Source: Deltaproteobacteria bacterium (GTDB lineage Bacteria > CG2-30-53-67). From it: a stretch of 64,000 nucleotides of DNA. The DNA lies in assembly GCA_013151235.1 (NCBI GenBank), contig JAADIO010000022.1, positions 4,256 to 68,255 on the forward strand, given 5' to 3'. Made by a program: the position numbers and the translations under genes. Positions 1 to 64,000 of the stretch are shown one piece after another (the first letter of the stretch is position 1; each line of letters begins with the position of its first letter). The notes under the pieces were generated by a model. The model was not told the DNA's origin, searched no databases, and saw only the letters and a list, made by a program, of their open reading frames with translations.

Positions 1-103
1 CATCTACCAGATCGTTGAAAAAGGTCTCGTCGAAATCAGCGACACGGAAGTAATCAAGTGCTGCAAAAACGCCCAGGAAAGCAACGAGGAGGTAAAAAAA
101 CGA

Positions 104-457
104 ATGAAACTTCAAGGCAAGGCGAAGATGCTTCGTGTCATCATCCGGGAGGACCATAAATGGGAGGGGGAACCCCTCTACGAAGCGATCGTGAAACGGT
201 TCATCATGATGGACATCGCCGGCGCCACCGTCTACAAGGCATTCGCAGGCTACGGCCCGCACAAACGCTACCACAAGATCCGGTTTCTCTCCCGCGGGAA
301 GGAGATGCCTGTTCTGATCACCATCATCGATACCGAGGAAACCATCCGGAAGGTCCTTCCCGTCCTGGATGACATGGTCTCCGAAGGAATTGTCGTCCTA
401 TCCGACGTGGACGTCATTAAATACACCCACGGTGCGGGCGATCCCGAAATGATTTGA
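104..457 (+). CDS. DUF190 / PII-like family small protein; reading frame stays open upstream to window edge
   Basis: 117-aa ORF with the EPLYEAIV...GATVY core typical of DUF190 (nitrogen-regulatory-PII-like fold). No in-frame stop between nt 2 and 104, so the gene may be 5'-partial or start at 104/128. Confidence 0.55.
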   Translation: MKLQGKAKMLRVIIREDHKWEGEPLYEAIVKRFIMMDIAGATVYKAFAGYGPHKRYHKIRFLSRGKEMPVLITIIDTEETIRKVLPVLDDMVSEGIVVLSDVDVIKYTHGAGDPEMI

Positions 458-494
458 AGACCGTCATCAACAAAGAAACTCCGGGGTAAAACTC

Positions 495-1646
495 ATGCAC
501 TCCTACCGGAAAGAACGGCCTGATCTCGCTCCCTATGCGGCAAGAAGTGAGCGGTCCCGGGGACGACGTTATCAGGAATCGTTCAAGGACAACCGGACCG
601 CCTTTCAGCGCGACCGGGACCGGATCATCCACTGCGCTGCCTTCCGTCGTCTTGAATACAAAACGCAGGTATTCGTCAACCATGAAGGGGACTACTACCG
701 AACCCGGCTGACCCATTCCCTTGAGGTGGCCCAGATCGCACGGGGCACGGCCCGCGCCCTCGGGCTGAATGAAGAACTGGCCGAGGCAATTGCCCTCTCG
801 CACGACCTTGGGCACACCCCCTTCGGCCATTCGGGCGAGCATGTCCTGAACGACTTGATGAAAGAGCACGGCGGGTTCGAACACAACCGGCAGAGCCTCC
901 GGATTGTGGAAGAGCTGGAGGAGCGATACCCGGACTTTTCCGGTCTGAACCTTACCTACGAGACGCGGGAAGGAATCATCAAGCACTCCACCTATCACGA
1001 CAACCCCTCCATTACGGAGATGCAGGATTATCATCCCGGCGTGGTCCCGACGCTTGAAGCCCAGATCATCAACCTCGCGGACGAGATCGCCTACAACAAT
1101 CACGATATCGATGACGGACTGACCTCGGGTATGCTGGACCGGAAGGAACTCCGGGACGCCGTCCCCCTCGTCGAACGTGTTTTCACAAAGATCGAGAGGC
1201 AATGGCCGCAAATCGACGAAACCCGAAAAAAATATCAGGCCATCAGCCATCTCATCGGATTTCTCATCAATGATCTGGTGGAGCATTCAACGGCCCTTCT
1301 GAAGGAACACGACATCCGCTCCCTGGAAGATATGCGGGAGAAGAACGTGATGATTATCTCCTTCAGCCCGGAAACCCACAGAGAGAACACGGAATTGAAA
1401 CGGTTCCTCTATCACAACCTCTATACGCACTATCGTGTCGAGCGGATGCGAATCAAAGGAAAAATGGTCCTCACCTCCCTGTTTGAGACTTACATGGAGA
1501 ATCCCACCCTTCTGCCGAAAAAATACTACCGCATGATGGAGAAGGCGGGAAAACAACGGATCATCGCCGATTACATCGCAGGAATGACCGACCGCTACGC
1601 CCTGGACGAATACAAGAAGCTCTTTGAACCTTTTGAACGGACGTAA
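495..1646 (+). CDS. dgt: dGTP triphosphohydrolase-like HD-domain phosphohydrolase
   Basis: 383 aa; HD motif region HSLEVAQIARG...LSHDLGHTPFGHSGE characteristic of Dgt-like dNTPases. Confidence 0.85.
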   Translation: MHSYRKERPDLAPYAARSERSRGRRYQESFKDNRTAFQRDRDRIIHCAAFRRLEYKTQVFVNHEGDYYRTRLTHSLEVAQIARGTARALGLNEELAEAIALSHDLGHTPFGHSGEHVLNDLMKEHGGFEHNRQSLRIVEELEERYPDFSGLNLTYETREGIIKHSTYHDNPSITEMQDYHPGVVPTLEAQIINLADEIAYNNHDIDDGLTSGMLDRKELRDAVPLVERVFTKIERQWPQIDETRKKYQAISHLIGFLINDLVEHSTALLKEHDIRSLEDMREKNVMIISFSPETHRENTELKRFLYHNLYTHYRVERMRIKGKMVLTSLFETYMENPTLLPKKYYRMMEKAGKQRIIADYIAGMTDRYALDEYKKLFEPFERT

Positions 1647-1750
1647 GTCCAGGGCTCGGGAATCAGGAATCGGGGAACCGTTATTCTTTCATCACCACGG
1701 TTTAGACAATCGCGATCATCTGCCGCGGATACACTTCAAAGAATCATGCC

Positions 1751-4700
1751 ATGTCAGTCGTAAAGATCATCACCGAATCTTCCCGGCCCGGAAAACGCCG
1801 GAGAATCCTCAATGGCATCCTGCCCTATGTACGGTCGAACCGATGTTCCGAACTCCTGATTCTCGTCCCGTCAAACCGGATGGTTGAAGAAATCCGGGAG
1901 GCCCTGCTGCAACAGGAATCGGTACCGGGGTTTCTCGGGCTCCGGCTCATGACCTTTCTGGACCTTGCCCGGGACATATTTCAAAACGGTTCTTTTCCCG
2001 GTCGGATCGGCAGTACTCCGGCCCGGCAGTGGCGGCTTCATTCCATCCTCTCCACCCTGCCCCCCCTGAAACCGTTCGGGGAGATCCGGGAAACACGGGG
2101 AATGCTTTCTCTGACCACGGATTTTATCCGTACGCTCAAGGAAGCGGGAATCCCCCCGGAAGAATTTGAAGCATCTCCGCCCGTCCGGGACAATCCGCAT
2201 CTACGGGCCTTGGGGGAAATCTACCGGAAATACGAAAAATACCGGACGGCACAAGGAATCCTGGACCGGGAGGACCTCCTCCGCCTGGCGGCGGAGGGGA
2301 TCCGGAAAGCGCCCTCCCGATCTTTCACATCTCTCCGTGAGATCATCGTAACCGGGTTTTATGACTTTACACCTCTTCAAGCAGGGTTTCTCTCCGCCCT
2401 CTCCACCCTTTCGGATTTGAAAGAACTTTCCATTTTTCTGGACGCCCCGCTCTCCTCCCCGGTCACCGTGAGGAGCCTGAAGCGGTTGCAACATTTTCTT
2501 CCCGGAGCGGAGATCCGTTCTTCCCAGAGAAAAGAGGAAACCCCGGCGAAGGCCCTGCACCACTTGCAGCAATGCCTTTCGACCCCGGCGGTAAAACCCG
2601 AACCGGTCCCCGGTGATGAGAGCATCGAGCTCCTGGAGGTACCCGGAAGGTATCGCGAAGTGGAGGAGATGGCCCGAAGGATCCGGGAACTTCACAAAAA
2701 ACATGGACTTTCCTTCCATGATATGGCGGTCGTCTTCCGGAACCTCAGCGACTACCGGGAAAAGGTCCGGGAGATCTTCCGCTCTTTCGGAATTCCCCAT
2801 CAACTGACTTCGGGCCTGCCCCTCAGGAACAATCCTCTGATCAGGACCGTAACGGCACTGCTGGAATGTCCCCGTTCCGGATACCGTCGCGACGCAGTCT
2901 TTCGTCTATTGGCTTCTTCCTATCTCCGTTTCGAACCTCTTGAACGGAGCACGATCACACCGGAACGGATCGACACCCTTGCGCGGGAGGCCATGATTCA
3001 GGGGGGGCGCGATGAATGGAAGATGCGCCTCAAGTCACGGCTGGATCTACTCACGACCCGAGAACAGTACCTGCAGGAAAGCTACGGAACCGACCGGGAC
3101 GAAAAAGGACACAAGGAGAGGATCGACCGGTGCCGTTCGAAAATCAAGGATTACAGGAAATGCATGGATGTGCTGGAGAGCTTCTTTGACCTCTTTGCCG
3201 ATCTTCCGTCGGAAGCCACGATCCCGGAATTCATCGAACAGCTGGAGCATCTCCGGAACACCTTTCACCTGAAAGAACAGATCTACGAAAGAGACGATCT
3301 CGATCTGGTTCACCGGGACCAGACCGCCTTCCGAGAGTGGCAGGAACTTCTCGAACAGCTCTCCCGGGAACAGATGGGGTTACAGAGGGTCTCTCTTGCC
3401 GACTTCGTCCGGCTCCTCTCTCTCACGCTGGCGGAAAAGAACTACTCCCCCGACCCTCCGCAAGAAGATGCCGTCCTGGTGACGGACGCACTCGGCATCC
3501 GGGGGCTTTCCAGACCGGCGGTTCTGATCGGAGGATTGGTGGAAGGAATCTTTCCGCGGAACCATTCCCCAAGTCCCCTTTTCAGCGAATCCGACCGGCA
3601 ACGGCTCAACAAGCATTTCGGCCCCAACCGATGGATCCCCCTGCGCTCCCAGCAGCGGGAGGAAGAGGACCTCTTTTTCCGTTTTGCCGTCGGCGCCGCC
3701 GAACATTTCCTGATCCTCTCCCGTCCGAGGACCGACGGGGAAGGACACCCCCTCCTCCCCTCCAGCTACCTCGACATCCTCGGTGCCCTTTTCTCCCAAA
3801 GGATCAAGGTCACTTGCCGCTACTTGAACGATCCTTTACCCTCGGAAGACCCTCTCACGAACGAAAAGCCGCTATACCGTCCCGGCGAACTGCTCGAGTA
3901 TACCTTCCGGGCCCTCTCCCGTCCCGTCACGGAGGAACCGGATTTTCCCTCCCTCCTGAAGCTCCTTCTCCGGGAGCGGTGGGAGACCTGTCGTTCCCTC
4001 TGCCACGGCCTTACAGTGCAACAGGCTCGCAAAGAAGTAAACGGAAGCTATCTGGGACATCTCGGCCCCGACGCAGCCCGCGGAATCCGGCAGGGAGAAG
4101 GAAATTACTCCGTCACGGCCCTGGAACGATACGCCGCCTGTCCCTTTCAATACTTCTGTGAACGGGAACTCAAACTTCGCCCCGTGGAGGAAGTGGAGGA
4201 AGAGGTGGGAGCCCTTGATCTGGGAAGTCTCTATCACCGGATCCTGGAACGTTTTTTCCGTGAGATGGAGGGGCCGGTCACGAAATCCGCCCTTGCCGCC
4301 GCCCGAAAGAGGCTGGACCGGATCGAGAAAGAAGAACTGGCCCGGGTGGAAAAAGGGGGAATCCCCGGCCACCGGAAAATCTGGGAGATTCGGCAGACAG
4401 AGATCCGGGATGTCCTGGACCGTTTTCTTCTGGATGAAATAGAGGCCTTTGAATCAACGGGAGAAATCCCCTCCCATTTCGAAGTAACTTTCGGGATGAA
4501 GGATGTCTCCCGGAGAGATCCCCTCTCCTCGCCGGATCCGCTGATCCTTCCTTCGGAATCGGGCGAAATCCGGATGGAGGGAAAGATCGACCGGATTGAT
4601 CTGAAGGACGGGGAACCGCCGCACTTTTCCATCCTCGACTACAAGACGGGCGGCAGTAAACCGCCGGGGCCATCGGGAATCGAAAAGGGGGAAACCCTCC

Positions 4701-4975
4701 AACTCCCGGTCTATGCCGCGTGGGCGCTGGGGGCCTTCGCCGACGGCCGGGAACTCGGTCATGCCTCCTTTGTCCTGCTCCGCAAAGGGAGCAGGAAATG
4801 CCTGATCAATCCGGCCGGGCAAGGCCGGCAGGAGTGGAAAGAAATCTCCGAACGGTATGTCCGAAACTATGTCGAAGAGATCCGGCATGGACGCTTCCCC
4901 CCGGGAGAGAAAAACTGTCCCCCTTACTGTCGATACGGAGAGATCTGCCGGAAAGGTGAAAAGGGTCGGCCATGA
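1751..4975 (+). CDS. AddB/RexB-like PD-(D/E)XK nuclease with helicase-like N-terminal region and C-terminal Fe-S cysteine cluster
   Basis: 1074 aa; C-terminal ILDYKTG nuclease motif and four Cys (CPFQYFC ... CPPYCRYGEIC) as in AddB iron-staple nucleases; degenerate Walker-A-like N-terminus. No AddA partner adjacent. Confidence 0.7.
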   Translation: MSVVKIITESSRPGKRRRILNGILPYVRSNRCSELLILVPSNRMVEEIREALLQQESVPGFLGLRLMTFLDLARDIFQNGSFPGRIGSTPARQWRLHSILSTLPPLKPFGEIRETRGMLSLTTDFIRTLKEAGIPPEEFEASPPVRDNPHLRALGEIYRKYEKYRTAQGILDREDLLRLAAEGIRKAPSRSFTSLREIIVTGFYDFTPLQAGFLSALSTLSDLKELSIFLDAPLSSPVTVRSLKRLQHFLPGAEIRSSQRKEETPAKALHHLQQCLSTPAVKPEPVPGDESIELLEVPGRYREVEEMARRIRELHKKHGLSFHDMAVVFRNLSDYREKVREIFRSFGIPHQLTSGLPLRNNPLIRTVTALLECPRSGYRRDAVFRLLASSYLRFEPLERSTITPERIDTLAREAMIQGGRDEWKMRLKSRLDLLTTREQYLQESYGTDRDEKGHKERIDRCRSKIKDYRKCMDVLESFFDLFADLPSEATIPEFIEQLEHLRNTFHLKEQIYERDDLDLVHRDQTAFREWQELLEQLSREQMGLQRVSLADFVRLLSLTLAEKNYSPDPPQEDAVLVTDALGIRGLSRPAVLIGGLVEGIFPRNHSPSPLFSESDRQRLNKHFGPNRWIPLRSQQREEEDLFFRFAVGAAEHFLILSRPRTDGEGHPLLPSSYLDILGALFSQRIKVTCRYLNDPLPSEDPLTNEKPLYRPGELLEYTFRALSRPVTEEPDFPSLLKLLLRERWETCRSLCHGLTVQQARKEVNGSYLGHLGPDAARGIRQGEGNYSVTALERYAACPFQYFCERELKLRPVEEVEEEVGALDLGSLYHRILERFFREMEGPVTKSALAAARKRLDRIEKEELARVEKGGIPGHRKIWEIRQTEIRDVLDRFLLDEIEAFESTGEIPSHFEVTFGMKDVSRRDPLSSPDPLILPSESGEIRMEGKIDRIDLKDGEPPHFSILDYKTGGSKPPGPSGIEKGETLQLPVYAAWALGAFADGRELGHASFVLLRKGSRKCLINPAGQGRQEWKEISERYVRNYVEEIRHGRFPPGEKNCPPYCRYGEICRKGEKGRP

Positions 4976-5397
4976 TCCAGTGGATGAAATTACACGAAGT
5001 CGTCCTGCTTTGGATGGGCTTTGTGTCGATCCTCACCTTCGCGGGAACCCTCTTTACGATCCCGCTGCTGCTTGTCCGGATTCCGGAAGACTATTTTACC
5101 CGCACCGCCGGACCGCACAACCGTCGGCAATATCGTCATCCGGCAATCAGGATCTTCGTACTCGTGATCAAGAATCTCCTGGGAATTCTCTTCATTGCGG
5201 GGGGAATCGCCATGCTCTTTCTCCCGGGCCAGGGGATCCTGACGATCCTCATCGGAATCATTCTGACGAATTTCCCTGGAAAACCGGCCCTGGAACGGTG
5301 GCTGATCCGTCACAGCGCCGTCTATCATCCCGTGAACCGGCTTCGTAGATGGGCACATCACCCACCCCTGCAGATCCCCCATCGGGATAAAAAATAG
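4972..5397 (+). CDS. small integral membrane protein (PGPGW-like)
   Basis: 141 aa, two hydrophobic helices, LPGQG motif; ATGA overlap with upstream gene stop. Confidence 0.45.
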   Translation: MIQWMKLHEVVLLWMGFVSILTFAGTLFTIPLLLVRIPEDYFTRTAGPHNRRQYRHPAIRIFVLVIKNLLGILFIAGGIAMLFLPGQGILTILIGIILTNFPGKPALERWLIRHSAVYHPVNRLRRWAHHPPLQIPHRDKK

Positions 5398-5550
5398 CCT
5401 CCCGCCGGAATGTTACGGCGAGATCAATCCTCTCTTTCTCCCTCCTTTCATGAATTCTTCTAAACTTCCTCCCTCTTTCTGCCGATATGAGAGATAACGA
5501 TCTTCACATTTTCAGCACATCACGGATCATCATTTCAGGAAGGTAAGACA

Positions 5551-6024
5551 ATGCCAATGGTTGCCGCGGGAAACGACCTGTGTAAAAGATTGCAGAAAAA
5601 CTTCAGGTTTTTCAGTACTCTCCGGGAGGAAGAGGTGGAAGATTTTATGGAGTTTTGTGATTACCGGAAAAAACCTGCGGGAACAATGATCTGGCGGGAG
5701 GGAGATGAAGACAACTCGGCGGCATTCATCGTATCCGGACGGTTGGGAATCAAGAAGAAGACCGAATTCGAGGGAAAGCACGTCATCGTCGGGACCTATG
5801 GACAGGGTTCCGTCGTGGGGGAACTCTGTCTGTTAACCGATAACGCCCGATCCGTCAGTGCGGAAATTATCGAACCGGCGGAGATCGTGATTCTCTCCAA
5901 CCGGAATTTTGAGAAACTCCTTTCCAAACACCCCATGCTGGGACTGAAGCTTCTCAAACACATTTTTCTCACCACCAGCGCCAGACTTCGGCGAACCTAC
6001 GATCGGATCGCTTCAATCTTCTGA
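5551..6024 (+). CDS. stand-alone cyclic-nucleotide-binding (cNMP) domain protein
   Basis: 157 aa; GSVVGELCLL...ARSVSAEIIEPAEIVIL matches the CAP-family cNMP-binding beta-roll; no DNA-binding HTH. Confidence 0.8.
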   Translation: MPMVAAGNDLCKRLQKNFRFFSTLREEEVEDFMEFCDYRKKPAGTMIWREGDEDNSAAFIVSGRLGIKKKTEFEGKHVIVGTYGQGSVVGELCLLTDNARSVSAEIIEPAEIVILSNRNFEKLLSKHPMLGLKLLKHIFLTTSARLRRTYDRIASIF

Positions 6025-6219
6025 AAGCCTTCCCTGACTCGGGCCGACTCGAGAACCGTCCGGTCATGCTCTGCGATCAGGACGGCACCGGCCGACTGAA
6101 CCCACAATAGAACCGACAAGAAAAACAGTAATCGGTGAGTGCAAGATCTATCTTCTTCCGCACCTGATAGATAAAACCGCGCCGGAAATAACCGTCGGGG
6201 GCGTCCGGTCTCAGCTTGA

Positions 6220-6882
6220 TCATCTTCTCTGCGCTGATATGGCCCCCGCTGTATCACCGGTCATCCGGGCGGTCTCTTCCTGCACGAGATAGGCCGCGAA
6301 AAAATCCGGATGTTTCTTGATCAACTTATTCACCAGTTCCCGGGCATTAGCATACTTCTTTGCCTTGAGGTAATAACCGGCAAGGGCCATCCTCGTCTTG
6401 ACAATCTCCGGCTTGAGCTGCAAGGCCTTTTTTAATGACTCCTCTCCCAAGAGCGGCTCGTTGTTGAACAGGTGCGCTAGGCCCACCCGCAGGTAGAGAT
6501 CAGGATCGTCAGACCGGTCCTTCAGTACGACACAATACTCGTCGATCGCCGCACCGGGGCCCTTCCGCTTCATATCAAGGTGCGCCTTCTTCAGCGAGGC
6601 ATCAATCCGGTGGGCAATGAGCAGAATCTCGCCGATCGCAATCTGGGCGTCAAGGCGGTCGGGATCGAGTTCCACCGTCTTCAGCAGGCTTCCGTAGGCC
6701 TGCCAGGGTTGCTGCAGTTTGAGATATGTCAGGGCCATCTGATAATAGCCCTCCGCGTATTTCGGGTCAATCTGGAGGACATTCTTGAACTCAATCAGGA
6801 CCTCCTTGTATTTCTCTTCGCTATAGTATTTTTTACTCCGATTGAGATAGTTCGTTTTTTTCTTTGATGGTTCCGCAGGCAA
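6220..6882 (-). CDS. TPR-repeat protein
   Basis: 220 aa with repeated A..Y..G/L tetratricopeptide-like 34-aa units (AEGYYQMALTYLKLQQ, LYLRVGLAHL, RMALAGYYLKAKKY). Confidence 0.7.
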   Translation of the reverse strand: MPAEPSKKKTNYLNRSKKYYSEEKYKEVLIEFKNVLQIDPKYAEGYYQMALTYLKLQQPWQAYGSLLKTVELDPDRLDAQIAIGEILLIAHRIDASLKKAHLDMKRKGPGAAIDEYCVVLKDRSDDPDLYLRVGLAHLFNNEPLLGEESLKKALQLKPEIVKTRMALAGYYLKAKKYANARELVNKLIKKHPDFFAAYLVQEETARMTGDTAGAISAQRR

Positions 6883-7051
6883 CGGACAGGATCAGTCAAA
6901 CGAAAATCAGGAGGAGGAACGGAGAAAAGGGCATCCTTCGACGTGACATGAGCACCTCTCTCTTACGGGATTGATGTTCTTCCGTCCCCCCTCTGGACGA
7001 ACCGGGAGCCGGAGAAGATAGATGAGAGGCAAACTCCATCCGAAGCAACAA

Positions 7052-7645
7052 CTAAGAGGACTTCCGTTCCAGCCGATTCATGGCCGCCATGAGGAAACCG
7101 AGCATGAAAAAAGCACCGGGGGGGAGGATCATCAAAAGCATCGGGAGATATCCCTTCCCGAAGAGGGCAACCCCTAAGAGCGATCCGTTCCCCAAAACTT
7201 CCCGGATACTTCCAAGCAGTGTAAGGGAGAGAGTAAAACCGGCCCCCATCCCGAGACCATCCAGGATGGAATAGAAAACACCATATTGAGAAGCGAAGGC
7301 CTCCGCCCGCCCCAGGATGATACAGTTCACAACAATCAGGGGAATAAAGAGCCCCAAAGATTTATGAAGATCGTGGGCAAAGGCATTCATCATGAGATCT
7401 ACAACCGTCACGAAGGAGGCAATCAGGATGATGAATGCAGGAATCCGGACGCCCCGCGGGATGACCTTCCTCAGAAGGGAGACGGCCGCGTTGGAACAGA
7501 CCAGGACCGCAAGGGTGGCCGCCCCCATACCGAATCCATTGACTGCGCTCGTCGTCACCGCCAACGTCGGGCACATCCCGAGGACCAGTCGAAAGGTCGG
7601 ATTCTCTTTCCAGAGACCCTTGGTAAATTCGTGTATCGCTTTCAT
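7052..7645 (-). CDS. rnfE: Rnf electron transport complex subunit E
   Basis: 197 aa; GLWKENPTFRLVLGMCPTLAVT...IVVNCIILGRAEAF aligns with RsxE/RnfE signature. Confidence 0.9.
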   Translation of the reverse strand: MKAIHEFTKGLWKENPTFRLVLGMCPTLAVTTSAVNGFGMGAATLAVLVCSNAAVSLLRKVIPRGVRIPAFIILIASFVTVVDLMMNAFAHDLHKSLGLFIPLIVVNCIILGRAEAFASQYGVFYSILDGLGMGAGFTLSLTLLGSIREVLGNGSLLGVALFGKGYLPMLLMILPPGAFFMLGFLMAAMNRLERKSS

Positions 7646-7649
7646 TAGA

Positions 7650-8249
7650 TCAATTCTCCCGGAATTCCCTCTTATAGAACTCCAGCCCTTTCTTCACGGC
7701 TTTGACCACCGCCCGGGGAGAGATGGTGGCACCGGTAATCTGATCAATCTCTCCGCCGTCCCGTTTGACCTTGAGGTTGTTCTTCAGGGATTTCCCGATC
7801 AGCCCCCCGGGTCCGCTTCCCCGGCCGGGCCAGGTCTTAACACTTGAGATTTTGGCCCCCAATCCGGGCGTCTCGGAAAGACTGATGATCTCGATCCCCG
7901 TGATCACCCCTTTCGGGTTCACCCCCATCATGATCTCGATGGGACCGCCGTAGCCGTCGGGTGCCACAACCAGGAAGGCCCGGCCCACAACGTTGCCGTC
8001 CTTCTTTCCGATATAAACCCTCCGTACAATATCGTTTCCCTTTCCGTCCTTGCCGATGATCTTATCGACAAATTCGGCATCGGCCTTGTTGTTGTACGGA
8101 GGTAAAACAGCCTTGATGGCCCGGCGGACCTCCTCCGCCTTGGCCTCGGCAATCGGTCCCTTCGTCACATCATAGACCTTTGCCAGAATCCCGGCGGACA
8201 GGATACAGAAGAGTCCCAGGACGATCACTAATTTCAGAGTATCACGCAT
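7650..8249 (-). CDS. rnfG: Rnf complex subunit G (FMN-binding)
   Basis: 199 aa, N-terminal TM, ISLSETPGLGAKI and ITGATISPRAV FMN-binding motifs. Confidence 0.85.
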   Translation of the reverse strand: MRDTLKLVIVLGLFCILSAGILAKVYDVTKGPIAEAKAEEVRRAIKAVLPPYNNKADAEFVDKIIGKDGKGNDIVRRVYIGKKDGNVVGRAFLVVAPDGYGGPIEIMMGVNPKGVITGIEIISLSETPGLGAKISSVKTWPGRGSGPGGLIGKSLKNNLKVKRDGGEIDQITGATISPRAVVKAVKKGLEFYKREFREN

Positions 8250-8326
8250 CGCACCATCCGATTCCCGATTTCAATTTCCCAATTCCTGTTTTCCGGTTCC
8301 CGATTTCGAATCGCTATTTACAAATT

Positions 8327-8508
8327 TGATGAAGTCGTAAAAAGTCCGTTCGACCCTTCGACACGCTCAGGGCGAACGGTGTAAGTCATTGATATTCCGT
8401 TCGTGTGGTTCGGCCGGCTTCCGAGCATGGTGAGCTTGCCGAACCACATGCTCGGAAGCCTGTCGAACCATGAACGGAATCCGAAAACGACTTTTTACGA
8501 CACCATCA
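8327..8508. mobile_element. MITE-like element copy A (182 bp, ~20-bp TIRs, 4-bp TSD AATT)
   Basis: TGATGAAGTCGTAAAAAGTC ... GACTTTTTACGACACCATCA; flanked by AATT at 8323-8326 and 8509-8512; internal long palindromes. Paralogous to 35533-35713. Confidence 0.7.
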
Positions 8509-8527
8509 AATTTCTGATTCCTAATTT

Positions 8528-9607
8528 CTAATTCCCGTTCCCCCGCGTTCCGAAGGTCCCCGGTTTCACCCATCGGTCGATCAGCGGGGTTGCGGCATTC
8601 ATCAGGAGAATCGCAAAGGAGACTCCTTCCGGATAGCCGCCCCAGAAACGGATCGTCATCGTGATCAGGCCGCACCCCACGCCGAAGACCAGCATCCCCC
8701 GGTGGGTCACCGGGCTGGTAACCAGGTCGGTGGCCATGAAGAAAGCGCCGAGGATCAGTCCGCCCGTGACCAGATGAAACTGCGGCGGAGCATAACGGTT
8801 CGGATCGATGCCGTGAAAGAGCGCCGCAATCACCAGAACCGTCCCTAAAAAGCTGAAAGGAATATGCCATGTGATCACCCGTTTCGCAATCAGGTAGAGC
8901 CCCCCGATGATCAGGGCCAGGGCCGAGATCTCACCTAAACTCCCGCCGACATGCCCCAGGAAGGGATCGATGAGGGAGAGATGAGCGATTCCGGAAAGGT
9001 CATGATGGAGAAGAATGGACTCCTTCATTCTTCCTAATGGCGTGGCCCCCGTTACGGTGTCGACCCCCCGCTGGAAAAAGGGCTGCGCCTTCGGCCAGGT
9101 CGTCATCTGGACGGGCCAGGAGATCAGGAGGACCACACGGGCGACAAGAGCCGGGTTGAACAGGTTGTACCCCAGCCCCCCGTAGAGCTGTTTTCCGATG
9201 ATAATGGCGACACCGCTTCCGACGACGCAGAGCCACCAGGGGGCGCCGGCCGGCAGATTCATGGCCAGCAAAATTCCCGTCAGGGCGGCACTCAGATCAC
9301 CAACCGTCACGGTACGATGCATGATCCGTTGCAGGAGTACCTCAAACCCGATCGCCGTAACGGTCGTAATCAGGAGGACCCGGAGGGCATCAAAACCGAA
9401 AAAATAGAGCCCGACGAGCAGGCCCGGTACCAGCGCCAGGATCACATTGTGCATCAACAGAGGGATCGACTCCCCGCTTGCAATATGGGGAGAAGAGGAA
9501 AGGACCAGCGGCTCCGCAGCGGCCTCTTCCTTTTTCTTGACCGGCGCCTTATTCCCTTTCTCATTCGGCGCCGGTTTCGACGTTGTCTCTTTTTTTTCTT
9601 CCGCCAT
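8528..9607 (-). CDS. rnfD: Rnf complex subunit D
   Basis: 359 aa polytopic membrane protein; Lys/Glu-rich N-terminal extension then the NqrB/RnfD core; conserved C-terminal TGATPLG motif. Confidence 0.9.
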   Translation of the reverse strand: MAEEKKETTSKPAPNEKGNKAPVKKKEEAAAEPLVLSSSPHIASGESIPLLMHNVILALVPGLLVGLYFFGFDALRVLLITTVTAIGFEVLLQRIMHRTVTVGDLSAALTGILLAMNLPAGAPWWLCVVGSGVAIIIGKQLYGGLGYNLFNPALVARVVLLISWPVQMTTWPKAQPFFQRGVDTVTGATPLGRMKESILLHHDLSGIAHLSLIDPFLGHVGGSLGEISALALIIGGLYLIAKRVITWHIPFSFLGTVLVIAALFHGIDPNRYAPPQFHLVTGGLILGAFFMATDLVTSPVTHRGMLVFGVGCGLITMTIRFWGGYPEGVSFAILLMNAATPLIDRWVKPGTFGTRGNGN

Positions 9608-9763
9608 AATCCCTGTGACCGATCCTTACGTACCCGGTTTGTTGTTGTCAGGCATTCTTACTCGCAATTTTACTCTTAATCCTAACCAGATGATCTTAAA
9701 AATGGATTAAGGTTACGATGAAGATTAAGAGCAATCCCCTGCTCCCCTGTCCCTAAGATTTTC

Positions 9764-9840
9764 CCCCGTGCTCCCCGTGGTCAATGCTTTTGATCTTGCC
9801 TTTGCCCCTCTGTGCCTCTGCCCCTTTGCCCCTCTGCCTG
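9764..9840. repeat. inter-cistronic repeat (family member R1) abutting rnfC stop codon
   Basis: CCCCGTGCTCCCCGTGGTCAATGCTTTTGATCTTGCC...TGTGCCTCTGCCCCTTTG about 85% identical to 24481-24560. Confidence 0.7.
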
Positions 9841-11163
9841 TTACTTCTTCTTCCGGGCCATCACCTCGGCCTTGCCGAACCGGATCAGGTGCACCAGCGG
9901 CCGGGCGGCCGGGCAAATAAAGGCACAGGAGCCGCACTCGATACAGTCGAGGATCCGGTTCCCTTCCAGTTCGTCCATGACGCCCGCCTCCACGTAGACA
10001 CCCAACAGACTCGGGTTGATCCGCATGGGACAGGCTTCCACACATTTTCCACACCGAATGCAGGGGCGGGAATCTTTCAGTTTCAGGTCTTCCTCCCGGA
10101 AGACCAGGATCCCCGAAGTACCCTTGATCACCGGGACTTCCAGTGAGTACTGGGTCATTCCCATCATGGGGCCGCCGGAGATGACCTTCCCTCTTTTGCC
10201 TTTAAACCCGCCGCAGTAGTCGATCAGCTCCGAGAAGGGGGTCCCGATCCGGACCCGGAGGTTCTTCGGATCCCGGATGCCCGGGCCGGTAACGGTCGTC
10301 ACCCGTTCAATGAGCGGCATCCCGTCATGAACAGCACAGTAGATGGCAGACGCAGTTCCCACGTTCTGGACCACCACCCCCACATCCATAGGCAGCCCAC
10401 CCGAAGGGACTTCCCGGTTCAGGATGGCCTTGATCAACTGCTTCTCCGCCCCCTGCGGATATTTCACCTTGAGGGGAACCACCTCAATCCCCGGAAGGGA
10501 TACAGCCTCCCGGGACATCACCTCGATGGCATCCGGCTTATTCCGTTCGATTCCGACAACCCCTCGCGAGACCCCCAGAACTTTCATGAGAATCGAAAGA
10601 CCGCCGAGGATCTTCTCCGGCGCCTCCAGCATGAGACGGTGATCGGCCGTCAGGAACGGTTCGCATTCCACGCCATTCACGATGACCGTATCAATCGATT
10701 TCTCGGCCGGCGGGGAGAGCTTCACATGGGTCGGGAAGGTCGCCCCGCCCATGCCGACGATCCCCGCGTCCCGGATCTTTGTCTTCAATTCCCCGGGAGA
10801 AAGAGAAAGAAAATCCTCACATCCCGAAAGGCCGTCGAATTTCCGGTCTTCCCCGTCGGAGTCGATCACAACGGAAGGAACATCCCGCCCGATTGCGTGC
10901 GGCATGGGTGCCACGGCGGTCACGATCCCGGAGATGGAGGCATGGACCGGCGCCGAGACAAACCCCTTTGCACCGCCGATCGGCTGCCCAGCGGAAACGG
11001 TTTCTTTTACCTTGACCAGAGCTTCACAGGGAGCTCCGATATGCTGCTGCAGGGGGATGACAACCCGCTTCGGCAGCGGAAGATTTTCGATCGTTTTCCG
11101 TTCCGTATAGTGTTTTTCTTCGGGAGGGTGAATCCCCCCTGCCGGAAAGGTAAGTGTCTTCAA
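9841..11163 (-). CDS. rnfC: Rnf complex subunit C (NADH-binding, 2x[4Fe-4S])
   Basis: 440 aa; two ferredoxin motifs CIRCGKCVEACP and CIECGSCAFICP. Confidence 0.9.
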   Translation of the reverse strand: MKTLTFPAGGIHPPEEKHYTERKTIENLPLPKRVVIPLQQHIGAPCEALVKVKETVSAGQPIGGAKGFVSAPVHASISGIVTAVAPMPHAIGRDVPSVVIDSDGEDRKFDGLSGCEDFLSLSPGELKTKIRDAGIVGMGGATFPTHVKLSPPAEKSIDTVIVNGVECEPFLTADHRLMLEAPEKILGGLSILMKVLGVSRGVVGIERNKPDAIEVMSREAVSLPGIEVVPLKVKYPQGAEKQLIKAILNREVPSGGLPMDVGVVVQNVGTASAIYCAVHDGMPLIERVTTVTGPGIRDPKNLRVRIGTPFSELIDYCGGFKGKRGKVISGGPMMGMTQYSLEVPVIKGTSGILVFREEDLKLKDSRPCIRCGKCVEACPMRINPSLLGVYVEAGVMDELEGNRILDCIECGSCAFICPAARPLVHLIRFGKAEVMARKKK

Positions 11164-11181
11164 ATTATCTACCTTGAAAAA

Positions 11182-11658
11182 TTATTTTTCTCCGGACTGC
11201 CGCCCCCGGACTTGAATAATCTCCTGCAGTTCATGCATGAAATCTTCGATATCCTTGAAGGAACGATAGACCGAGGCAAACCGGACGTAGGCAACATCAT
11301 CGGTCTGATGGAGAAGGGACATGATCTCCTCGCCGATCTCCCCGCTTGCAATCTCCTTTTCCATCCGCTCCTGGAACTTCCGCTCGATCTTGTCCACCAT
11401 CGACTCGATGGTGTCCATACTGACCCCCCGTTTCTGACAGGCCTTGACGATCCCGTCCCGGATCTTCTTCCGGTCGAAAGGTTCCCGGCGGTTGTCTTTC
11501 TTGATCACCATCGGAAGGATTTCTTCCACCCGCTCGTGGGTGGTGAAACGGCGTTCGCACTGCAGGCATTCCCGACGTCGACGGATGACATCTCCTTCGC
11601 GCCGCAGGCGCGAATCGACGACCTTGTTCTCTTTGTGACCGCAGAACGGACATTTCAC
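11182..11658 (-). CDS. nrdR: transcriptional repressor NrdR
   Basis: 158 aa; MKCPFCGH...[10 protein letters not shown] zinc ribbon plus ATP-cone. Confidence 0.9.
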
Positions 11659-11668
11659 GGGAGCCTCC

Positions 11669-12172
11669 TCAAGGGACTTCCCCCACTTCCGAATCGTGCC
11701 ATTGGATCAACTCCACACCGGCTTCCGCCAGCATCTCACGGGAGAGTAAATCCGGATAATCACCTTCGTAATAAATCCTGCGAATCCCTGCATTGATAAT
11801 CATCTTCGAGCAGATCATACAGGGAAGATTGGTACAGTACAGATCGGCGCCTTCGATACTGATCCCATGCTTGGCGGCCTGAATGATGGCGTTCTGTTCC
11901 GCATGGAGGGCCCGGCAGAGTTCGTGCCGCTCACCGGAGGGGACATTCATCTGTTCCCGGAGACAGCCGATTTCAAGGCAATGACGAGTCCCCGAAGGGG
12001 ATCCATTGTAACCGGTCGTCAGGATATTCTTATCCTTGACGATCACCGCACCGATATGACGGCGCAGGCAGGTGGAACGGCTCTTCACCATATGGGTGAT
12101 GTCCATGAAATATTCTTCCCAGGAGGGACGCTTCATATTCCTGAGGGCTCCGGTAAAGAGATGATCCTTCAT
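11669..12172 (-). CDS. dCMP/CMP deaminase (zinc-dependent)
   Basis: 167 aa; HAEQNAI...[14 protein letters not shown] cytidine/deoxycytidylate deaminase zinc-binding motifs. Confidence 0.8.
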
Positions 12173-13476
12173 TCCGCCAGCCGGTCGGTATAGACGGGGA
12201 AATTTTCGTTCAATTGCGCCACCTCCTGACGCACCGACCGGACAACCTCCTCCGAATCGATATTCTGCAAAACCCGATCAATAAAATCGACAATCCTGCG
12301 GGCCTCCTCCTCCTTCATTCCCCGGGTCGTAATAATCGGCGTCCCGATCCGGATACCGCTGGTGATGGTCGGCGGCGCCGTATCGAAGGGAATTACATTC
12401 TTGTTCAGCGTAATTCCGGCACGATCCAACGCCTTTTCGGCCCGGTCACCGGAAATCCCCGTCTCACTGAGATCAACCAGCATAAGATGGTTGTCGGTCC
12501 CCCCGGAGACAATTCTGTACCCCCGATCCTGCAGCTCCTCCGACATGGTCCGGGCATTCTTGATGACCTGCGCCTGGTACTCCCTGAAGGTCGGCAGCAT
12601 CGCCTCTTTCAGGGCCACGGCCTTTCCCGCGATGGTGTGCATGAGAGGCCCTCCCTGCATGCCGGGAAAAATCGTATGATCCAGAGCCCGACCGAATTTC
12701 TCCTTGCAGAAAATCATCCCCCCCCGGGGGCCGCGCAGGGTCTTATGCGTCGTCGTCGTTACGAAATCGGCAAGCGGCGTGGGGTTGGGATGGAGCCCCA
12801 CCGCGATGAGGCCTGCAATGTGGGCGATATCCACCATGAGATAAGCGCCGACCTCGTCGGCAATACTGCGAAAAGCATCAAAATCTATCGTCCGGGAATA
12901 GGCCGATGCGCCGGCAACAATCATCTGCGGACGAAGCGTCCGGGCCGTCTCCCGGACCTCGTCGTAATCGATCCGTCCGGTTTCACGGGAGACCCCGTAG
13001 GAATGGGACCCATAGAGTTTGCCTGAAATGTTCACGGAGGCTCCGTGGCTCAGATGCCCCCCGTGAGAGAGCGACATCCCCAGGATCTTATCCCCCGGTT
13101 CGAGTACGGTCAGATAAACCGCCAGGTTGGCCGAGGTCCCGGAGTGCGGCTGGACATTCACATGCTCGGCACCGAAGATCTTCTTCGCCCGGTCGATCGC
13201 CAACTGTTCCACACGGTCCACGTTCTCGCAGCCGCCGTAGTAGCGATGCCCCGGATACCCCTCAGCGTACTTGTTCGTCATCACCGACCCCTGCACATCG
13301 AGGACCGCTTGACTGACGTAGTTCTCCGACGCGATCAGAACAATCTGTTCATTTTCCCGGAGGGCCTCATCCCGCAGGGCATCCGCCACTTCCGGATCCA
13401 ATTCTCTTAACAATCCAAGACCTTCTCTTTCGTCACTTCGACTCAAAACCACAGATCTTTTCGACACGCCGGGCAT
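12169..13476 (-). CDS. glyA: serine hydroxymethyltransferase
   Basis: Strong SHMT similarity ([23 protein letters not shown]-lysine region [13 protein letters not shown]). The ORF-track start overlaps rpiB by 44 nt, so the true start is probably an internal GTG/TTG near 13410-13452. Confidence 0.9.
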
Positions 13477-13873
13477 GCCGCCCGCCTTCGAAATCCGTTT
13501 CCACCCAGACCCGGACCATCTCCTCGGCCAGACCGCTTCCGATCACCCGCTCGCCCATGGTCAGAATGTTGGCATTGTTATGCTCCCGGGAAAGCCGGGC
13601 GGTAAAAATATTGTGGCAGAGGGCTGCACGAACACCGGGAAACTTGTTGGCGGCAATCGACATCCCGATCCCGGTGCCGCAGATCAGGATCCCCCGGTCA
13701 AAGACCCCTTCCGATACCCCCTGTGCCACCTTTTCGGCATAATCGGGATAGTCCACGGATGCCGCATCACTACAGCCGAAATCGGTCACGTCATGACCGA
13801 GTCCCGTCAGGATCTTGCAAATCTGATTCTTCAGCAAATACCCGCCGTGATCCGCTCCCAGGGCGATTCTCAT
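13433..13873 (-). CDS. rpiB: ribose-5-phosphate isomerase B
   Basis: Start at [11 protein letters not shown] (ATG 13873, RBS AAGGA 8 nt upstream); RpiB/LacAB family. Confidence 0.85.
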
Positions 13874-13983
13874 CCCCATTTCCTTCCCGGACCGCATGCG
13901 GTCCTCCGTGGTTACAAAAACTTGTGCATCATACTGAATTCCGGTTTCCCGGTCAAGAAAAATCCCGGTTTTTGCTTGGGATA

Positions 13984-15651
13984 TCAGGGAAGGAGTTGCG
14001 GAGCGGAAGGCCGCTGCAAACGCTTCGGTACCCACCAATCCTCAAAATTGTACCAGATCCCCGCCTTTTCCTGCCGGATGCCGTGGAATTTCACATTGAC
14101 AATCGGCAGGGCATCCGGGACATAGAGAAAGCAGTAAGGCTGGTCTTCGGCAAGGATGGCGTGAATCTTCCGGTAGATTTCCTGTCGCTTCTTCCGGTCA
14201 AAGGTCTTCCGTCCGAGGACTAAAAGCCGGTCGACCTCCGGATTCCTGTAGGAGACGAAGTTATACTGGCTGGGTCCGGTCTGGGAGGAATGCCACATAA
14301 TATAATTGTCCGGATCGACCCCGATCGACCAGCCGAGGAGGATCGCTTCGAAGTTCCGTTTGTCGACAAACTGGTTGATGAAGGCCTGCCATTCAACAAC
14401 CTTGATCTTCACTGCGATTCCGACCTTCCTGAGATTCTGCTGGATGATCTCCGCCGCCTGCTTGCGTTCATCGTTCCCCTGGTTGGTAATGATCGTAAAT
14501 TGAAACGGTTGTCCGTCACGGTCGAGGATCCCATCACCGTCGGTATCGACCCATCCGGCATCGGCCAACATCCTCCGGGCCTTTTCAGGATCATAGGGAT
14601 ATCGCCGTGCTTTCGGATTGTAGGCCCAGTAGTGGGGAGGATAAGGACCCGTCGCAACGGAACCGAGGCCGAGCCGGACCCCTTTGATGATATCCTCCTT
14701 GTTGATGGCATAGGCGAGGGCCTGACGCACCTTCTTCTCGGAAAATTTCGGATCCCTCAGATTGTAGCCGAGATAGGTATAACCGTTTGCGGGATAACGG
14801 AACTTCCGGAAATTCTCCCGAAAGAAGGCGGTCTTCGTCTGGCGCTGATACTGCAGGGGGGTGAGTCCCATGGAATCCACCCCTTTCGCTTTCAGTTCAA
14901 GGAAGATCGTCGCCGGGTCGGGAATGATCCGGTAGATATATTCGTCGATATTCGGACGTCCCTTGAAGTAGTCATCATTGGCCGTGAGGACGATCTTCTG
15001 GCCGGTCAGCCATTCCTTGAACTTGTAGGGGCCGGTCCCCACGGGATGGCGGTTGAAGCGGTCGGTATTGATGTCTTTTCCAGCGAGGAGGTGTTTCGGA
15101 ATGATCCCGATGCTCCAACTCTCCAGGGCCGGTGCAAAGGGTTCCTTGTAGGTCACCCGAAAGGTCAGGGGATCGAGGACCTCGGCCTTGGCCACCCGTT
15201 CATAGTCGGCGCCATAAGGGGTCGCAACGTTGGGATCGATCAGTTTTTGATAGGTGAAGAGGACATCATCAGCCGTAAAGGGAACCCCGTCCTGCCAGCG
15301 GACATTGGGACGGAGATGAAAGGTGATGACCAGGCCGTCATCGGAAACGTCCCACGACTCGGCCAGGTCCCCCTCGAAGTGGAGATCCTTGTCGTACTTG
15401 ATCAGACCGTTAAAAACCTGCCCGTTGATATCACCGGAGGCACTGTCATTGGCAATGACCGGGTTGAGCCGTTTGGCATCGCCGATCGAGGCCACAATGA
15501 TCGTCCCACCCGTCACCGGATTCTCATCCTGTGCTGCGGAGGCACTCTTCTTTGGAACATCGTCCCGGGAGGAACAACCGGAGAATGCCAGAAGGAGAAG
15601 CAGACAACCGACCAACAGTTTTGAACGAACGATATCTGTCCGCCGAAGCAA
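13984..15651 (-). CDS. ABC transporter substrate-binding lipoprotein, family 5 (peptide/nickel type)
   Basis: 555 aa, lipoprotein signal LLAFSGCSS, SBP_bac_5-like throughout. Confidence 0.8.
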   Translation of the reverse strand: MLRRTDIVRSKLLVGCLLLLLAFSGCSSRDDVPKKSASAAQDENPVTGGTIIVASIGDAKRLNPVIANDSASGDINGQVFNGLIKYDKDLHFEGDLAESWDVSDDGLVITFHLRPNVRWQDGVPFTADDVLFTYQKLIDPNVATPYGADYERVAKAEVLDPLTFRVTYKEPFAPALESWSIGIIPKHLLAGKDINTDRFNRHPVGTGPYKFKEWLTGQKIVLTANDDYFKGRPNIDEYIYRIIPDPATIFLELKAKGVDSMGLTPLQYQRQTKTAFFRENFRKFRYPANGYTYLGYNLRDPKFSEKKVRQALAYAINKEDIIKGVRLGLGSVATGPYPPHYWAYNPKARRYPYDPEKARRMLADAGWVDTDGDGILDRDGQPFQFTIITNQGNDERKQAAEIIQQNLRKVGIAVKIKVVEWQAFINQFVDKRNFEAILLGWSIGVDPDNYIMWHSSQTGPSQYNFVSYRNPEVDRLLVLGRKTFDRKKRQEIYRKIHAILAEDQPYCFLYVPDALPIVNVKFHGIRQEKAGIWYNFEDWWVPKRLQRPSAPQLLP

Positions 15652-15722
15652 GGGATCACTCCTTTCCGACGCCGCAGGAAGACCTCCGGCAGTCTCCCCA
15701 CCGGAGAGTGCTGATGAGCGGA

Positions 15723-16133
15723 TTACTTCCCGGTCGGTACGGATTTTGCCGGGGCCGGAGGAGTCGAAGCAGGCGGTGCACTTGCAGGGTTCGACCCTTT
15801 CGATACCGGCGGCAGGGACTGGTTCAGTCCGCCGGGCAACACGGGGAGTTTGGGAACCCTCTGTTCCGTTCGGATGGGAACCTTATCGACAACGGAGGGA
15901 GCAACCTTTCCGCTCGAAAAGTAGGCCAGACTCAGGGAGGTCACCATGAAGATGGCCGCCGCCCAGGCAGTCAGTTTCCCTAAAAAATCGGTGGGACCGG
16001 CGCTTCCGAAAACCGTCTGACTCGCCCCTCCGAAGGCGGCGCCCATCTCCGCCCCCTTGCCTCCCTGGAGCAGAACGATGATGATCAGAATGATACAGAC
16101 GATGACATGTACAACTACGAGCAATGGGACCAT
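15723..16133 (-). CDS. secG: preprotein translocase subunit SecG
   Basis: MVPLLVVVHVIVCIILIIIVLLQGGKG typical SecG start; ATG 16133 preceded by GAAAGGAG; the ORF-track TTG start at 16151 is less likely. Confidence 0.8.
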   Translation of the reverse strand: MVPLLVVVHVIVCIILIIIVLLQGGKGAEMGAAFGGASQTVFGSAGPTDFLGKLTAWAAAIFMVTSLSLAYFSSGKVAPSVVDKVPIRTEQRVPKLPVLPGGLNQSLPPVSKGSNPASAPPASTPPAPAKSVPTGK

Positions 16134-16311
16134 GAATTTGACTCCTTTCAATCATCTATTGATCGTAGATTATTATCACAAATCGGGGGGAAGATACAAG
16201 ATAGAAAACGGGAAAATAGAAATCAGGCCCCGGAATCGGAAAACAAAAACCGGAACTGCCGCCGACAAAGAGAGGGGAACTGAACCGTCACCGGGAACCT
16301 TCCGGCAGGAT

Positions 16312-16770
16312 CTACCGATTGGCCGTCACCGCCAGAACCAGGAACCCGTGCCGGTAAGGCGGACCGCCGAGGATCACCGTCCCGTGATCCTCAATCCGCA
16401 AACGGGTCGTCAGAATCGAGGATTCGCCTTGATTGATTCTGACACGGAGCAGGATTTTCCCCTTCGAGAAACGCTCAGGCGTTACTTCCATCACCCGCCC
16501 GCCGGGCACCTGCAGCCGACCGGTTTCCCCCCGCTCCACGGCAAGCCCTTGACTGTCCAGGAGTTGGAAGGAGATATAATTCAAGGCCAGCAAATCCTTT
16601 TTCAAGGCAAGGAGACGGGGGTCGAATCCCTCATCCGAATTGGAGGCAAGAATGACCTGTACGTCAATATGAAAAACCCCGGCATCGGCCGGAACCACCG
16701 CAGCCCCCCACATCAGGATCAGAGCGACCCCGAAGAAGATCCCCCCGTACCGTTTCATGTTCCACCCCAT
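16312..16770 (-). CDS. hypothetical secreted protein
   Basis: 152 aa with signal peptide; no recognisable domain. Confidence 0.4.
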   Translation of the reverse strand: MGWNMKRYGGIFFGVALILMWGAAVVPADAGVFHIDVQVILASNSDEGFDPRLLALKKDLLALNYISFQLLDSQGLAVERGETGRLQVPGGRVMEVTPERFSKGKILLRVRINQGESSILTTRLRIEDHGTVILGGPPYRHGFLVLAVTANR

Positions 16771-16856
16771 TTCCCAGGCGCCTCCTCAGAAAATGTATCA
16801 ATTGCTTGGAAGAATAACGGCCCCGCCTCTCCCGGCAGGGAATGGATCACATTGTG

Positions 16857-17381
16857 TCATACATCCCGATTTCCTGTGACCCAGATGACCGTCATATCGG
16901 ATCCGTGGGTCTTGAAAAGGAGGATCGTCCGGTCCCCGCTTTCGACATCCTCGACAATACAGTCATTTACCGAGCTTGTTTTTATCACAGTCGGCGCCGG
17001 TTTGTAAACGACAAAGAAAACCGCCGATACGAGCAGGACCGTCACCGTCAGGGTGAGAGTCACGGGCCGGAACCGGAGGATGGGAGTCCAAAACCTCGTT
17101 CTCTCCGGCCCCCTTGTGTCGCCCCCTTTCACGAACGGGATCTGCCGCATGATTCGTTCATGGAGGGAAGAAAGCGCCCCGTCCTCCACGGCCACCGCAG
17201 CGGAAAAGCCCTCCCGCAGCAGGTTCCGGACCGCCCGGATCCGGTCGACTTCCGCCCGGCAGACCGGGCAGGACTCCAGATGTTCCGCAATCCGTCCCGC
17301 TTTGCGCTTCGGGAGTTCCCCGTCCAGCCAGGCACCGAGAAGGTAATGGATCCCTTGACACTTATCCTTCACCGATCTCAC
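16857..17381 (-). CDS. zinc-finger anti-sigma factor (ZAS-type), membrane-spanning
   Basis: 174 aa; HLESCPVCRAEV HxxxCxxC motif, central TM helix; 4-nt overlap context with the upstream ECF sigma gene. Confidence 0.6.
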   Translation of the reverse strand: MRSVKDKCQGIHYLLGAWLDGELPKRKAGRIAEHLESCPVCRAEVDRIRAVRNLLREGFSAAVAVEDGALSSLHERIMRQIPFVKGGDTRGPERTRFWTPILRFRPVTLTLTVTVLLVSAVFFVVYKPAPTVIKTSSVNDCIVEDVESGDRTILLFKTHGSDMTVIWVTGNRDV

Positions 17382-17973
17382 CTTCTTTCAGATAGGGCCG
17401 CAGGATCTCCTGAAGCCTCTGCCGTGCATAATGGAGGCGCGACATGACCGTCCCCTTGCGGATCCCGAGCGAGGCTGCGATCTCCTCATAGGCAAGCCCC
17501 TCGATCTCCCGCAGAAGGATCACCGCCCGCTGTTGTTCCGGCAGCGACTGAACGGCATCGGTGATCACCCGCCCCAGCTCCTTCTTCTCCAGTTCCCGCC
17601 CCGGGTTGAAATACGAGGAGGGAGGAGTACGGATACTCTCTTCGTCGGAGGGGAGATAGGTATCGTCATATTCCACGTGCCGTTTCCGCCCTTCCTTCCG
17701 ATAGTGGTCGATGACCCGATTGTAGGCGATACGGTACAACCAGGTATAAAAATCGCTCCCGCCCCGGAACCCCGGAAGGGAGCGATAGGCCTTTAAAAAG
17801 GTCTCCTGCGTCATATCGAGGGCATCTTCCCGGTTCCCCAACATCCCGTAGGTCAGGCCGTAGATCCTTTTGCGGTATCGTTCGACCAGCCGGGAGAAGG
17901 CCTCTTTGTCTCCCTTCCGGGACCGGCGTACCCACTCCAGCTCTTCCGGCACCGGGGCTCTCTTTCTTCTCAT
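17362..17973 (-). CDS. RNA polymerase ECF-type sigma-70 factor
   Basis: 203 aa; sigma-70 region 2 (TQETFLKAYR...YTWLYRIAYNRVIDHYR) and region 4 HTH. Confidence 0.9.
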   Translation of the reverse strand: MRRKRAPVPEELEWVRRSRKGDKEAFSRLVERYRKRIYGLTYGMLGNREDALDMTQETFLKAYRSLPGFRGGSDFYTWLYRIAYNRVIDHYRKEGRKRHVEYDDTYLPSDEESIRTPPSSYFNPGRELEKKELGRVITDAVQSLPEQQRAVILLREIEGLAYEEIAASLGIRKGTVMSRLHYARQRLQEILRPYLKEGEIGEG

Positions 17974-18043
17974 TAGACGATCCGATCCCTGAAATATTCT
18001 ATTTCATGTCAGGGAGATGGAGTTTTGAGTTGCGTCGAAAGGA

Positions 18044-18808
18044 TCAGGAAGGAGTGCCGGCAAGGACGATACCGACAAAGGATTCCACCGCCAGGCTGGC
18101 CCCACCCACCAGTGCTCCGTCAATATCAGTACATCCCAGCAGTTCCCGTGCATTGGAAGGTTTGACGCTTCCCCCGTAAAGAATCCGGATCCGTGCCGCC
18201 ACCTCCGTATCGTAGAGTTCGGAAAGAAGATTCCGGACACGGGAATGGACCTCGTTCGCCTGCTCCGGCGTCGCCGTTTTCCCGGTTCCGATGGCCCAGA
18301 TCGGTTCGTAAGCGATAACGATTCGGGAGATCTCCTGGTCGGAAATCCCCGCCAGACCTTGCCGGAGTTGATCCCCGACGACTTCCATGGTTTTCCCTTC
18401 CTCCCGTTCGGACAGGGATTCCCCGGCACAGAGGATCGGCATCAGGCCTGCGTCCAGGGCCGACCGCACCTTCCGGTTCACCGTCTCACTGGACTCGCCG
18501 AAGATCCCGCGCCGCTCCGAATGTCCCAGGATTACGTAACGGCATCCCGCGCTCCGGACCATCACCGGGGAGACCTCTCCGGTGAAGGCCCCTTCCTTTT
18601 CATAATGGAGATTCTGGGCCGCAAGAGCAATCCGGCTCCCCTTCAGTACCTGATGAACCGCCGTAAGGGCCGTGAAAGGGGGGGCCACAGCAACTTCAAC
18701 CGCCTCGGCATCACCGACCTTCTCTTTCAGTCCCTCCACAAGCGCAACGGCCTCGGGAACGGTTTTGTGCATCTTCCAGTTCCCGGCAATCATGATTTTG
18801 CGCATCAT
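18044..18808 (-). CDS. tpiA: triosephosphate isomerase
   Basis: MIAGNWKMHKT, AYEPIWAIGTGKTA motifs. Confidence 0.95.
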   Translation of the reverse strand: MMRKIMIAGNWKMHKTVPEAVALVEGLKEKVGDAEAVEVAVAPPFTALTAVHQVLKGSRIALAAQNLHYEKEGAFTGEVSPVMVRSAGCRYVILGHSERRGIFGESSETVNRKVRSALDAGLMPILCAGESLSEREEGKTMEVVGDQLRQGLAGISDQEISRIVIAYEPIWAIGTGKTATPEQANEVHSRVRNLLSELYDTEVAARIRILYGGSVKPSNARELLGCTDIDGALVGGASLAVESFVGIVLAGTPS

Positions 18809-18854
18809 TTTCCCTCCTCACGGATTGTCGGATTCGTATGGAAAAGGCTTTGCA

Positions 18855-20048
18855 TCAGCCGTCTATATCGGAAAGACCTTCAATCCCCGGCAGGTTCTTC
18901 CCCTCCAGGAGTCTCAGGGAAGCCCCGCCCCCCGTGGAAATAAAGGTCATATTATCCGCCTCTCCGGCACGGTTGACCGCATCGGCCGTATCACCGCCGC
19001 CGATAATCGTCGTGGCAAAACAGTCCGCCACAGAGCGTGCAATATAGGTCGTTCCACGGCTGAAGGGATCGAGTTCATACATCCCCATGGGGCCGTTCCA
19101 GACGACCGTTTTCACCCCCTGCAGGGCGAGGGAAAAATAACGGCAGGTGGCCGGTCCGATATCAAGGCCGTACCAGTCGGAAGGGATCTCCTGGAAGGTC
19201 ACCGTTTTGGTATTCGCTTTGGCATCAATCCGGTCGGCCACGACCACATCGATCGGGAGATAGAACATGACCTTCTTTTCCCGGGCCCTTCGCTGCACCT
19301 CCCGGGAGAGATCGATCATCTCCTCTTCGACAATCGATCTGCCCACCTCGTAACCGGCCGCTTTGAGGAAGGTAAACATCATCCCACCACCGACAAAGAT
19401 TTTATCCACCCGGTCAATCAGGTTCCGGATCACCCCGATCTTCCCGGAAACCTTGGACCCCCCGAGAATTGCCGCAAAGGGCCGGACCGGATCGGAAATC
19501 ACTTTCTCGAAATAGTCGATCTCCCGCTTCATGAGAAAACCGGCCACCGATACGGGGACAAAACGGGTGATCCCATAGGTCGAGGCATGCGCCCGATGCG
19601 CCGTACCGAAGGCATTGTTCACATAGATGTCAACCCCCTCCGCCAGCGCTCCGGCAAAGGCTTCGTCGTTCGCCTCCTCCCCGGGATAAAAACGGAGATT
19701 TTCCAGGAGGAGGACATCGCCGGGCTCCAGGGCATCAATCATCGAACGGGTCTTCTCCCCCACGCAATCGGGGGCGAATGCAACCTCCTTGTTCAGGAGC
19801 CTCCCCAGTCGCCGGGAAACGGGAGCCAGGGAAAACTCCTTCCGCACCTTTCCTTTGGGACGTCCCAGGTGGGAGGCCAGAACGACCTTCGCTCCATGGT
19901 CGATACAGTAGTTGATGGAGGAGAGGGTCGACCGGATGCGGCGATCATCGGAAATATTCCCGTCCTCATCCATGGGAACATTAAAATCAACCCGGATAAA
20001 AACCCGTTTTCCCTTCATCTGCACATCTTCAATCGTCTTCTTGTCCAC
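18855..20048 (-). CDS. pgk: phosphoglycerate kinase
   Basis: 397 aa; RVDFNVPMD, SHLGRPKG PGK signatures. Confidence 0.95.
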   Translation of the reverse strand: MDKKTIEDVQMKGKRVFIRVDFNVPMDEDGNISDDRRIRSTLSSINYCIDHGAKVVLASHLGRPKGKVRKEFSLAPVSRRLGRLLNKEVAFAPDCVGEKTRSMIDALEPGDVLLLENLRFYPGEEANDEAFAGALAEGVDIYVNNAFGTAHRAHASTYGITRFVPVSVAGFLMKREIDYFEKVISDPVRPFAAILGGSKVSGKIGVIRNLIDRVDKIFVGGGMMFTFLKAAGYEVGRSIVEEEMIDLSREVQRRAREKKVMFYLPIDVVVADRIDAKANTKTVTFQEIPSDWYGLDIGPATCRYFSLALQGVKTVVWNGPMGMYELDPFSRGTTYIARSVADCFATTIIGGGDTADAVNRAGEADNMTFISTGGGASLRLLEGKNLPGIEGLSDIDG

Positions 20049-20137
20049 TCTTCACTCCTCGAAAGAACCACCTGGATTCATGCAGTAATTCACATATCGT
20101 AATCGACCGAACAGTGGTTGTCAAGATACAAAGCCCT

Positions 20138-20971
20138 TCAAAACCGGCTCGCCGCAACGGACTGAGCCCGGCCGGCACGTATCGGATTTCGCTGCTCCAT
20201 CGTTTCCAGGGCATCCCGGATCAGCTTGCAGTTCGGATACTCCCGAAGGTATTTTCTGCCCAGCCGGATCCCTTCGGCATCCGTCCCTTCCCGTTCCGCC
20301 AACATGACCAGGGCGATCTTGGCGGCCGGCACGGCATAGTGTCCCTGTTCAAGCGCCTGCCGGATCTCCGCCAGCCCCTCCTCGCGCCGGTCCCCGACAA
20401 AGGGGAGAAACCATAGATAGCGGGTCTTGACACTCCGATAATATTTATAGAGCCCCGTGGCGAAGGCAATATCGTGGATTCCCGGATCGAGTGCGGCAAC
20501 CTTGTGGATCTGTGAAAGGGCGCGCATCCCGTGCAGGAAGGCTGAAAAGTATCGTCGGTGATTCAACTCATAAAGCCCCCGCACCCCGAGGGACCCTCCC
20601 AGCAGAAAATGATCCCAGGCATTTAAGTTCCCCCGCCGTTCCAGTTCCTTCATCCGAGCTTGATTCTTCGGAAATTCGGCGGCAAACTCCTCTTCCAGCC
20701 GGGCCTTCGGGGCCCCCTTCTCCAGGGATTGCACCATGAGACTGAGCAGCCGTCCCATGCTCGGAAGGAGGGAGCCGGGATCGTTCTTTTCCATCCGGTC
20801 AAAGAGTGCATCCGCCTCCCGGTAGCGCCGGTCCATGACCATCGACTCCGCCGTCAGGATGGTCCGATCCTGTTCCGGGGAGAGATAAGGAGCGGGGAAA
20901 GTCCCGCCGAAAGAGACGGAAGGGAATACGAGAAGCAGGAGGATAAGTACCCCGACCGACCGGCCGGACAC
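20138..20971 (-). CDS. hypothetical secreted protein (GTG start)
   Basis: Signal-peptide-like VSGRSVGVLILLLLVFPSVSF begins at GTG 20971 with GGAG 5 nt upstream. The ORF-track extension to 21112 runs through an AT-rich promoter region. Confidence 0.5.
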   Translation of the reverse strand: MSGRSVGVLILLLLVFPSVSFGGTFPAPYLSPEQDRTILTAESMVMDRRYREADALFDRMEKNDPGSLLPSMGRLLSLMVQSLEKGAPKARLEEEFAAEFPKNQARMKELERRGNLNAWDHFLLGGSLGVRGLYELNHRRYFSAFLHGMRALSQIHKVAALDPGIHDIAFATGLYKYYRSVKTRYLWFLPFVGDRREEGLAEIRQALEQGHYAVPAAKIALVMLAEREGTDAEGIRLGRKYLREYPNCKLIRDALETMEQRNPIRAGRAQSVAASRF

Positions 20972-21000
20972 TCTTCTCCAAGCCGCACATTTTCCGGCCG

Positions 21001-21021
21001 ACTTATCCACATATTGTATAT
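21001..21021. repeat. 21-bp perfect direct repeat, copy 1 (ACTTATCCACATATTGTATAT)
   Basis: Identical 21-mer recurs at 21101-21121, exactly 100 bp away, in the AT-rich region upstream of the 20971 GTG start. Confidence 0.8.
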
Positions 21022-21100
21022 AAAATGTGGAAAAACACCATATATAGGAGAACCTCTTGAGGAAAAGTCGAACGATATTCAGGGGTTGGAGAAAGAAAAA

Positions 21101-21121
21101 ACTTATCCACATATTGTATAT
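21101..21121. repeat. 21-bp perfect direct repeat, copy 2
   Basis: See copy 1. Confidence 0.8.
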
Positions 21122-21149
21122 GATTTGTTGAGAACCCTACATATAGTGT

Positions 21150-21644
21150 TTAAAAACGTTCATGACGATCCAGATATACCACTCCCCCATGGATATCTCC
21201 ATCATCAATTTCAAGAAACCCAACGGAAAGGGACCGGCCGTCGCGCATATTCCCTGCCGTACCGGGATTAAAAAAGAGGATCCCGCCGATCCGCTCATTG
21301 CAGGGATGGTGGGTATGGCCGAAGACAACCACATCGGGCCGGACCTGCTGCAAACGCTCTTTCAACAACCGGGGGGGGTGCTTCGGGTTCCCGACCCGGT
21401 GGGTCACCAAAACCCTTTTCCCCTCCAGAGGCACCATACGAAAGCGGGGCAGAGGGTCCGGGGTAAAGGGGGGATCCATATTCCCTCGTACGGCTATGAC
21501 TGGCGCGACCTTTTGCAACCGCATCAGCAGTTGCGGCGACTCGATGTCGCCGGCATGAAGGATCAGATCAACCCCGTCGAAGAGTGCCGGAATCGAGTCG
21601 GGGAGATTGTTGTGAGTATCCGATAAAACACCGATCCTCATCAT
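21150..21644 (-). CDS. metallophosphoesterase (YfcE-like)
   Basis: 164 aa; GDIES, GNMD, GHTH calcineurin-like phosphoesterase motifs. Confidence 0.8.
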   Translation of the reverse strand: MMRIGVLSDTHNNLPDSIPALFDGVDLILHAGDIESPQLLMRLQKVAPVIAVRGNMDPPFTPDPLPRFRMVPLEGKRVLVTHRVGNPKHPPRLLKERLQQVRPDVVVFGHTHHPCNERIGGILFFNPGTAGNMRDGRSLSVGFLEIDDGDIHGGVVYLDRHERF

Positions 21645-21747
21645 GGCGGGCCCCTCTTTTTGAAAAAAACCTCAGTGTCCAAATACAACAGCCCCCACAC
21701 CGATACCGAAATGAACGTCCGGTTTCACTACCAGCGTTCAGAGGTGA

Positions 21748-22164
21748 TCATACTCCCGGAGGAGTACCGGATTGCCGGAAGAGCCGCCCATGGGCCTCGG
21801 CCACAACGGTACCGTCCGGATCTTCGGCATGGGCCTCGGCCAGGAGAATCCGGCGGTCCTCCCGAAGGATCCGGCCGACGATTTCGACCTCTTCTTCCGT
21901 GGACAGGGGTGCCGGAAACCGGACGGTGATCTCTCCCGTAACTGCGGGGAGCCCCAGTTCCCAGGCCAGTTTGACCATCGCCTCATCCAGGAGCAGGGCA
22001 AGCACACCGCCATGAATGATCCCCGCATATCCTTGATAGGCAGCGGAAAGACGATAGCGTGCCTTAATCGTCTTCGCCTTCCGATTTACCTCAAAAGACA
22101 CCTGCAACCCCTGAGGATTCTCCCGGCCGCAGACAAAACATTTCCCGTCGGAAAGCAGTTTCAT
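21748..22164 (-). CDS. hotdog-fold thioesterase (PaaI/YbgC-like)
   Basis: 138 aa; GIIHGGVLALLLDEAM thioesterase-superfamily motif. Confidence 0.7.
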   Translation of the reverse strand: MKLLSDGKCFVCGRENPQGLQVSFEVNRKAKTIKARYRLSAAYQGYAGIIHGGVLALLLDEAMVKLAWELGLPAVTGEITVRFPAPLSTEEEVEIVGRILREDRRILLAEAHAEDPDGTVVAEAHGRLFRQSGTPPGV

Positions 22165-22278
22165 GAAGTTCTCATTCCTTTGCCGAAATCCGACAAAACA
22201 GATCTCACCTTGACATCACCTCGTGAACGTACTATAAATCGGTCTGTTTATTTCTGCAACCCATAAGGAATTCTCCGC

Positions 22279-23580
22279 ATGCAAAATAATGAAACGTCCT
22301 TTTCTTCCCTCGATCTCCCGGAGCAGGTCCTCCAGGGAGTCGAGGCGGCCGGGTTTACCCATTGCACCCCGATTCAGGCCAAGGTTTTTCCCCTGGCGCT
22401 GGAAGGGAGGGATGTGGCCGCGAAGGCCCAGACGGGGACGGGCAAGACCGCTGCCTTCCTCATCACGATCCTGACCCGGCTCCTTCGGAGCAAGAATCAA
22501 AAACGGGCCGGTTCCTCGCCGCGGGCCTTCATCGTCGCCCCCACTCGGGAACTGGCCGTCCAGATTTATGAAGAAGCCAAACTGCTCGGGCAGGGGACCA
22601 GTTTTTCCATGCTGGCCGTTTACGGCGGCGTCGACTACCAGAAGCAGCGGGACCGGCTCAAACTCGGTGTCGACATTCTGGTGGGGACACCGGGCCGACT
22701 CATCGACTATTACAAACAACGGGTCTTCGACCTGAAGGGGGTGGAGATCGTTGTCGTTGACGAAGCCGACCGGATGTTTGACATGGGCTTCATCAAGGAT
22801 CTCCGTTACATGATGCGTCGTCTCCCCCACTACACCAAACGGCAGTCAATGCTCTTTTCCGCCACCCTCTCCTACCGGGTGATGGAACTCGGCTACGAAC
22901 ACATGAACCTTCCCGTCCAACTCTCCGTTTCGGAAGAGAAAATCACCGCCGATAAGGTGGACCAGGTCCTCTATCATACGGGGATGGAGGAAAAGCCCCC
23001 TCTCCTGCTGGGACTCCTGAAACGGGAAGGGGGGAAAAGGGTCCTCCTCTTTGTCAACACCAAAGTCGTGGCCGACCGGGTCACCCGGCTCCTGAACGCC
23101 AACGGGTACAAGACCCGGGCCATCACGGGGGACATCCCCCAGACCAAGCGGCAGAAAATCCTTGAATCATTCAAGGCGGGAACCCTGCCGATTCTCGTCG
23201 CCACCGATGTGGCGTCGAGGGGACTTCATATCGAGGGAGTCACCCACGTTATTAACTATGACCTACCCCAGGACGCAGAGGACTATGTTCACCGGATCGG
23301 AAGAACGGCCCGTGCCGGCGCTTCGGGCAAGGCGATCAGCCTCGCCTGCGAACGGTATGTCTATTCATTGGAAGAGATTGAGGCCCTGATCGGGGGAAAA
23401 ATCCCCACGCGAATGCCGGACGAAGAACTCCTGGTCAAGGAGTATCAGGCCGCCCCGCCCCGGAAACATCGCAGACCCTCCCCCACAAAAAGAGGAGCGA
23501 AATCTTCATATTCCAAAGGACGGTCCCGACAGAAAAGAGGACAACCGTCGAGGAGGCCGCACCAAGGCAGAAGCTCCTGA
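22279..23580 (+). CDS. DEAD-box ATP-dependent RNA helicase
   Basis: Q-motif region, AQTGTGKTAAF (motif I), DEAD (VVDEADRM), SAT, HRIGRTARAG (motif VI); basic C-terminal tail. Confidence 0.9.
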   Translation: MQNNETSFSSLDLPEQVLQGVEAAGFTHCTPIQAKVFPLALEGRDVAAKAQTGTGKTAAFLITILTRLLRSKNQKRAGSSPRAFIVAPTRELAVQIYEEAKLLGQGTSFSMLAVYGGVDYQKQRDRLKLGVDILVGTPGRLIDYYKQRVFDLKGVEIVVVDEADRMFDMGFIKDLRYMMRRLPHYTKRQSMLFSATLSYRVMELGYEHMNLPVQLSVSEEKITADKVDQVLYHTGMEEKPPLLLGLLKREGGKRVLLFVNTKVVADRVTRLLNANGYKTRAITGDIPQTKRQKILESFKAGTLPILVATDVASRGLHIEGVTHVINYDLPQDAEDYVHRIGRTARAGASGKAISLACERYVYSLEEIEALIGGKIPTRMPDEELLVKEYQAAPPRKHRRPSPTKRGAKSSYSKGRSRQKRGQPSRRPHQGRSS

Positions 23581-23746
23581 TCTCCCCAGGAACGTCAACC
23601 ACTCTCTTTTCATAACAACATAACGAGTATTATCTTCCGCATATATACGTCGTTACATCCTTCGGAAAAATTTCCTTCTTCTGTTGATCATTTGATACAA
23701 TATTATGAGAGGAACGTTTCGATCCATTTCAGAAGGGAGTAAAAGA

Positions 23747-23950
23747 ATGAAAGGTTTTTTTTTGGTAATGATGACAATCAGTCTTCTGATCGTCTGCCTG
23801 TTAGTGGTGAAAGACCTTTCCAGACAGGAGACGCAGGATGGAGGGAAAACACGAATCACTGCGATCGACCGTGCCGAAGAAGCGGCAAGCACAGTAAATC
23901 AAAGGACGGATGAAATAAACAAAAAACTGCAACAGGCCCTGGAAGAATAG
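23747..23950 (+). CDS. small single-TM hypothetical protein
   Basis: 67 aa from MKGFFLVMMTISLLIV; GGGAG RBS upstream; AT-rich promoter at 23680-23715. Confidence 0.35.
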   Translation: MKGFFLVMMTISLLIVCLLVVKDLSRQETQDGGKTRITAIDRAEEAASTVNQRTDEINKKLQQALEE

Positions 23951-23971
23951 CCGGAAAGCCAAGAGCCTGCC

Positions 23972-24391
23972 TTACCGGTTTGCAGTCATGCGGGAGACCT
24001 TCTCCCGGGTCAGCGCCCGTTTCAACCGAAGCTCGGCTCTTTGAAAACGGCTTTCGTCTTCCTCCCGCATTTCCCGGAGGCTCTTTTCCGCCCGCTCTTG
24101 CGAGGCATGGGCTCGAGCGACATCAATCTCGTCGGAACGCTCCGCCGTCTCGGCTAAGACAATAACATGGTCCTCATGGACTTCGATGAACCCTCCGCTC
24201 ACAGCGTAATAGATCTCGCTTCCCTCCCGCCGGGTCGAAATGATCCCGATCTGCAGGGTACTGAGAAAGGGGACATGACCGGGAAGGACCCCGAACTCTC
24301 CCACGGAACCGGGAAGGGTCACTTCATCCACTTCCTCCGAGAAGGCAAGCCGTTCCGGAGTCACGATTTCAAAGAGAAGTTTGCCTGCCAT
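23972..24391 (-). CDS. atpC: F1 ATP synthase epsilon subunit
   Basis: Start at MAGKLLFEIVTPER (ATG 24391); the ORF-track N-terminal extension is not credible. Confidence 0.85.
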   Translation of the reverse strand: MAGKLLFEIVTPERLAFSEEVDEVTLPGSVGEFGVLPGHVPFLSTLQIGIISTRREGSEIYYAVSGGFIEVHEDHVIVLAETAERSDEIDVARAHASQERAEKSLREMREEDESRFQRAELRLKRALTREKVSRMTANR

Positions 24392-24480
24392 AGTATAATC
24401 CTGTTCCCCTTTTATTCTGCCGTCGAGGTAGGAGCACTTTCCATCATCTTCGTATGATGTTGCTCTGTGTCTCAGGCTTT

Positions 24481-24560
24481 CCCCGTGCTTCCCCGTGGTT
24501 AATTGCTTTTGATTTTGCGTTGTGCCTCTGCCCCTTTGTGCCTTTGTATCTCTGTGCCTG
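24481..24560. repeat. inter-cistronic repeat (family member R2) abutting atpD stop codon
   Basis: CCCCGTGCTTCCCCGTGGTTAATTGCTTTTGATTTTGCG...GTGCCTCTGCCCCTTTGTGCC; paralog of 9764-9840. Confidence 0.7.
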
Positions 24561-24566
24561 ATCCGC

Positions 24567-26875
<2,309 letters not shown>

Positions 26876-26895
26876 GCGTTATCCTGTCTAAAAGT

Positions 26896-28407
<1,512 letters not shown>

Positions 28408-28947
28408 CTACCCCTTTACAAGTTGTTCCTTTAACTTGATCATCGAAGACTTGATACTTCCGTCATAGACTACGCTTCCGATCCGGGTCACGGCCCCGCC
28501 GATCAATGCCGGGTCTTCTTTCACTTTCAGATAGATACGTTTCCCGGAAAGGGCCTCCAGTTTCGCCTGCAGGTTTTTCTTATCCTCTTCCTTCAAGGGC
28601 AAGGCCGTCGTAACTTCCGCCTTGGCCCGGTTGTGAATCTCATCGGCAAAACGGACATATTCCCGGTAGATCTCCCTGATTATGGGAAATCGGTCTTTCC
28701 CGATCAGAAGGCGCAAAAACCGCTTGAGAAGACCGCTGACCCGGATCTCGTCAACCACCATGTCAAGAAGCTTTCCTTTGTCTTCATTATTAAAGACCGG
28801 ATTGAAAAAGAAGTTCTTCAACTTTCGATTTTCGACAACCGTCTTGACGATTGTACCGAATTCTTTTTCCACCTGATCGGCTATCCCTTCCTGCGTGGCA
28901 AGATCGATCAGTGCCTTGGCATACCTTCTGGAAACGACGCTGCTCAC
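28408..28947 (-). CDS. atpH: F1 ATP synthase delta subunit (OSCP)
   Basis: 179 aa; position between atpF and atpA; delta-like helical N-domain. Confidence 0.8.
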   Translation of the reverse strand: MSSVVSRRYAKALIDLATQEGIADQVEKEFGTIVKTVVENRKLKNFFFNPVFNNEDKGKLLDMVVDEIRVSGLLKRFLRLLIGKDRFPIIREIYREYVRFADEIHNRAKAEVTTALPLKEEDKKNLQAKLEALSGKRIYLKVKEDPALIGGAVTRIGSVVYDGSIKSSMIKLKEQLVKG

Positions 28948-28956
28948 AAAGGTCTC

Positions 28957-29559
28957 CTATTTCAGCCCGGCGATATATTCATCCATGAACCGCCGATGGT
29001 CCCCGGGGGTCAGTTCCTGAACCAGTTTCTCTTCGGAGAGCTTCAGGGCCAGTTCGACGGCTTCCCGTTTTAAGGTCTCGCGGGCCTTCTTCATCTCCTG
29101 TTCAATCGACTCCTTCGCTTTCTCCTCCATCCGTTTTGCCTTCTCATGGGCCTCGGCGATCAAACGCTCCTTCAGCTTTTCCGCATTCTCTATCGCCTTC
29201 TTCCGGATATCGGCAAACTCTTCGTCCCGGTTGGCAAGGCGATCGGAAAGCTCCCGATACTTCGCTTCAGCCTCTTCCTTGCTCTTCTTCGCCTCTTCCA
29301 GGCTTTTCAGGATCGCCTCCCGCCGACCGGCAAAGAAGTCCCGCATCGGCTGGGCAAGAAACTTGTAAAGCAGAATTGCGAGGACGGCAAAATTGACCAC
29401 CCGCCAGAACATTTCCATAGAGAGAATAGGAACTACCTTTTCCGCCCCCCCTTCGCCGGCAGCCCATAGAACGGACGCGGTCCCGACCATCATCAGACCT
29501 GCGATCAGGATTTTTGCTGCAACACGCATCTTCGGCATCTTCATCCAACGGCAAATCAT
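28957..29559 (-). CDS. atpF: Fo ATP synthase subunit b
   Basis: 200 aa; N-terminal TM then a long charged coiled coil. Confidence 0.8.
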   Translation of the reverse strand: MICRWMKMPKMRVAAKILIAGLMMVGTASVLWAAGEGGAEKVVPILSMEMFWRVVNFAVLAILLYKFLAQPMRDFFAGRREAILKSLEEAKKSKEEAEAKYRELSDRLANRDEEFADIRKKAIENAEKLKERLIAEAHEKAKRMEEKAKESIEQEMKKARETLKREAVELALKLSEEKLVQELTPGDHRRFMDEYIAGLK

Positions 29560-29987
29560 GAGAGGGTCCTTCCCAATATCTTCGAAGAAATTTCCAGAGA
29601 GAGAGTCTTCACGGATTTTTCCAATTCAATTTTTGCAGCATCAACGCTCTTCTCCAGTTCCCCCATCCCCCGATCAATGATCTTTCCCACCTCCTTCTGC
29701 GCGGCGGAAAGGATTTCCTTCTCCCCGGCAAGAGCGGCGTCATATGCCTCGTTGAAGGCAACCTTGGCATCCCGCTTCGCCTCCTGAAGGGCACGGGCAT
29801 ATTCTTCGTTCAGCTTTTCCATATTTCGTACGGCACCGGCTGCATCACCGGCCGCACCCTCAATGATACCCTTCCGGTCGTCCAGGACCTTCAGTATGGG
29901 TCGATAAAGAAGAGAATTCAGGATCGCCATCAGGATCAGGATCAGGATAACGGCAGGAACAATCACATGAAGATTCAGTTCAATCAC
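29556..29987 (-). CDS. Fo ATP synthase subunit b'
   Basis: 143 aa; a second b-type subunit (TM plus coiled coil), overlapping atpF by 4 nt. Confidence 0.75.
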   Translation of the reverse strand: MIELNLHVIVPAVILILILMAILNSLLYRPILKVLDDRKGIIEGAAGDAAGAVRNMEKLNEEYARALQEAKRDAKVAFNEAYDAALAGEKEILSAAQKEVGKIIDRGMGELEKSVDAAKIELEKSVKTLSLEISSKILGRTLS

Positions 29988-30179
29988 GTTCGATTCCTTT
30001 GTTCAGGATGATCTTCTGGGTTTGCATGATCGCCCGGTAACGCTGGTAAGGGGCCAAACTGAAAAAAGCTTTGGGACATTAGCATATTCTAAAATGGATT
30101 GTCAAGGGCATTTAACGAAAAAAACAATACCGCTGATTTGGCAAGCTAAACAACACGGAAACAATAAATTTCATCTTTC

Positions 30180-30452
30180 GTTTTTCGCAACCTTTACCTT
30201 TCTGAAGTTACTAACTCAGACGACAGATGCGTTTTTTGCTGAACCGTTCTTCTTGACAGGGAAGGAAATCGGTAGCTTGACGGAATCGCGCCCTTTTCGG
30301 AGGGTACGGAATTAATCATCCTCAAGAAAAAAGCCCTCGATACGATCGTCCGGAAATACCCCGAAATCGGCATCAAAATTATCCGGAAAATCAGCCGCGT
30401 GGTCTCGATCCGGGCACGAACCTCCGGAGACCGTCTTACAAAAATATTTTAA
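30180..30452 (+). pseudogene. frameshifted remnant of a cNMP-binding-domain gene (paralog of 5551-6024)
   Basis: Frame-3 translation 30276-30452 TELIILKKKALDTIVRKYPEIGIKIIRKISRVVSIRARTS aligns with AEIVILSNRNFEKLLSKHPMLGLKLLKHIFLTTSARLRRT of the intact gene. The upstream part (GKEIGSLTESRPF) lies in frame 1, so a frameshift sits near 30300; there is no start and no N-terminal half. Confidence 0.55.
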
Positions 30453-30623
30453 GTTTCAAGATGTTCGGAAAAAGCAAAAAAAAGTTGACAGCGCAATCCG
30501 AATTTGATAAAAAACCATTCATATATTAGAATTTGTGAAAATTTGTTTGTCCTCATCCGTTACTTATAATCAAACCGGTTCGTTACGTCAAAGATATTCG
30601 AGCAGGCAGTAAGGAGAAAAGAT

Positions 30624-31013
30624 ATGTACGATTCGGGTAAGGTTCTCTTGGGAATTATTATCTTTCTGGTCATGGTAACTTTTCCGCTTTACTACAACAT
30701 CGGAAGAGCCGATATCAAACCGGAGCCCGACCTGAACACCCTCGCCATACGGAAAATGGCGGTCAAACAGTGCATCGAAAAAACCCCGTACATGCGATCC
30801 AACCATATGAAGCTTCTGAAAGGTTGGATGGATGGCTTTCTCAAGGACGGAACCATGGAGTACAAGGCCGGTAACGGCAAAACATACGAAACCTCTTTCG
30901 ACACCTGCATGGAATGTCATGCAAGCCGGAAAAAGTTCTGTGACACCTGCCACAGCTATGCCGGGGTACAGCCATACTGCTGGAAATGCCATTCCCTGGA
31001 TGACGAGGGGTGA
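30624..31013 (+). CDS. small membrane-anchored tri-heme c-type cytochrome
   Basis: 129 aa; N-terminal TM helix; three CXXCH motifs (CMECH, CDTCH, CWKCH) packed within ~30 residues at the C-terminus. Confidence 0.75.
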   Translation: MYDSGKVLLGIIIFLVMVTFPLYYNIGRADIKPEPDLNTLAIRKMAVKQCIEKTPYMRSNHMKLLKGWMDGFLKDGTMEYKAGNGKTYETSFDTCMECHASRKKFCDTCHSYAGVQPYCWKCHSLDDEG

Positions 31014-31140
31014 ACCGGGTTATCCTTTCACTCTTTCGGCAGTTCCGGCTGACGACTTCACATCAATTCTTCGAATCCGTTCGGGGGTGTCGTAGTGAAT
31101 CGGCATTCACGTAATAACGATCGTCGCCCCGGATCGAAAC

Positions 31141-31169
31141 CCGGTTGACAATCCTTTCCTGATTCAATA
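31141..31169 (+). promoter_or_regulatory. sigma-70-type promoter upstream of purD (TTGACA-17-TAGAAT)
   Basis: TTGACAatcctttcctgattcaaTAGAAT, ~120 nt upstream of purD ATG. Confidence 0.5.
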
Positions 31170-31287
31170 GAATCAATTCCGTCTCGTAAACCGTTATGAA
31201 AATCCGTGTAGACGGCAGACCGGCTGGTTGGATGGAAAAGATTCTCCCGCACTTCAATACAAAGACAAGAATCCGAAAGATAAATAT

Positions 31288-32565
31288 ATGAAAATTCTGG
31301 TGACCGGTTCAGGCGGCAGGGAACATGCTCTGGTCTGGAAAATCGCTCAGAGCCCGAAGGTTGAGAAGATCTACTGTGCGCCGGGGAACGGCGGGATCGA
31401 GGCTCTGGCGGAATGCGTTCCGATCGGGGCGGAAGAGATTGATCAACTCCTCGCTTTCGCCCGGAAAAAGGAAATCGATCTGACCGTAACCGGCCCGGAA
31501 GCACCGCTCACTCACGGGATCGTCAATCGCTTTGAGGAGGCCGGGCTTCCCATCTTCGGCCCCCGGAAAGAGGCGGCGATCCTGGAAGGAAGCAAAAAGT
31601 TCACGAAGGACTTCCTGAAACGTCATCACATCCCGACGGCGGCCTACGCATGTTTTCAGGATGCACAAGCCGCCATCGACTACATTCATCAACAGGGCAT
31701 CCCGATCGTGGTCAAGGCAGACGGCCTGGCCGCAGGCAAGGGGGTCTTCGTCGCGCAGAACGAAGAGGAGGCAATCGCCGCCGTCCGGACGGTGATGGAA
31801 GACAAAAAATTCGGCGATGCCGGAGAAACCCTCGTGGTGGAGGAGTGTCTCGTCGGGGAGGAGGCCTCTTTCATGGTCTTCTCCGACGGGAAGACGGTCG
31901 TCCCCATGGTCTCTTCCCAGGACCACAAACAGATCTTTGACGGAGATACCGGACCGAACACGGGTGGTATGGGCGCCTATTCCCCGGCACCGGTGATCCA
32001 GGGCCGGACCTCGGAGATCATGGAAAACATCATGATCCCCACGATCCGGGGAATGGAAGAAGAAGGTCGTCCCTTCCGGGGTGTCCTTTACGCGGGCCTG
32101 ATGATGACCGATACCGGCCCCCAGGTCCTGGAATTTAACGTTCGCTTCGGAGATCCCGAGGCACAACCGATCCTCTTTCGCCTGAAGACGGACCTGATCG
32201 AGATCATGGAAGCAATCGGGAAAAAACGGCTCCATGAATGCCGGATCGAGTGGAGCAACGATTCCACCGCATGTGTTGTCCTGGCCTCGGACGGCTATCC
32301 CGGCACCTACGAAAAGGGAAAGGTGATTACCGGCCTGTCCGATCTTCCGGACTCCTCCGACCTTTTTGTCTTCCATGCCGGGACCGAAAGAGCGGGAGAA
32401 CGGATTCTGACCGCAGGCGGCCGGGTTCTCAGCGTAACAGCCTCGGGGCAGGACCTCCCTGCGGCGCTGGGCCGTGCCTACGACACCGTCCACCGAATTG
32501 ATTTTCCAGGGAAATATTTCCGTACCGACATCGGCCGGAAAGGACTGGACCGGCAAACCGATTGA
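31288..32565 (+). CDS. purD: phosphoribosylamine--glycine ligase
   Basis: Start [15 protein letters not shown]; ATP-grasp; 426 aa. Confidence 0.9.
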
Positions 32566-32575
32566 AAGGAAACTA

Positions 32576-33076
32576 ATGACCCAGCCACTGGTCGCCATTG
32601 TCATGGGGAGTGATTCGGACCTCCCGGTTGTGAAAGAAACCATCTCCATCCTGAAGGCCTTTGAGGTTCCCTGCGAGGTGCGGGTCATTTCCGCCCACCG
32701 CACACCGGATCTTGCCACCGATTTTGCCGGGAAGGCCGCCGGTCGGGGAATTCAGGTCATTATCGCAGCAGCCGGCGGTGCGGCCCATCTTGCCGGAGTC
32801 CTGGCGGCAGGCACTCTGCTTCCCGTGATCGGCGTCCCTATCCCCTCCTCTTCCCTGCAAGGGCTGGATGCCCTGCTTTCCACGGTCCAGATGCCGGGCG
32901 GAGTCCCGGTGGCTACCATGGGAATCGGGAACGGCGGGGCAAAGAACGCCGGTCTGCTGGCCATTCGTATTCTTGCCCTGGAAAACGGAGATCTACGCGA
33001 AGCATTGAAGGAATACCGGGCGACACAGCATAAAAAGGTGGAAGAAGCCGACCAACGTGTAAGGGACCTGGGATGA
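32576..33076 (+). CDS. purE: N5-carboxyaminoimidazole ribonucleotide mutase
   Basis: Start [18 protein letters not shown]; PurE signature. Confidence 0.9.
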
Positions 33077-34692
33077 AGGGCGGACTGCTGCTCTCTTTTC
33101 TTTTCCTGCTCCTCTTTCCGGTTACCGCCTCCGGCGCAGATGCGGTGGTTTCAGGAGAGGAGGCGCTCCTTTCCCCGGATCGTATCCAACAACTCCTGAA
33201 ACAGAATGAAGTTCCCCTCTCCCTGCAGGCCTGTCTGCAACTTGCCCTGAAGAACAACCTGGAAATCGCCATTGAACGCATTAACCCGGCCATGAGCCGG
33301 CAACGGGTCGAGCAGGCAAAATCAGACTTTGATCCGGTTGTTTCTCTGACTTTATCGAAGGACCGATCCGTCCGGCAGGTCGGCTCCGCCCTGGCCCTTC
33401 CTTCTCAAAATGAACGGGAAGATCTCAAAATGGATGCCGGGATTTCCGGGAAGTGGGTCACCGGAACGGAAACGGAACTGCATTTTACCAGTAACCGCAA
33501 CATAACCAACTCCATCTTTGCCGGCCTTAACCCCTCCTACTCCTCGGAATTGATCCTCTCCCTGACGCAGCCGCTGCTGAAGGACTTCGGGATCTCCGCC
33601 AACACAACCGCTCTCCGGATCGCCTCGAACAATGAGACGATCTCCCAATACCGGTTCGCCGATCAGGTCATGCGGATTCTTTACAATGTGGAATCGGCCT
33701 ATTGGGAACTGGTCTATGCAAAAGATGCCCTGCAGGTCGCTGAGAAATCGTTGAAACGATCGGAAGATTTCCTGAAATTAACGGAAGGGAAGGTGAACGT
33801 CGGGCTGCTCCCCAAGGTGGAGGTCCTGTATGCCGAAGCGGAACAAGCCGCCCGGAAGGAGGGAGTCATCTCCGCCCGGGACAGACTGCAGGATGACGAG
33901 GATCTGCTCCGCAGACTTCTGAACCTTTCAGACATGGAAAACTACTGGGAAATTCATCTGGTGCCCACCGATTCGCCCCGGATCGAACCGGTCAAATCCA
34001 ATCTGACGAGAGAACTGCAGGAGGGTCTGAAACACCGTCCGGACCTGAATCAGGCCCGGATGGACCTGGAGAACCGGAAGATCCGGTTTCGCTATACCCG
34101 GAATCAACTCCTCCCCAGAGTTGACCTGATCGGCTCCCTCGGTCTCAGCGGGCTGGCCGGCAAAGCACTGCCGCAGCAGGATTTTCAGGACCCGACAAAG
34201 ACCGTCCTCAGCCCCTTCAACGGCAACTACAACGATTCTCTGAAAGAATTGGAAAGCGGCGGCAACTACTCTTACTCCCTCGGGATTCAGGTCACCTACC
34301 CCCTGGGAAACCGGGAGGCCAAAAGCAAAATGGTCCTGGCCCGGTTGAAAAAACGGCAGGCCCTTTTCGGCCTCAGGGATCTGGAAAACCGGGTGATACA
34401 GGAGATACGGGAGGCCTACCGGCAGATCCGGACAAACCGGAAAAGGATCGCCGCAACGGAAGCGGCACGGAAGCTCGCCGGGGAACGGCTCAAAAGCGAA
34501 ACCCGCCGCTTCAAATTAGGGATGGCCACCAGTCATGATGTTCTGGAAGATCAGGAGAAATTCGCCCTCGCCCAACGCAATGAACTCCAGGCTCGAATCG
34601 ATTACCGAACCTCCCGTGTCAACCTCGAACGGGTCAAGGGAACGCTGCTTGCGTACAAGGGGATCATCCTGGAGCCGGGCGGCTCACGATGA
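33073..34692 (+). CDS. TolC-family outer membrane efflux protein
   Basis: 539 aa, signal peptide, two OEP repeats; ATGA overlap with purE. Confidence 0.8.
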
Positions 34693-35445
34693 CAGACGTC
34701 TTCCTTCCCGGTTGAAGAGTGCGTTTCGCAGAAGGCCGATACGGTGGAGACGAAACAGGATCCCGGTCTTCAGGACGCCCAGACCATAGGTGACGCTCCG
34801 GGAGAAATTGATCGATGAGGCCTCTTCAAAATATTTTGTGGGACAGGTAATCTCGGCAATCGAATAGCCGAAATAGATGATCTGGGCCAGCATCTGATTA
34901 TCGAAAACAAAATCGTCGGAATTCTCCGCCAGGGGAAGGGTCTCCAAAACCTCACGGGAGAAGGCCCGGTAGCCGGTATGATATTCCGAGAGCTTGTGGG
35001 AGACCAGGAGATTCTCTACCGCCGTCAGGAAACGGTTGCTCATGTATTTGTAGAGCGGCATCCCCCCCCGGAGCGCACCAACGCCCAGGATGCGTGATCC
35101 CAGGACGACATCATAAAGCCCCTCGGCAATCAGGGAAGACATGGCCGTGATCAGCTTGGGGGTATACTGGTAATCGGGATGAAGCATTACCACGATATCC
35201 GCACCCAACTTCAGCGCCTCGGTGTAGCAGGTCTTCTGGTTTCCCCCGTAACCGAGGTTCGCGTGATGCTGAAAGGTCCGGATCCCCAGACGCTTCGCCA
35301 CCTCCAGGGTCCGGTCCGAACTCTTGTCGTCCACCAGGAGGACTTCATCCACAATATCGTGGGGGATCTCATCATAGGTCGCCTCCAATGTCTTTTCAGC
35401 GTTATAGGCCGGCAGGACCACGACAATTTTTTTATGATTCAGCAA
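34684..35445 (-). CDS. GT2 glycosyltransferase (polyprenyl-phosphate sugar synthase-like)
   Basis: VVLPAYNAE...[10 protein letters not shown]...DxD-type GT-A fold motifs. Confidence 0.85.
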
Positions 35446-35532
35446 GGTCGCCTCCTTTCAGTGATTGATACACAAAAACTAAGTGGTCGCGTTCATGGCT
35501 GTACTTCATGGTTGTGTTCCTTGATTCAAGAT

Positions 35533-35713
35533 TGATGGTGTCGTAAAAAGTCACGAAGCCCTTCGACCCTTCGGCCGGCTCAGGACAGGCCCGCTCAGGG
35601 CGAACGGTGTAAGTTATTGATATTCCGTTCGTGTGGTTCGGCCGACTCACCATGCTCGGTAGCCTGTCGAACCATGAACGGAATCCGGAAAATGACTTTT
35701 TACGACTTCATCA
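35533..35713. mobile_element. MITE-like element copy B (181 bp, ~20-bp TIRs, 4-bp TSD AGAT)
   Basis: TGATGGTGTCGTAAAAAGTC ... GACTTTTTACGACTTCATCA flanked by AGAT (35529-35532 and 35714-35717); shares the core CAGGGCGAACGGTGTAAGT.ATTGATATTCCGTTCGTGTGGTTCGGCCG with copy A. Confidence 0.7.
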
Positions 35714-35745
35714 AGATTATTCATGGCCGAGATTTTCCCGGCACC

Positions 35746-37071
35746 TTATTCCACGATCGCTCCTACGAGATCATAGGTATGGGCGTCGGTGATCCGGACA
35801 TCATAGAACTCTCCCACCTCGGCATTCCCCTCGTTGATCAGTACCTGCCCGTCGATCTCCGGCGCCTGTCCATAGTATCGGCCGGCAAGGAGCAGATCGG
35901 TCTCGGAAGAATGTCCTTCCACGAGGACTTCGAGAGTCCGGCCGATCCGTTCCTCATTCCGTTCTCCGGAGATCCCCGCCTGTATCTCCATCAGGATTCC
36001 CCGGCGCTCTTTTCGCACTTCCGGCGGGACCGGGTCGGGGAGCAATGCCGCGGAAGTTCCTTCTTCCCGGGAATATTCAAAGACCCCTACATGATGGAAG
36101 CGAACCTCCCGGACAAAATCGCAGAGAGTATGAAAATCCCCTTCTCCCTCGCCGGGAAATCCGACGATCAGGCTGGTTCGCAGAACCACGTCGGGAAGGA
36201 TCTCCCGCACCTTCCCGATCCGACGGTACAAATCCTCCGCCGTTACCTTCCGGTGCATCTTCTTGAGGATCGGGTCGCTGATGTGCTGAACCGGCAGATC
36301 GAGATAGGGCAGAACCTTCTTCTCCGAGGCAACGAACCCGATCAGTTCATCCGAGAGATGGTCGGGGTGGAGATACATGAGACGGATCCACCGCACTCCC
36401 TCGATGCCGGAAAGTTCCTGCAGCAGGACCGGCAAAGCATTCGGTTCACCCCGGTCGGACCCGAACCGGGTGATGTCCTGACCGATCACGATCAGTTCCC
36501 GCACCCCCTGATCGACCAACCCCTTCGCCTCTTCGATCAATTCCGAGCGATCCCGGCTCCGGTGGGGTCCCCGGATCAAGGGAATCGTGCAGTAACTGCA
36601 CCGATGGCTGCACCCCTCGGAGATCTTCAGGTAGGCGGTATAAAAAGGGGTCAGGAGGGTCCGTGCAACGGGAGCATGATCCGGCTCCTCCGTCATACCG
36701 CTTCCCTCTTCGTGTAGAATCCGGTCGATCCCGGCCACAATCCGACTTTCCTCGGAAAGAGTCAGAAAGGCATCGACCTCGGGGATCTCCTTTTCCAGTT
36801 CCGCCCGGTACCGCTCCGCCAGGCAGCCGGTCACAATCACCCCCTCAAGATCCCCCGCCTCTTTCCGGCGGCAGTATTCAAGGATCGTGTCGATCGACTC
36901 CTCCCGGGCGGATTCAATAAAACCGCAGGTGTTGATCAGGATCAGATCCGCTTCACGCTCATCTCCCGTCAGTCTATAGCCGGCTTTGCGCAGACGGCCC
37001 GCCATCTCCTCACTGTCAACCAGATTTTTCGGGCAGCCCAGAGAGATCAGGCCGATTTTTTTTACACTCAT
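35746..37071 (-). CDS. rimO: ribosomal protein S12 methylthiotransferase (radical SAM, MiaB-family)
   Basis: KIGLISLGCPKNLVDSE N-terminus, radical-SAM CxxxCxxC (CSHRCSYC), C-terminal TRAM domain. Confidence 0.85.
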   Translation of the reverse strand: MSVKKIGLISLGCPKNLVDSEEMAGRLRKAGYRLTGDEREADLILINTCGFIESAREESIDTILEYCRRKEAGDLEGVIVTGCLAERYRAELEKEIPEVDAFLTLSEESRIVAGIDRILHEEGSGMTEEPDHAPVARTLLTPFYTAYLKISEGCSHRCSYCTIPLIRGPHRSRDRSELIEEAKGLVDQGVRELIVIGQDITRFGSDRGEPNALPVLLQELSGIEGVRWIRLMYLHPDHLSDELIGFVASEKKVLPYLDLPVQHISDPILKKMHRKVTAEDLYRRIGKVREILPDVVLRTSLIVGFPGEGEGDFHTLCDFVREVRFHHVGVFEYSREEGTSAALLPDPVPPEVRKERRGILMEIQAGISGERNEERIGRTLEVLVEGHSSETDLLLAGRYYGQAPEIDGQVLINEGNAEVGEFYDVRITDAHTYDLVGAIVE

Positions 37072-37772
37072 GGCTGCTCGATCACCATCACACCATCGGG
37101 GACCTTGAACCGGAAAAAGGAATCAGCCAGCCCCTGGTTGATCTTCACGTTCCGAAAGTAGAGTTCCGTGACATTGCCGTAGAGGTCGTATTGATCAATC
37201 CGGCCGACATGAAAATCCTTCTTGTCGACGAAGAGGAGGATCCGGGCCAGTCCCACGGCCTTCGAATCCCTGGGCGTCAGTTGCAGGATATCCCGGGTCG
37301 ACCGGTCAAAAGCGGGGTCTTTGTTGAATGAGATGGAATAATCCTTTTCGGCGGACTTCAACCCTTCAAAAAAAACCAGGGGAGAACGGACGCCCCCCTT
37401 CCCCGAGAGTTTCACCTTCCGGGCCTGGCGGATCTCCGGAGAATACTGGATCACCTCGTCACCGTCGATAAAATACTGATCCTTCGAGGGGCTGGAATAA
37501 TCCCAACGCATCTTCCTTTTGCGCTTGAGGTAGACACGTCCCTCGGAACGCTGATCTTCCGGATAAGAAAGGATCCGCGCCACCTGAACAAAGTCGGCCT
37601 GAAAATCCTTGAGCGACCGGTAATGGGCTTCGACCCCGGCAATTACGGAAGAGAGTAACTTTCCTGCATTCCCCTCGGCAGCAACAACCCTGGGGAGGAC
37701 AACGGTCCACAACAGGATGAAGAGGAAAACCCGACAGCCTGTCTTTGAGAATCCCTTCAAAACCCGTTTCAT
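37068..37772 (-). CDS. lolA: outer-membrane lipoprotein carrier LolA-like
   Basis: 234 aa, signal peptide, LolA family; adjacent to ftsK as in many genomes. Confidence 0.7.
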   Translation of the reverse strand: MKRVLKGFSKTGCRVFLFILLWTVVLPRVVAAEGNAGKLLSSVIAGVEAHYRSLKDFQADFVQVARILSYPEDQRSEGRVYLKRKRKMRWDYSSPSKDQYFIDGDEVIQYSPEIRQARKVKLSGKGGVRSPLVFFEGLKSAEKDYSISFNKDPAFDRSTRDILQLTPRDSKAVGLARILLFVDKKDFHVGRIDQYDLYGNVTELYFRNVKINQGLADSFFRFKVPDGVMVIEQP

Positions 37773-37820
37773 TAACGAACTCCTTTTCCCCGGCTATAAA
37801 CGAATGATCTCATCTTCCAT

Positions 37821-40064
37821 TCAATTAAAATCCTTGCCGACAAGAACATCCCGGGGCCGGGCCCCGTCGGCGGGACCGACCACTCCTTCCCGTTCCATCC
37901 GCTCGATCATCCGGGCCGCCCGGTTGTAGCCGACGCGGAGCCTCCGCTGAAGCATGGAGATCGAGGCCTGCCGGCTTTCGATCACCAGGTTGACGGCCGA
38001 ATCGTAAAATTCATCATAAGGCTCTTCCTCCTCCTTCTCACCCCCGGAACGAAGTTCCGCGTTGAGGACCTCCTCGTCATATTCCGGTTTCCCCTGCCGT
38101 TTCACGAACTCCACCACCCGGCTGATATCGTCATCGGAGAGAAATGAACCGTGCAGCCGGATCAACTGCGATGAGGCCGGCGGGAGAAAGAGCATGTCCC
38201 CCTTGCCGAGGAGATGTTCTGAACCGACGGTGTCGAGAATGGTCCGGGCATCATACTTCGAGGAAACCTGGAAAGAGATCCGGGCGGGAAAGTTGGCCTT
38301 GATCACCCCGGTAATGACATCCGTTGAAGGACGCTGTGTCGCCATGATCAGGTGAATTCCCGCCGCCCGGGCCATCTGGGAAAGACGGGTAATCGCCTCC
38401 TCCACATCCCGGCCGGCGACCATCATCAGGTCGGCCAGTTCATCAATCACGATCACCAGGTAGGGCAGACGCATCGGTTTTTCCCCGGCATCCTCTGCTT
38501 CGTCCGTGTTGAGGGAGAGGGTCGACTTCTTCTTGGACCACTCTTTGATCTCCTTGTCGATGGCCCGATTAAAACCGATAATATTCCGTACCCCCTTCTC
38601 CGACAGGAGCTGATAGCGCCGTTCCATCTCTTTCACCGCCCAGAAGAGTGCCCCCGCCGCCTTCCGGGAATCGGTTACCACCGGAGCGATGAGGTGGGGG
38701 ATCCCATCGTAGATTGAAAGCTCGAGCATCTTGGGATCGACCATAATCAGCCGGACCTCCTCCGGCTTGGCATTAAAAAGAATGCTCAGGATCATCGAGT
38801 TAACGGCCACCGACTTGCCCGAGCCGGTCGCCCCGGCCACTAAAAGGTGGGGCATCCGGGCCAGGTCGTAGTGAAAGGGGTCCCCGAAAATGTTTTTGCC
38901 CATGGCGAGATTGAGGAGGCTCTTCGTTTTCCGATAAGACTCGCTGGTGAGGATATCTTTCATGTAGACATCCTCCCGATTGTTGTTGGGGATCTCAATT
39001 CCGACGGCGGGCTTTCCCGGCAGGGGCGCCACGATCCGGACCCGTATGGCCCGCATGGCCATGGCAAGGTCGTCGGCCAGATTCACGATCTTGCTCACCT
39101 TGATCCCCGGCGCAGGCTGATATTCGTACATGGTGACCACCGGCCCGGGATGGACCTCCGTCACCTGTCCATGGACCCCGAAATCGGCCAGCTTCTTTTC
39201 GAGAATCTCGGAATTCATCAGCAGCTCGTCCCGGCTCGCCTTCTTCTCCGGCTCGGGAGGATCGGCAAGGAGGGTGACCGGAGGAAGTCGATAAACCCCG
39301 TCGGTGGCATGAAAGTCAAGCTCCTCCTGGAAGGCCTCTACCCCCTTCTTGGGTTCCTTTTTTTTCGCGACCTTCGGTTTCGGCCGGTGGTTTTTGATCT
39401 CGATCTTTTTCTTCAAGACCTGGGTTTTCTGTTCCTTCTCTTTTTTGTAGAGATATTGGGTCTTCCCCTTTTCATAGAGGATCTTGAGGGTCTCTCCCCC
39501 CTTCACGGCCAGGGTCAAAAGAGAGAGGCCGGTGGTAATCATCAGTGAAATCAAAAAGAGCGTCATTAGGATCAGATAGGTCCCGGTCTTGGCGAAAAGA
39601 TGCAGCATCCCCTTCGACAGAATCGTACCGATCCACCCCCCTGCTCTGTAGAGGGTCTGCGAAAAAAAAGAGATCGAGGAGAAATGAAGACCGAGGAGGG
39701 TGGCAAGGGAAAGAACCAGGATTACGCCGCCTGTAAGGTGGAGAAGAATCTTCTGCCGCGTCCATTCCATGCTTCGGATGAGAGAAGCGGCAAAGAGGAG
39801 CATAAAAAGGGGAATCAGAAAAGCCGCCCCGCCGATAAGATTAAAAAAGAGGTCGGAGAGGTAGGAACCGACCAAACCGCCGTAATTTTGGATCTCGCCA
39901 TTTCCGGGAGTACTGAAGGAAGGATCAAAATTGTGATAGGTCAGAAGGCTGATGAGGAGAAAGACCGATGCCACCGTGCAGACGATCCCCAACCCCTCCC
40001 GAACCTTCGGGTGGTTCCGCCAGTCCTTCAGGGGTCTTCCCTCTTTTTTTGAGCCATTCTTCAC
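37821..40064 (-). CDS. ftsK: DNA translocase FtsK
   Basis: N-terminal 4-5 TM helices, linker, AAA+ motor (GATGSGKS), C-terminal gamma winged helix. Confidence 0.9.
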   Translation of the reverse strand: MKNGSKKEGRPLKDWRNHPKVREGLGIVCTVASVFLLISLLTYHNFDPSFSTPGNGEIQNYGGLVGSYLSDLFFNLIGGAAFLIPLFMLLFAASLIRSMEWTRQKILLHLTGGVILVLSLATLLGLHFSSISFFSQTLYRAGGWIGTILSKGMLHLFAKTGTYLILMTLFLISLMITTGLSLLTLAVKGGETLKILYEKGKTQYLYKKEKEQKTQVLKKKIEIKNHRPKPKVAKKKEPKKGVEAFQEELDFHATDGVYRLPPVTLLADPPEPEKKASRDELLMNSEILEKKLADFGVHGQVTEVHPGPVVTMYEYQPAPGIKVSKIVNLADDLAMAMRAIRVRIVAPLPGKPAVGIEIPNNNREDVYMKDILTSESYRKTKSLLNLAMGKNIFGDPFHYDLARMPHLLVAGATGSGKSVAVNSMILSILFNAKPEEVRLIMVDPKMLELSIYDGIPHLIAPVVTDSRKAAGALFWAVKEMERRYQLLSEKGVRNIIGFNRAIDKEIKEWSKKKSTLSLNTDEAEDAGEKPMRLPYLVIVIDELADLMMVAGRDVEEAITRLSQMARAAGIHLIMATQRPSTDVITGVIKANFPARISFQVSSKYDARTILDTVGSEHLLGKGDMLFLPPASSQLIRLHGSFLSDDDISRVVEFVKRQGKPEYDEEVLNAELRSGGEKEEEEPYDEFYDSAVNLVIESRQASISMLQRRLRVGYNRAARMIERMEREGVVGPADGARPRDVLVGKDFN

Positions 40065-40076
40065 CAGGCGTCTTCC

Positions 40077-40862
40077 TCAGACAATCCAGAAAAAGGTGAT
40101 CGCCGCAACCCCCCAGCAATAGAGGGCAAACCCCGTCAGTCCCCTGCGTACAAGAAGCGCCATCAGGATCCGTATCGCCAGCCATCCGCTGACGGCGGCC
40201 GTCATGAACCCGACGAAAAAGGCCGCTCCGGAGCCGCCTACCGTATGTCCGAGAATATCTTTTCCTTCCAGTACCACGGCACCCAGAATCGCCGGAATCG
40301 ACAGGAGGAAGGAAAACCGCGCGGCCGCACGAGCCTCGATCCTTCGATAGAGTCCGGTGGCGATGGTGGAGCCTGACCGGGAGATCCCCGGGATCACCGA
40401 GATCCCCTGCACCACTCCGATCAGGATGGCGTCCTTCACTCCGATCCCGGAAAGGGGTCGATCCGCCCTTTTCACCCGGTCGGCGGTAAAAAGGAGGAGC
40501 CCCGTCACGGCCAGCGTCCAGACCACCGTCTCAGGGGATGAGAAGAGACGCTCAAAAACATCCTTGAAAAGAACGCCGATCACCCCCGTCGGGACCGTCC
40601 CCAGCAGAATCAGCAGCCCCACCCTTCGCCATTTGGAGTCCCCTTTCCCCAAAGAGGCGGACAGAATCTTCCGGAGGTCCGCCCCGAAATAGATAAAAAC
40701 CGCAAGAAGGGTCCCCAAGTGCAGAACCACATCAAAGGCAAGATTCGGATCTGTAAAATGGAGCAGGTGCTGCACGATCACCAGGTGCCCGGAACTGCTC
40801 ACCGGAAGAAACTCCGTCAGTCCTTGCACCAGTCCGAGAATAGCCGCATTGAGGAGCGTCAT
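40077..40862 (-). CDS. uppP: undecaprenyl-diphosphate phosphatase
   Basis: GLTEFLPVSSSGHL, SRSGSTI BacA motifs. Confidence 0.9.
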   Translation of the reverse strand: MTLLNAAILGLVQGLTEFLPVSSSGHLVIVQHLLHFTDPNLAFDVVLHLGTLLAVFIYFGADLRKILSASLGKGDSKWRRVGLLILLGTVPTGVIGVLFKDVFERLFSSPETVVWTLAVTGLLLFTADRVKRADRPLSGIGVKDAILIGVVQGISVIPGISRSGSTIATGLYRRIEARAAARFSFLLSIPAILGAVVLEGKDILGHTVGGSGAAFFVGFMTAAVSGWLAIRILMALLVRRGLTGFALYCWGVAAITFFWIV

Positions 40863-40896
40863 GTCAATCTCCTGATTATCAAAAGGGCCTGAACCC

Positions 40897-42156
40897 TCAT
40901 TGCTGCAAAATTGGAGGAATCGACTCGCCGGCCATCAATTCCTCCACCGTCTCCCGCTTCCGGACGATATGGTATTGCCCCCCTGAAACGAGGACCTCCG
41001 GCACGCGGGGCCGCGTATTGTAGTTCGAGGACATGACGAAACCGTATCCCCCGACGGACATGACAGCCATGAGGTCGCCCTGCTCATAGGGCTGAATCTC
41101 CCGATCCTGTGCGAGGAAATCCCCGGACTCGCAGATCGGGCCGACCACATCGGCGGTAATGTTTTCCGTAATCTTTCGTTCCACCGCCTGGAGCCGGTGA
41201 TAGGCCTGATACAGGCTCGGCCGGGCCAGATCGTTCATCCCGGCATCGACGATGATGAACTTCCGGCCGAGATTCTCCTTGGTATAACGAACCCGGGTCA
41301 CCAGAATCCCGGCATTGCCGACAATCACCCGGCCCGGCTCAAAGATCATCGTACAGTCCAGCTCCTGCGTATGCCGGATCAACGCCCGGCCGTACTCCGT
41401 GGGATGGGGCGGCTCCTCTTCGTCGTAACTGATCCCGAGCCCCCCGCCCAGATCGAAGTAGCGGATCGCGATCCCCTCGGCCTTCAGCGCCCCGATCAAC
41501 CCCTTTACCCTCTCCACGGCGGCGAGAAAAGGGGCCATCTCCGTCAGTTGGGAACCGATATGACAATCAACGCCGATCGGCTCCACATGGTCAAGCTCCA
41601 CCGCCAGCCGATAGGCCGAACCCGCCTCTTCGATGGGAATACCGAACTTGTTCCGTTTCAATCCCGTCGAGATGTAGGGGTGGGTTTTCGGATCGACATC
41701 GGGATTCACCCGGAAAGCAACGGGCGCCGTCTTGCCCATCGATCCGGCAACCCGGTCAATCTCACGCAACTCCGGAAGGGATTCGACATTGAAGAGGAGG
41801 ATCCCCGCCTCAAGGGCCGCCCGGATCTCCTCCGTCCCCTTACCGACACCGGAAAAAACAACCTTGCCCGGATCTCCTCCGGCCCGGAGAACCCGGATCA
41901 ATTCCCCGCCGGAGACAATATCGAAACCGCTCCCTAACCGGGCAAAAAGAGCAAGGACCGCCAGGTTGGAATTCGCCTTCACGGAATAACAGATCCGATG
42001 CGGCGTCCCCTTGAGTGCCTTTTCAAAGGCCAGATAGTGCCGCTCCAGGGTGGCCGTACTGTATAGATAGAACGGGGTGCCGACCGCCTCTGCGATCTCG
42101 CGGACCGGGACATCCTCACAATAGAACTGATCCCCCCGATACTTGAAATGATGCAT
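40897..42156 (-). CDS. lysA: diaminopimelate decarboxylase
   Basis: PLP-dependent fold III decarboxylase, YSVKAN motif. Confidence 0.9.
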   Translation of the reverse strand: MHHFKYRGDQFYCEDVPVREIAEAVGTPFYLYSTATLERHYLAFEKALKGTPHRICYSVKANSNLAVLALFARLGSGFDIVSGGELIRVLRAGGDPGKVVFSGVGKGTEEIRAALEAGILLFNVESLPELREIDRVAGSMGKTAPVAFRVNPDVDPKTHPYISTGLKRNKFGIPIEEAGSAYRLAVELDHVEPIGVDCHIGSQLTEMAPFLAAVERVKGLIGALKAEGIAIRYFDLGGGLGISYDEEEPPHPTEYGRALIRHTQELDCTMIFEPGRVIVGNAGILVTRVRYTKENLGRKFIIVDAGMNDLARPSLYQAYHRLQAVERKITENITADVVGPICESGDFLAQDREIQPYEQGDLMAVMSVGGYGFVMSSNYNTRPRVPEVLVSGGQYHIVRKRETVEELMAGESIPPILQQ

Positions 42157-42208
42157 GAAATCCCTTTTGAATTTGATTCAACACCGGCTTTTTTCGAAGC
42201 CGGTTTCT

Positions 42209-43228
42209 TTATTGTGCAACCACAGTCACCTTGCGCGAAGGCGCGCTTTCATTCGGTTCCGGGGCATGGTCAAAGGCCGTGACCGAATATTCATAACGTA
42301 CCCCGGCGCTTACCGAAGAATCGGTGAAGGCCGTCCCCGGGGTTTTCACTTCTCCGATAAAGCGGGCATTCTTCTCTTTTTTCGTCCGCCGATAAACCCG
42401 GTAACCGGCCAGGTCCGTTTCTTTGTTTTCCTCCCAGAAGAGCCTGACCCGCCCCGGACCCGCGATCGCCTCTATCCCTATAGGGGACGCCGGGGCCTTC
42501 CGGTCCAGGGGAATGACCGAAACCTCGGGCGAAGACACACTTTCGATCCAGGGTGGCCCCCCGGCGGCAATGCTCCGTACGGCATAATGATAGGTCGTTC
42601 CGTTCCGCAGTCCCCCCTCTTCAAAGTGGGGCTTCCCGAGGGGAACGGCATTCACCGGATGAAGCGGAAAGGCGGCCTTCCCGCTTCGCCGGTAAACAAG
42701 GTAGCGTACACTCTCACCCGGCGGCGATTTCCATTGCAGGGTCGCCGTCCGATCCCCCGGCACCGCCGTCAGAGAAGACGGTGGCGGAGGAGACGGCTCC
42801 CAGAGAACAACCTCTTCCTCCGATTCCGCCCCGGCAAACCCCTTGCGGCTTACCGGAACCACGAGATAGCTGTAGAGCTTTCCCATCCACACTGGATCGA
42901 TATCAAGTTTCAGTTGCAGGCGACCATCCACGATCTCCGAAGACACCGGATCGACAAAAGCCAGGTCGTGAAAACGGCGGCAGTTGCATCCCCGCTGCCG
43001 GTCCGCCAGAAGATCCTCGTAGAAGAGCCGGTATCCACTGATCTCTTCCCGATGCTTCCCGTCCGGCGCCGGCCAGGTAAAAAGGACCGTCTTGCCCCGG
43101 ATGATGACCTCAAACCCGCCCACCGCCTTTGGGAGTTCAAGATCGGGAGAGACAAGAGGGGTCTTTACACCACAGGCCGTCCAGAGCAGTCCGAGGAGAA
43201 GAAAAACCCCGACCCGACATCCTGCCAT
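42209..43228 (-). CDS. lipoprotein with fibronectin type III-like domains
   Basis: Start at MAGCRVGVFLLLGLLWTACG (ATG 43228); FN3-like LTAVPGDRTATLQWKSPPGESVRYLVYRR. Confidence 0.5.
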   Translation of the reverse strand: MAGCRVGVFLLLGLLWTACGVKTPLVSPDLELPKAVGGFEVIIRGKTVLFTWPAPDGKHREEISGYRLFYEDLLADRQRGCNCRRFHDLAFVDPVSSEIVDGRLQLKLDIDPVWMGKLYSYLVVPVSRKGFAGAESEEEVVLWEPSPPPPSSLTAVPGDRTATLQWKSPPGESVRYLVYRRSGKAAFPLHPVNAVPLGKPHFEEGGLRNGTTYHYAVRSIAAGGPPWIESVSSPEVSVIPLDRKAPASPIGIEAIAGPGRVRLFWEENKETDLAGYRVYRRTKKEKNARFIGEVKTPGTAFTDSSVSAGVRYEYSVTAFDHAPEPNESAPSRKVTVVAQ

Positions 43229-43229
43229 C

Positions 43230-44633
43230 CTAACCACTCCGGCCGCGGCGGGGAGAAGGGGAAACCTTACGCCGGATCGCCGCAATCCGTTTTTTGACCC
43301 GGGCCGGTGCCGTTCCACCGGGAATGTCCCGGGAGGCAACGGACGCCTTCGGCGTAAGCACACCATAGATGTCCTTTTCAATGGAGGGGTGAAAGCTCTG
43401 CATCTCCTGCAGGGAGAGGGATTCAAGCCCCCGACCCGCGTCCATACAGAACCGGACGATTTTCCCCGTCACTTCATGAGCCGTGCGAAAGGGAAGTCCC
43501 TTCCGGACCAGGTAATCCGCCAGATCGGTGGCCGTGGAAAACCCCTTCGTTGCACACGACTCCATCCTCTCCCGCCGGATGGTCAGACTCTTGATCATCC
43601 CGGCGAATACCGTGAGCGACCCAACGACGGTATCGACGGTATCAAAGAGGGGCTCCTTGTCCTCCTGGAGATCCCGGTTATACGTGAGGGGCAGCCCCTT
43701 CAGGTTCGTCAGCATCGCCATGAGGTGGCCGTAAACCCGGCCCGTCTTTCCCCGGACCAGTTCCGGCACATCGGGATTCTTTTTCTGAGGCATGATACTG
43801 CTCCCCGTGGCGTAGTCGTCCCCCATCTCGACGAAAGAGAAGGGCTCACTCGACCAGAGGATCAGCTCTTCGCTGAAACGGGAAAGATGCATCATGATCA
43901 GGGAGGCCGCTGTGAAGAATTCGACCAGGTAATCCCGGTCGCTCACGGCATCCATACTGTTCTCCGTAACCCCCTCGAAACCGAGCTGATCGGCCACAAA
44001 CTCCCGGTCGATCGGGAAAGGGGTCCCGGCAAGGGCCCCGGATCCAAGGGGGAGGCGGTTGACCCGCTTCGCGCATTCGGTCAGGCGCTCCCGATCCCGG
44101 AGGAACATCTCACAGTAGGCCAGAAGATGATGGGCGAACAACACCGGCTGGGCGATCTGAAGATGAGTAAAACCCGGCATGATCACCCCCTCCCCGGCCT
44201 TCGCCTTCTCTATGAGAATGAGGATCAGACCCCGGATGAGATCATCAATCCCCCCGATGGCATCCCGGAGAAAGAGGCGGGTATCGAGGGCCACCTGGTC
44301 GTTCCGGCTCCGGGCCGTGTGGAGCCTGCCGCCCACGTCACCGATCTTCTCAATGAGCCGCCCTTCGATATTCATGTGGATATCTTCCAGCTCAGGACGG
44401 AAGGGAAAGGTCCCCCCCTCAATCTCCCGGGCGATGGAACGAAGCCCCTGCAGGATCTTCTTTGCATCCGCGGAGGGGATAATCTTCTGCCGGGCCAGCA
44501 TCCGGCAGTGGGCCATGCTCCCTTCAATATCGTAGGGGGCCAGCCGTTTGTCGTAATGGACCGACGCGGTAAAGGCCTCCACGCCCTTATCCATTGCTTT
44601 CGTAAAGCGCCCGCCCCAAGGTTTCTTCTTCAA
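43230..44633 (-). CDS. argH: argininosuccinate lyase
   Basis: [17 protein letters not shown] fumarase/ASL signatures. Confidence 0.95.
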
Positions 44634-44923
44634 AGATCACTCCTTTACGGATCATCAAAGGGGGTCTATCTATTTGAAAGTATTGACAAACAGATCTATC
44701 ACATCTTGGCCGGACATCTTATCAACCGGCCGATTCGATGTCAAGGAGGGAATCATACCCATCCGTCAACCGTCATGGTTTCTTCAAAGGGCTCTGAAGG
44801 AAGATGTAACAGGCGGGCAGATCCACCTGAATGGATGTCTAACCGGAAAATCGACAGTCGGCGTGGATTCGCGGCGGTCAAAGTTTTCGCCGCAGACAAG
44901 GCAACCCGGCGAGAGGAAACCGA

Positions 44924-45628
44924 TCACTCCGCAACGGGATTGTTCGATGCCGCTCCCCGGGCGATAATACGGAACGTGACAACCGGCACCTGAGGAAGGT
45001 CCGTACGGATCAGGGCAAGGCCGGAAAAATCCGGTTGTTCGGCCTTGCCGACGAACGCCACCGACACCTTGATCTCACCACCGGCAGGCACGGCAGGATC
45101 GTCGACAGAGATCCTGAGGCGGGTATCGAAGGGTTTTACGACCTCAAGATGGATCGGCTTCGCCGAGTGATTCGACAGAGTCACCGACCGGGAGACCACC
45201 TTCCCCGGAGGAACCAGGCCGAAGTTACAAATCAGGGGATTCACGGTAACGGGTTCCAGGACATTCCCTTTGATCCGGAGCAGGAATCGCCCGTCCGGCG
45301 CGTTGGTCAGGAGGGAAATCCCCTTCGACTGGGGACCCCTTTTGTGCCGGGAGTTAAAAACCACGAGAAGTTCGCCGCTCTTCCCCGGGGCGATCTCACG
45401 CGGGTAGTCACGGGCAACGGTGCAACCGCAGGTGGTTTCCACCTTGTAAATCTCCAGCGTCTCGTCCCCCCGATTTTCCAGTTCAAAGCGGTGTACCACC
45501 TGGGTCCCCTGGAGAATCGTTCCAAAGTCAAAGACCGGCGAAGAGACCGCCACTCGCGGCCCCACGGCCGCTGAAACCGCAGCACAGAGCATCATCATAA
45601 GAACAACGGCCAGGATCTTTCGTATCAT
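44924..45628 (-). CDS. DUF1573-family secreted protein
   Basis: Start MIRKILAVVLMMMLCAAVSA (ATG 45628); ETTCGCTVA motif typical of DUF1573 Ig-like domains. Confidence 0.6.
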   Translation of the reverse strand: MIRKILAVVLMMMLCAAVSAAVGPRVAVSSPVFDFGTILQGTQVVHRFELENRGDETLEIYKVETTCGCTVARDYPREIAPGKSGELLVVFNSRHKRGPQSKGISLLTNAPDGRFLLRIKGNVLEPVTVNPLICNFGLVPPGKVVSRSVTLSNHSAKPIHLEVVKPFDTRLRISVDDPAVPAGGEIKVSVAFVGKAEQPDFSGLALIRTDLPQVPVVTFRIIARGAASNNPVAE

Positions 45629-45732
45629 GGCGCCGCCCTCTCTTCCAGGAGGGATTTGCACCGCGTGTGGCTCATGCTTTTGGGCTTGACTTTTGACTTT
45701 GTTTCTCTCCGTGGTTAATGCTGTGGTTGCCG

Positions 45733-46560
45733 TTACTCCGCGTCCTTTGCACACCGAAAGCCGACGTCGTTGTGGTGATAACCTTCGATGGCAATCGCCT
45801 GCCGTCGGGTAATCCGCAACAGCGCGGCATTTGAACTCCATGCCCCCCCCCGGATCACGTGGATCCCCTTGCCGTACAGTCTGTTCGACATCTCATTGCC
45901 GGGGTACGGGGTATAGACACCCGCTGTCCATTCGGAGACGTTCCCGGCCATGTTGCGAACCCCGTAGGGCGAACTATCGGTCGCATAGAAGTCCCCGGGA
46001 ACGGTGCGGGTGTAGATGGGGTTGTGGAAGAGGGTCGCGGAGTAGCATGCCCAATAGCGGCCCCCGTGGTAGGGCGGCTCATTACCCCACGGATAGCGGC
46101 GCCCGTCGGTGCCCCGTGCGGCCTTTTCCCATTCCGCCTCCGTGGGGAGACGCTTTCCCGCCCACTTCGCATAGGCATCCGCATCCTTCCAGGTCACCTC
46201 GACCACCGGCAGTTCGTCCTTGCCCATCACCGGGTTCTTCAGTTCCACCGGCAGGGTCCGTCCGGTCGCCTCGGCAAATTTGCGGTACTCGCCCACGGTC
46301 ACCTCATGAGTATCAATATAGTAGGCGGGCAGATCCACGAGATGAGCGGGCGCCTCATCGTCGTACGAGTCGTCCGCTCCCATCCGGAAGGAGCCGGCGG
46401 GGATATAGGTCATTCCCGGGATCACCGCCGGCGGCTTTGCAGACTGCTGCTCGGCATGCTGCGCCACCTCTTTCGCCGCATGCTGCTCCGGCTTCCCGCT
46501 ACAGCCGGAACCGAAGGAGATCAAAACAAGAAGGAGAAAAACCATTCTGTAAGGGGACAT
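45733..46560 (-). CDS. FGE-sulfatase (SUMF1/formylglycine-generating-enzyme-like) domain lipoprotein
   Basis: GSFRMG...RGGAWSSNAALLRITRRQAIAIEGYHHNDVGFRCAKD; ATG 46560 with GGAG RBS. Alternative GTG at 46602 overlaps the upstream stop as GTGA. Confidence 0.8.
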   Translation of the reverse strand: MSPYRMVFLLLVLISFGSGCSGKPEQHAAKEVAQHAEQQSAKPPAVIPGMTYIPAGSFRMGADDSYDDEAPAHLVDLPAYYIDTHEVTVGEYRKFAEATGRTLPVELKNPVMGKDELPVVEVTWKDADAYAKWAGKRLPTEAEWEKAARGTDGRRYPWGNEPPYHGGRYWACYSATLFHNPIYTRTVPGDFYATDSSPYGVRNMAGNVSEWTAGVYTPYPGNEMSNRLYGKGIHVIRGGAWSSNAALLRITRRQAIAIEGYHHNDVGFRCAKDAE

Positions 46561-46598
46561 AATAAAATCTCCAATTCTTATGGATATCGACCGGCAGA

Positions 46599-48812
46599 TC
46601 ACCGATCGGCATGAGCCCAGGCAACGGCACGGTCGTAGTCCTTACCGATCGGCGTGCCGCGATAGTTGATGTTACGAGCGAGCAACGGAACGCCGGCAGG
46701 CGTGGTGCGATGGCACGCGCTGCACTCCACGGGTCCGGTGGAACCATCCGGGTTGTACTGGACCGCCTGCTGCGGCGACACCTCGTCATTGCCCAGGGGA
46801 TTGACCGGGAAAAGGCCGTGGGCCGCCTGATGGCACCCCTGGCAGGTGATCCCGGCATGGGCACTCGAAAAACGCATCAGACTGTATTTCTGTGGTTGAT
46901 CGACGGGGAAAAAACCACCCCCCATCGATTCCACAAAGGGCGGAGCGTGACAGTCGGCGCAATGCGGCAGACCCGCTGAAAACCAGTAATCCTTGCTGCC
47001 GGAGACATCACCATAAGAGACAGGAACGGCACCGTCCACTGCCGTTGCCGACACCGTGCCGTCTTTCTTCCGGTACCCGAGCGGTGCCCCTTTGCCCCGC
47101 TCCCAGGTAGCTTCGTTCCTGTCCCGCCCCTTCACTACCTTCGGGTCCAGGTAGCGGTCGATAAGCTGCTGCACGTCACCGCCGGTGAGTACCGCAGCAA
47201 TTTCCGGGATCGTTTTATTCCGCAATCCCGCTCCCGCGCCCGTCGCCGTATCGGTCAGCCGGTCCGCCCGGTAAAGGGCAATGGAAAGTCGGTTGTGACA
47301 GTGCGTGCAATAGAGCCCCCGGTCCTTGCCCTCCTCATCCCAGACGGTATCAAGGTACCATTTCCCGATCGCGTTCAGGTGACTCTTTGTGTGCAGTTCG
47401 GCCGCCCGGTACGGGTTTGAGTGGACGTCGCGGCCGGTGTAACTGCCTGCGGCATCCCGGTTGTCCCCCTTCGCGTACCGGTTGGCGCCATCCCGGGTAA
47501 CGGGGAAACGATCGAACCGACCCGCATCCGAGTGGGCCGGGTGGCACATCTGACAGTTCCCGGGCCGCCCCCCGGCGTCCGGAGCGGGCATCACCTCGGC
47601 ATGTTTTCTGTGTATCGCCTCGGTCAGCGACAACCGCGCCCGCACCTTCGAGTCGGCAATATTGGTCATGGGGCTGTCGTTCATCCGGAGACGACCGATG
47701 ACGTTATCCGCGTGGCACGAGGGACAGAAAACCGTCTGGCGACCCAGGCGGTTGAGGCTCGAGTTGTTGCTGTAGTTCCAGGTAAAATGGGTCTGCTCGT
47801 CCTTGTCGTGAAGTTCGAGGATGGAAATGGCCGCCGCCTGGGTGGTGGAGAAATGCTCGGTAGAATCACTGTAGGTCTTCAGCCAATAGCTGTATTCCGC
47901 TCGGTACTTCTTCGCCCGGTCGCCGTTCGCACGCTTCGTGCCATGGCACCGATCACAGGAGGGAGCATCGACGGGGATTACCCCCATGGCGGTCATGACA
48001 CTGCCGTCACGATCCATCACGAAACGGCCGGCTTTGTCCCGCAAGGTGATGATCACCCGCTGATAGGGCTGGTACTCCACCTCCTTGCCCGAACGGAGGC
48101 TTTTGTTTCCGCGCGAGTAGTCGAGGTAGGGAGTAAGCGGTAACCCTACGGCATCCCACAGATCAGGCGGAGCGAGGGGGATCGGGATATCGGTCGTGTC
48201 GTTTTCTCCGTCAACGAAAAAGCGTACGCCGCTCTCGCCGGTATAGTGAAGACTACGATCACGCTTCAGAATCGGCGGCCAATCAGTAATGCGCCGGCCG
48301 GTGATCCCATGGTCGTCATCGGGAGGGTGGGTATTCCAGACGTAAATGCGATCCTTCGCCGTCGCCCCGGCCGGTCGGACGCCATCGGGCCGACCGTAGG
48401 TATAATAGGGACGGATGAACTCGACCGGTGGCTGGTCGAAGGGATCGAGCCGCTCCCCGTTCCGGTCAACATCATACTTGACCCCCCAGTAGGAAAGCTT
48501 GTTGCCGGAGGAATAGGAATTTCCCTGAAAACCGAACTCGGGCTGCACACCGTCCGTCGGGGTCATCAGTTTCGGCGGCGTCCCGTCCGATCCTTCCGTA
48601 CGGATTACCTGTACCTGCACGCTGTTAAAGGGAGGCAGGGCGGCCGTATATTTGAAATCGAAGCTGGTGATGTGCATCCCCAATTCCGAATGGATCAGGA
48701 TTACATAACGGTGCTGGGGCTCATGGAACTCTTCCAGGGCAGGTGCCCTAACCGGAAACAACGCAACCATGCCCAGGAACAGCAGGACAATCCTCGTGCA
48801 ATAAGCGCTCAC
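46599..48812 (-). CDS. 7-heme c-type cytochrome with N-terminal non-heme domain (paralog of the 1662-aa cytochrome)
   Basis: GTG start overlapping the PPIase stop (GTGA); signal peptide; CXXCH motifs CDRCH, CPSCH, CQMCH, CTHCH, CADCH, CQGCH, CSACH. Confidence 0.85.
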   Translation of the reverse strand: MSAYCTRIVLLFLGMVALFPVRAPALEEFHEPQHRYVILIHSELGMHITSFDFKYTAALPPFNSVQVQVIRTEGSDGTPPKLMTPTDGVQPEFGFQGNSYSSGNKLSYWGVKYDVDRNGERLDPFDQPPVEFIRPYYTYGRPDGVRPAGATAKDRIYVWNTHPPDDDHGITGRRITDWPPILKRDRSLHYTGESGVRFFVDGENDTTDIPIPLAPPDLWDAVGLPLTPYLDYSRGNKSLRSGKEVEYQPYQRVIITLRDKAGRFVMDRDGSVMTAMGVIPVDAPSCDRCHGTKRANGDRAKKYRAEYSYWLKTYSDSTEHFSTTQAAAISILELHDKDEQTHFTWNYSNNSSLNRLGRQTVFCPSCHADNVIGRLRMNDSPMTNIADSKVRARLSLTEAIHRKHAEVMPAPDAGGRPGNCQMCHPAHSDAGRFDRFPVTRDGANRYAKGDNRDAAGSYTGRDVHSNPYRAAELHTKSHLNAIGKWYLDTVWDEEGKDRGLYCTHCHNRLSIALYRADRLTDTATGAGAGLRNKTIPEIAAVLTGGDVQQLIDRYLDPKVVKGRDRNEATWERGKGAPLGYRKKDGTVSATAVDGAVPVSYGDVSGSKDYWFSAGLPHCADCHAPPFVESMGGGFFPVDQPQKYSLMRFSSAHAGITCQGCHQAAHGLFPVNPLGNDEVSPQQAVQYNPDGSTGPVECSACHRTTPAGVPLLARNINYRGTPIGKDYDRAVAWAHADR

Positions 48813-50248
48813 TTTTGACCTCCGGAGGATGCCGGCGGCAACGCCTTACCCCGTTTTGCCGTCGGCAGGGTCACCCGGCCGAACCAGTCCGGATCGATAA
48901 CGACCTTGTGCTTTTTGCGCAGCTCCGCCAGATAGGGTCCCATATTCTTCTTGAAGAAGAATTCATTGTAGTGTTCGCGCTTGTCGCTGTTATTGATCCG
49001 TTTCAGGGAAAGCTGCTCCGGTGCGACTCGCTCCAGGGTGCGAATGAGATGCCACCCGAGCGGCGATTTCACCGGCCGACTGACCTCTTTTACCTTCAAG
49101 GCAAAGGCCGCCTTTTCCAACTCGGGAAGGATCTTCCCCCTCCCTTTTGTGATCCATCCCAAGACCCCCGAAGTCCGCCCGGCGGACGGATCGATGGAGC
49201 GCTCCTGGGCGAGCTTGTAGAAAGGATCGTAGTCCTCGGTAGTCTCCTTGAGGATCTGCTTGCGCAACGCTTTCGCCTCGGCCCTGGTCTTCACCACGAT
49301 CTGCTGCAGACGCCGCCGTTCGGGAATGGTAAAGTCCTTCGGATGTTCCTTGTAGTATTCGGCAAAAGCCTTATCCGTGGGGATATACTTTTTACGCAAT
49401 TTCGTCACGAGCTGCGCTGCGGTGAGGTCGCGCACAAAGTCGTCGTGGCGGTGCCGGTAGGTGGGGTCCCGATCGAGGCCGAGGCCGCGTGCCTTGCGTG
49501 CCTTGAGAATCTCAACTCCCATGGCAAGAAGTTCGGCACGCCGTTCCCCCGTACTTTTCTTGTTCTTAAGGCGAGGCCGTGCCCATCGCCAGGTCACCGG
49601 CTCGCCTGCAACCGTGGCGATTACCTGCCCCGGCTGTCGCTTATCGTCATCGTTCAGTGCAATATCGGCATCCTTCACCTCCACCCGGAGCGTCTTTCCC
49701 AAACTCTCCGCAAGTTCCTTACGTACCTCGTCGAAACGGCGGGCGGCAAGCTTGTTACGCATAACCCGGCGCATCTCGGCATCAAGTTTGTTGGCACCAT
49801 GTTTGGTGTTCTTCTCCTTCTTCCACGCAGCCTCCACCTCTGCATCGGTAATCTTGCTGCGTCGGTTGTAGAAGTCACGGGTATAGAGGTCGGCGAGGGT
49901 TTGAATCTCCCACGCCTTCAGGCGGGTACGGAATTTTTCGCTCTGATCCAGCCCTTCCGACTTTGCCTCAAGATAGAGAAGACGCTGGTTGATGAGATTC
50001 GTAAGAAAAGCCTGTTTCACCCGCCGTCCCTGACCGGAGGAGTTAAGTTGATCCGCGTACGCCTGCAGCGGGGTGGAGTCAATCGCCTGGATCACCTCCC
50101 AGTCGTGGATGGCAAGGCCGTCCACGGTGGCGACGACGCCGGATTCCCCTGCGGGTTTCCCCTTCGCCGCATCGGCTGCAAGGGTCGTGCCGGCAAGGAG
50201 TACCAGAAAGGAGAAAAGAAGAGAAACGACGACCGAAAGCTTCTTCAT
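48809..50248 (-). CDS. parvulin-type peptidyl-prolyl cis-trans isomerase (SurA/PpiD-like periplasmic chaperone)
   Basis: 479 aa, signal peptide, SurA-N-like region and parvulin domain (GVLGWITKG...GWHLI); strong GGAGG RBS. Confidence 0.75.
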   Translation of the reverse strand: MKKLSVVVSLLFSFLVLLAGTTLAADAAKGKPAGESGVVATVDGLAIHDWEVIQAIDSTPLQAYADQLNSSGQGRRVKQAFLTNLINQRLLYLEAKSEGLDQSEKFRTRLKAWEIQTLADLYTRDFYNRRSKITDAEVEAAWKKEKNTKHGANKLDAEMRRVMRNKLAARRFDEVRKELAESLGKTLRVEVKDADIALNDDDKRQPGQVIATVAGEPVTWRWARPRLKNKKSTGERRAELLAMGVEILKARKARGLGLDRDPTYRHRHDDFVRDLTAAQLVTKLRKKYIPTDKAFAEYYKEHPKDFTIPERRRLQQIVVKTRAEAKALRKQILKETTEDYDPFYKLAQERSIDPSAGRTSGVLGWITKGRGKILPELEKAAFALKVKEVSRPVKSPLGWHLIRTLERVAPEQLSLKRINNSDKREHYNEFFFKKNMGPYLAELRKKHKVVIDPDWFGRVTLPTAKRGKALPPASSGGQK

Positions 50249-50580
50249 AAATAACCTCCAACATCCGCTTTAATGAGTGTTTCGCAAAGTACCCGAAAAA
50301 CCGTATACTGTCAAGGGGTTAAGACCCGCATTTTTCGAACCTGCAAATCCCCCCTACCCCCCCTTTCCGGCGCCTCCCCCTTTTTAAAGGGGGACTGAGG
50401 GGGATTCCGCGCTTGTCTTTGATTTTCCTTGCGCCCTTGGCGTCCTTTGCGAGAAGGCGCTTTCCGCTTTTAGCCTTTGACCGGGGCGGTTTGTAAACCG
50501 CCCCCTACATCGATTTGTTTTTCTTTGCGGCCTCTGCGTCTCTGCGGTGAGATCACCTCTTGATGGTTTCATAATAGACC

Positions 50581-50612
50581 AAAGGGGGTGGACCGTAAGG
50601 CCCACCCCCTTT
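50581..50612 (-). terminator. GC-rich hairpin downstream of the giant cytochrome gene (candidate terminator)
   Basis: AAAGGGGGTGG-loop-CCACCCCCTTT, perfect 11-bp stem; moderate U content follows on the minus strand. Confidence 0.45.
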
Positions 50613-50650
50613 GTGCTGTGGCGGATTGGGACCCGCCGGGTTCATAATGT

Positions 50651-53600
50651 TTACGGGTTCGACAAGGCACCCACATGGCAATAACCGCACGAGTTTGTCA
50701 TCCCCGCAGGCGTGGTATCTCCCGCAGGATCGGGGTCACCGTTTGCAGCCAGATCGGTCCTCATGGCATCTACGAACTCCGTGGTCACCACGTCGAAGGT
50801 ATGGGAGTGGATATCCCCCTCACGGTACTGGTTCGAACCATCCGTGAGGGAGTTCTCCCACCGCGCCGTTTTGGCCGTCTTCGGCATATGGCAGTTGGTG
50901 CATCGCCCCATACCGCTACCCACCGGATCATAGGTCATGTAACTCATAGTACTGTTCACCCACTTCCCTATGTGACGCATCACCTCGGAGGCGATCGTGG
51001 CCTCATCGGTCGGGGTCGTGGTCCCGGCGGCAAGATCATCCGCCATCGACTGGGTAACAAACTGGAAGTTCGCAGGATCGGCGCCTTCCAGGCTTTCGTC
51101 CGGAGTCGTTTCACCCGCACCCGGTGCTCTGAGGGAACTGTTGTGACAACCCAGGCAGAGAGCGTTGTTATCACCGTTGGCAGTGAGCTGATGCTCTTCG
51201 ACCACACCGGCGGCACTGGGACCGCCATGAGCGTCATGACAGTCGATACAGGTCACCATCTCCATGTCGTTCTTGTACATCGTCGTACGCACCACGTCGT
51301 AGTACTGCTGGTGGTGGCCCTTCGAATGGTTGAAGGAACCGGTCACCTGCGTTACATTCCCCGCCGCAGTAGAAGTCACGAAGGGGTTGGCCGACTCATA
51401 ACCGATATCCTGCCAGCTATGGTGATCGGTGGTATAGTCGATCGCCTCCCAGTATCCGCCGACGGTCCCGAAGTCGGGAGCCAGGCCGGTGCCGTCTGCG
51501 GTGCCGTAGTACTCGGCGGGACTCATCCCCGGCTTGAAGACCGTAATCGCCGGATCGACAGTGAGATCTCCCACGGAAGCGAAGCCCGCATGAGCGCCGC
51601 TTGAATCAAGGACGCTGTGACCGTGACCGCGCTGGTGACAGGTGCCGCAAACCATCGTCAGACGTCCCGGAGTCAGAAGATCCGGCTGGACGATATTGTA
51701 GCCCTCGCCGCCGTTTGCCACATGTTCGGAACCCGGACCGTGACAGCGCTCGCAGCCGATGTTGCCGGCGTAGACGTTGGACGCGACCTGGTCAATGTAC
51801 TGGGTGATGAAATTGCCGTTGCTATCCTTGGTAATGCCGACACCGCCGTGGCAGCCGGCGCAGTCAACACCAAAGGACTCGGTGGGTGCACCCGTAGGCG
51901 TCGTACCAAGGCCTGCGGGTGTAAAAACGTCGGCACCCATGGTGGTCGGTGTGGACCACTTACCGGAGAACTCACCGTTCTCCCCGAAGGCAGCGGGGTC
52001 GGATCCGGACTCGTTCCACTGGAACGGAGCCGGATAATAATAGGAGGAACCGCCGGCCTGCACGTGCGCCGTTCCCGGCTCTCCATTGGCGCCGACAAGA
52101 AGCATGTAGCGCTGCTTGGCAACTCCCTCACCGCCATAGGTGAAAGCAACGTTGTACGTAGCCGAAAGGTTCCCGCTGCATGTGGCGTTATCCGCCATCT
52201 GCATTGTGGGCGTACCCCCCGAGTAACCCAGCTTGGCGTAATGGGTGTTGCCCTGGGCGGAGAAGCTAATGCAGTCGCCATTGGCGAATGCCGCCAAGCC
52301 ACCATCAGCGTTGGCTGCCCAACTCGTCATATCCTGCAGACTGTTGGCCATCGTATAGCCGGGGTTGGACGGATCCGGAACGCGGAATCCGAGGAAGTGA
52401 AGGGTGTGCTTCAGCGAACCCTTCGCATGGCACCCAAGACAGGTAGACGAACCGACGTAGGTCGCCGAGGTGGACGGTGTCATCGAAATCGTGATGTCAC
52501 CGAAGGCCGGCATGTTGACTACGTGGCCGTTGACCACCTTGAGAGTTTCACGCCGAGCCCACGGCAGGTGTGCCGTATCGCTCCCCGCAGGGATGACGCA
52601 GGCATAGTAATCACCGTCGGCCAGCGGCACACCATTAAAATTGTAGCTGCCATCAGCTGCGGTGGTCGCAAAACCGCCGTTGGAATTGGACCCGCCGATC
52701 ACTGCGTTGGCGACATCCTCAATCGGCTGAATGGAACTGCTCGCCTCCACATCGGCAGCAGAAACAAAGACCACGGAGGCATTGGCAACCTTCGCCGTGG
52801 AGGTATCAACGACCGTACCGTGAAGTGCAAGACCGGTCATATTATTGTGATTGGCGCAATCGTCGTTGGCCGGGGCTTCCGGAATCATCGTGCGCCCGTA
52901 GCCGAGCGGCAGGCCCAACCCGTTGTCGGTTGCGTTTCGTTCGACCGTCGGCAGGGTACTCCTCGCGTCCCGCACGGTATGCATGTAGATCACCGCCAGG
53001 TCATAGTTGGTGCCGATCGTTACGCCGTTCACCTTCTTCTTCGCCGCGACTGTCGGTACACCGCCGTTGTTGGTCACGTGACATGCGCCACAGGTAACGG
53101 GACCGTGCGAACCGTTGGCATTATACTGGAGCGCAGCGTTGCGGGTCGTCGGATCGTTCAGCGGCGACACCGGGTAGAGCCCGTGGGTCGACTCGTGACA
53201 CGACTGACAGGCGATCCTCTCGTGACCCTTGGAGTGGCGCATGAGGGCGTACTTGCCGGGCTCGGCCCAGGGCGGATTCATCCCCTGGGACTCGACAAAT
53301 GGATACGCGTGACAGTCGGCGCAGTGCGGCTCACCCGCAGAGGCCCAGAAGTCACTCCCGTCGGTCACCACACCGTAGGGGACACCGGGGACAACTTCGC
53401 CGCCCATCCCCTTGTACTGGTAGTGGTCATTGGTATCATCAATCACCGTCTCACCGCCGAGTTCGGAGGCAATATCCACTGCTTCCTGCTCGGTCAGCGG
53501 CGTATCGACACCGCCGAACATCAGGCCTTCGGCCGCAGCGTTCTGCGTGGCAACCAGGAGGTCTTCAGCCGATTCGCCGGCAATCGCAGGTCCCAGTCCA

Positions 53601-55639
53601 CCGATACCGCCGGCACCGTGGCAGAGATCGCATTCCTTGTCCTCGTAGACGTTGGTGCCGCCTGTCGGAGTGACGGTCCGCAGTTTCGGGTCCATGTACT
53701 TGGAGGTCAGGTCCGACACGGAGACACCCAGTGCGGCGGCAATCGACGGAATCCCCGAATCACGCAGGGTTGAGGTCGCGGGACGCGCCGTCGAACCCGG
53801 AATGGTGGGATCGCCGATCCCGGTGTCCGTTTTCCACAGTTCGGAGGCGAGCCGGTTGTGACAGTTCGTGCAGTAGATTCCCTTGCCGGTGCCCGCATCG
53901 ACGTTATCCAGGTACCATTGGCCGATGGCGTTCAGGTGGCTGGGCGTATCGTCCGGCTCGTTGTTACGGTCCATGTTGCCATGAACGTCCCGATTGGTGA
54001 AACAGCCCACGGAGTCACGGATGTCCGTCTGGGCGACGGAGGTCAGCGTCCCCTGGTAGCTGAGCGGGAAGTTGGTCATGTCGCCGTTCTGGGTATGGGC
54101 CGGATGGCAGGCCTGGCAGTTGCCGGCGCGGCCGTTGTTATCCGGCAGCGTACGCTCAACAGCGCCGGAATGACGCATATGGATGGCATAGGTCAGCGCC
54201 TGGTTGCCGACATTGTCCCGGCTGGCAGGGTAACGCTCCGCCTCGGAGGCTGCCGGCACGGACGGAGACTGGTTGTCGCAGAAGCGGTCACCGGCCTGGA
54301 AACGGCCTACGATGTTATCTGCGTGACATGACTGACACATCACTGATTGCCGACCGAGACGGTTGTTCCCGACACCACTCGGGTCGTAGTTGCCAAGGAA
54401 GTTGGTGCCGAAATCGGAATCGTGGATACCGAGCATCCCCACCGCCGCCGACTTCAGCCGGGCATAATATCCCGTGGCCCCCTGGGCGAGCCAGTAATTA
54501 TACTCCTGCAAGGCGTGACCACCCGGATCACCCGCGGGAATGGTTCCGCTGGCGGGATCATAGCCATGACACTTTTCACATGCCGGGGAGTCGATTGGGG
54601 CGGTGCCGAAAAACTGCACCGGTGTTCCATCGTGCTGCAGCATCTGGTTGCCGGTGGAAGCGTTGTACATGTAGACCCACTGCTCCTGAAAGGGCCTGAA
54701 ATCGCTCTCGGCGATGTCGGTAATGTTTTTGCCCACCACCAGGGAGTCGTTGAACGGGGTCAGCGCAATGCCGACAACATCCCAAACATCGGCGGTCGTC
54801 AGAACCACGGGCACATCGGAGAGACGCATGCCATCGAGGCCGAGACCGGCGCCCGCGGCATCAATGATCTTGGTATAGGTATAAACGACCGTCCCCTCAT
54901 TGCCCACATAGGTGAGGCCTGGACGGCCGAGACCTAAGCCGTTAAGTGCATCGGCCGACTTGTCCGCAAGCTTGTTGGCCATCGCCCCGAAGGTGGGGCC
55001 GTGGTCCTGGGGAATATTGAGGGAGGCACCACCGACAGAGATACGATCGGTCGCCAGGGCACCCGCCGCCTTGCCGCCTTCGAGGAAGGGGAGAACGGGC
55101 GGATCACCCGGACCGGCACCGCCGGAAACGCCGATGCCGGAGCCGGCATCCTTCCCGGTAAAGGGATTGTAAGTATAGAGAGAGTCGAACTCAACATTCG
55201 ACAACATGTCCTCAGGGTCGGTGGTGGTCCCGTTGACGTTCGAGTCGGGACTACCGTCGGCCCATTTCTCGGTGCCGTTCCCGGCATCATAGGGGACTGT
55301 CCAGTAGGCCAGCTTTGCTCCCTCCGAGAAGGAATTGTCCTTGAACTCATAGCCGAGCTTAATGTTGTCGGCGGGTGTGAGTTGCTTCGGGTGTGCACCG
55401 GTTTTCACCGCCTGCGCCTGGATCGAGTTGAAGGGCGGCAGGACGCAGCAATAGGAAAAATCAAAACCGGTACAGTGCATCCCCAACTCATAGTTGGTAA
55501 AAATGAGATAGTTCTTCTTGGGTGAGTTGAGATGGCGGCCCCGGCTGCGCCTGCCGCGGGCAACGGCATTCGTCGCCAGCGAGGCGACAAAAAGTACGCC
55601 CAGGACCAGCATCAGAATCTGAATGGCTGTCTTACGCAT
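50651..55639 (-). CDS. giant (~1662 aa) ~16-heme c-type cytochrome with N-terminal non-heme domain and an internal Cna-B/carboxypeptidase-regulatory-like domain
   Basis: Start at MRKTAIQILMLVLGVLFVASLATNAVA (ATG 55639, AAAGGAG RBS); 16 CXXCH motifs counted by eye; TAADGSYNFNGVPLADGDYYACVIP prealbumin-like domain. The ORF-track start at 55828 would overlap the upstream gene. Confidence 0.85.
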   Translation of the reverse strand: MRKTAIQILMLVLGVLFVASLATNAVARGRRSRGRHLNSPKKNYLIFTNYELGMHCTGFDFSYCCVLPPFNSIQAQAVKTGAHPKQLTPADNIKLGYEFKDNSFSEGAKLAYWTVPYDAGNGTEKWADGSPDSNVNGTTTDPEDMLSNVEFDSLYTYNPFTGKDAGSGIGVSGGAGPGDPPVLPFLEGGKAAGALATDRISVGGASLNIPQDHGPTFGAMANKLADKSADALNGLGLGRPGLTYVGNEGTVVYTYTKIIDAAGAGLGLDGMRLSDVPVVLTTADVWDVVGIALTPFNDSLVVGKNITDIAESDFRPFQEQWVYMYNASTGNQMLQHDGTPVQFFGTAPIDSPACEKCHGYDPASGTIPAGDPGGHALQEYNYWLAQGATGYYARLKSAAVGMLGIHDSDFGTNFLGNYDPSGVGNNRLGRQSVMCQSCHADNIVGRFQAGDRFCDNQSPSVPAASEAERYPASRDNVGNQALTYAIHMRHSGAVERTLPDNNGRAGNCQACHPAHTQNGDMTNFPLSYQGTLTSVAQTDIRDSVGCFTNRDVHGNMDRNNEPDDTPSHLNAIGQWYLDNVDAGTGKGIYCTNCHNRLASELWKTDTGIGDPTIPGSTARPATSTLRDSGIPSIAAALGVSVSDLTSKYMDPKLRTVTPTGGTNVYEDKECDLCHGAGGIGGLGPAIAGESAEDLLVATQNAAAEGLMFGGVDTPLTEQEAVDIASELGGETVIDDTNDHYQYKGMGGEVVPGVPYGVVTDGSDFWASAGEPHCADCHAYPFVESQGMNPPWAEPGKYALMRHSKGHERIACQSCHESTHGLYPVSPLNDPTTRNAALQYNANGSHGPVTCGACHVTNNGGVPTVAAKKKVNGVTIGTNYDLAVIYMHTVRDARSTLPTVERNATDNGLGLPLGYGRTMIPEAPANDDCANHNNMTGLALHGTVVDTSTAKVANASVVFVSAADVEASSSIQPIEDVANAVIGGSNSNGGFATTAADGSYNFNGVPLADGDYYACVIPAGSDTAHLPWARRETLKVVNGHVVNMPAFGDITISMTPSTSATYVGSSTCLGCHAKGSLKHTLHFLGFRVPDPSNPGYTMANSLQDMTSWAANADGGLAAFANGDCISFSAQGNTHYAKLGYSGGTPTMQMADNATCSGNLSATYNVAFTYGGEGVAKQRYMLLVGANGEPGTAHVQAGGSSYYYPAPFQWNESGSDPAAFGENGEFSGKWSTPTTMGADVFTPAGLGTTPTGAPTESFGVDCAGCHGGVGITKDSNGNFITQYIDQVASNVYAGNIGCERCHGPGSEHVANGGEGYNIVQPDLLTPGRLTMVCGTCHQRGHGHSVLDSSGAHAGFASVGDLTVDPAITVFKPGMSPAEYYGTADGTGLAPDFGTVGGYWEAIDYTTDHHSWQDIGYESANPFVTSTAAGNVTQVTGSFNHSKGHHQQYYDVVRTTMYKNDMEMVTCIDCHDAHGGPSAAGVVEEHQLTANGDNNALCLGCHNSSLRAPGAGETTPDESLEGADPANFQFVTQSMADDLAAGTTTPTDEATIASEVMRHIGKWVNSTMSYMTYDPVGSGMGRCTNCHMPKTAKTARWENSLTDGSNQYREGDIHSHTFDVVTTEFVDAMRTDLAANGDPDPAGDTTPAGMTNSCGYCHVGALSNP

Positions 55640-55655
55640 GGAAGCTCCTTTCATT

Positions 55656-56588
55656 TTACACATGGTGCCCTCCTTTCCCACCTGCACGACGACGAAGCCC
55701 CAACAGGCCGAAAAGCCCGGTCGCCAGGAAGACGAGGGACGAAGGCTCGGGAACCATTGCCGTGGTGGTAAGGGCGTTAAGATTGTCGCTCGACAACAGA
55801 CCCAGGTCCGCGGCCGTGATGGCGACATTCGAGGTGTTGTTCAGAAAAAGGTCCGCGGCCGATCCGTAGCCGGAGGCGGAAGCCAGCGAAAACAGAACAT
55901 CTCCCGTAACAGCATCAATGGCCAGCGCGTCTAAGTCCTGTCCCTGCTCAATACCAAGCGACGCGGCAGTCCGGAAGATGTTACCAAGACTGTTGAGATA
56001 GATGTTCCCATCACCGGCAAGGGAGAAGTAGACATCCCCGTCCTGACCCGGAACATAAGGTGCGGCACCGAGATCCACGGCATCGAGATCATCATTGTTC
56101 TGTCCGTAAGCGCTATCGTTCAGACCGTAGTCCTCACCATAAGTATCCGCAAAGTTGACCCCCGCAAGCTGGCCCGGGTTGGCGTCGAAAAGCGTCCCCA
56201 TCTGCCGACTGGTCGAGGCCTTCCATGCCACGTCCGTGCCCGAAGCGCCCTGGCTGTTCGCATCCACCGAGAAATAGACGTCGTAGATGCTTGCGGGATC
56301 AGCACTGTCAAACCCGAAGGAGAGGGCGTCGATCTCGTCGGCCGCGGACAATCCGAGATCGGCCGGCGTCAACGCCACGGTGTTGGTGCCGTCGAGCGGC
56401 GTATCGAAGAGATGGGCGCCGTCCGGACTGGTGCTGTATACGTCATTAGGCATATTCGTTCCGGGAGCAACGCCGATCCCGTCATTGAGCACCGAGAAGG
56501 TGTCGGCCCGGCCGATCGCCGGAAGAGCGAAGATACAAATCATTGAGACAACCGCCAGAAGGCGGAGCCTTAACCCATAACATTTCAT
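55656..56588 (-). CDS. PEP-CTERM sorting-signal protein 1 (Asp-rich secreted protein)
   Basis: C-terminus VPEPSSLVFLATGLFGLLGLRRR (PEP motif, TM, basic tail); signal peptide from ATG 56588; 16-bp gap to the cytochrome start. Confidence 0.75.
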   Translation of the reverse strand: MKCYGLRLRLLAVVSMICIFALPAIGRADTFSVLNDGIGVAPGTNMPNDVYSTSPDGAHLFDTPLDGTNTVALTPADLGLSAADEIDALSFGFDSADPASIYDVYFSVDANSQGASGTDVAWKASTSRQMGTLFDANPGQLAGVNFADTYGEDYGLNDSAYGQNNDDLDAVDLGAAPYVPGQDGDVYFSLAGDGNIYLNSLGNIFRTAASLGIEQGQDLDALAIDAVTGDVLFSLASASGYGSAADLFLNNTSNVAITAADLGLLSSDNLNALTTTAMVPEPSSLVFLATGLFGLLGLRRRAGGKGGHHV

Positions 56589-56875
56589 AATGTTTCCCCC
56601 TTGTATGATGTCATTCCCCTGCAATAATCCCGCCGGGAGCGAATGCCTCCGGCTTCCCCCTTTCCGGCAGGCAGCAGATTTGTGAACCTGCCGGAAACAT
56701 AACGTAAAATTGAACCATTGTAAAAGTACGATTTATGTTGGAACCATTTTGTCGGTCATTCTTCACCCCCCTCATATTTAGATGATCACGATATTTGACT
56801 TCAACTTCCGCAGCAAATCTTATGAATCACCCCCTTTCCCGATATAAGATCATTTTGCCCATTTGCCGTAAGCCG

Positions 56876-57697
56876 TCACACCCCGCGACGACGAAAGAAG
56901 ACCGCAAGTCCTGCCAGACCGCTTCCCAACAGCACCAGCGAGCCGGGCTCGGGAACCGTCGCAAGCTGGAGTTCAAGAACCATCTGGTAAGAGAGAGTAT
57001 CGAACCCACTTCCCGGCATCCGATTGCCCGTGGCGACAAGACGCAGGCTCTGACCGTCAAAGGGACGGCCGTCCACCTTGTAGGCGAAGTTGTAACTGCC
57101 ATTGGTCGGAGAGGTCCACGGGGCGGTCCAGAGACGTAAGGGCATACTGTTATCCAGACCGGTGTTCTGCGGGATGAAGACGGCGTTATTCATCACCACG
57201 TGCATCTCGCCGTCACCGGTCACCGTGCCGCCCGGCTCGAAGAAACTATTCCACGGAATGGTATACTGGTTGGCGTCGCCGGTCTCAGTGGAGTGGTCGC
57301 GGAAGTCGACCGTCCCAAGCAGTGTTCCCGGGACCGTATCCGGCAGGAAGGTGTCCGCAGGAATCGTCACCGTCGTACCCCCTCCGCTGATTACAATATC
57401 CATCGTGCCGCCCGGAATCGCCCATTCCAGGGAATGCTGGAAGTTAAAGCTACTCCCCGTGTCTCCACCGTTATATGGATCACTTGCGATTCCATCCACA
57501 CTCCCCGGAACGATGTTGAAGTGGTAGGTACCGTCGGTCCAGGCGACCGGCGTGGCATGGGCAGGGACAACCGCCAAGATGAAGAATAGCCCGAAGACAA
57601 CGGCGACCGCCGCTGTTTTTAAGTGTTGAATGATGATGGTGTGCCGCCACACCGGAACCTCCGCCGACAGGCGGAGTTTCCCCTTGCAAAGATTCAT
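56876..57697 (-). CDS. PEP-CTERM sorting-signal protein 2
   Basis: C-terminus VPEPGSLVLLGSGLAGLAVFFRRRGV; alternative GTG start near 57655 behind GGAGG. Confidence 0.75.
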   Translation of the reverse strand: MNLCKGKLRLSAEVPVWRHTIIIQHLKTAAVAVVFGLFFILAVVPAHATPVAWTDGTYHFNIVPGSVDGIASDPYNGGDTGSSFNFQHSLEWAIPGGTMDIVISGGGTTVTIPADTFLPDTVPGTLLGTVDFRDHSTETGDANQYTIPWNSFFEPGGTVTGDGEMHVVMNNAVFIPQNTGLDNSMPLRLWTAPWTSPTNGSYNFAYKVDGRPFDGQSLRLVATGNRMPGSGFDTLSYQMVLELQLATVPEPGSLVLLGSGLAGLAVFFRRRGV

Positions 57698-57994
57698 AAA
57701 CTTCCCCCCTATGATGTCATTCCCCTATAAAACGGTCTTGAACAATCGCGCCCGAGGCATCCGCCCCCGGCCCCCCTTTTTCTGCGGACAGGAATTTGCA
57801 ACCCTTTCAGATGACAATCATCAACGGCTCCCAATTCCCGTCATTAGATCGACTGGGTACCTCCTTTCTTCAATACGAACTAAAACGTCTCCATTTTCAT
57901 GTTCCTCAGGCTGCAGCACGAATCACTCCCCCCCGGTTTGATACTGCACGCCACGATCGGCCGGAACTTTATGCGGCCATATACAGCAGCATAT

Positions 57995-58010
57995 TGCAGG
58001 TTACATGCCA
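57995..58010 (-). promoter_or_regulatory. sigma-54 (-24/-12) promoter for PEP-CTERM gene 2
   Basis: Minus-strand TGGCATGTAACCTGCA versus consensus TGGCACG-N4-TTGCW. Confidence 0.6.
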
Positions 58011-58112
58011 ATTCTACCCAATGAGCGGCCAGAACAAATAAAAAGATAACATGATGAAAAGAAGGGACTTATTTCGGAGCAAGACAGCCCGTCAACCGGT
58101 TATGCAGGTATT

Positions 58113-58166
58113 CGATAGCGTGAATATATGAAATAATTTTCCTTTTTTGTGAAAAGATTTTCCCAC
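58113..58166. promoter_or_regulatory. conserved upstream element A with inverted repeat GTGAAAAGATTTTCCCAC (candidate enhancer/UAS)
   Basis: ~85% identical to 59500-59553; centred ~150 bp upstream of the sigma-54 -24 element. Confidence 0.55.
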
Positions 58167-58208
58167 TATTTGTGCGGATGCACGATTGTGCGGGCTCCAC
58201 AACGGATG

Positions 58209-58247
58209 CAGACAAAACAAAGGGGGCCGGCCCGAAGGCCCGCCCCC
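58209..58247 (-). terminator. Rho-independent terminator after PEP-CTERM gene 3
   Basis: Minus strand GGGGGCGGGCC-TTCG-GGCCGGCCCCC followed by TTTGTTTTGTCT. Confidence 0.75.
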
Positions 58248-58286
58248 TGATTCTCTCAGATCCTCAATACGCAAGCGACCGGAGCA

Positions 58287-59165
58287 TTATGCACCGGCGG
58301 CCTTTACGGAACGATGATGACGCCGGTGGAGACCGGCGAGAACCGGCAGGAAGGATGCGATCAGGAAAAAAGAGGAGGGCTCGGGTACGGCAGCGGCGCT
58401 GACCCGGATATTGTCCACGATCAGGCCGGTGTCGAAGCTCCCGTCCCCCTCATCTCCGACAAAAAATTCCAGGGTGTAGTCGCCGGCGCCCAGGATAGAA
58501 CTGGTGACCGTCTGGAACCCGCCGAGATAGGTCCCGTCGTAAAAGCTGCTCGCCGGAAGTGTGGGATCGCTGGTCGTCCAGGAAATGCCGCTGAAGTCAC
58601 CGGCGTATAGCGGTGCAAAGGAACCATCGTTGTAGCCGTCGTCCAAGGAGCACTGAACCAGGGAGATCGGAGCGCCCGCGGCAGGCAGGAGGCGGATCTC
58701 GGCGATATCGGCAAGGCCGGCGGTACTCCATCCATCGAACTCACTGGTAGCAATAGTCCAGTCGAGAGCCAGAGTGGAGGGGGCCGTAAGCGTAAAAGAC
58801 TGGCTCAAAGTGGCGATGTCGAACTCGTCGGCGCCGCTTCCGTCCCGGTCAAACCCCGAATCCACACCCGGCGGCATCCCGTTCACAAAGCTGTCGGGAC
58901 TGGTCGATAGGAGCGCAAACCAACTGCCGTCGGTTGCCAAATAGCCGGTCTGACCACTAATATTTTTATCCGGGCTATGGTAGTCGGGGTTGATCCGCTG
59001 GACGTTGCCGGAAGCGGTCCAGCCGGACAGGTCGGTTTCAAAAGAAAGGTTGGTGAGCCCCGTAGCGAAGGCCGCCGCCGGGACGAACAGACAGAAAACT
59101 GCGATCACCGCCATCCAGCGGAGTACGACATTCCGAATCTTTAGTTTTATACTGTATAACTTCAT
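58287..59165 (-). CDS. PEP-CTERM sorting-signal protein 3
   Basis: C-terminus VPEPSSFFLIASFLPVLAGLHRRHHR; N-terminal signal peptide. Confidence 0.75.
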   Translation of the reverse strand: MKLYSIKLKIRNVVLRWMAVIAVFCLFVPAAAFATGLTNLSFETDLSGWTASGNVQRINPDYHSPDKNISGQTGYLATDGSWFALLSTSPDSFVNGMPPGVDSGFDRDGSGADEFDIATLSQSFTLTAPSTLALDWTIATSEFDGWSTAGLADIAEIRLLPAAGAPISLVQCSLDDGYNDGSFAPLYAGDFSGISWTTSDPTLPASSFYDGTYLGGFQTVTSSILGAGDYTLEFFVGDEGDGSFDTGLIVDNIRVSAAAVPEPSSFFLIASFLPVLAGLHRRHHRSVKAAGA

Positions 59166-59377
59166 GAGTTTTCCCTTTTCTCTAATGAGTTACCCCCTTT
59201 TACATGATTTCCCCCCGAGAAGCCGCGTTCCTTTTTCCGGAGGCGCCGGTCCCCAACCGACCCCTTTTGCCGACAGGAATTCGTTTTTTATAACGACGTT
59301 TACCACCTCCTTTCCGGTGGAGCATCAAACCCCTTGTTTGCGTTCTCCGCAGAGGCCGCTTATCCGTATTTAATGAA

Positions 59378-59393
59378 AGCAGGTTCCGTGCCA
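59378..59393 (-). promoter_or_regulatory. sigma-54 (-24/-12) promoter for PEP-CTERM gene 3
   Basis: Minus-strand TGGCACGGAACCTGCT. Confidence 0.6.
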
Positions 59394-59499
59394 ATCCAAA
59401 CCGGAGCAAGGCAGGTTGGGGGAAAAACCGGGTAACCCACTGATAACATAAATAATTATTTTATACCACAAGAGACCGACAACGGCTCATTCCGCTATT

Positions 59500-59553
59500 C
59501 GACAAATCGAATATATGAAATGTTTTTCCTCTTTTGTGAAAAATTTTTCCACT
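59500..59553. promoter_or_regulatory. conserved upstream element B with inverted repeat GTGAAAAATTTTTCCAC
   Basis: Paralog of 58113-58166; centred ~150 bp upstream of the 59393 sigma-54 promoter; its 3' end overlaps a plus-strand -35 hexamer. Confidence 0.55.
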
Positions 59554-59582
59554 TTGACAACATTAAACGATCCCGTTATACT
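59554..59582 (+). promoter_or_regulatory. sigma-70 promoter TTGACA-17-TATACT for the membrane-protein/aguBA operon (possibly leaderless)
   Basis: Perfect -35 hexamer, 17-nt spacer, TATACT -10 ending 7 nt before the ATG at 59590; no SD. Confidence 0.6.
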
Positions 59583-59589
59583 GTGCCTC

Positions 59590-60030
59590 ATGAATGTTAG
59601 TTTAATGGAACGGTACAAACCGGCGGCCGACCGAAGAACACTCCTCCTGATCTCCGGGTTCATCTGGTCAGGCGTAGGGATCATGCTGGTCTCCTTTGCG
59701 CTCGTGTGGCTTTCGGCCCGCGGGGGAACGGCCGCCTACCTTCTCGGCGGATCGGGGCTCGTCCTCTCCTGGTTCATCCACCATTTCGGATTGACGAGGA
59801 TCGTCAACCGGAACCTCGGGCGGATCCTTCCCGTCCGGGATAAAAGATGCCTCTTCTCCTTCCAGCCCTGGAAGAGCTACATCATCATCCTCATCATGAT
59901 TGCCATGGGGGTTACGCTGCGCCATTCCAGCTTTCCGAAACCATACCTTGCCGTGATCTACATGGCTATGGGGGCCGCCCTGATTCTCTCCAGCACACGC
60001 TACTGGAAACACTTCTTCCGGAAATCATGA
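59590..60030 (+). CDS. small polytopic membrane protein of unknown function
   Basis: ~146 aa, 4 predicted TM helices; ATGA overlap with aguB. Confidence 0.5.
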   Translation: MNVSLMERYKPAADRRTLLLISGFIWSGVGIMLVSFALVWLSARGGTAAYLLGGSGLVLSWFIHHFGLTRIVNRNLGRILPVRDKRCLFSFQPWKSYIIILIMIAMGVTLRHSSFPKPYLAVIYMAMGAALILSSTRYWKHFFRKS

Positions 60031-60914
60031 AAAGATCGCAGGCCGGAACAGGGGGGGAAAAGAGACCGGTCACCATCGGGATGATCCAGATGAAGATCGC
60101 CGGTAATCCCGGCACCAATCTCGAACGGGCAAAAGAGCAGGTCCGCGAGGCGGCGGACCGGGGCGCCCGGGTCATCTGTCTTCCGGAACTCTTCCGCATG
60201 CCCTACTTCCCGCGGGAACAGAACCGTTCCGTCGCGCACCTGGCCGAGGCGATTCCCGGCCCCTCGACGGAGGTCTTCTCCTCCCTCGCCCGGGAACTGG
60301 AAACGGTCATCATCGTCCCTCTCTTCGAGAAGGACGGCGGCCGCTACTACAACGCCGCCTGCGTTCTCGATGCCGACGGAAGCCTGTTGCCCACCTACCG
60401 GAAGGTGCATCTTCCGCAGGATCCCTGTTTCTACGAACAGGATTATTTCACGGCGGGCAACGCAGGTTTTCCCCTCTACCGGACCCGGTACGCGGACTTT
60501 TCCGTCCTCATCTGTTACGACCAGTGGTTCCCCGAAGCGGCCCGAATCTGCACCCTGAAGGGGGCCGATATCCTCTTCTATCCCACGGCCATCGGCCGGA
60601 TCCGGGGAGAAACGCCTCCGGAGGGGGACTGGCACGATGCCTGGGAGACGGTCCAGCGGGGCCATGCCATCGCCAACGGGATCCATGTGGCCGCCGTCAA
60701 CCGCGTCGGGACTGAAGGGGAACTCGATTTCCGGGGCGGTTCCTTCGCCTGCGACGCCTTCGGGAAGGTGCTCGATCGTGCGCCGGAGCAGGAGGAGGCA
60801 GTCCTGGTTTCGCACCTTAACCTTTCTCTGAATGAAACGGTCCGGGAAGGGTGGGGCTTCCTCCGGAATCGGAGACCCGCCCTCTACGGAGAGCTGACTC
60901 ACGAAGATGACTGA
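60027..60914 (+). CDS. aguB: N-carbamoylputrescine amidase (nitrilase superfamily)
   Basis: CN-hydrolase Glu-Lys-Cys catalytic triad context (ICLPELF, VLICYDQWFPE); 295 aa. Confidence 0.85.
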   Translation: MKRSQAGTGGEKRPVTIGMIQMKIAGNPGTNLERAKEQVREAADRGARVICLPELFRMPYFPREQNRSVAHLAEAIPGPSTEVFSSLARELETVIIVPLFEKDGGRYYNAACVLDADGSLLPTYRKVHLPQDPCFYEQDYFTAGNAGFPLYRTRYADFSVLICYDQWFPEAARICTLKGADILFYPTAIGRIRGETPPEGDWHDAWETVQRGHAIANGIHVAAVNRVGTEGELDFRGGSFACDAFGKVLDRAPEQEEAVLVSHLNLSLNETVREGWGFLRNRRPALYGELTHEDD

Positions 60915-61986
60915 GATCACCCCGAAGACCCCCGGCTCCCTCGGGTACCGGATGCCCGCAGAATGGGAGGCCCATGCCGCCCTCTGGCTTGCCTGGCCCC
61001 ATGATGCCGATACCTTTGCCGGTTGTCTCCGGGAGGTTGAAGAGACCTACCTGCAGATCATCGAAGCCCTCGCCGGGGAAGAGGAGATCCGCCTTCTCGT
61101 ACGGGACCGCGCCCTGAGGGAAGAGGTGGAGCGCCGCCTGCGTGGGAGGGGCATCCCACCCGGACAGGTCCGGCTGATCGAAGCCGGCTACGGCGACGTA
61201 TGGATCCGGGACTACGGCCCCACCTTCGTCCGCAATGACAGGGGGGAGACGGCCATGGTCGACTGGTCCTTCAACAGCTGGGGCGGGAAATACCCGGAAC
61301 TCCTGGAAGACACGAAGATCCCCGCCCGAATCGGGGAACTCTTCCCCATGCCCCGTTTCGTCCCCGGGATGGTCCTCGAAGGGGGTTCCATCGAGGTCAA
61401 CGGGGAAGGGCTGCTCCTTACCACGGAACAATGCCTCCTCCATCCGAACCGGAACCCCGGTTTATCCAGGGAGGAGATCGAACACAGACTGAAATCTTTT
61501 CTCGGCGTGGAGGGTATCATCTGGCTCAAGGGGGGGATCGCAGGGGACGACACGGACGGCCACGTGGATGACGTCGCCCGCTTCGTTGCCCCCGGCACGG
61601 TCGTCGCCGTCGTCGAGACCGACGAAGGGGATGAGAACCACGGGATCCTGCAGGAGAACCTGCGCCGCCTGAAGGCGGCAACATCACCCATGGGAAACCC
61701 CCTCCGGATTATCCCCCTCCCCACCCCCGGCCGGGTGGAGCAAGGAGGAGACCGGCTCCCGGCGAGTTACGCAAATTTTTACATCGGGAACCGGACGGTT
61801 CTGGTCCCGACCTTCGGCCATCCCTGCGACGCTCAGGCACTGAAAATCATCGGCAGCGTTTTCCCCGGCCGGCAGGCACGGGAAATCGACTGCCGGAACC
61901 TCGTCCGTGGCTACGGTGCCATCCACTGCATCAGCCTCCAGGAACCCGCCCGAAGAGTGCAGGAAAACCCCTCCTCTTTTTCTTGA
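60907..61986 (+). CDS. aguA: agmatine deiminase
   Basis: MPAEWEAHAALWLAWPH, C-terminal GAIHCISLQEP catalytic Cys motif. Confidence 0.9.
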   Translation: MTEITPKTPGSLGYRMPAEWEAHAALWLAWPHDADTFAGCLREVEETYLQIIEALAGEEEIRLLVRDRALREEVERRLRGRGIPPGQVRLIEAGYGDVWIRDYGPTFVRNDRGETAMVDWSFNSWGGKYPELLEDTKIPARIGELFPMPRFVPGMVLEGGSIEVNGEGLLLTTEQCLLHPNRNPGLSREEIEHRLKSFLGVEGIIWLKGGIAGDDTDGHVDDVARFVAPGTVVAVVETDEGDENHGILQENLRRLKAATSPMGNPLRIIPLPTPGRVEQGGDRLPASYANFYIGNRTVLVPTFGHPCDAQALKIIGSVFPGRQAREIDCRNLVRGYGAIHCISLQEPARRVQENPSSFS

Positions 61987-62048
61987 CAGCAATTATCAAT
62001 CTGTGTTTTGATGAAAACCAACCTCAAACAGACGGAAAGGAATTCATT

Positions 62049-62729
62049 ATGAATGAGCAAACCCCTGAAAACCCGTGTAATCTCCCCCCCACAGGCGATG
62101 AACTGGAATATCGAAGGATGTTGAACAATTATGAACAATACCTGAGTTTTTATCCGGACTCAGCGGAAACCTATTACAACCTCGGCTTGATACATGCCCA
62201 GTATCAGGAATTTGATCGTGCCGTTTCCGCCTACGAAAAAGCAATTGAACTGAAACCGGAGCTGGTGCAACCCTACCTGAACCTGGCCGGAATCTGTCTG
62301 CAGTTAAACAAAGAAAAGGAAAGTATCGCCCTCATGGAAAAGGCCATTGAGATCAATCCCGATTTTCCCGTAAGTTACAGTAATCTCGGCTACGTCTATA
62401 TTCAGCAGGGACGGATTGAGGAGGGGATCGCCGAATGTGAGAAGGCGCTCAAGATCGACACAAATTTTCTTGACGCCTATGTCAAGCTGGCGATGGCCTA
62501 TTTGAAACAGGAGGATTATGACCGGTTGATTGAGGTCTGCATGAAGGCCCTTGCGATTCAGCCGGAAATCGGGCTGATGCAGAACTACCTCGGCACGGCC
62601 TATTACCACAAGAAAGATTATCGAAAAGCCGTGGAACATTGCGGGCTCGCCCTGGCCCAGGGGTTTGAAGTAGATCCCGCACTGTTAAAGGAACTGGAGC
62701 CCCACGTTCCAAGACGGGAGGCGGAATGA
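62049..62729 (+). CDS. TPR-repeat protein
   Basis: Start MNEQTPE; at least five 34-aa TPR units (AETYYNLGLIHAQYQEFDRAVSAYEKAIEL...). Confidence 0.7.
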   Translation: MNEQTPENPCNLPPTGDELEYRRMLNNYEQYLSFYPDSAETYYNLGLIHAQYQEFDRAVSAYEKAIELKPELVQPYLNLAGICLQLNKEKESIALMEKAIEINPDFPVSYSNLGYVYIQQGRIEEGIAECEKALKIDTNFLDAYVKLAMAYLKQEDYDRLIEVCMKALAIQPEIGLMQNYLGTAYYHKKDYRKAVEHCGLALAQGFEVDPALLKELEPHVPRREAE

Positions 62730-63079
62730 ACCGTCCGTCCCATCAACCCCCGGAGGCCTTCTGTCTTTTTTGCAGGAAAAAAATCGCAAAACCGGCAAAG
62801 AATACCCTTCGTCCTTTGAGCGATTTTCCCTCCGGACAGTGCGATTGCGGAGCGGTCTATGTCTCCGACCTCACGGGGAAAAACGGCGGCGAAGCAATGA
62901 TCGATGCGTTGGCGACGGCCTGTGATAACGACGAGGCCCGCGCTTTTTCCCTGGAAGAGGGGAAAGACTATGCGATGAAGGTTGTCGGCTACGATGCCCG
63001 GACCCATTCCGTCACGAAACGGGGACATTATAAGGACGGGAAGGCAAGGCTCTATTTCATCAAGCTGGCGGCCGTGTAA
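62726..63079 (+). CDS. small Cys-containing hypothetical protein
   Basis: 117 aa; CLFC...CDCG possible zinc ribbon; translationally coupled (ATGA) to the TPR gene. Confidence 0.4.
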   Translation: MNRPSHQPPEAFCLFCRKKIAKPAKNTLRPLSDFPSGQCDCGAVYVSDLTGKNGGEAMIDALATACDNDEARAFSLEEGKDYAMKVVGYDARTHSVTKRGHYKDGKARLYFIKLAAV

Positions 63080-63140
63080 AAGTACAATTCATTCCGGCAA
63101 GCATCACCGATGGAGACATCCGGGGATCGGTCGACTTTCG

Positions 63141-63791
63141 TTATCGGCTTTTGACCTTATCTTCAAGCCACCGGCACCAGTCCTCCATACCTTGCCCGTT
63201 CCTCGCGGACAGGTCAAATATTTTAAGGTCCGGGTTCAATTTTTTTGCATCGGACCGGATCTTTTCCATATCCACATCCAGGTACGGGGCAAGGTCGATT
63301 TTATTCAGGATCAGGACTTCGGATTTCTGAAACATCAGGGGATACTTGAGCGGTTTGTCGTCCCCTTCAGTGATGCTCAGCAGCATGATCTTGGCGCTTT
63401 CTCCCACATCGAACTCGGCAGGACAGACCAGGTTCCCCACATTTTCAATAACCAGGAGGTCGAGTTCGTCCAGGGGCATCTCCTGAAGCATGTCGCTGAT
63501 CATATTGGCATCCAGGTGGCAGGCCCCGCCGGTATTGATCTGGACAACGGGAACATCAAGTCCGGAGATCACTTCGGCATCATGGGTGCCCTGAATGTCT
63601 CCTTCGATCACACCGATCCGGACCCTGCCGTCCAGGGCACGAATGGTTTTCTCCAGAAGGGTGGTCTTGCCGGCGCCCGGTGCGGACATGAGATTGACGG
63701 CCTCTACCTTGTGGTTTGCAAGGAGTGCTCTGTTGCCGGCTGCAATCCTGTCGTTCGCTTCCAGAATTTTCTTGACCATCTTGACCTTCAT
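63141..63791 (-). CDS. hypB: hydrogenase nickel-incorporation GTPase HypB
   Basis: SAPGAGKTTLL P-loop, CHxnC metal site, NKIDL. Confidence 0.9.
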   Translation of the reverse strand: MKVKMVKKILEANDRIAAGNRALLANHKVEAVNLMSAPGAGKTTLLEKTIRALDGRVRIGVIEGDIQGTHDAEVISGLDVPVVQINTGGACHLDANMISDMLQEMPLDELDLLVIENVGNLVCPAEFDVGESAKIMLLSITEGDDKPLKYPLMFQKSEVLILNKIDLAPYLDVDMEKIRSDAKKLNPDLKIFDLSARNGQGMEDWCRWLEDKVKSR

Positions 63792-64000
63792 CCATCCACC
63801 TCCAACTCAAAAATTTCCAGTTCATGCCCGGTCGTAATCTCAAACGCCGCGCCACCGCACCGGGGACAGTTCAGGACAATCGTCTCCTGAGAGATAAAAT
63901 CCGAATTGCATTCCCGGCAGCGGCCGCCCACGGGGATTTCATGGATTTCGAGGGTTGCATTTACCGAAAGTGTCTCGTCCTTCGCACAGTTGAAGGCAAA
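63788..64000 (-). CDS. hypA: hydrogenase maturation nickel metallochaperone HypA (3'-portion; 5' end outside window)
   Basis: C-terminal zinc finger CRECNSDF...CPRCGG and ELEIFELEVDG tail; ATGGATGA-type overlap with hypB. Confidence 0.8.
   Translation of the reverse strand, partial: FAFNCAKDETLSVNATLEIHEIPVGGRCRECNSDFISQETIVLNCPRCGGAAFEITTGHELEIFELEVDG

Follow-up and report, generated by a model that had tools for sequence, protein, structure and literature searches.

Two non-coding regions of the DNA analysed here (a stretch of 64,000 nucleotides, referred to as the window) very probably each form a complete sigma-54 promoter-enhancer module that would switch on a PEP-CTERM (exosortase-substrate) gene. 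Their sequences are statistically rare, their geometry is fixed, and both are conserved before unrelated PEP-CTERM genes in other organisms. Bacteria of sediments and biofilms have PEP-CTERM/exosortase proteins in abundance, and to our knowledge the functions and regulation of these proteins are almost unstudied. The general architecture, a sigma-54 promoter plus an upstream activator site before PEP-CTERM genes, was already described by Haft et al. 2006, BMC Biol 4:29 (PMC1569441). That layout has been known since 2006; what is new here, judged by sequence, is a repeat whose sequence and spacing are unlike those of the published PrsR operator and which other uncultured bacteria also have.

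Promoters and upstream elements in the window

The genes and sigma-54 promoters concerned are the following.

55656..56588, minus strand: PEP-CTERM gene 1, ORF of 310 aa from ATG
56876..57697, minus strand: PEP-CTERM gene 2, ORF of 273 aa, proposed target of promoter A
58010-57995, minus strand: promoter A, TGGCATGTAACCTGCA, -24/-12 of gene 2 (exact sequence, matrix score)
58287..59165, minus strand: PEP-CTERM-like gene 3 (GXP58_04120), ORF of 292 aa, proposed target of promoter B
59393-59378, minus strand: promoter B, TGGCACGGAACCTGCT, -24/-12 of gene 3 (exact sequence, matrix score)

The original prediction placed a -24/-12 element upstream of each of genes 2 and 3. Both 16-mers lie exactly at those minus-strand positions, and they are the two best sigma-54 matrix matches in the window. 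The matrix is 19 nt long and was built from 87 published D. vulgaris promoters, which themselves score a median of 16.6 bits with a 10th percentile of 11.3 bits. Among ~128,000 positions of the 64-kb window, promoter B ranked first with 19.0 bits and promoter A second with 14.7 bits. A search of the window with the pattern TGGCAYGNAACCTGC found promoters A and B only when no mismatch was permitted, and 4 matches, compared to 0.52 expected, with up to two mismatches. Both promoters have GG and GC doublets exactly 10 nt apart in a TGGCAC-N5-TTGCW-like context, and both lie in long non-coding regions 5' of genes 2 and 3 in the correct orientation. Their -12 region reads CTGC, not TTGC. In this they resemble the RpoN-dependent promoter of Aquincola pepA, which has a mapped start site and reads TGGCAC/CTGCTT, so that CTGC is also found there (PMC9850573). 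No rpoN gene was found within the 64-kb window.

From these positions, transcription is predicted to start near 57985 for promoter A and near 59368 for promoter B, which would give 5' UTRs of ~288 nt and ~203 nt, respectively. Predicted leaders of ~200-290 nt are long compared to the published mean of 71 nt (maximum 221), and the start sites might conceivably lie nearer to genes 2 and 3. No Rfam family matched anywhere in the window at gathering scores, and positions 56500-59700 gave no match even when E values up to 1 were allowed, which means that neither long leader corresponds to a known riboswitch.

Upstream of each promoter lies a repeated AT-rich element with the following parts.

58110..58166, minus strand: putative enhancer element, copy A (pattern matches, alignment)
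58163-58150, minus strand: copy A dyad 1, GGAAAATCTTTTCA, starting 153 nt upstream of TGGCA
58142-58129, minus strand: copy A dyad 2, GGAAAATTATTTCA, starting 132 nt upstream of TGGCA
58125-58110, minus strand: copy A block (ATTC-N8-GAAT), ATTCACGCTATCGAAT
58172..58183, minus strand: palindrome GTGCATCCGCAC, at the -173 position of copy A
59497..59553, minus strand: putative enhancer element, copy B (pattern matches, alignment)
59550-59537, minus strand: copy B dyad 1, GGAAAAATTTTTCA, starting 157 nt upstream of TGGCA
59529-59516, minus strand: copy B dyad 2, GGAAAAACATTTCA, starting 136 nt upstream of TGGCA
59512-59497, minus strand: copy B block (ATTC-N8-GAAT), ATTCGATTTGTCGAAT

A ~54-bp element, 85% identical between copies, equidistant from the two promoters and containing an inverted repeat, had been proposed. 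The element is real, with an identity of ~76% ungapped over 54 nt (hand count) or 80% gapped over a 60-column core, and its conservation runs ~30 nt beyond the 54 bp on the promoter side. The distance is nearly but not exactly the same (153 vs. 157 nt from dyad 1 to TGGCA). The inverted repeat is present but is one of two tandem imperfect 14-bp dyads in each element, GGAAAA-N2-WTTYCA, which are 21 bp apart. Dyad 2 ends ~118 nt and the ATTC-N8-GAAT block ~99-103 nt from TGGCA. The dyad GGAAAANNWTTYCA occurs 4 times in 64 kb against 0.03 expected, and all four occurrences fall within copies A and B as pairs 21 bp apart. Likewise, a 45-nt degenerate pattern matched the window at 58122-58166 and 59509-59553 only (0.00 expected), and an independent repeat finder reported a 95-nt direct repeat, 58069-58163 vs. 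59456-59550, with 74% ungapped identity. The copies are this similar although genes 2 and 3 have only the PEP-CTERM tail in common. When the dyads were compared by eye with CRP, Fis, TyrR and NifA-type sites, their spacing fitted none of these.

Recurrence of the module in other loci

The module was found at five further sites: in L006 and L008 (orthologous metagenome loci), twice in L061 (a groundwater MAG) and in L084 (a metagenome contig). The set thus comprises seven modules from about four lineages. Its layout consists of dyads at about -175/-154/-133 from TGGCA, usually the ATTC-N8-GAAT block, an IHF-like box and ATTGGCA-N7-TGC. The promoter begins with ATTGGCA in 7/7 modules, and the two dyads start at -153 to -157 and -132 to -136 from TGGCA. 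L084 and both L061 modules have an extra dyad at about -175. This third GGAAAA-type dyad fills the slot of the palindrome GTGCATCCGCAC, which is kept as GTGCATCTGCAC in L006 and GTGCATTTGCAC in L008 and is absent from copy B. All seven modules therefore have the arrangement by which an enhancer was defined, that is at least two phased dyads, ~80-200 bp upstream, at a conserved distance. At four of the five further sites a PEP-CTERM-type gene follows; at the fifth, L008, the contig stops short of any gene. The mature domains of the proteins encoded downstream are unrelated; only the PEP-CTERM tail is common to them.

The elements and promoters have been conserved more strictly than the DNA around them. 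Copy A is 90% identical to L006, 83% to L008 and 70-73% to L061 and L084. Across modules, the spacer has drifted to 35-61% identity, and the element still shows 64-90% and the promoter 65-95%. The flanks are 14-50% identical between non-orthologous copies, and the upstream flank 72-79% among gene 2 orthologues. Promoter A is kept as TGGCACGTAACCTGCA in L006 and TGGCATACAACCTGCA in L008, and the 16-mer of promoter B is found unchanged in L006 (at 84-99), upstream of the gene 3 orthologue. Recurrence of promoter, dyad array and spacing at five further sites supports the original prediction of sigma-54 promoters with enhancer-type upstream sites for PEP-CTERM genes, and it disfavours a divergent-promoter operator or a repeat family.

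Between the dyads and the promoter lies the IHF-like box.

58045..58060, minus strand: IHF-like box of module A, TTTTCATCATGTTATC, ~35-50 nt upstream of TGGCA
59433..59445, minus strand: IHF-like box of module B, TATCAGTGGGTTA, fitting WATCAR-N4-TTR, at the same offset as in the other modules

In an ungapped stack, 7/7 modules have a WCAW-N4-TTR box at -50 to -35, a partial match to the E. coli consensus WATCAA-N4-TTR, and the columns T..CA....GTT are invariant across six modules. Because its match to WATCAA-N4-TTR is partial, the box of module A is a putative IHF site. IHF may bind and bend the DNA at the boxes of modules A and B.

We scanned a genome collection (one genome per species, 185,579 species, the source MAG lying outside it) with a loose 21-base pattern. 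Of 75 matches, 74 were chance matches in AT-rich genomes, many of them within one conserved Clostridia coding sequence; the only true related locus was L061, and nothing else was relevant. The paired-dyad pattern, applied to the 90 loci compared, matched in L006, L061 and L084 only, and 0/74 of the chance matches carry it. A metagenome scan with a 24-base pattern gave a single match, L084. It missed L008, so the collection is incomplete for the module.

The L084 protein has its named relatives in Sedimentisphaerales/Planctomycetota, with 46-54% identity. In the contig of the named Sedimentisphaerales relative (L089, the same locus as L090) the promoter is of plain sigma-70 type, and L088, a 72% relative, has a sigma-54 promoter without the enhancer. 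We make no claim that the module crosses phyla.

The activator and other readings of the element

The elements had been suggested to be operators of the PrsK/PrsR pair. In its published form, the PEP-CTERM box spans 17 nt (TGT-N11-ACA), has TTTACA at its end and stands ~63 +/- 11 nt away from the -24/-12 motif; the spacer from motif 1 to the sigma-54 motif is 62.8 +/- 10.6 nt, with a range of 32-92 (PMC1569441). To date, no activator other than PrsR has been linked to PEP-CTERM promoters (PMC1569441, PMC3333781), and the D. vulgaris orthologue of PrsR bound upstream of PEP-CTERM genes by DAP-chip (PMC3333781). Published sites of PrsR orthologues are also tandem dyads ~19-20 bp apart (DVUA0036, -194/-213; DVUA0030, -540/-560), and the half-sites are alike, TGTAAA in the PrsR box and TGGAAA in the dyads here. 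The modules further resemble the system of Haft et al. in that single PEP-CTERM genes stand behind long non-coding regions, that upstream of the -24/-12 motif there is a dyad-like activator site, which is in some cases repeated, and that the arrangement is spread like a regulon over unrelated PEP-CTERM genes.

Sequence and spacing set them apart. A PrsR matrix was made from 28 published DVUA0057-orthologue sites (TGTCGG-N5-TTTACA; PMC4641369), which themselves score no less than 13.8 bits, with a median of 17.2 bits. Over eight upstream regions, no site reached this minimum. The best match fell on dyad 1 in 4/8 regions, with scores of -1.6 to 8.1 bits, and copy A had its top match elsewhere; the best score on any dyad was 8.1 bits, and the best anywhere, 12.4 bits, came from a non-dyad sequence in L084. 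At 15 bp (TGGAAA-N3-TTTYCA), the dyad is shorter than the 17-nt published site, and the last dyad or block lies ~99-118 nt from the promoter, outside the published range. The predicted leaders are also longer than the mean in that system. No gene for PrsR, PrsK or PrsT (families TIGR02915/02916/02917), for an exosortase or for any sigma-54 activator was found within the 64-kb window. Because the published box was reported to be uniform from beta- to delta-proteobacteria, a strongly divergent form would be unexpected in a delta-like MAG. The claim of PrsK/PrsR operators fails on site sequence, matrix score and spacing, and we regard a lineage-specific form of the PEP-CTERM box as rather unlikely. 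An operator so unlike the PrsR box suggests that the activator is a PrsR that has diverged or, with slightly higher probability, another protein. Our tentative reading is that the dyad array may be the operator of an unnamed enhancer-binding protein, through which several uncultured lineages would have a second sigma-54 regulon for exosortase substrates that is independent of PrsR.

A comparable arrangement is found in distant orthologous loci (L001-L004 and L007). As in the window, they contain a gene 3 orthologue (66-72% identity), synteny to a giant multihaem cytochrome, the near-identical promoter TGGCAYGCCACCTGCA and two upstream dyads with the half-site TGGAAA / TGGTAA. They differ in their dyads, which read TGGWAAC-N4-GTTWCCA (18 bp) and lie at -147 and -114 with a spacing of 33 bp, and in having a second sigma-54 promoter, 70 nt away from the start codon. 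They also have a PEP-CTERM gene pair and an adjacent activator gene (PAS_4 + Sigma54_activat + HTH_8, ~450 aa), whereas the window has no activator gene. This PAS-type protein was considered as the activator here and dropped: none of the homologues found carries the GXP58 tag of the source MAG, and orthologues with 59-62% identity lie in unrelated neighbourhoods without the dyads (two contigs).

We also asked whether the AT-rich element could be intrinsically curved DNA, or an IHF/HU-type nucleoid-protein site, that shapes the promoter region only. Phased A and T tracts run throughout the element, and the whole 150-bp upstream region is AT-rich in a genome of 57% G+C. However, the invariant positions include the dyad-defining G and C (GG...CA) and not A/T tracts alone, a 14-bp dyad repeated every 21 bp in 2-3 copies is the signature of dimer-binding sites, and a separate IHF-like box is already present nearer to the promoter. 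Curvature or a nucleoid-protein site by itself is therefore an improbable explanation.

Two neighbouring features bear on a further alternative.

58224..58241, minus strand: intrinsic terminator of gene 3, GGGCC-loop-GGCCC followed by a T run
59554..59582, plus strand: sigma-70-type promoter TTGACA-17-TATACT (11/12) of the divergent orf146-aguB-aguA operon

The element might be an operator or UP-like element of this sigma-70 promoter, or a control region shared by both directions. The promoter abuts copy B, as predicted: its -35 TTGACA (59554-59559) is 4 nt from dyad 1, and coordinate arithmetic puts the centres of dyads 1 and 2 near -46 and -67, so a protein bound there could plausibly affect it. 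This reading fits copy B only. Copy A is separated from gene 3 by the gene 3 terminator and has no divergent gene; the same is true of L006 and L008, which have an equivalent hairpin. The upstream gene is codirectional in L084 and the second L061 module, and in the first L061 module a divergent sulfatase-like ORF is ~210 nt away. What the seven copies have in common is a sigma-54 promoter at a fixed distance, and we give the divergent-operator reading very little weight. Least credible of all is a neutral duplication remnant or small dispersed repeat/MITE family without regulatory role: genes 1, 2 and 3 do have leader-sequence blocks in common, so non-coding DNA has been duplicated locally at this locus, but the element has only two copies in 64 kb and one related locus among 185,579 species, it lacks terminal inverted repeats and target duplications, its conservation is block-wise rather than uniform, equal blocks and spacing recur in other organisms where the spacer is 35-44% and the flanks 14-43% identical and the genes are unrelated, and every copy is tied to a sigma-54 promoter.

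Proposed mechanism and target genes

In the promoter-enhancer reading, sigma-54 RNA polymerase would occupy ATTGGCAYG-N4-CTGC in the form of a closed complex. An NtrC-family enhancer-binding protein would bind as dimers to the two dyads (three in some relatives), WGGAAAA-N2-WTTYCA, whose centres are ~147 and ~126 bp upstream of the -24 GG; the 21 bp between them equal two helical turns. The IHF-like box in the AT-rich spacer, ~40 bp upstream of the promoter, would bend the DNA so that the assembled ATPase could reach the polymerase and drive open-complex formation. Classical NtrC-type enhancers such as that of glnAp2 consist of tandem dimer sites on one helix face, 100-200 bp upstream of a -24/-12 promoter, with a bend site in between, and act by DNA looping and ATP hydrolysis. 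The modules are like these in layout, with the IHF-like box as the candidate bend site, and would act in the same way. They differ in site sequence and in their targets, which are surface proteins here and nitrogen-assimilation enzymes there.

The proposal that genes 2 and 3 are PEP-CTERM genes holds fully for gene 2. With the PEP-CTERM model TIGR02595 (cut-off 16 bits), gene 1 scored 21.8, gene 2 20.9, the L061 protein 23.0 and the L084 protein 23.9 bits. Gene 3 falls below the threshold, yet it has a PEP-CTERM-like C-terminal end, VPEPSSFFLIASFLPVLAGLHRRHH (VPEPSS..RRHH). Its product is 100% identical to a protein from a MAG recorded as 'Deltaproteobacteria bacterium'. Promoter B would produce an mRNA of gene 3, which appears to be monocistronic. 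Promoter A would transcribe gene 2 and, by continuing past it, probably also gene 1 and the giant multihaem cytochrome, which is coupled translationally. The stop of gene 1 overlaps the ATG (55663) of this cytochrome of ~1,700 residues. A promoter or enhancer of its own was looked for in front of gene 1 and none was found, and 56589-56875 contains no sigma-54 site or terminator; transcription from promoter A probably extends through gene 1.

According to Haft et al. 2006 (PMC1569441), the PrsR box leaves the upstream regions of many PEP-CTERM genes unexplained. The module is a concrete candidate for one additional PEP-CTERM control circuit beyond this box, with a sharply defined operator, a geometry rigid within ~2-4 bp across lineages, and targets that include a probable operon with the multihaem cytochrome. 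If the second regulon is real, the giant cytochrome operon, possibly serving extracellular electron transfer, would be on the same switch as PEP-CTERM surface proteins in the lineage of the window. Now that the operator is defined, a scan of complete genomes could lead to its activator by phylogenetic profiling. The view of how sigma-54 control works is unchanged; a known design would be extended to a new operator.

On the plus strand, aguB and aguA are best matches, but under the equivalog cut-offs. An ATG lies at 59590, directly behind the sigma-70 promoter, and thus the orf146-aguB-aguA mRNA would be leaderless or nearly so.

Promoters and upstream dyads of genes 2 and 3

The window carries three PEP-CTERM-type genes on the minus strand, next to a gene for a giant multihaem cytochrome. 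Genes 1 and 2 exceed the 16-bit cut-off of the PEP-CTERM model TIGR02595; gene 3 falls below it in the profile comparison, yet has a C-terminus of this kind. The gene 3 product is 100% identical to GXP58_04120, a protein of a MAG named 'Deltaproteobacteria bacterium'.

Features around the PEP-CTERM genes (window coordinates)
50651-55663, minus: giant multihaem cytochrome, ~1,670 residues; likely ATG preceded by GGAAGG
55656-56588, minus: gene 1, PEP-CTERM ORF (TIGR02595, 21.8 bits)
56876-57697, minus: gene 2, PEP-CTERM ORF (TIGR02595, 20.9 bits)
58224-58241, minus: intrinsic terminator of gene 3 with T run
58287-59165, minus: gene 3 (GXP58_04120), PEP-CTERM-like ORF; C-terminal end VPEPSSFFLIASFLPVLAGLHRRHH

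The two 16-mers proposed as sigma-54 promoters of genes 2 and 3 (promoters A and B) lie exactly where the original prediction placed them. In the window, TGGCAYGNAACCTGC matches only these two sites without mismatch, and 4 sites with up to two mismatches (0.52 expected). Both window strands (~128,000 positions) were scanned with a 19-nt sigma-54 matrix from 87 Desulfovibrio vulgaris promoters (PMC4641369, supplementary file 6; training median 16.6 bits). Promoter B ranked first (59395, minus strand, 19.0 bits) and promoter A second (58012, minus strand, 14.7 bits), followed by a match of 13.3 bits. This third-best match, GATGGCCCGGGTCTTGTAC at 23106-23124 (minus), is antisense within a DEAD-box helicase-like ORF (22279-23580) and is probably due to chance.

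Upstream of each promoter is one copy of a shared element, copy A for gene 2 and copy B for gene 3. A 45-nt degenerate pattern drawn from both copies matched only 58122-58166 and 59509-59553 in the window (0.00 expected), and a repeat finder independently returned a 95-nt direct repeat (58069-58163 vs 59456-59550, 74% ungapped identity). The similarity claimed for the 54-nt copies is real, at ~76% ungapped by hand count rather than 85%; the gapped 60-column core is 80% identical, still below that figure, a minor correction. The inverted repeat noticed earlier is also present and is part of a larger anatomy. On the minus strand, each element contains two imperfect 14-bp dyads, GGAAAA-N2-WTTYCA, with starts 21 bp apart, followed by an ATTC-N8-GAAT block with invariant TCGAAT. 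The dyad pattern occurs 4 times in the window (0.03 expected), exactly at the four dyads of copies A and B. From the start of dyad 1 downstream to the T of TGGCA, the distance is 153 nt in copy A and 157 nt in copy B. The gene 3 terminator precedes copy A and the gene 2 promoter follows it; no divergent gene is present there.

Recurrence and conservation of the module

The element and promoter recur together in other genomes. L006 (GCA_964644985.1) is an orthologous metagenome locus whose gene 3 counterpart is 76% identical. Gene 3, terminator, element, promoter, leader and gene 2 follow one another there as in the window, and TGGCACGGAACCTGCT upstream of gene 3 is identical. In L008, from a JGI metagenome, terminator, element and promoter are all retained. 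A one-genome-per-species scan with a loose pattern gave 74 chance matches in AT-rich genomes and one true homologue, the groundwater MAG Hainich-H32-bin143-1 (L061); the metagenome scan gave one match, contig L084. L061 has two modules, one upstream of a 219-residue PEP-CTERM protein (TIGR02595, 23.0 bits), and the other (3948-4138, region 3925-4140), with three dyads and ATTGGCATCTTTTTTGCT (20.3 bits), upstream of an 800-residue secreted protein (4149-6551). L084 has three dyads upstream of a 262-residue PEP-CTERM protein (TIGR02595, 23.9 bits). Among 90 loci, the paired-dyad pattern was found in L006, L061 and L084 only, and was absent from the other 87, including the 74 chance matches. Named relatives of the L084 protein belong to Planctomycetota (46-54% identity); the module is absent from the one such locus read (L089). 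In all, seven modules come from about four lineages, and every carrier is uncultured.

In the second L061 module, an ATTC-N6-GAAT block stands upstream of the dyads, not downstream. The 800-residue protein has no PEP-CTERM tail. Judged by eye on ORF translations, it has an N-terminal domain similar to the one in the neighbouring 219-residue protein.

Aligning six modules placed the invariant columns in the dyads, the TCGAAT block, a T..CA....GTT box and ATTGGCA..AA..TGC.

Pairwise identity by part of the module
Element: 64-90%
Promoter: 65-95%
Spacer: 35-61%
Flanks, non-orthologous pairs: 14-50%
Upstream flank, gene 2 orthologues: 72-79%

When the modules were stacked without gaps on TGGCA, the geometry proved near-rigid: in 7/7 modules one dyad starts at -153 to -157 and the next at -132 to -136. 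Protein comparison found the PEP-CTERM tail to be the sole shared part of the regulated proteins; the shared DNA thus did not simply travel along with duplicated genes, and it behaves like a regulon signature. A conserved box, WCAW-N4-TTR, occupies -50 to -35. It fits the IHF consensus core fully in copy B (TATCAGTGGGTTA) and partially elsewhere in the stack, and we infer that IHF may bind there.

A palindrome, GTGCA-N2-TGCAC, is confined to the three gene 2 copies (window 58172-58183, minus; L006 about 1339-1350; L008 about 1332-1343), where it sits at -173, shortly before dyad 1. In L084 and both L061 modules this slot, at ~-175, holds a third GGAAAA-type dyad. A second regulator may bind the palindrome.

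In its layout the module matches a classical enhancer-dependent sigma-54 promoter, and the comparative evidence supports this reading. From the observed features and their conservation we infer activator binding, DNA bending, start sites and operon extent as follows. Because the anatomy is of this class, an activator of the NtrC family would bind the dyads as phased dimer sites on one helix face, some 150-175 bp ahead of the predicted start, and would oligomerise upon a signal. The strong -24/-12 element would hold the closed complex, onto which the activator would loop with the help of a bend site between enhancer and promoter, and ATP hydrolysis by the activator would open it. A monocistronic transcript of gene 3 is expected from promoter B, because the terminator follows gene 3, and promoter A should transcribe gene 2. 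Gene 1 ends with a stop codon that overlaps the cytochrome's likely ATG (55663), so the PEP-CTERM genes and the cytochrome are probably one operon. Since, in addition, matrix scan and terminator search detected neither a sigma-54 site nor a terminator in the gene 2-gene 1 spacer, transcription from promoter A probably runs on beyond gene 2 into gene 1 and the cytochrome.

Candidate activators and alternative functions

Essentially the same design was described for proteobacterial PEP-CTERM genes by Haft et al. 2006 (PMC1569441). There, single-gene operons with long upstream regions carry motif 1, a sometimes repeated 17-nt predicted PrsR site ending in TTTACA, 62.8 +/- 10.6 nt from a -24/-12 motif that lies a mean of 71 nt (maximum 221) from the start codon. 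Later work agrees with this: DAP-chip located DVUA0057, the PrsR orthologue of D. vulgaris, upstream of PEP-CTERM genes (PMC3333781), and its predicted sites read TGTCGGA-N4-YTTACA (PMC4641369). For Aquincola pepA, transcription depends on RpoN, the start has been mapped and the promoter has TGGCAC/CTGCTT (PMC9850573). The prediction of a sigma-54 promoter with an upstream activator site was thus right, for a kind of arrangement already known (PMC1569441, PMC3333781, PMC9850573), and the dyad module is a variant of this published design.

The further proposal that the dyads are PrsR operators found no support. A PrsR matrix from 28 published sites (training minimum 13.8 bits) scores the dyads at most 8.1 bits, and its best match, 12.4 bits, is outside any dyad. 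The dyad length in this comparison is 15 bp against 17 bp, and the distance to the promoter is outside the published range. A divergent PrsR could still be the activator, since the half-sites are alike (TGGAAA here, TGTAAA in the PrsR box) and in both systems the tandem sites are spaced by about two turns. Inspection of the large ORFs in the window turned up no gene for a sigma-54 activator, PrsK, PrsR, an exosortase or RpoN.

Copy B had also been suggested to serve a divergent promoter. The strong, near-consensus sigma-70 promoter is indeed there.

59554-59582, plus: sigma-70-type promoter TTGACA-17-TATACT (11/12), abutting copy B

An ATG at 59590 follows the -10 hexamer by just 8 nt (59554-59592, plus), so the mRNA is predicted to be leaderless or nearly so. 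The operon encodes a 146-residue membrane-like protein (orf146) with no family match, then aguB-like and aguA-like genes, so called from their best matches, yet below equivalog cut-offs; the orf146 stop overlaps the aguB-like start (ATGA at 60027-60030). As the main function, an operator of the orf146-aguBA promoter is rejected, because it fits copy B only. With the copy B dyads centred near -46 and -67 relative to this promoter, a bound activator might also affect it secondarily. A neutral repeat or mobile element is disfavoured by the copy number, the block-wise conservation and the recurrence across organisms. The element is also unlikely to be curved DNA or a nucleoid-protein site, since the G and C bases on which the dyads depend are among the invariant columns.

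Distant orthologues and leaders

Five more distant loci (L001-L004, L007) have gene 3 orthologues at 66-72% identity, and keep the promoter TGGCAYGCCACCTGCA and the giant-cytochrome synteny. Their enhancer consists of two 18-bp TGGWAAC-N4-GTTWCCA dyads 33 bp apart, whereas the dyads of the window are 21 bp apart, and a further sigma-54 promoter, TGGCATGAGGTTTGCT, lies ~70 nt ahead of the start codon. This comparison shows that enhancers have been exchanged between lineages at orthologous PEP-CTERM promoters. A gene for an activator of ~450 residues (PAS_4, Sigma54_activat and HTH_8) adjoins the PEP-CTERM gene pair, and is missing at the corresponding place in the window.

Features of the distant loci
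L003 150-325 and 1030-1206; L001 8700-8870; L007 160-320: distant-type enhancer with TGGCAYGCCACCTGCA
L003 3124-4479 (minus); L004 3327-4682 (minus); L007 2550-3899 (plus): PAS-domain sigma-54 activator

By NCBIfam this activator is not PrsR: its match spans just the ATPase and DNA-binding region, and its 237 bits fall short of the cut-off of 502. Nor can it be assigned to the window element; no orthologue tagged to the source MAG was among the homologues found, and two orthologues (59-62% identity) lie in unrelated neighbourhoods without such dyads.

The neighbourhood of PEP-CTERM genes, giant cytochrome and SurA-like rotamase is also seen in L003 and L007. In L003 the enhancer-promoter unit occurs twice, about 880 nt apart. 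L001 has three head-to-tail copies of GCACGCGAAAGAAAGAYT (9180-9240) between the proximal sigma-54 promoter and the first PEP-CTERM start codon; the corresponding stretches of L003 and L007 lack them.

The leaders of genes 1, 2 and 3 and of the L006 orthologues share CRAATYC-CYGTC, a GC-rich hairpin (GYYGGRGRC-loop-GYYYCCGGC) and GGGGAATGACATCATAGGGGG, which adjoins the start codon.

Leader block, last ~100 nt
Window 56589-56700, 57698-57800 and 59166-59285, minus
L006 232-352 and 1712-1817: orthologues

The leaders had no match in Rfam even at E up to 1, and RNAalifold gave a weak consensus (-15.6 kcal/mol, compensatory changes in 2/18 pairs). Gene 1 has the leader block without promoter or enhancer. 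The block may be a translational or stability control element.
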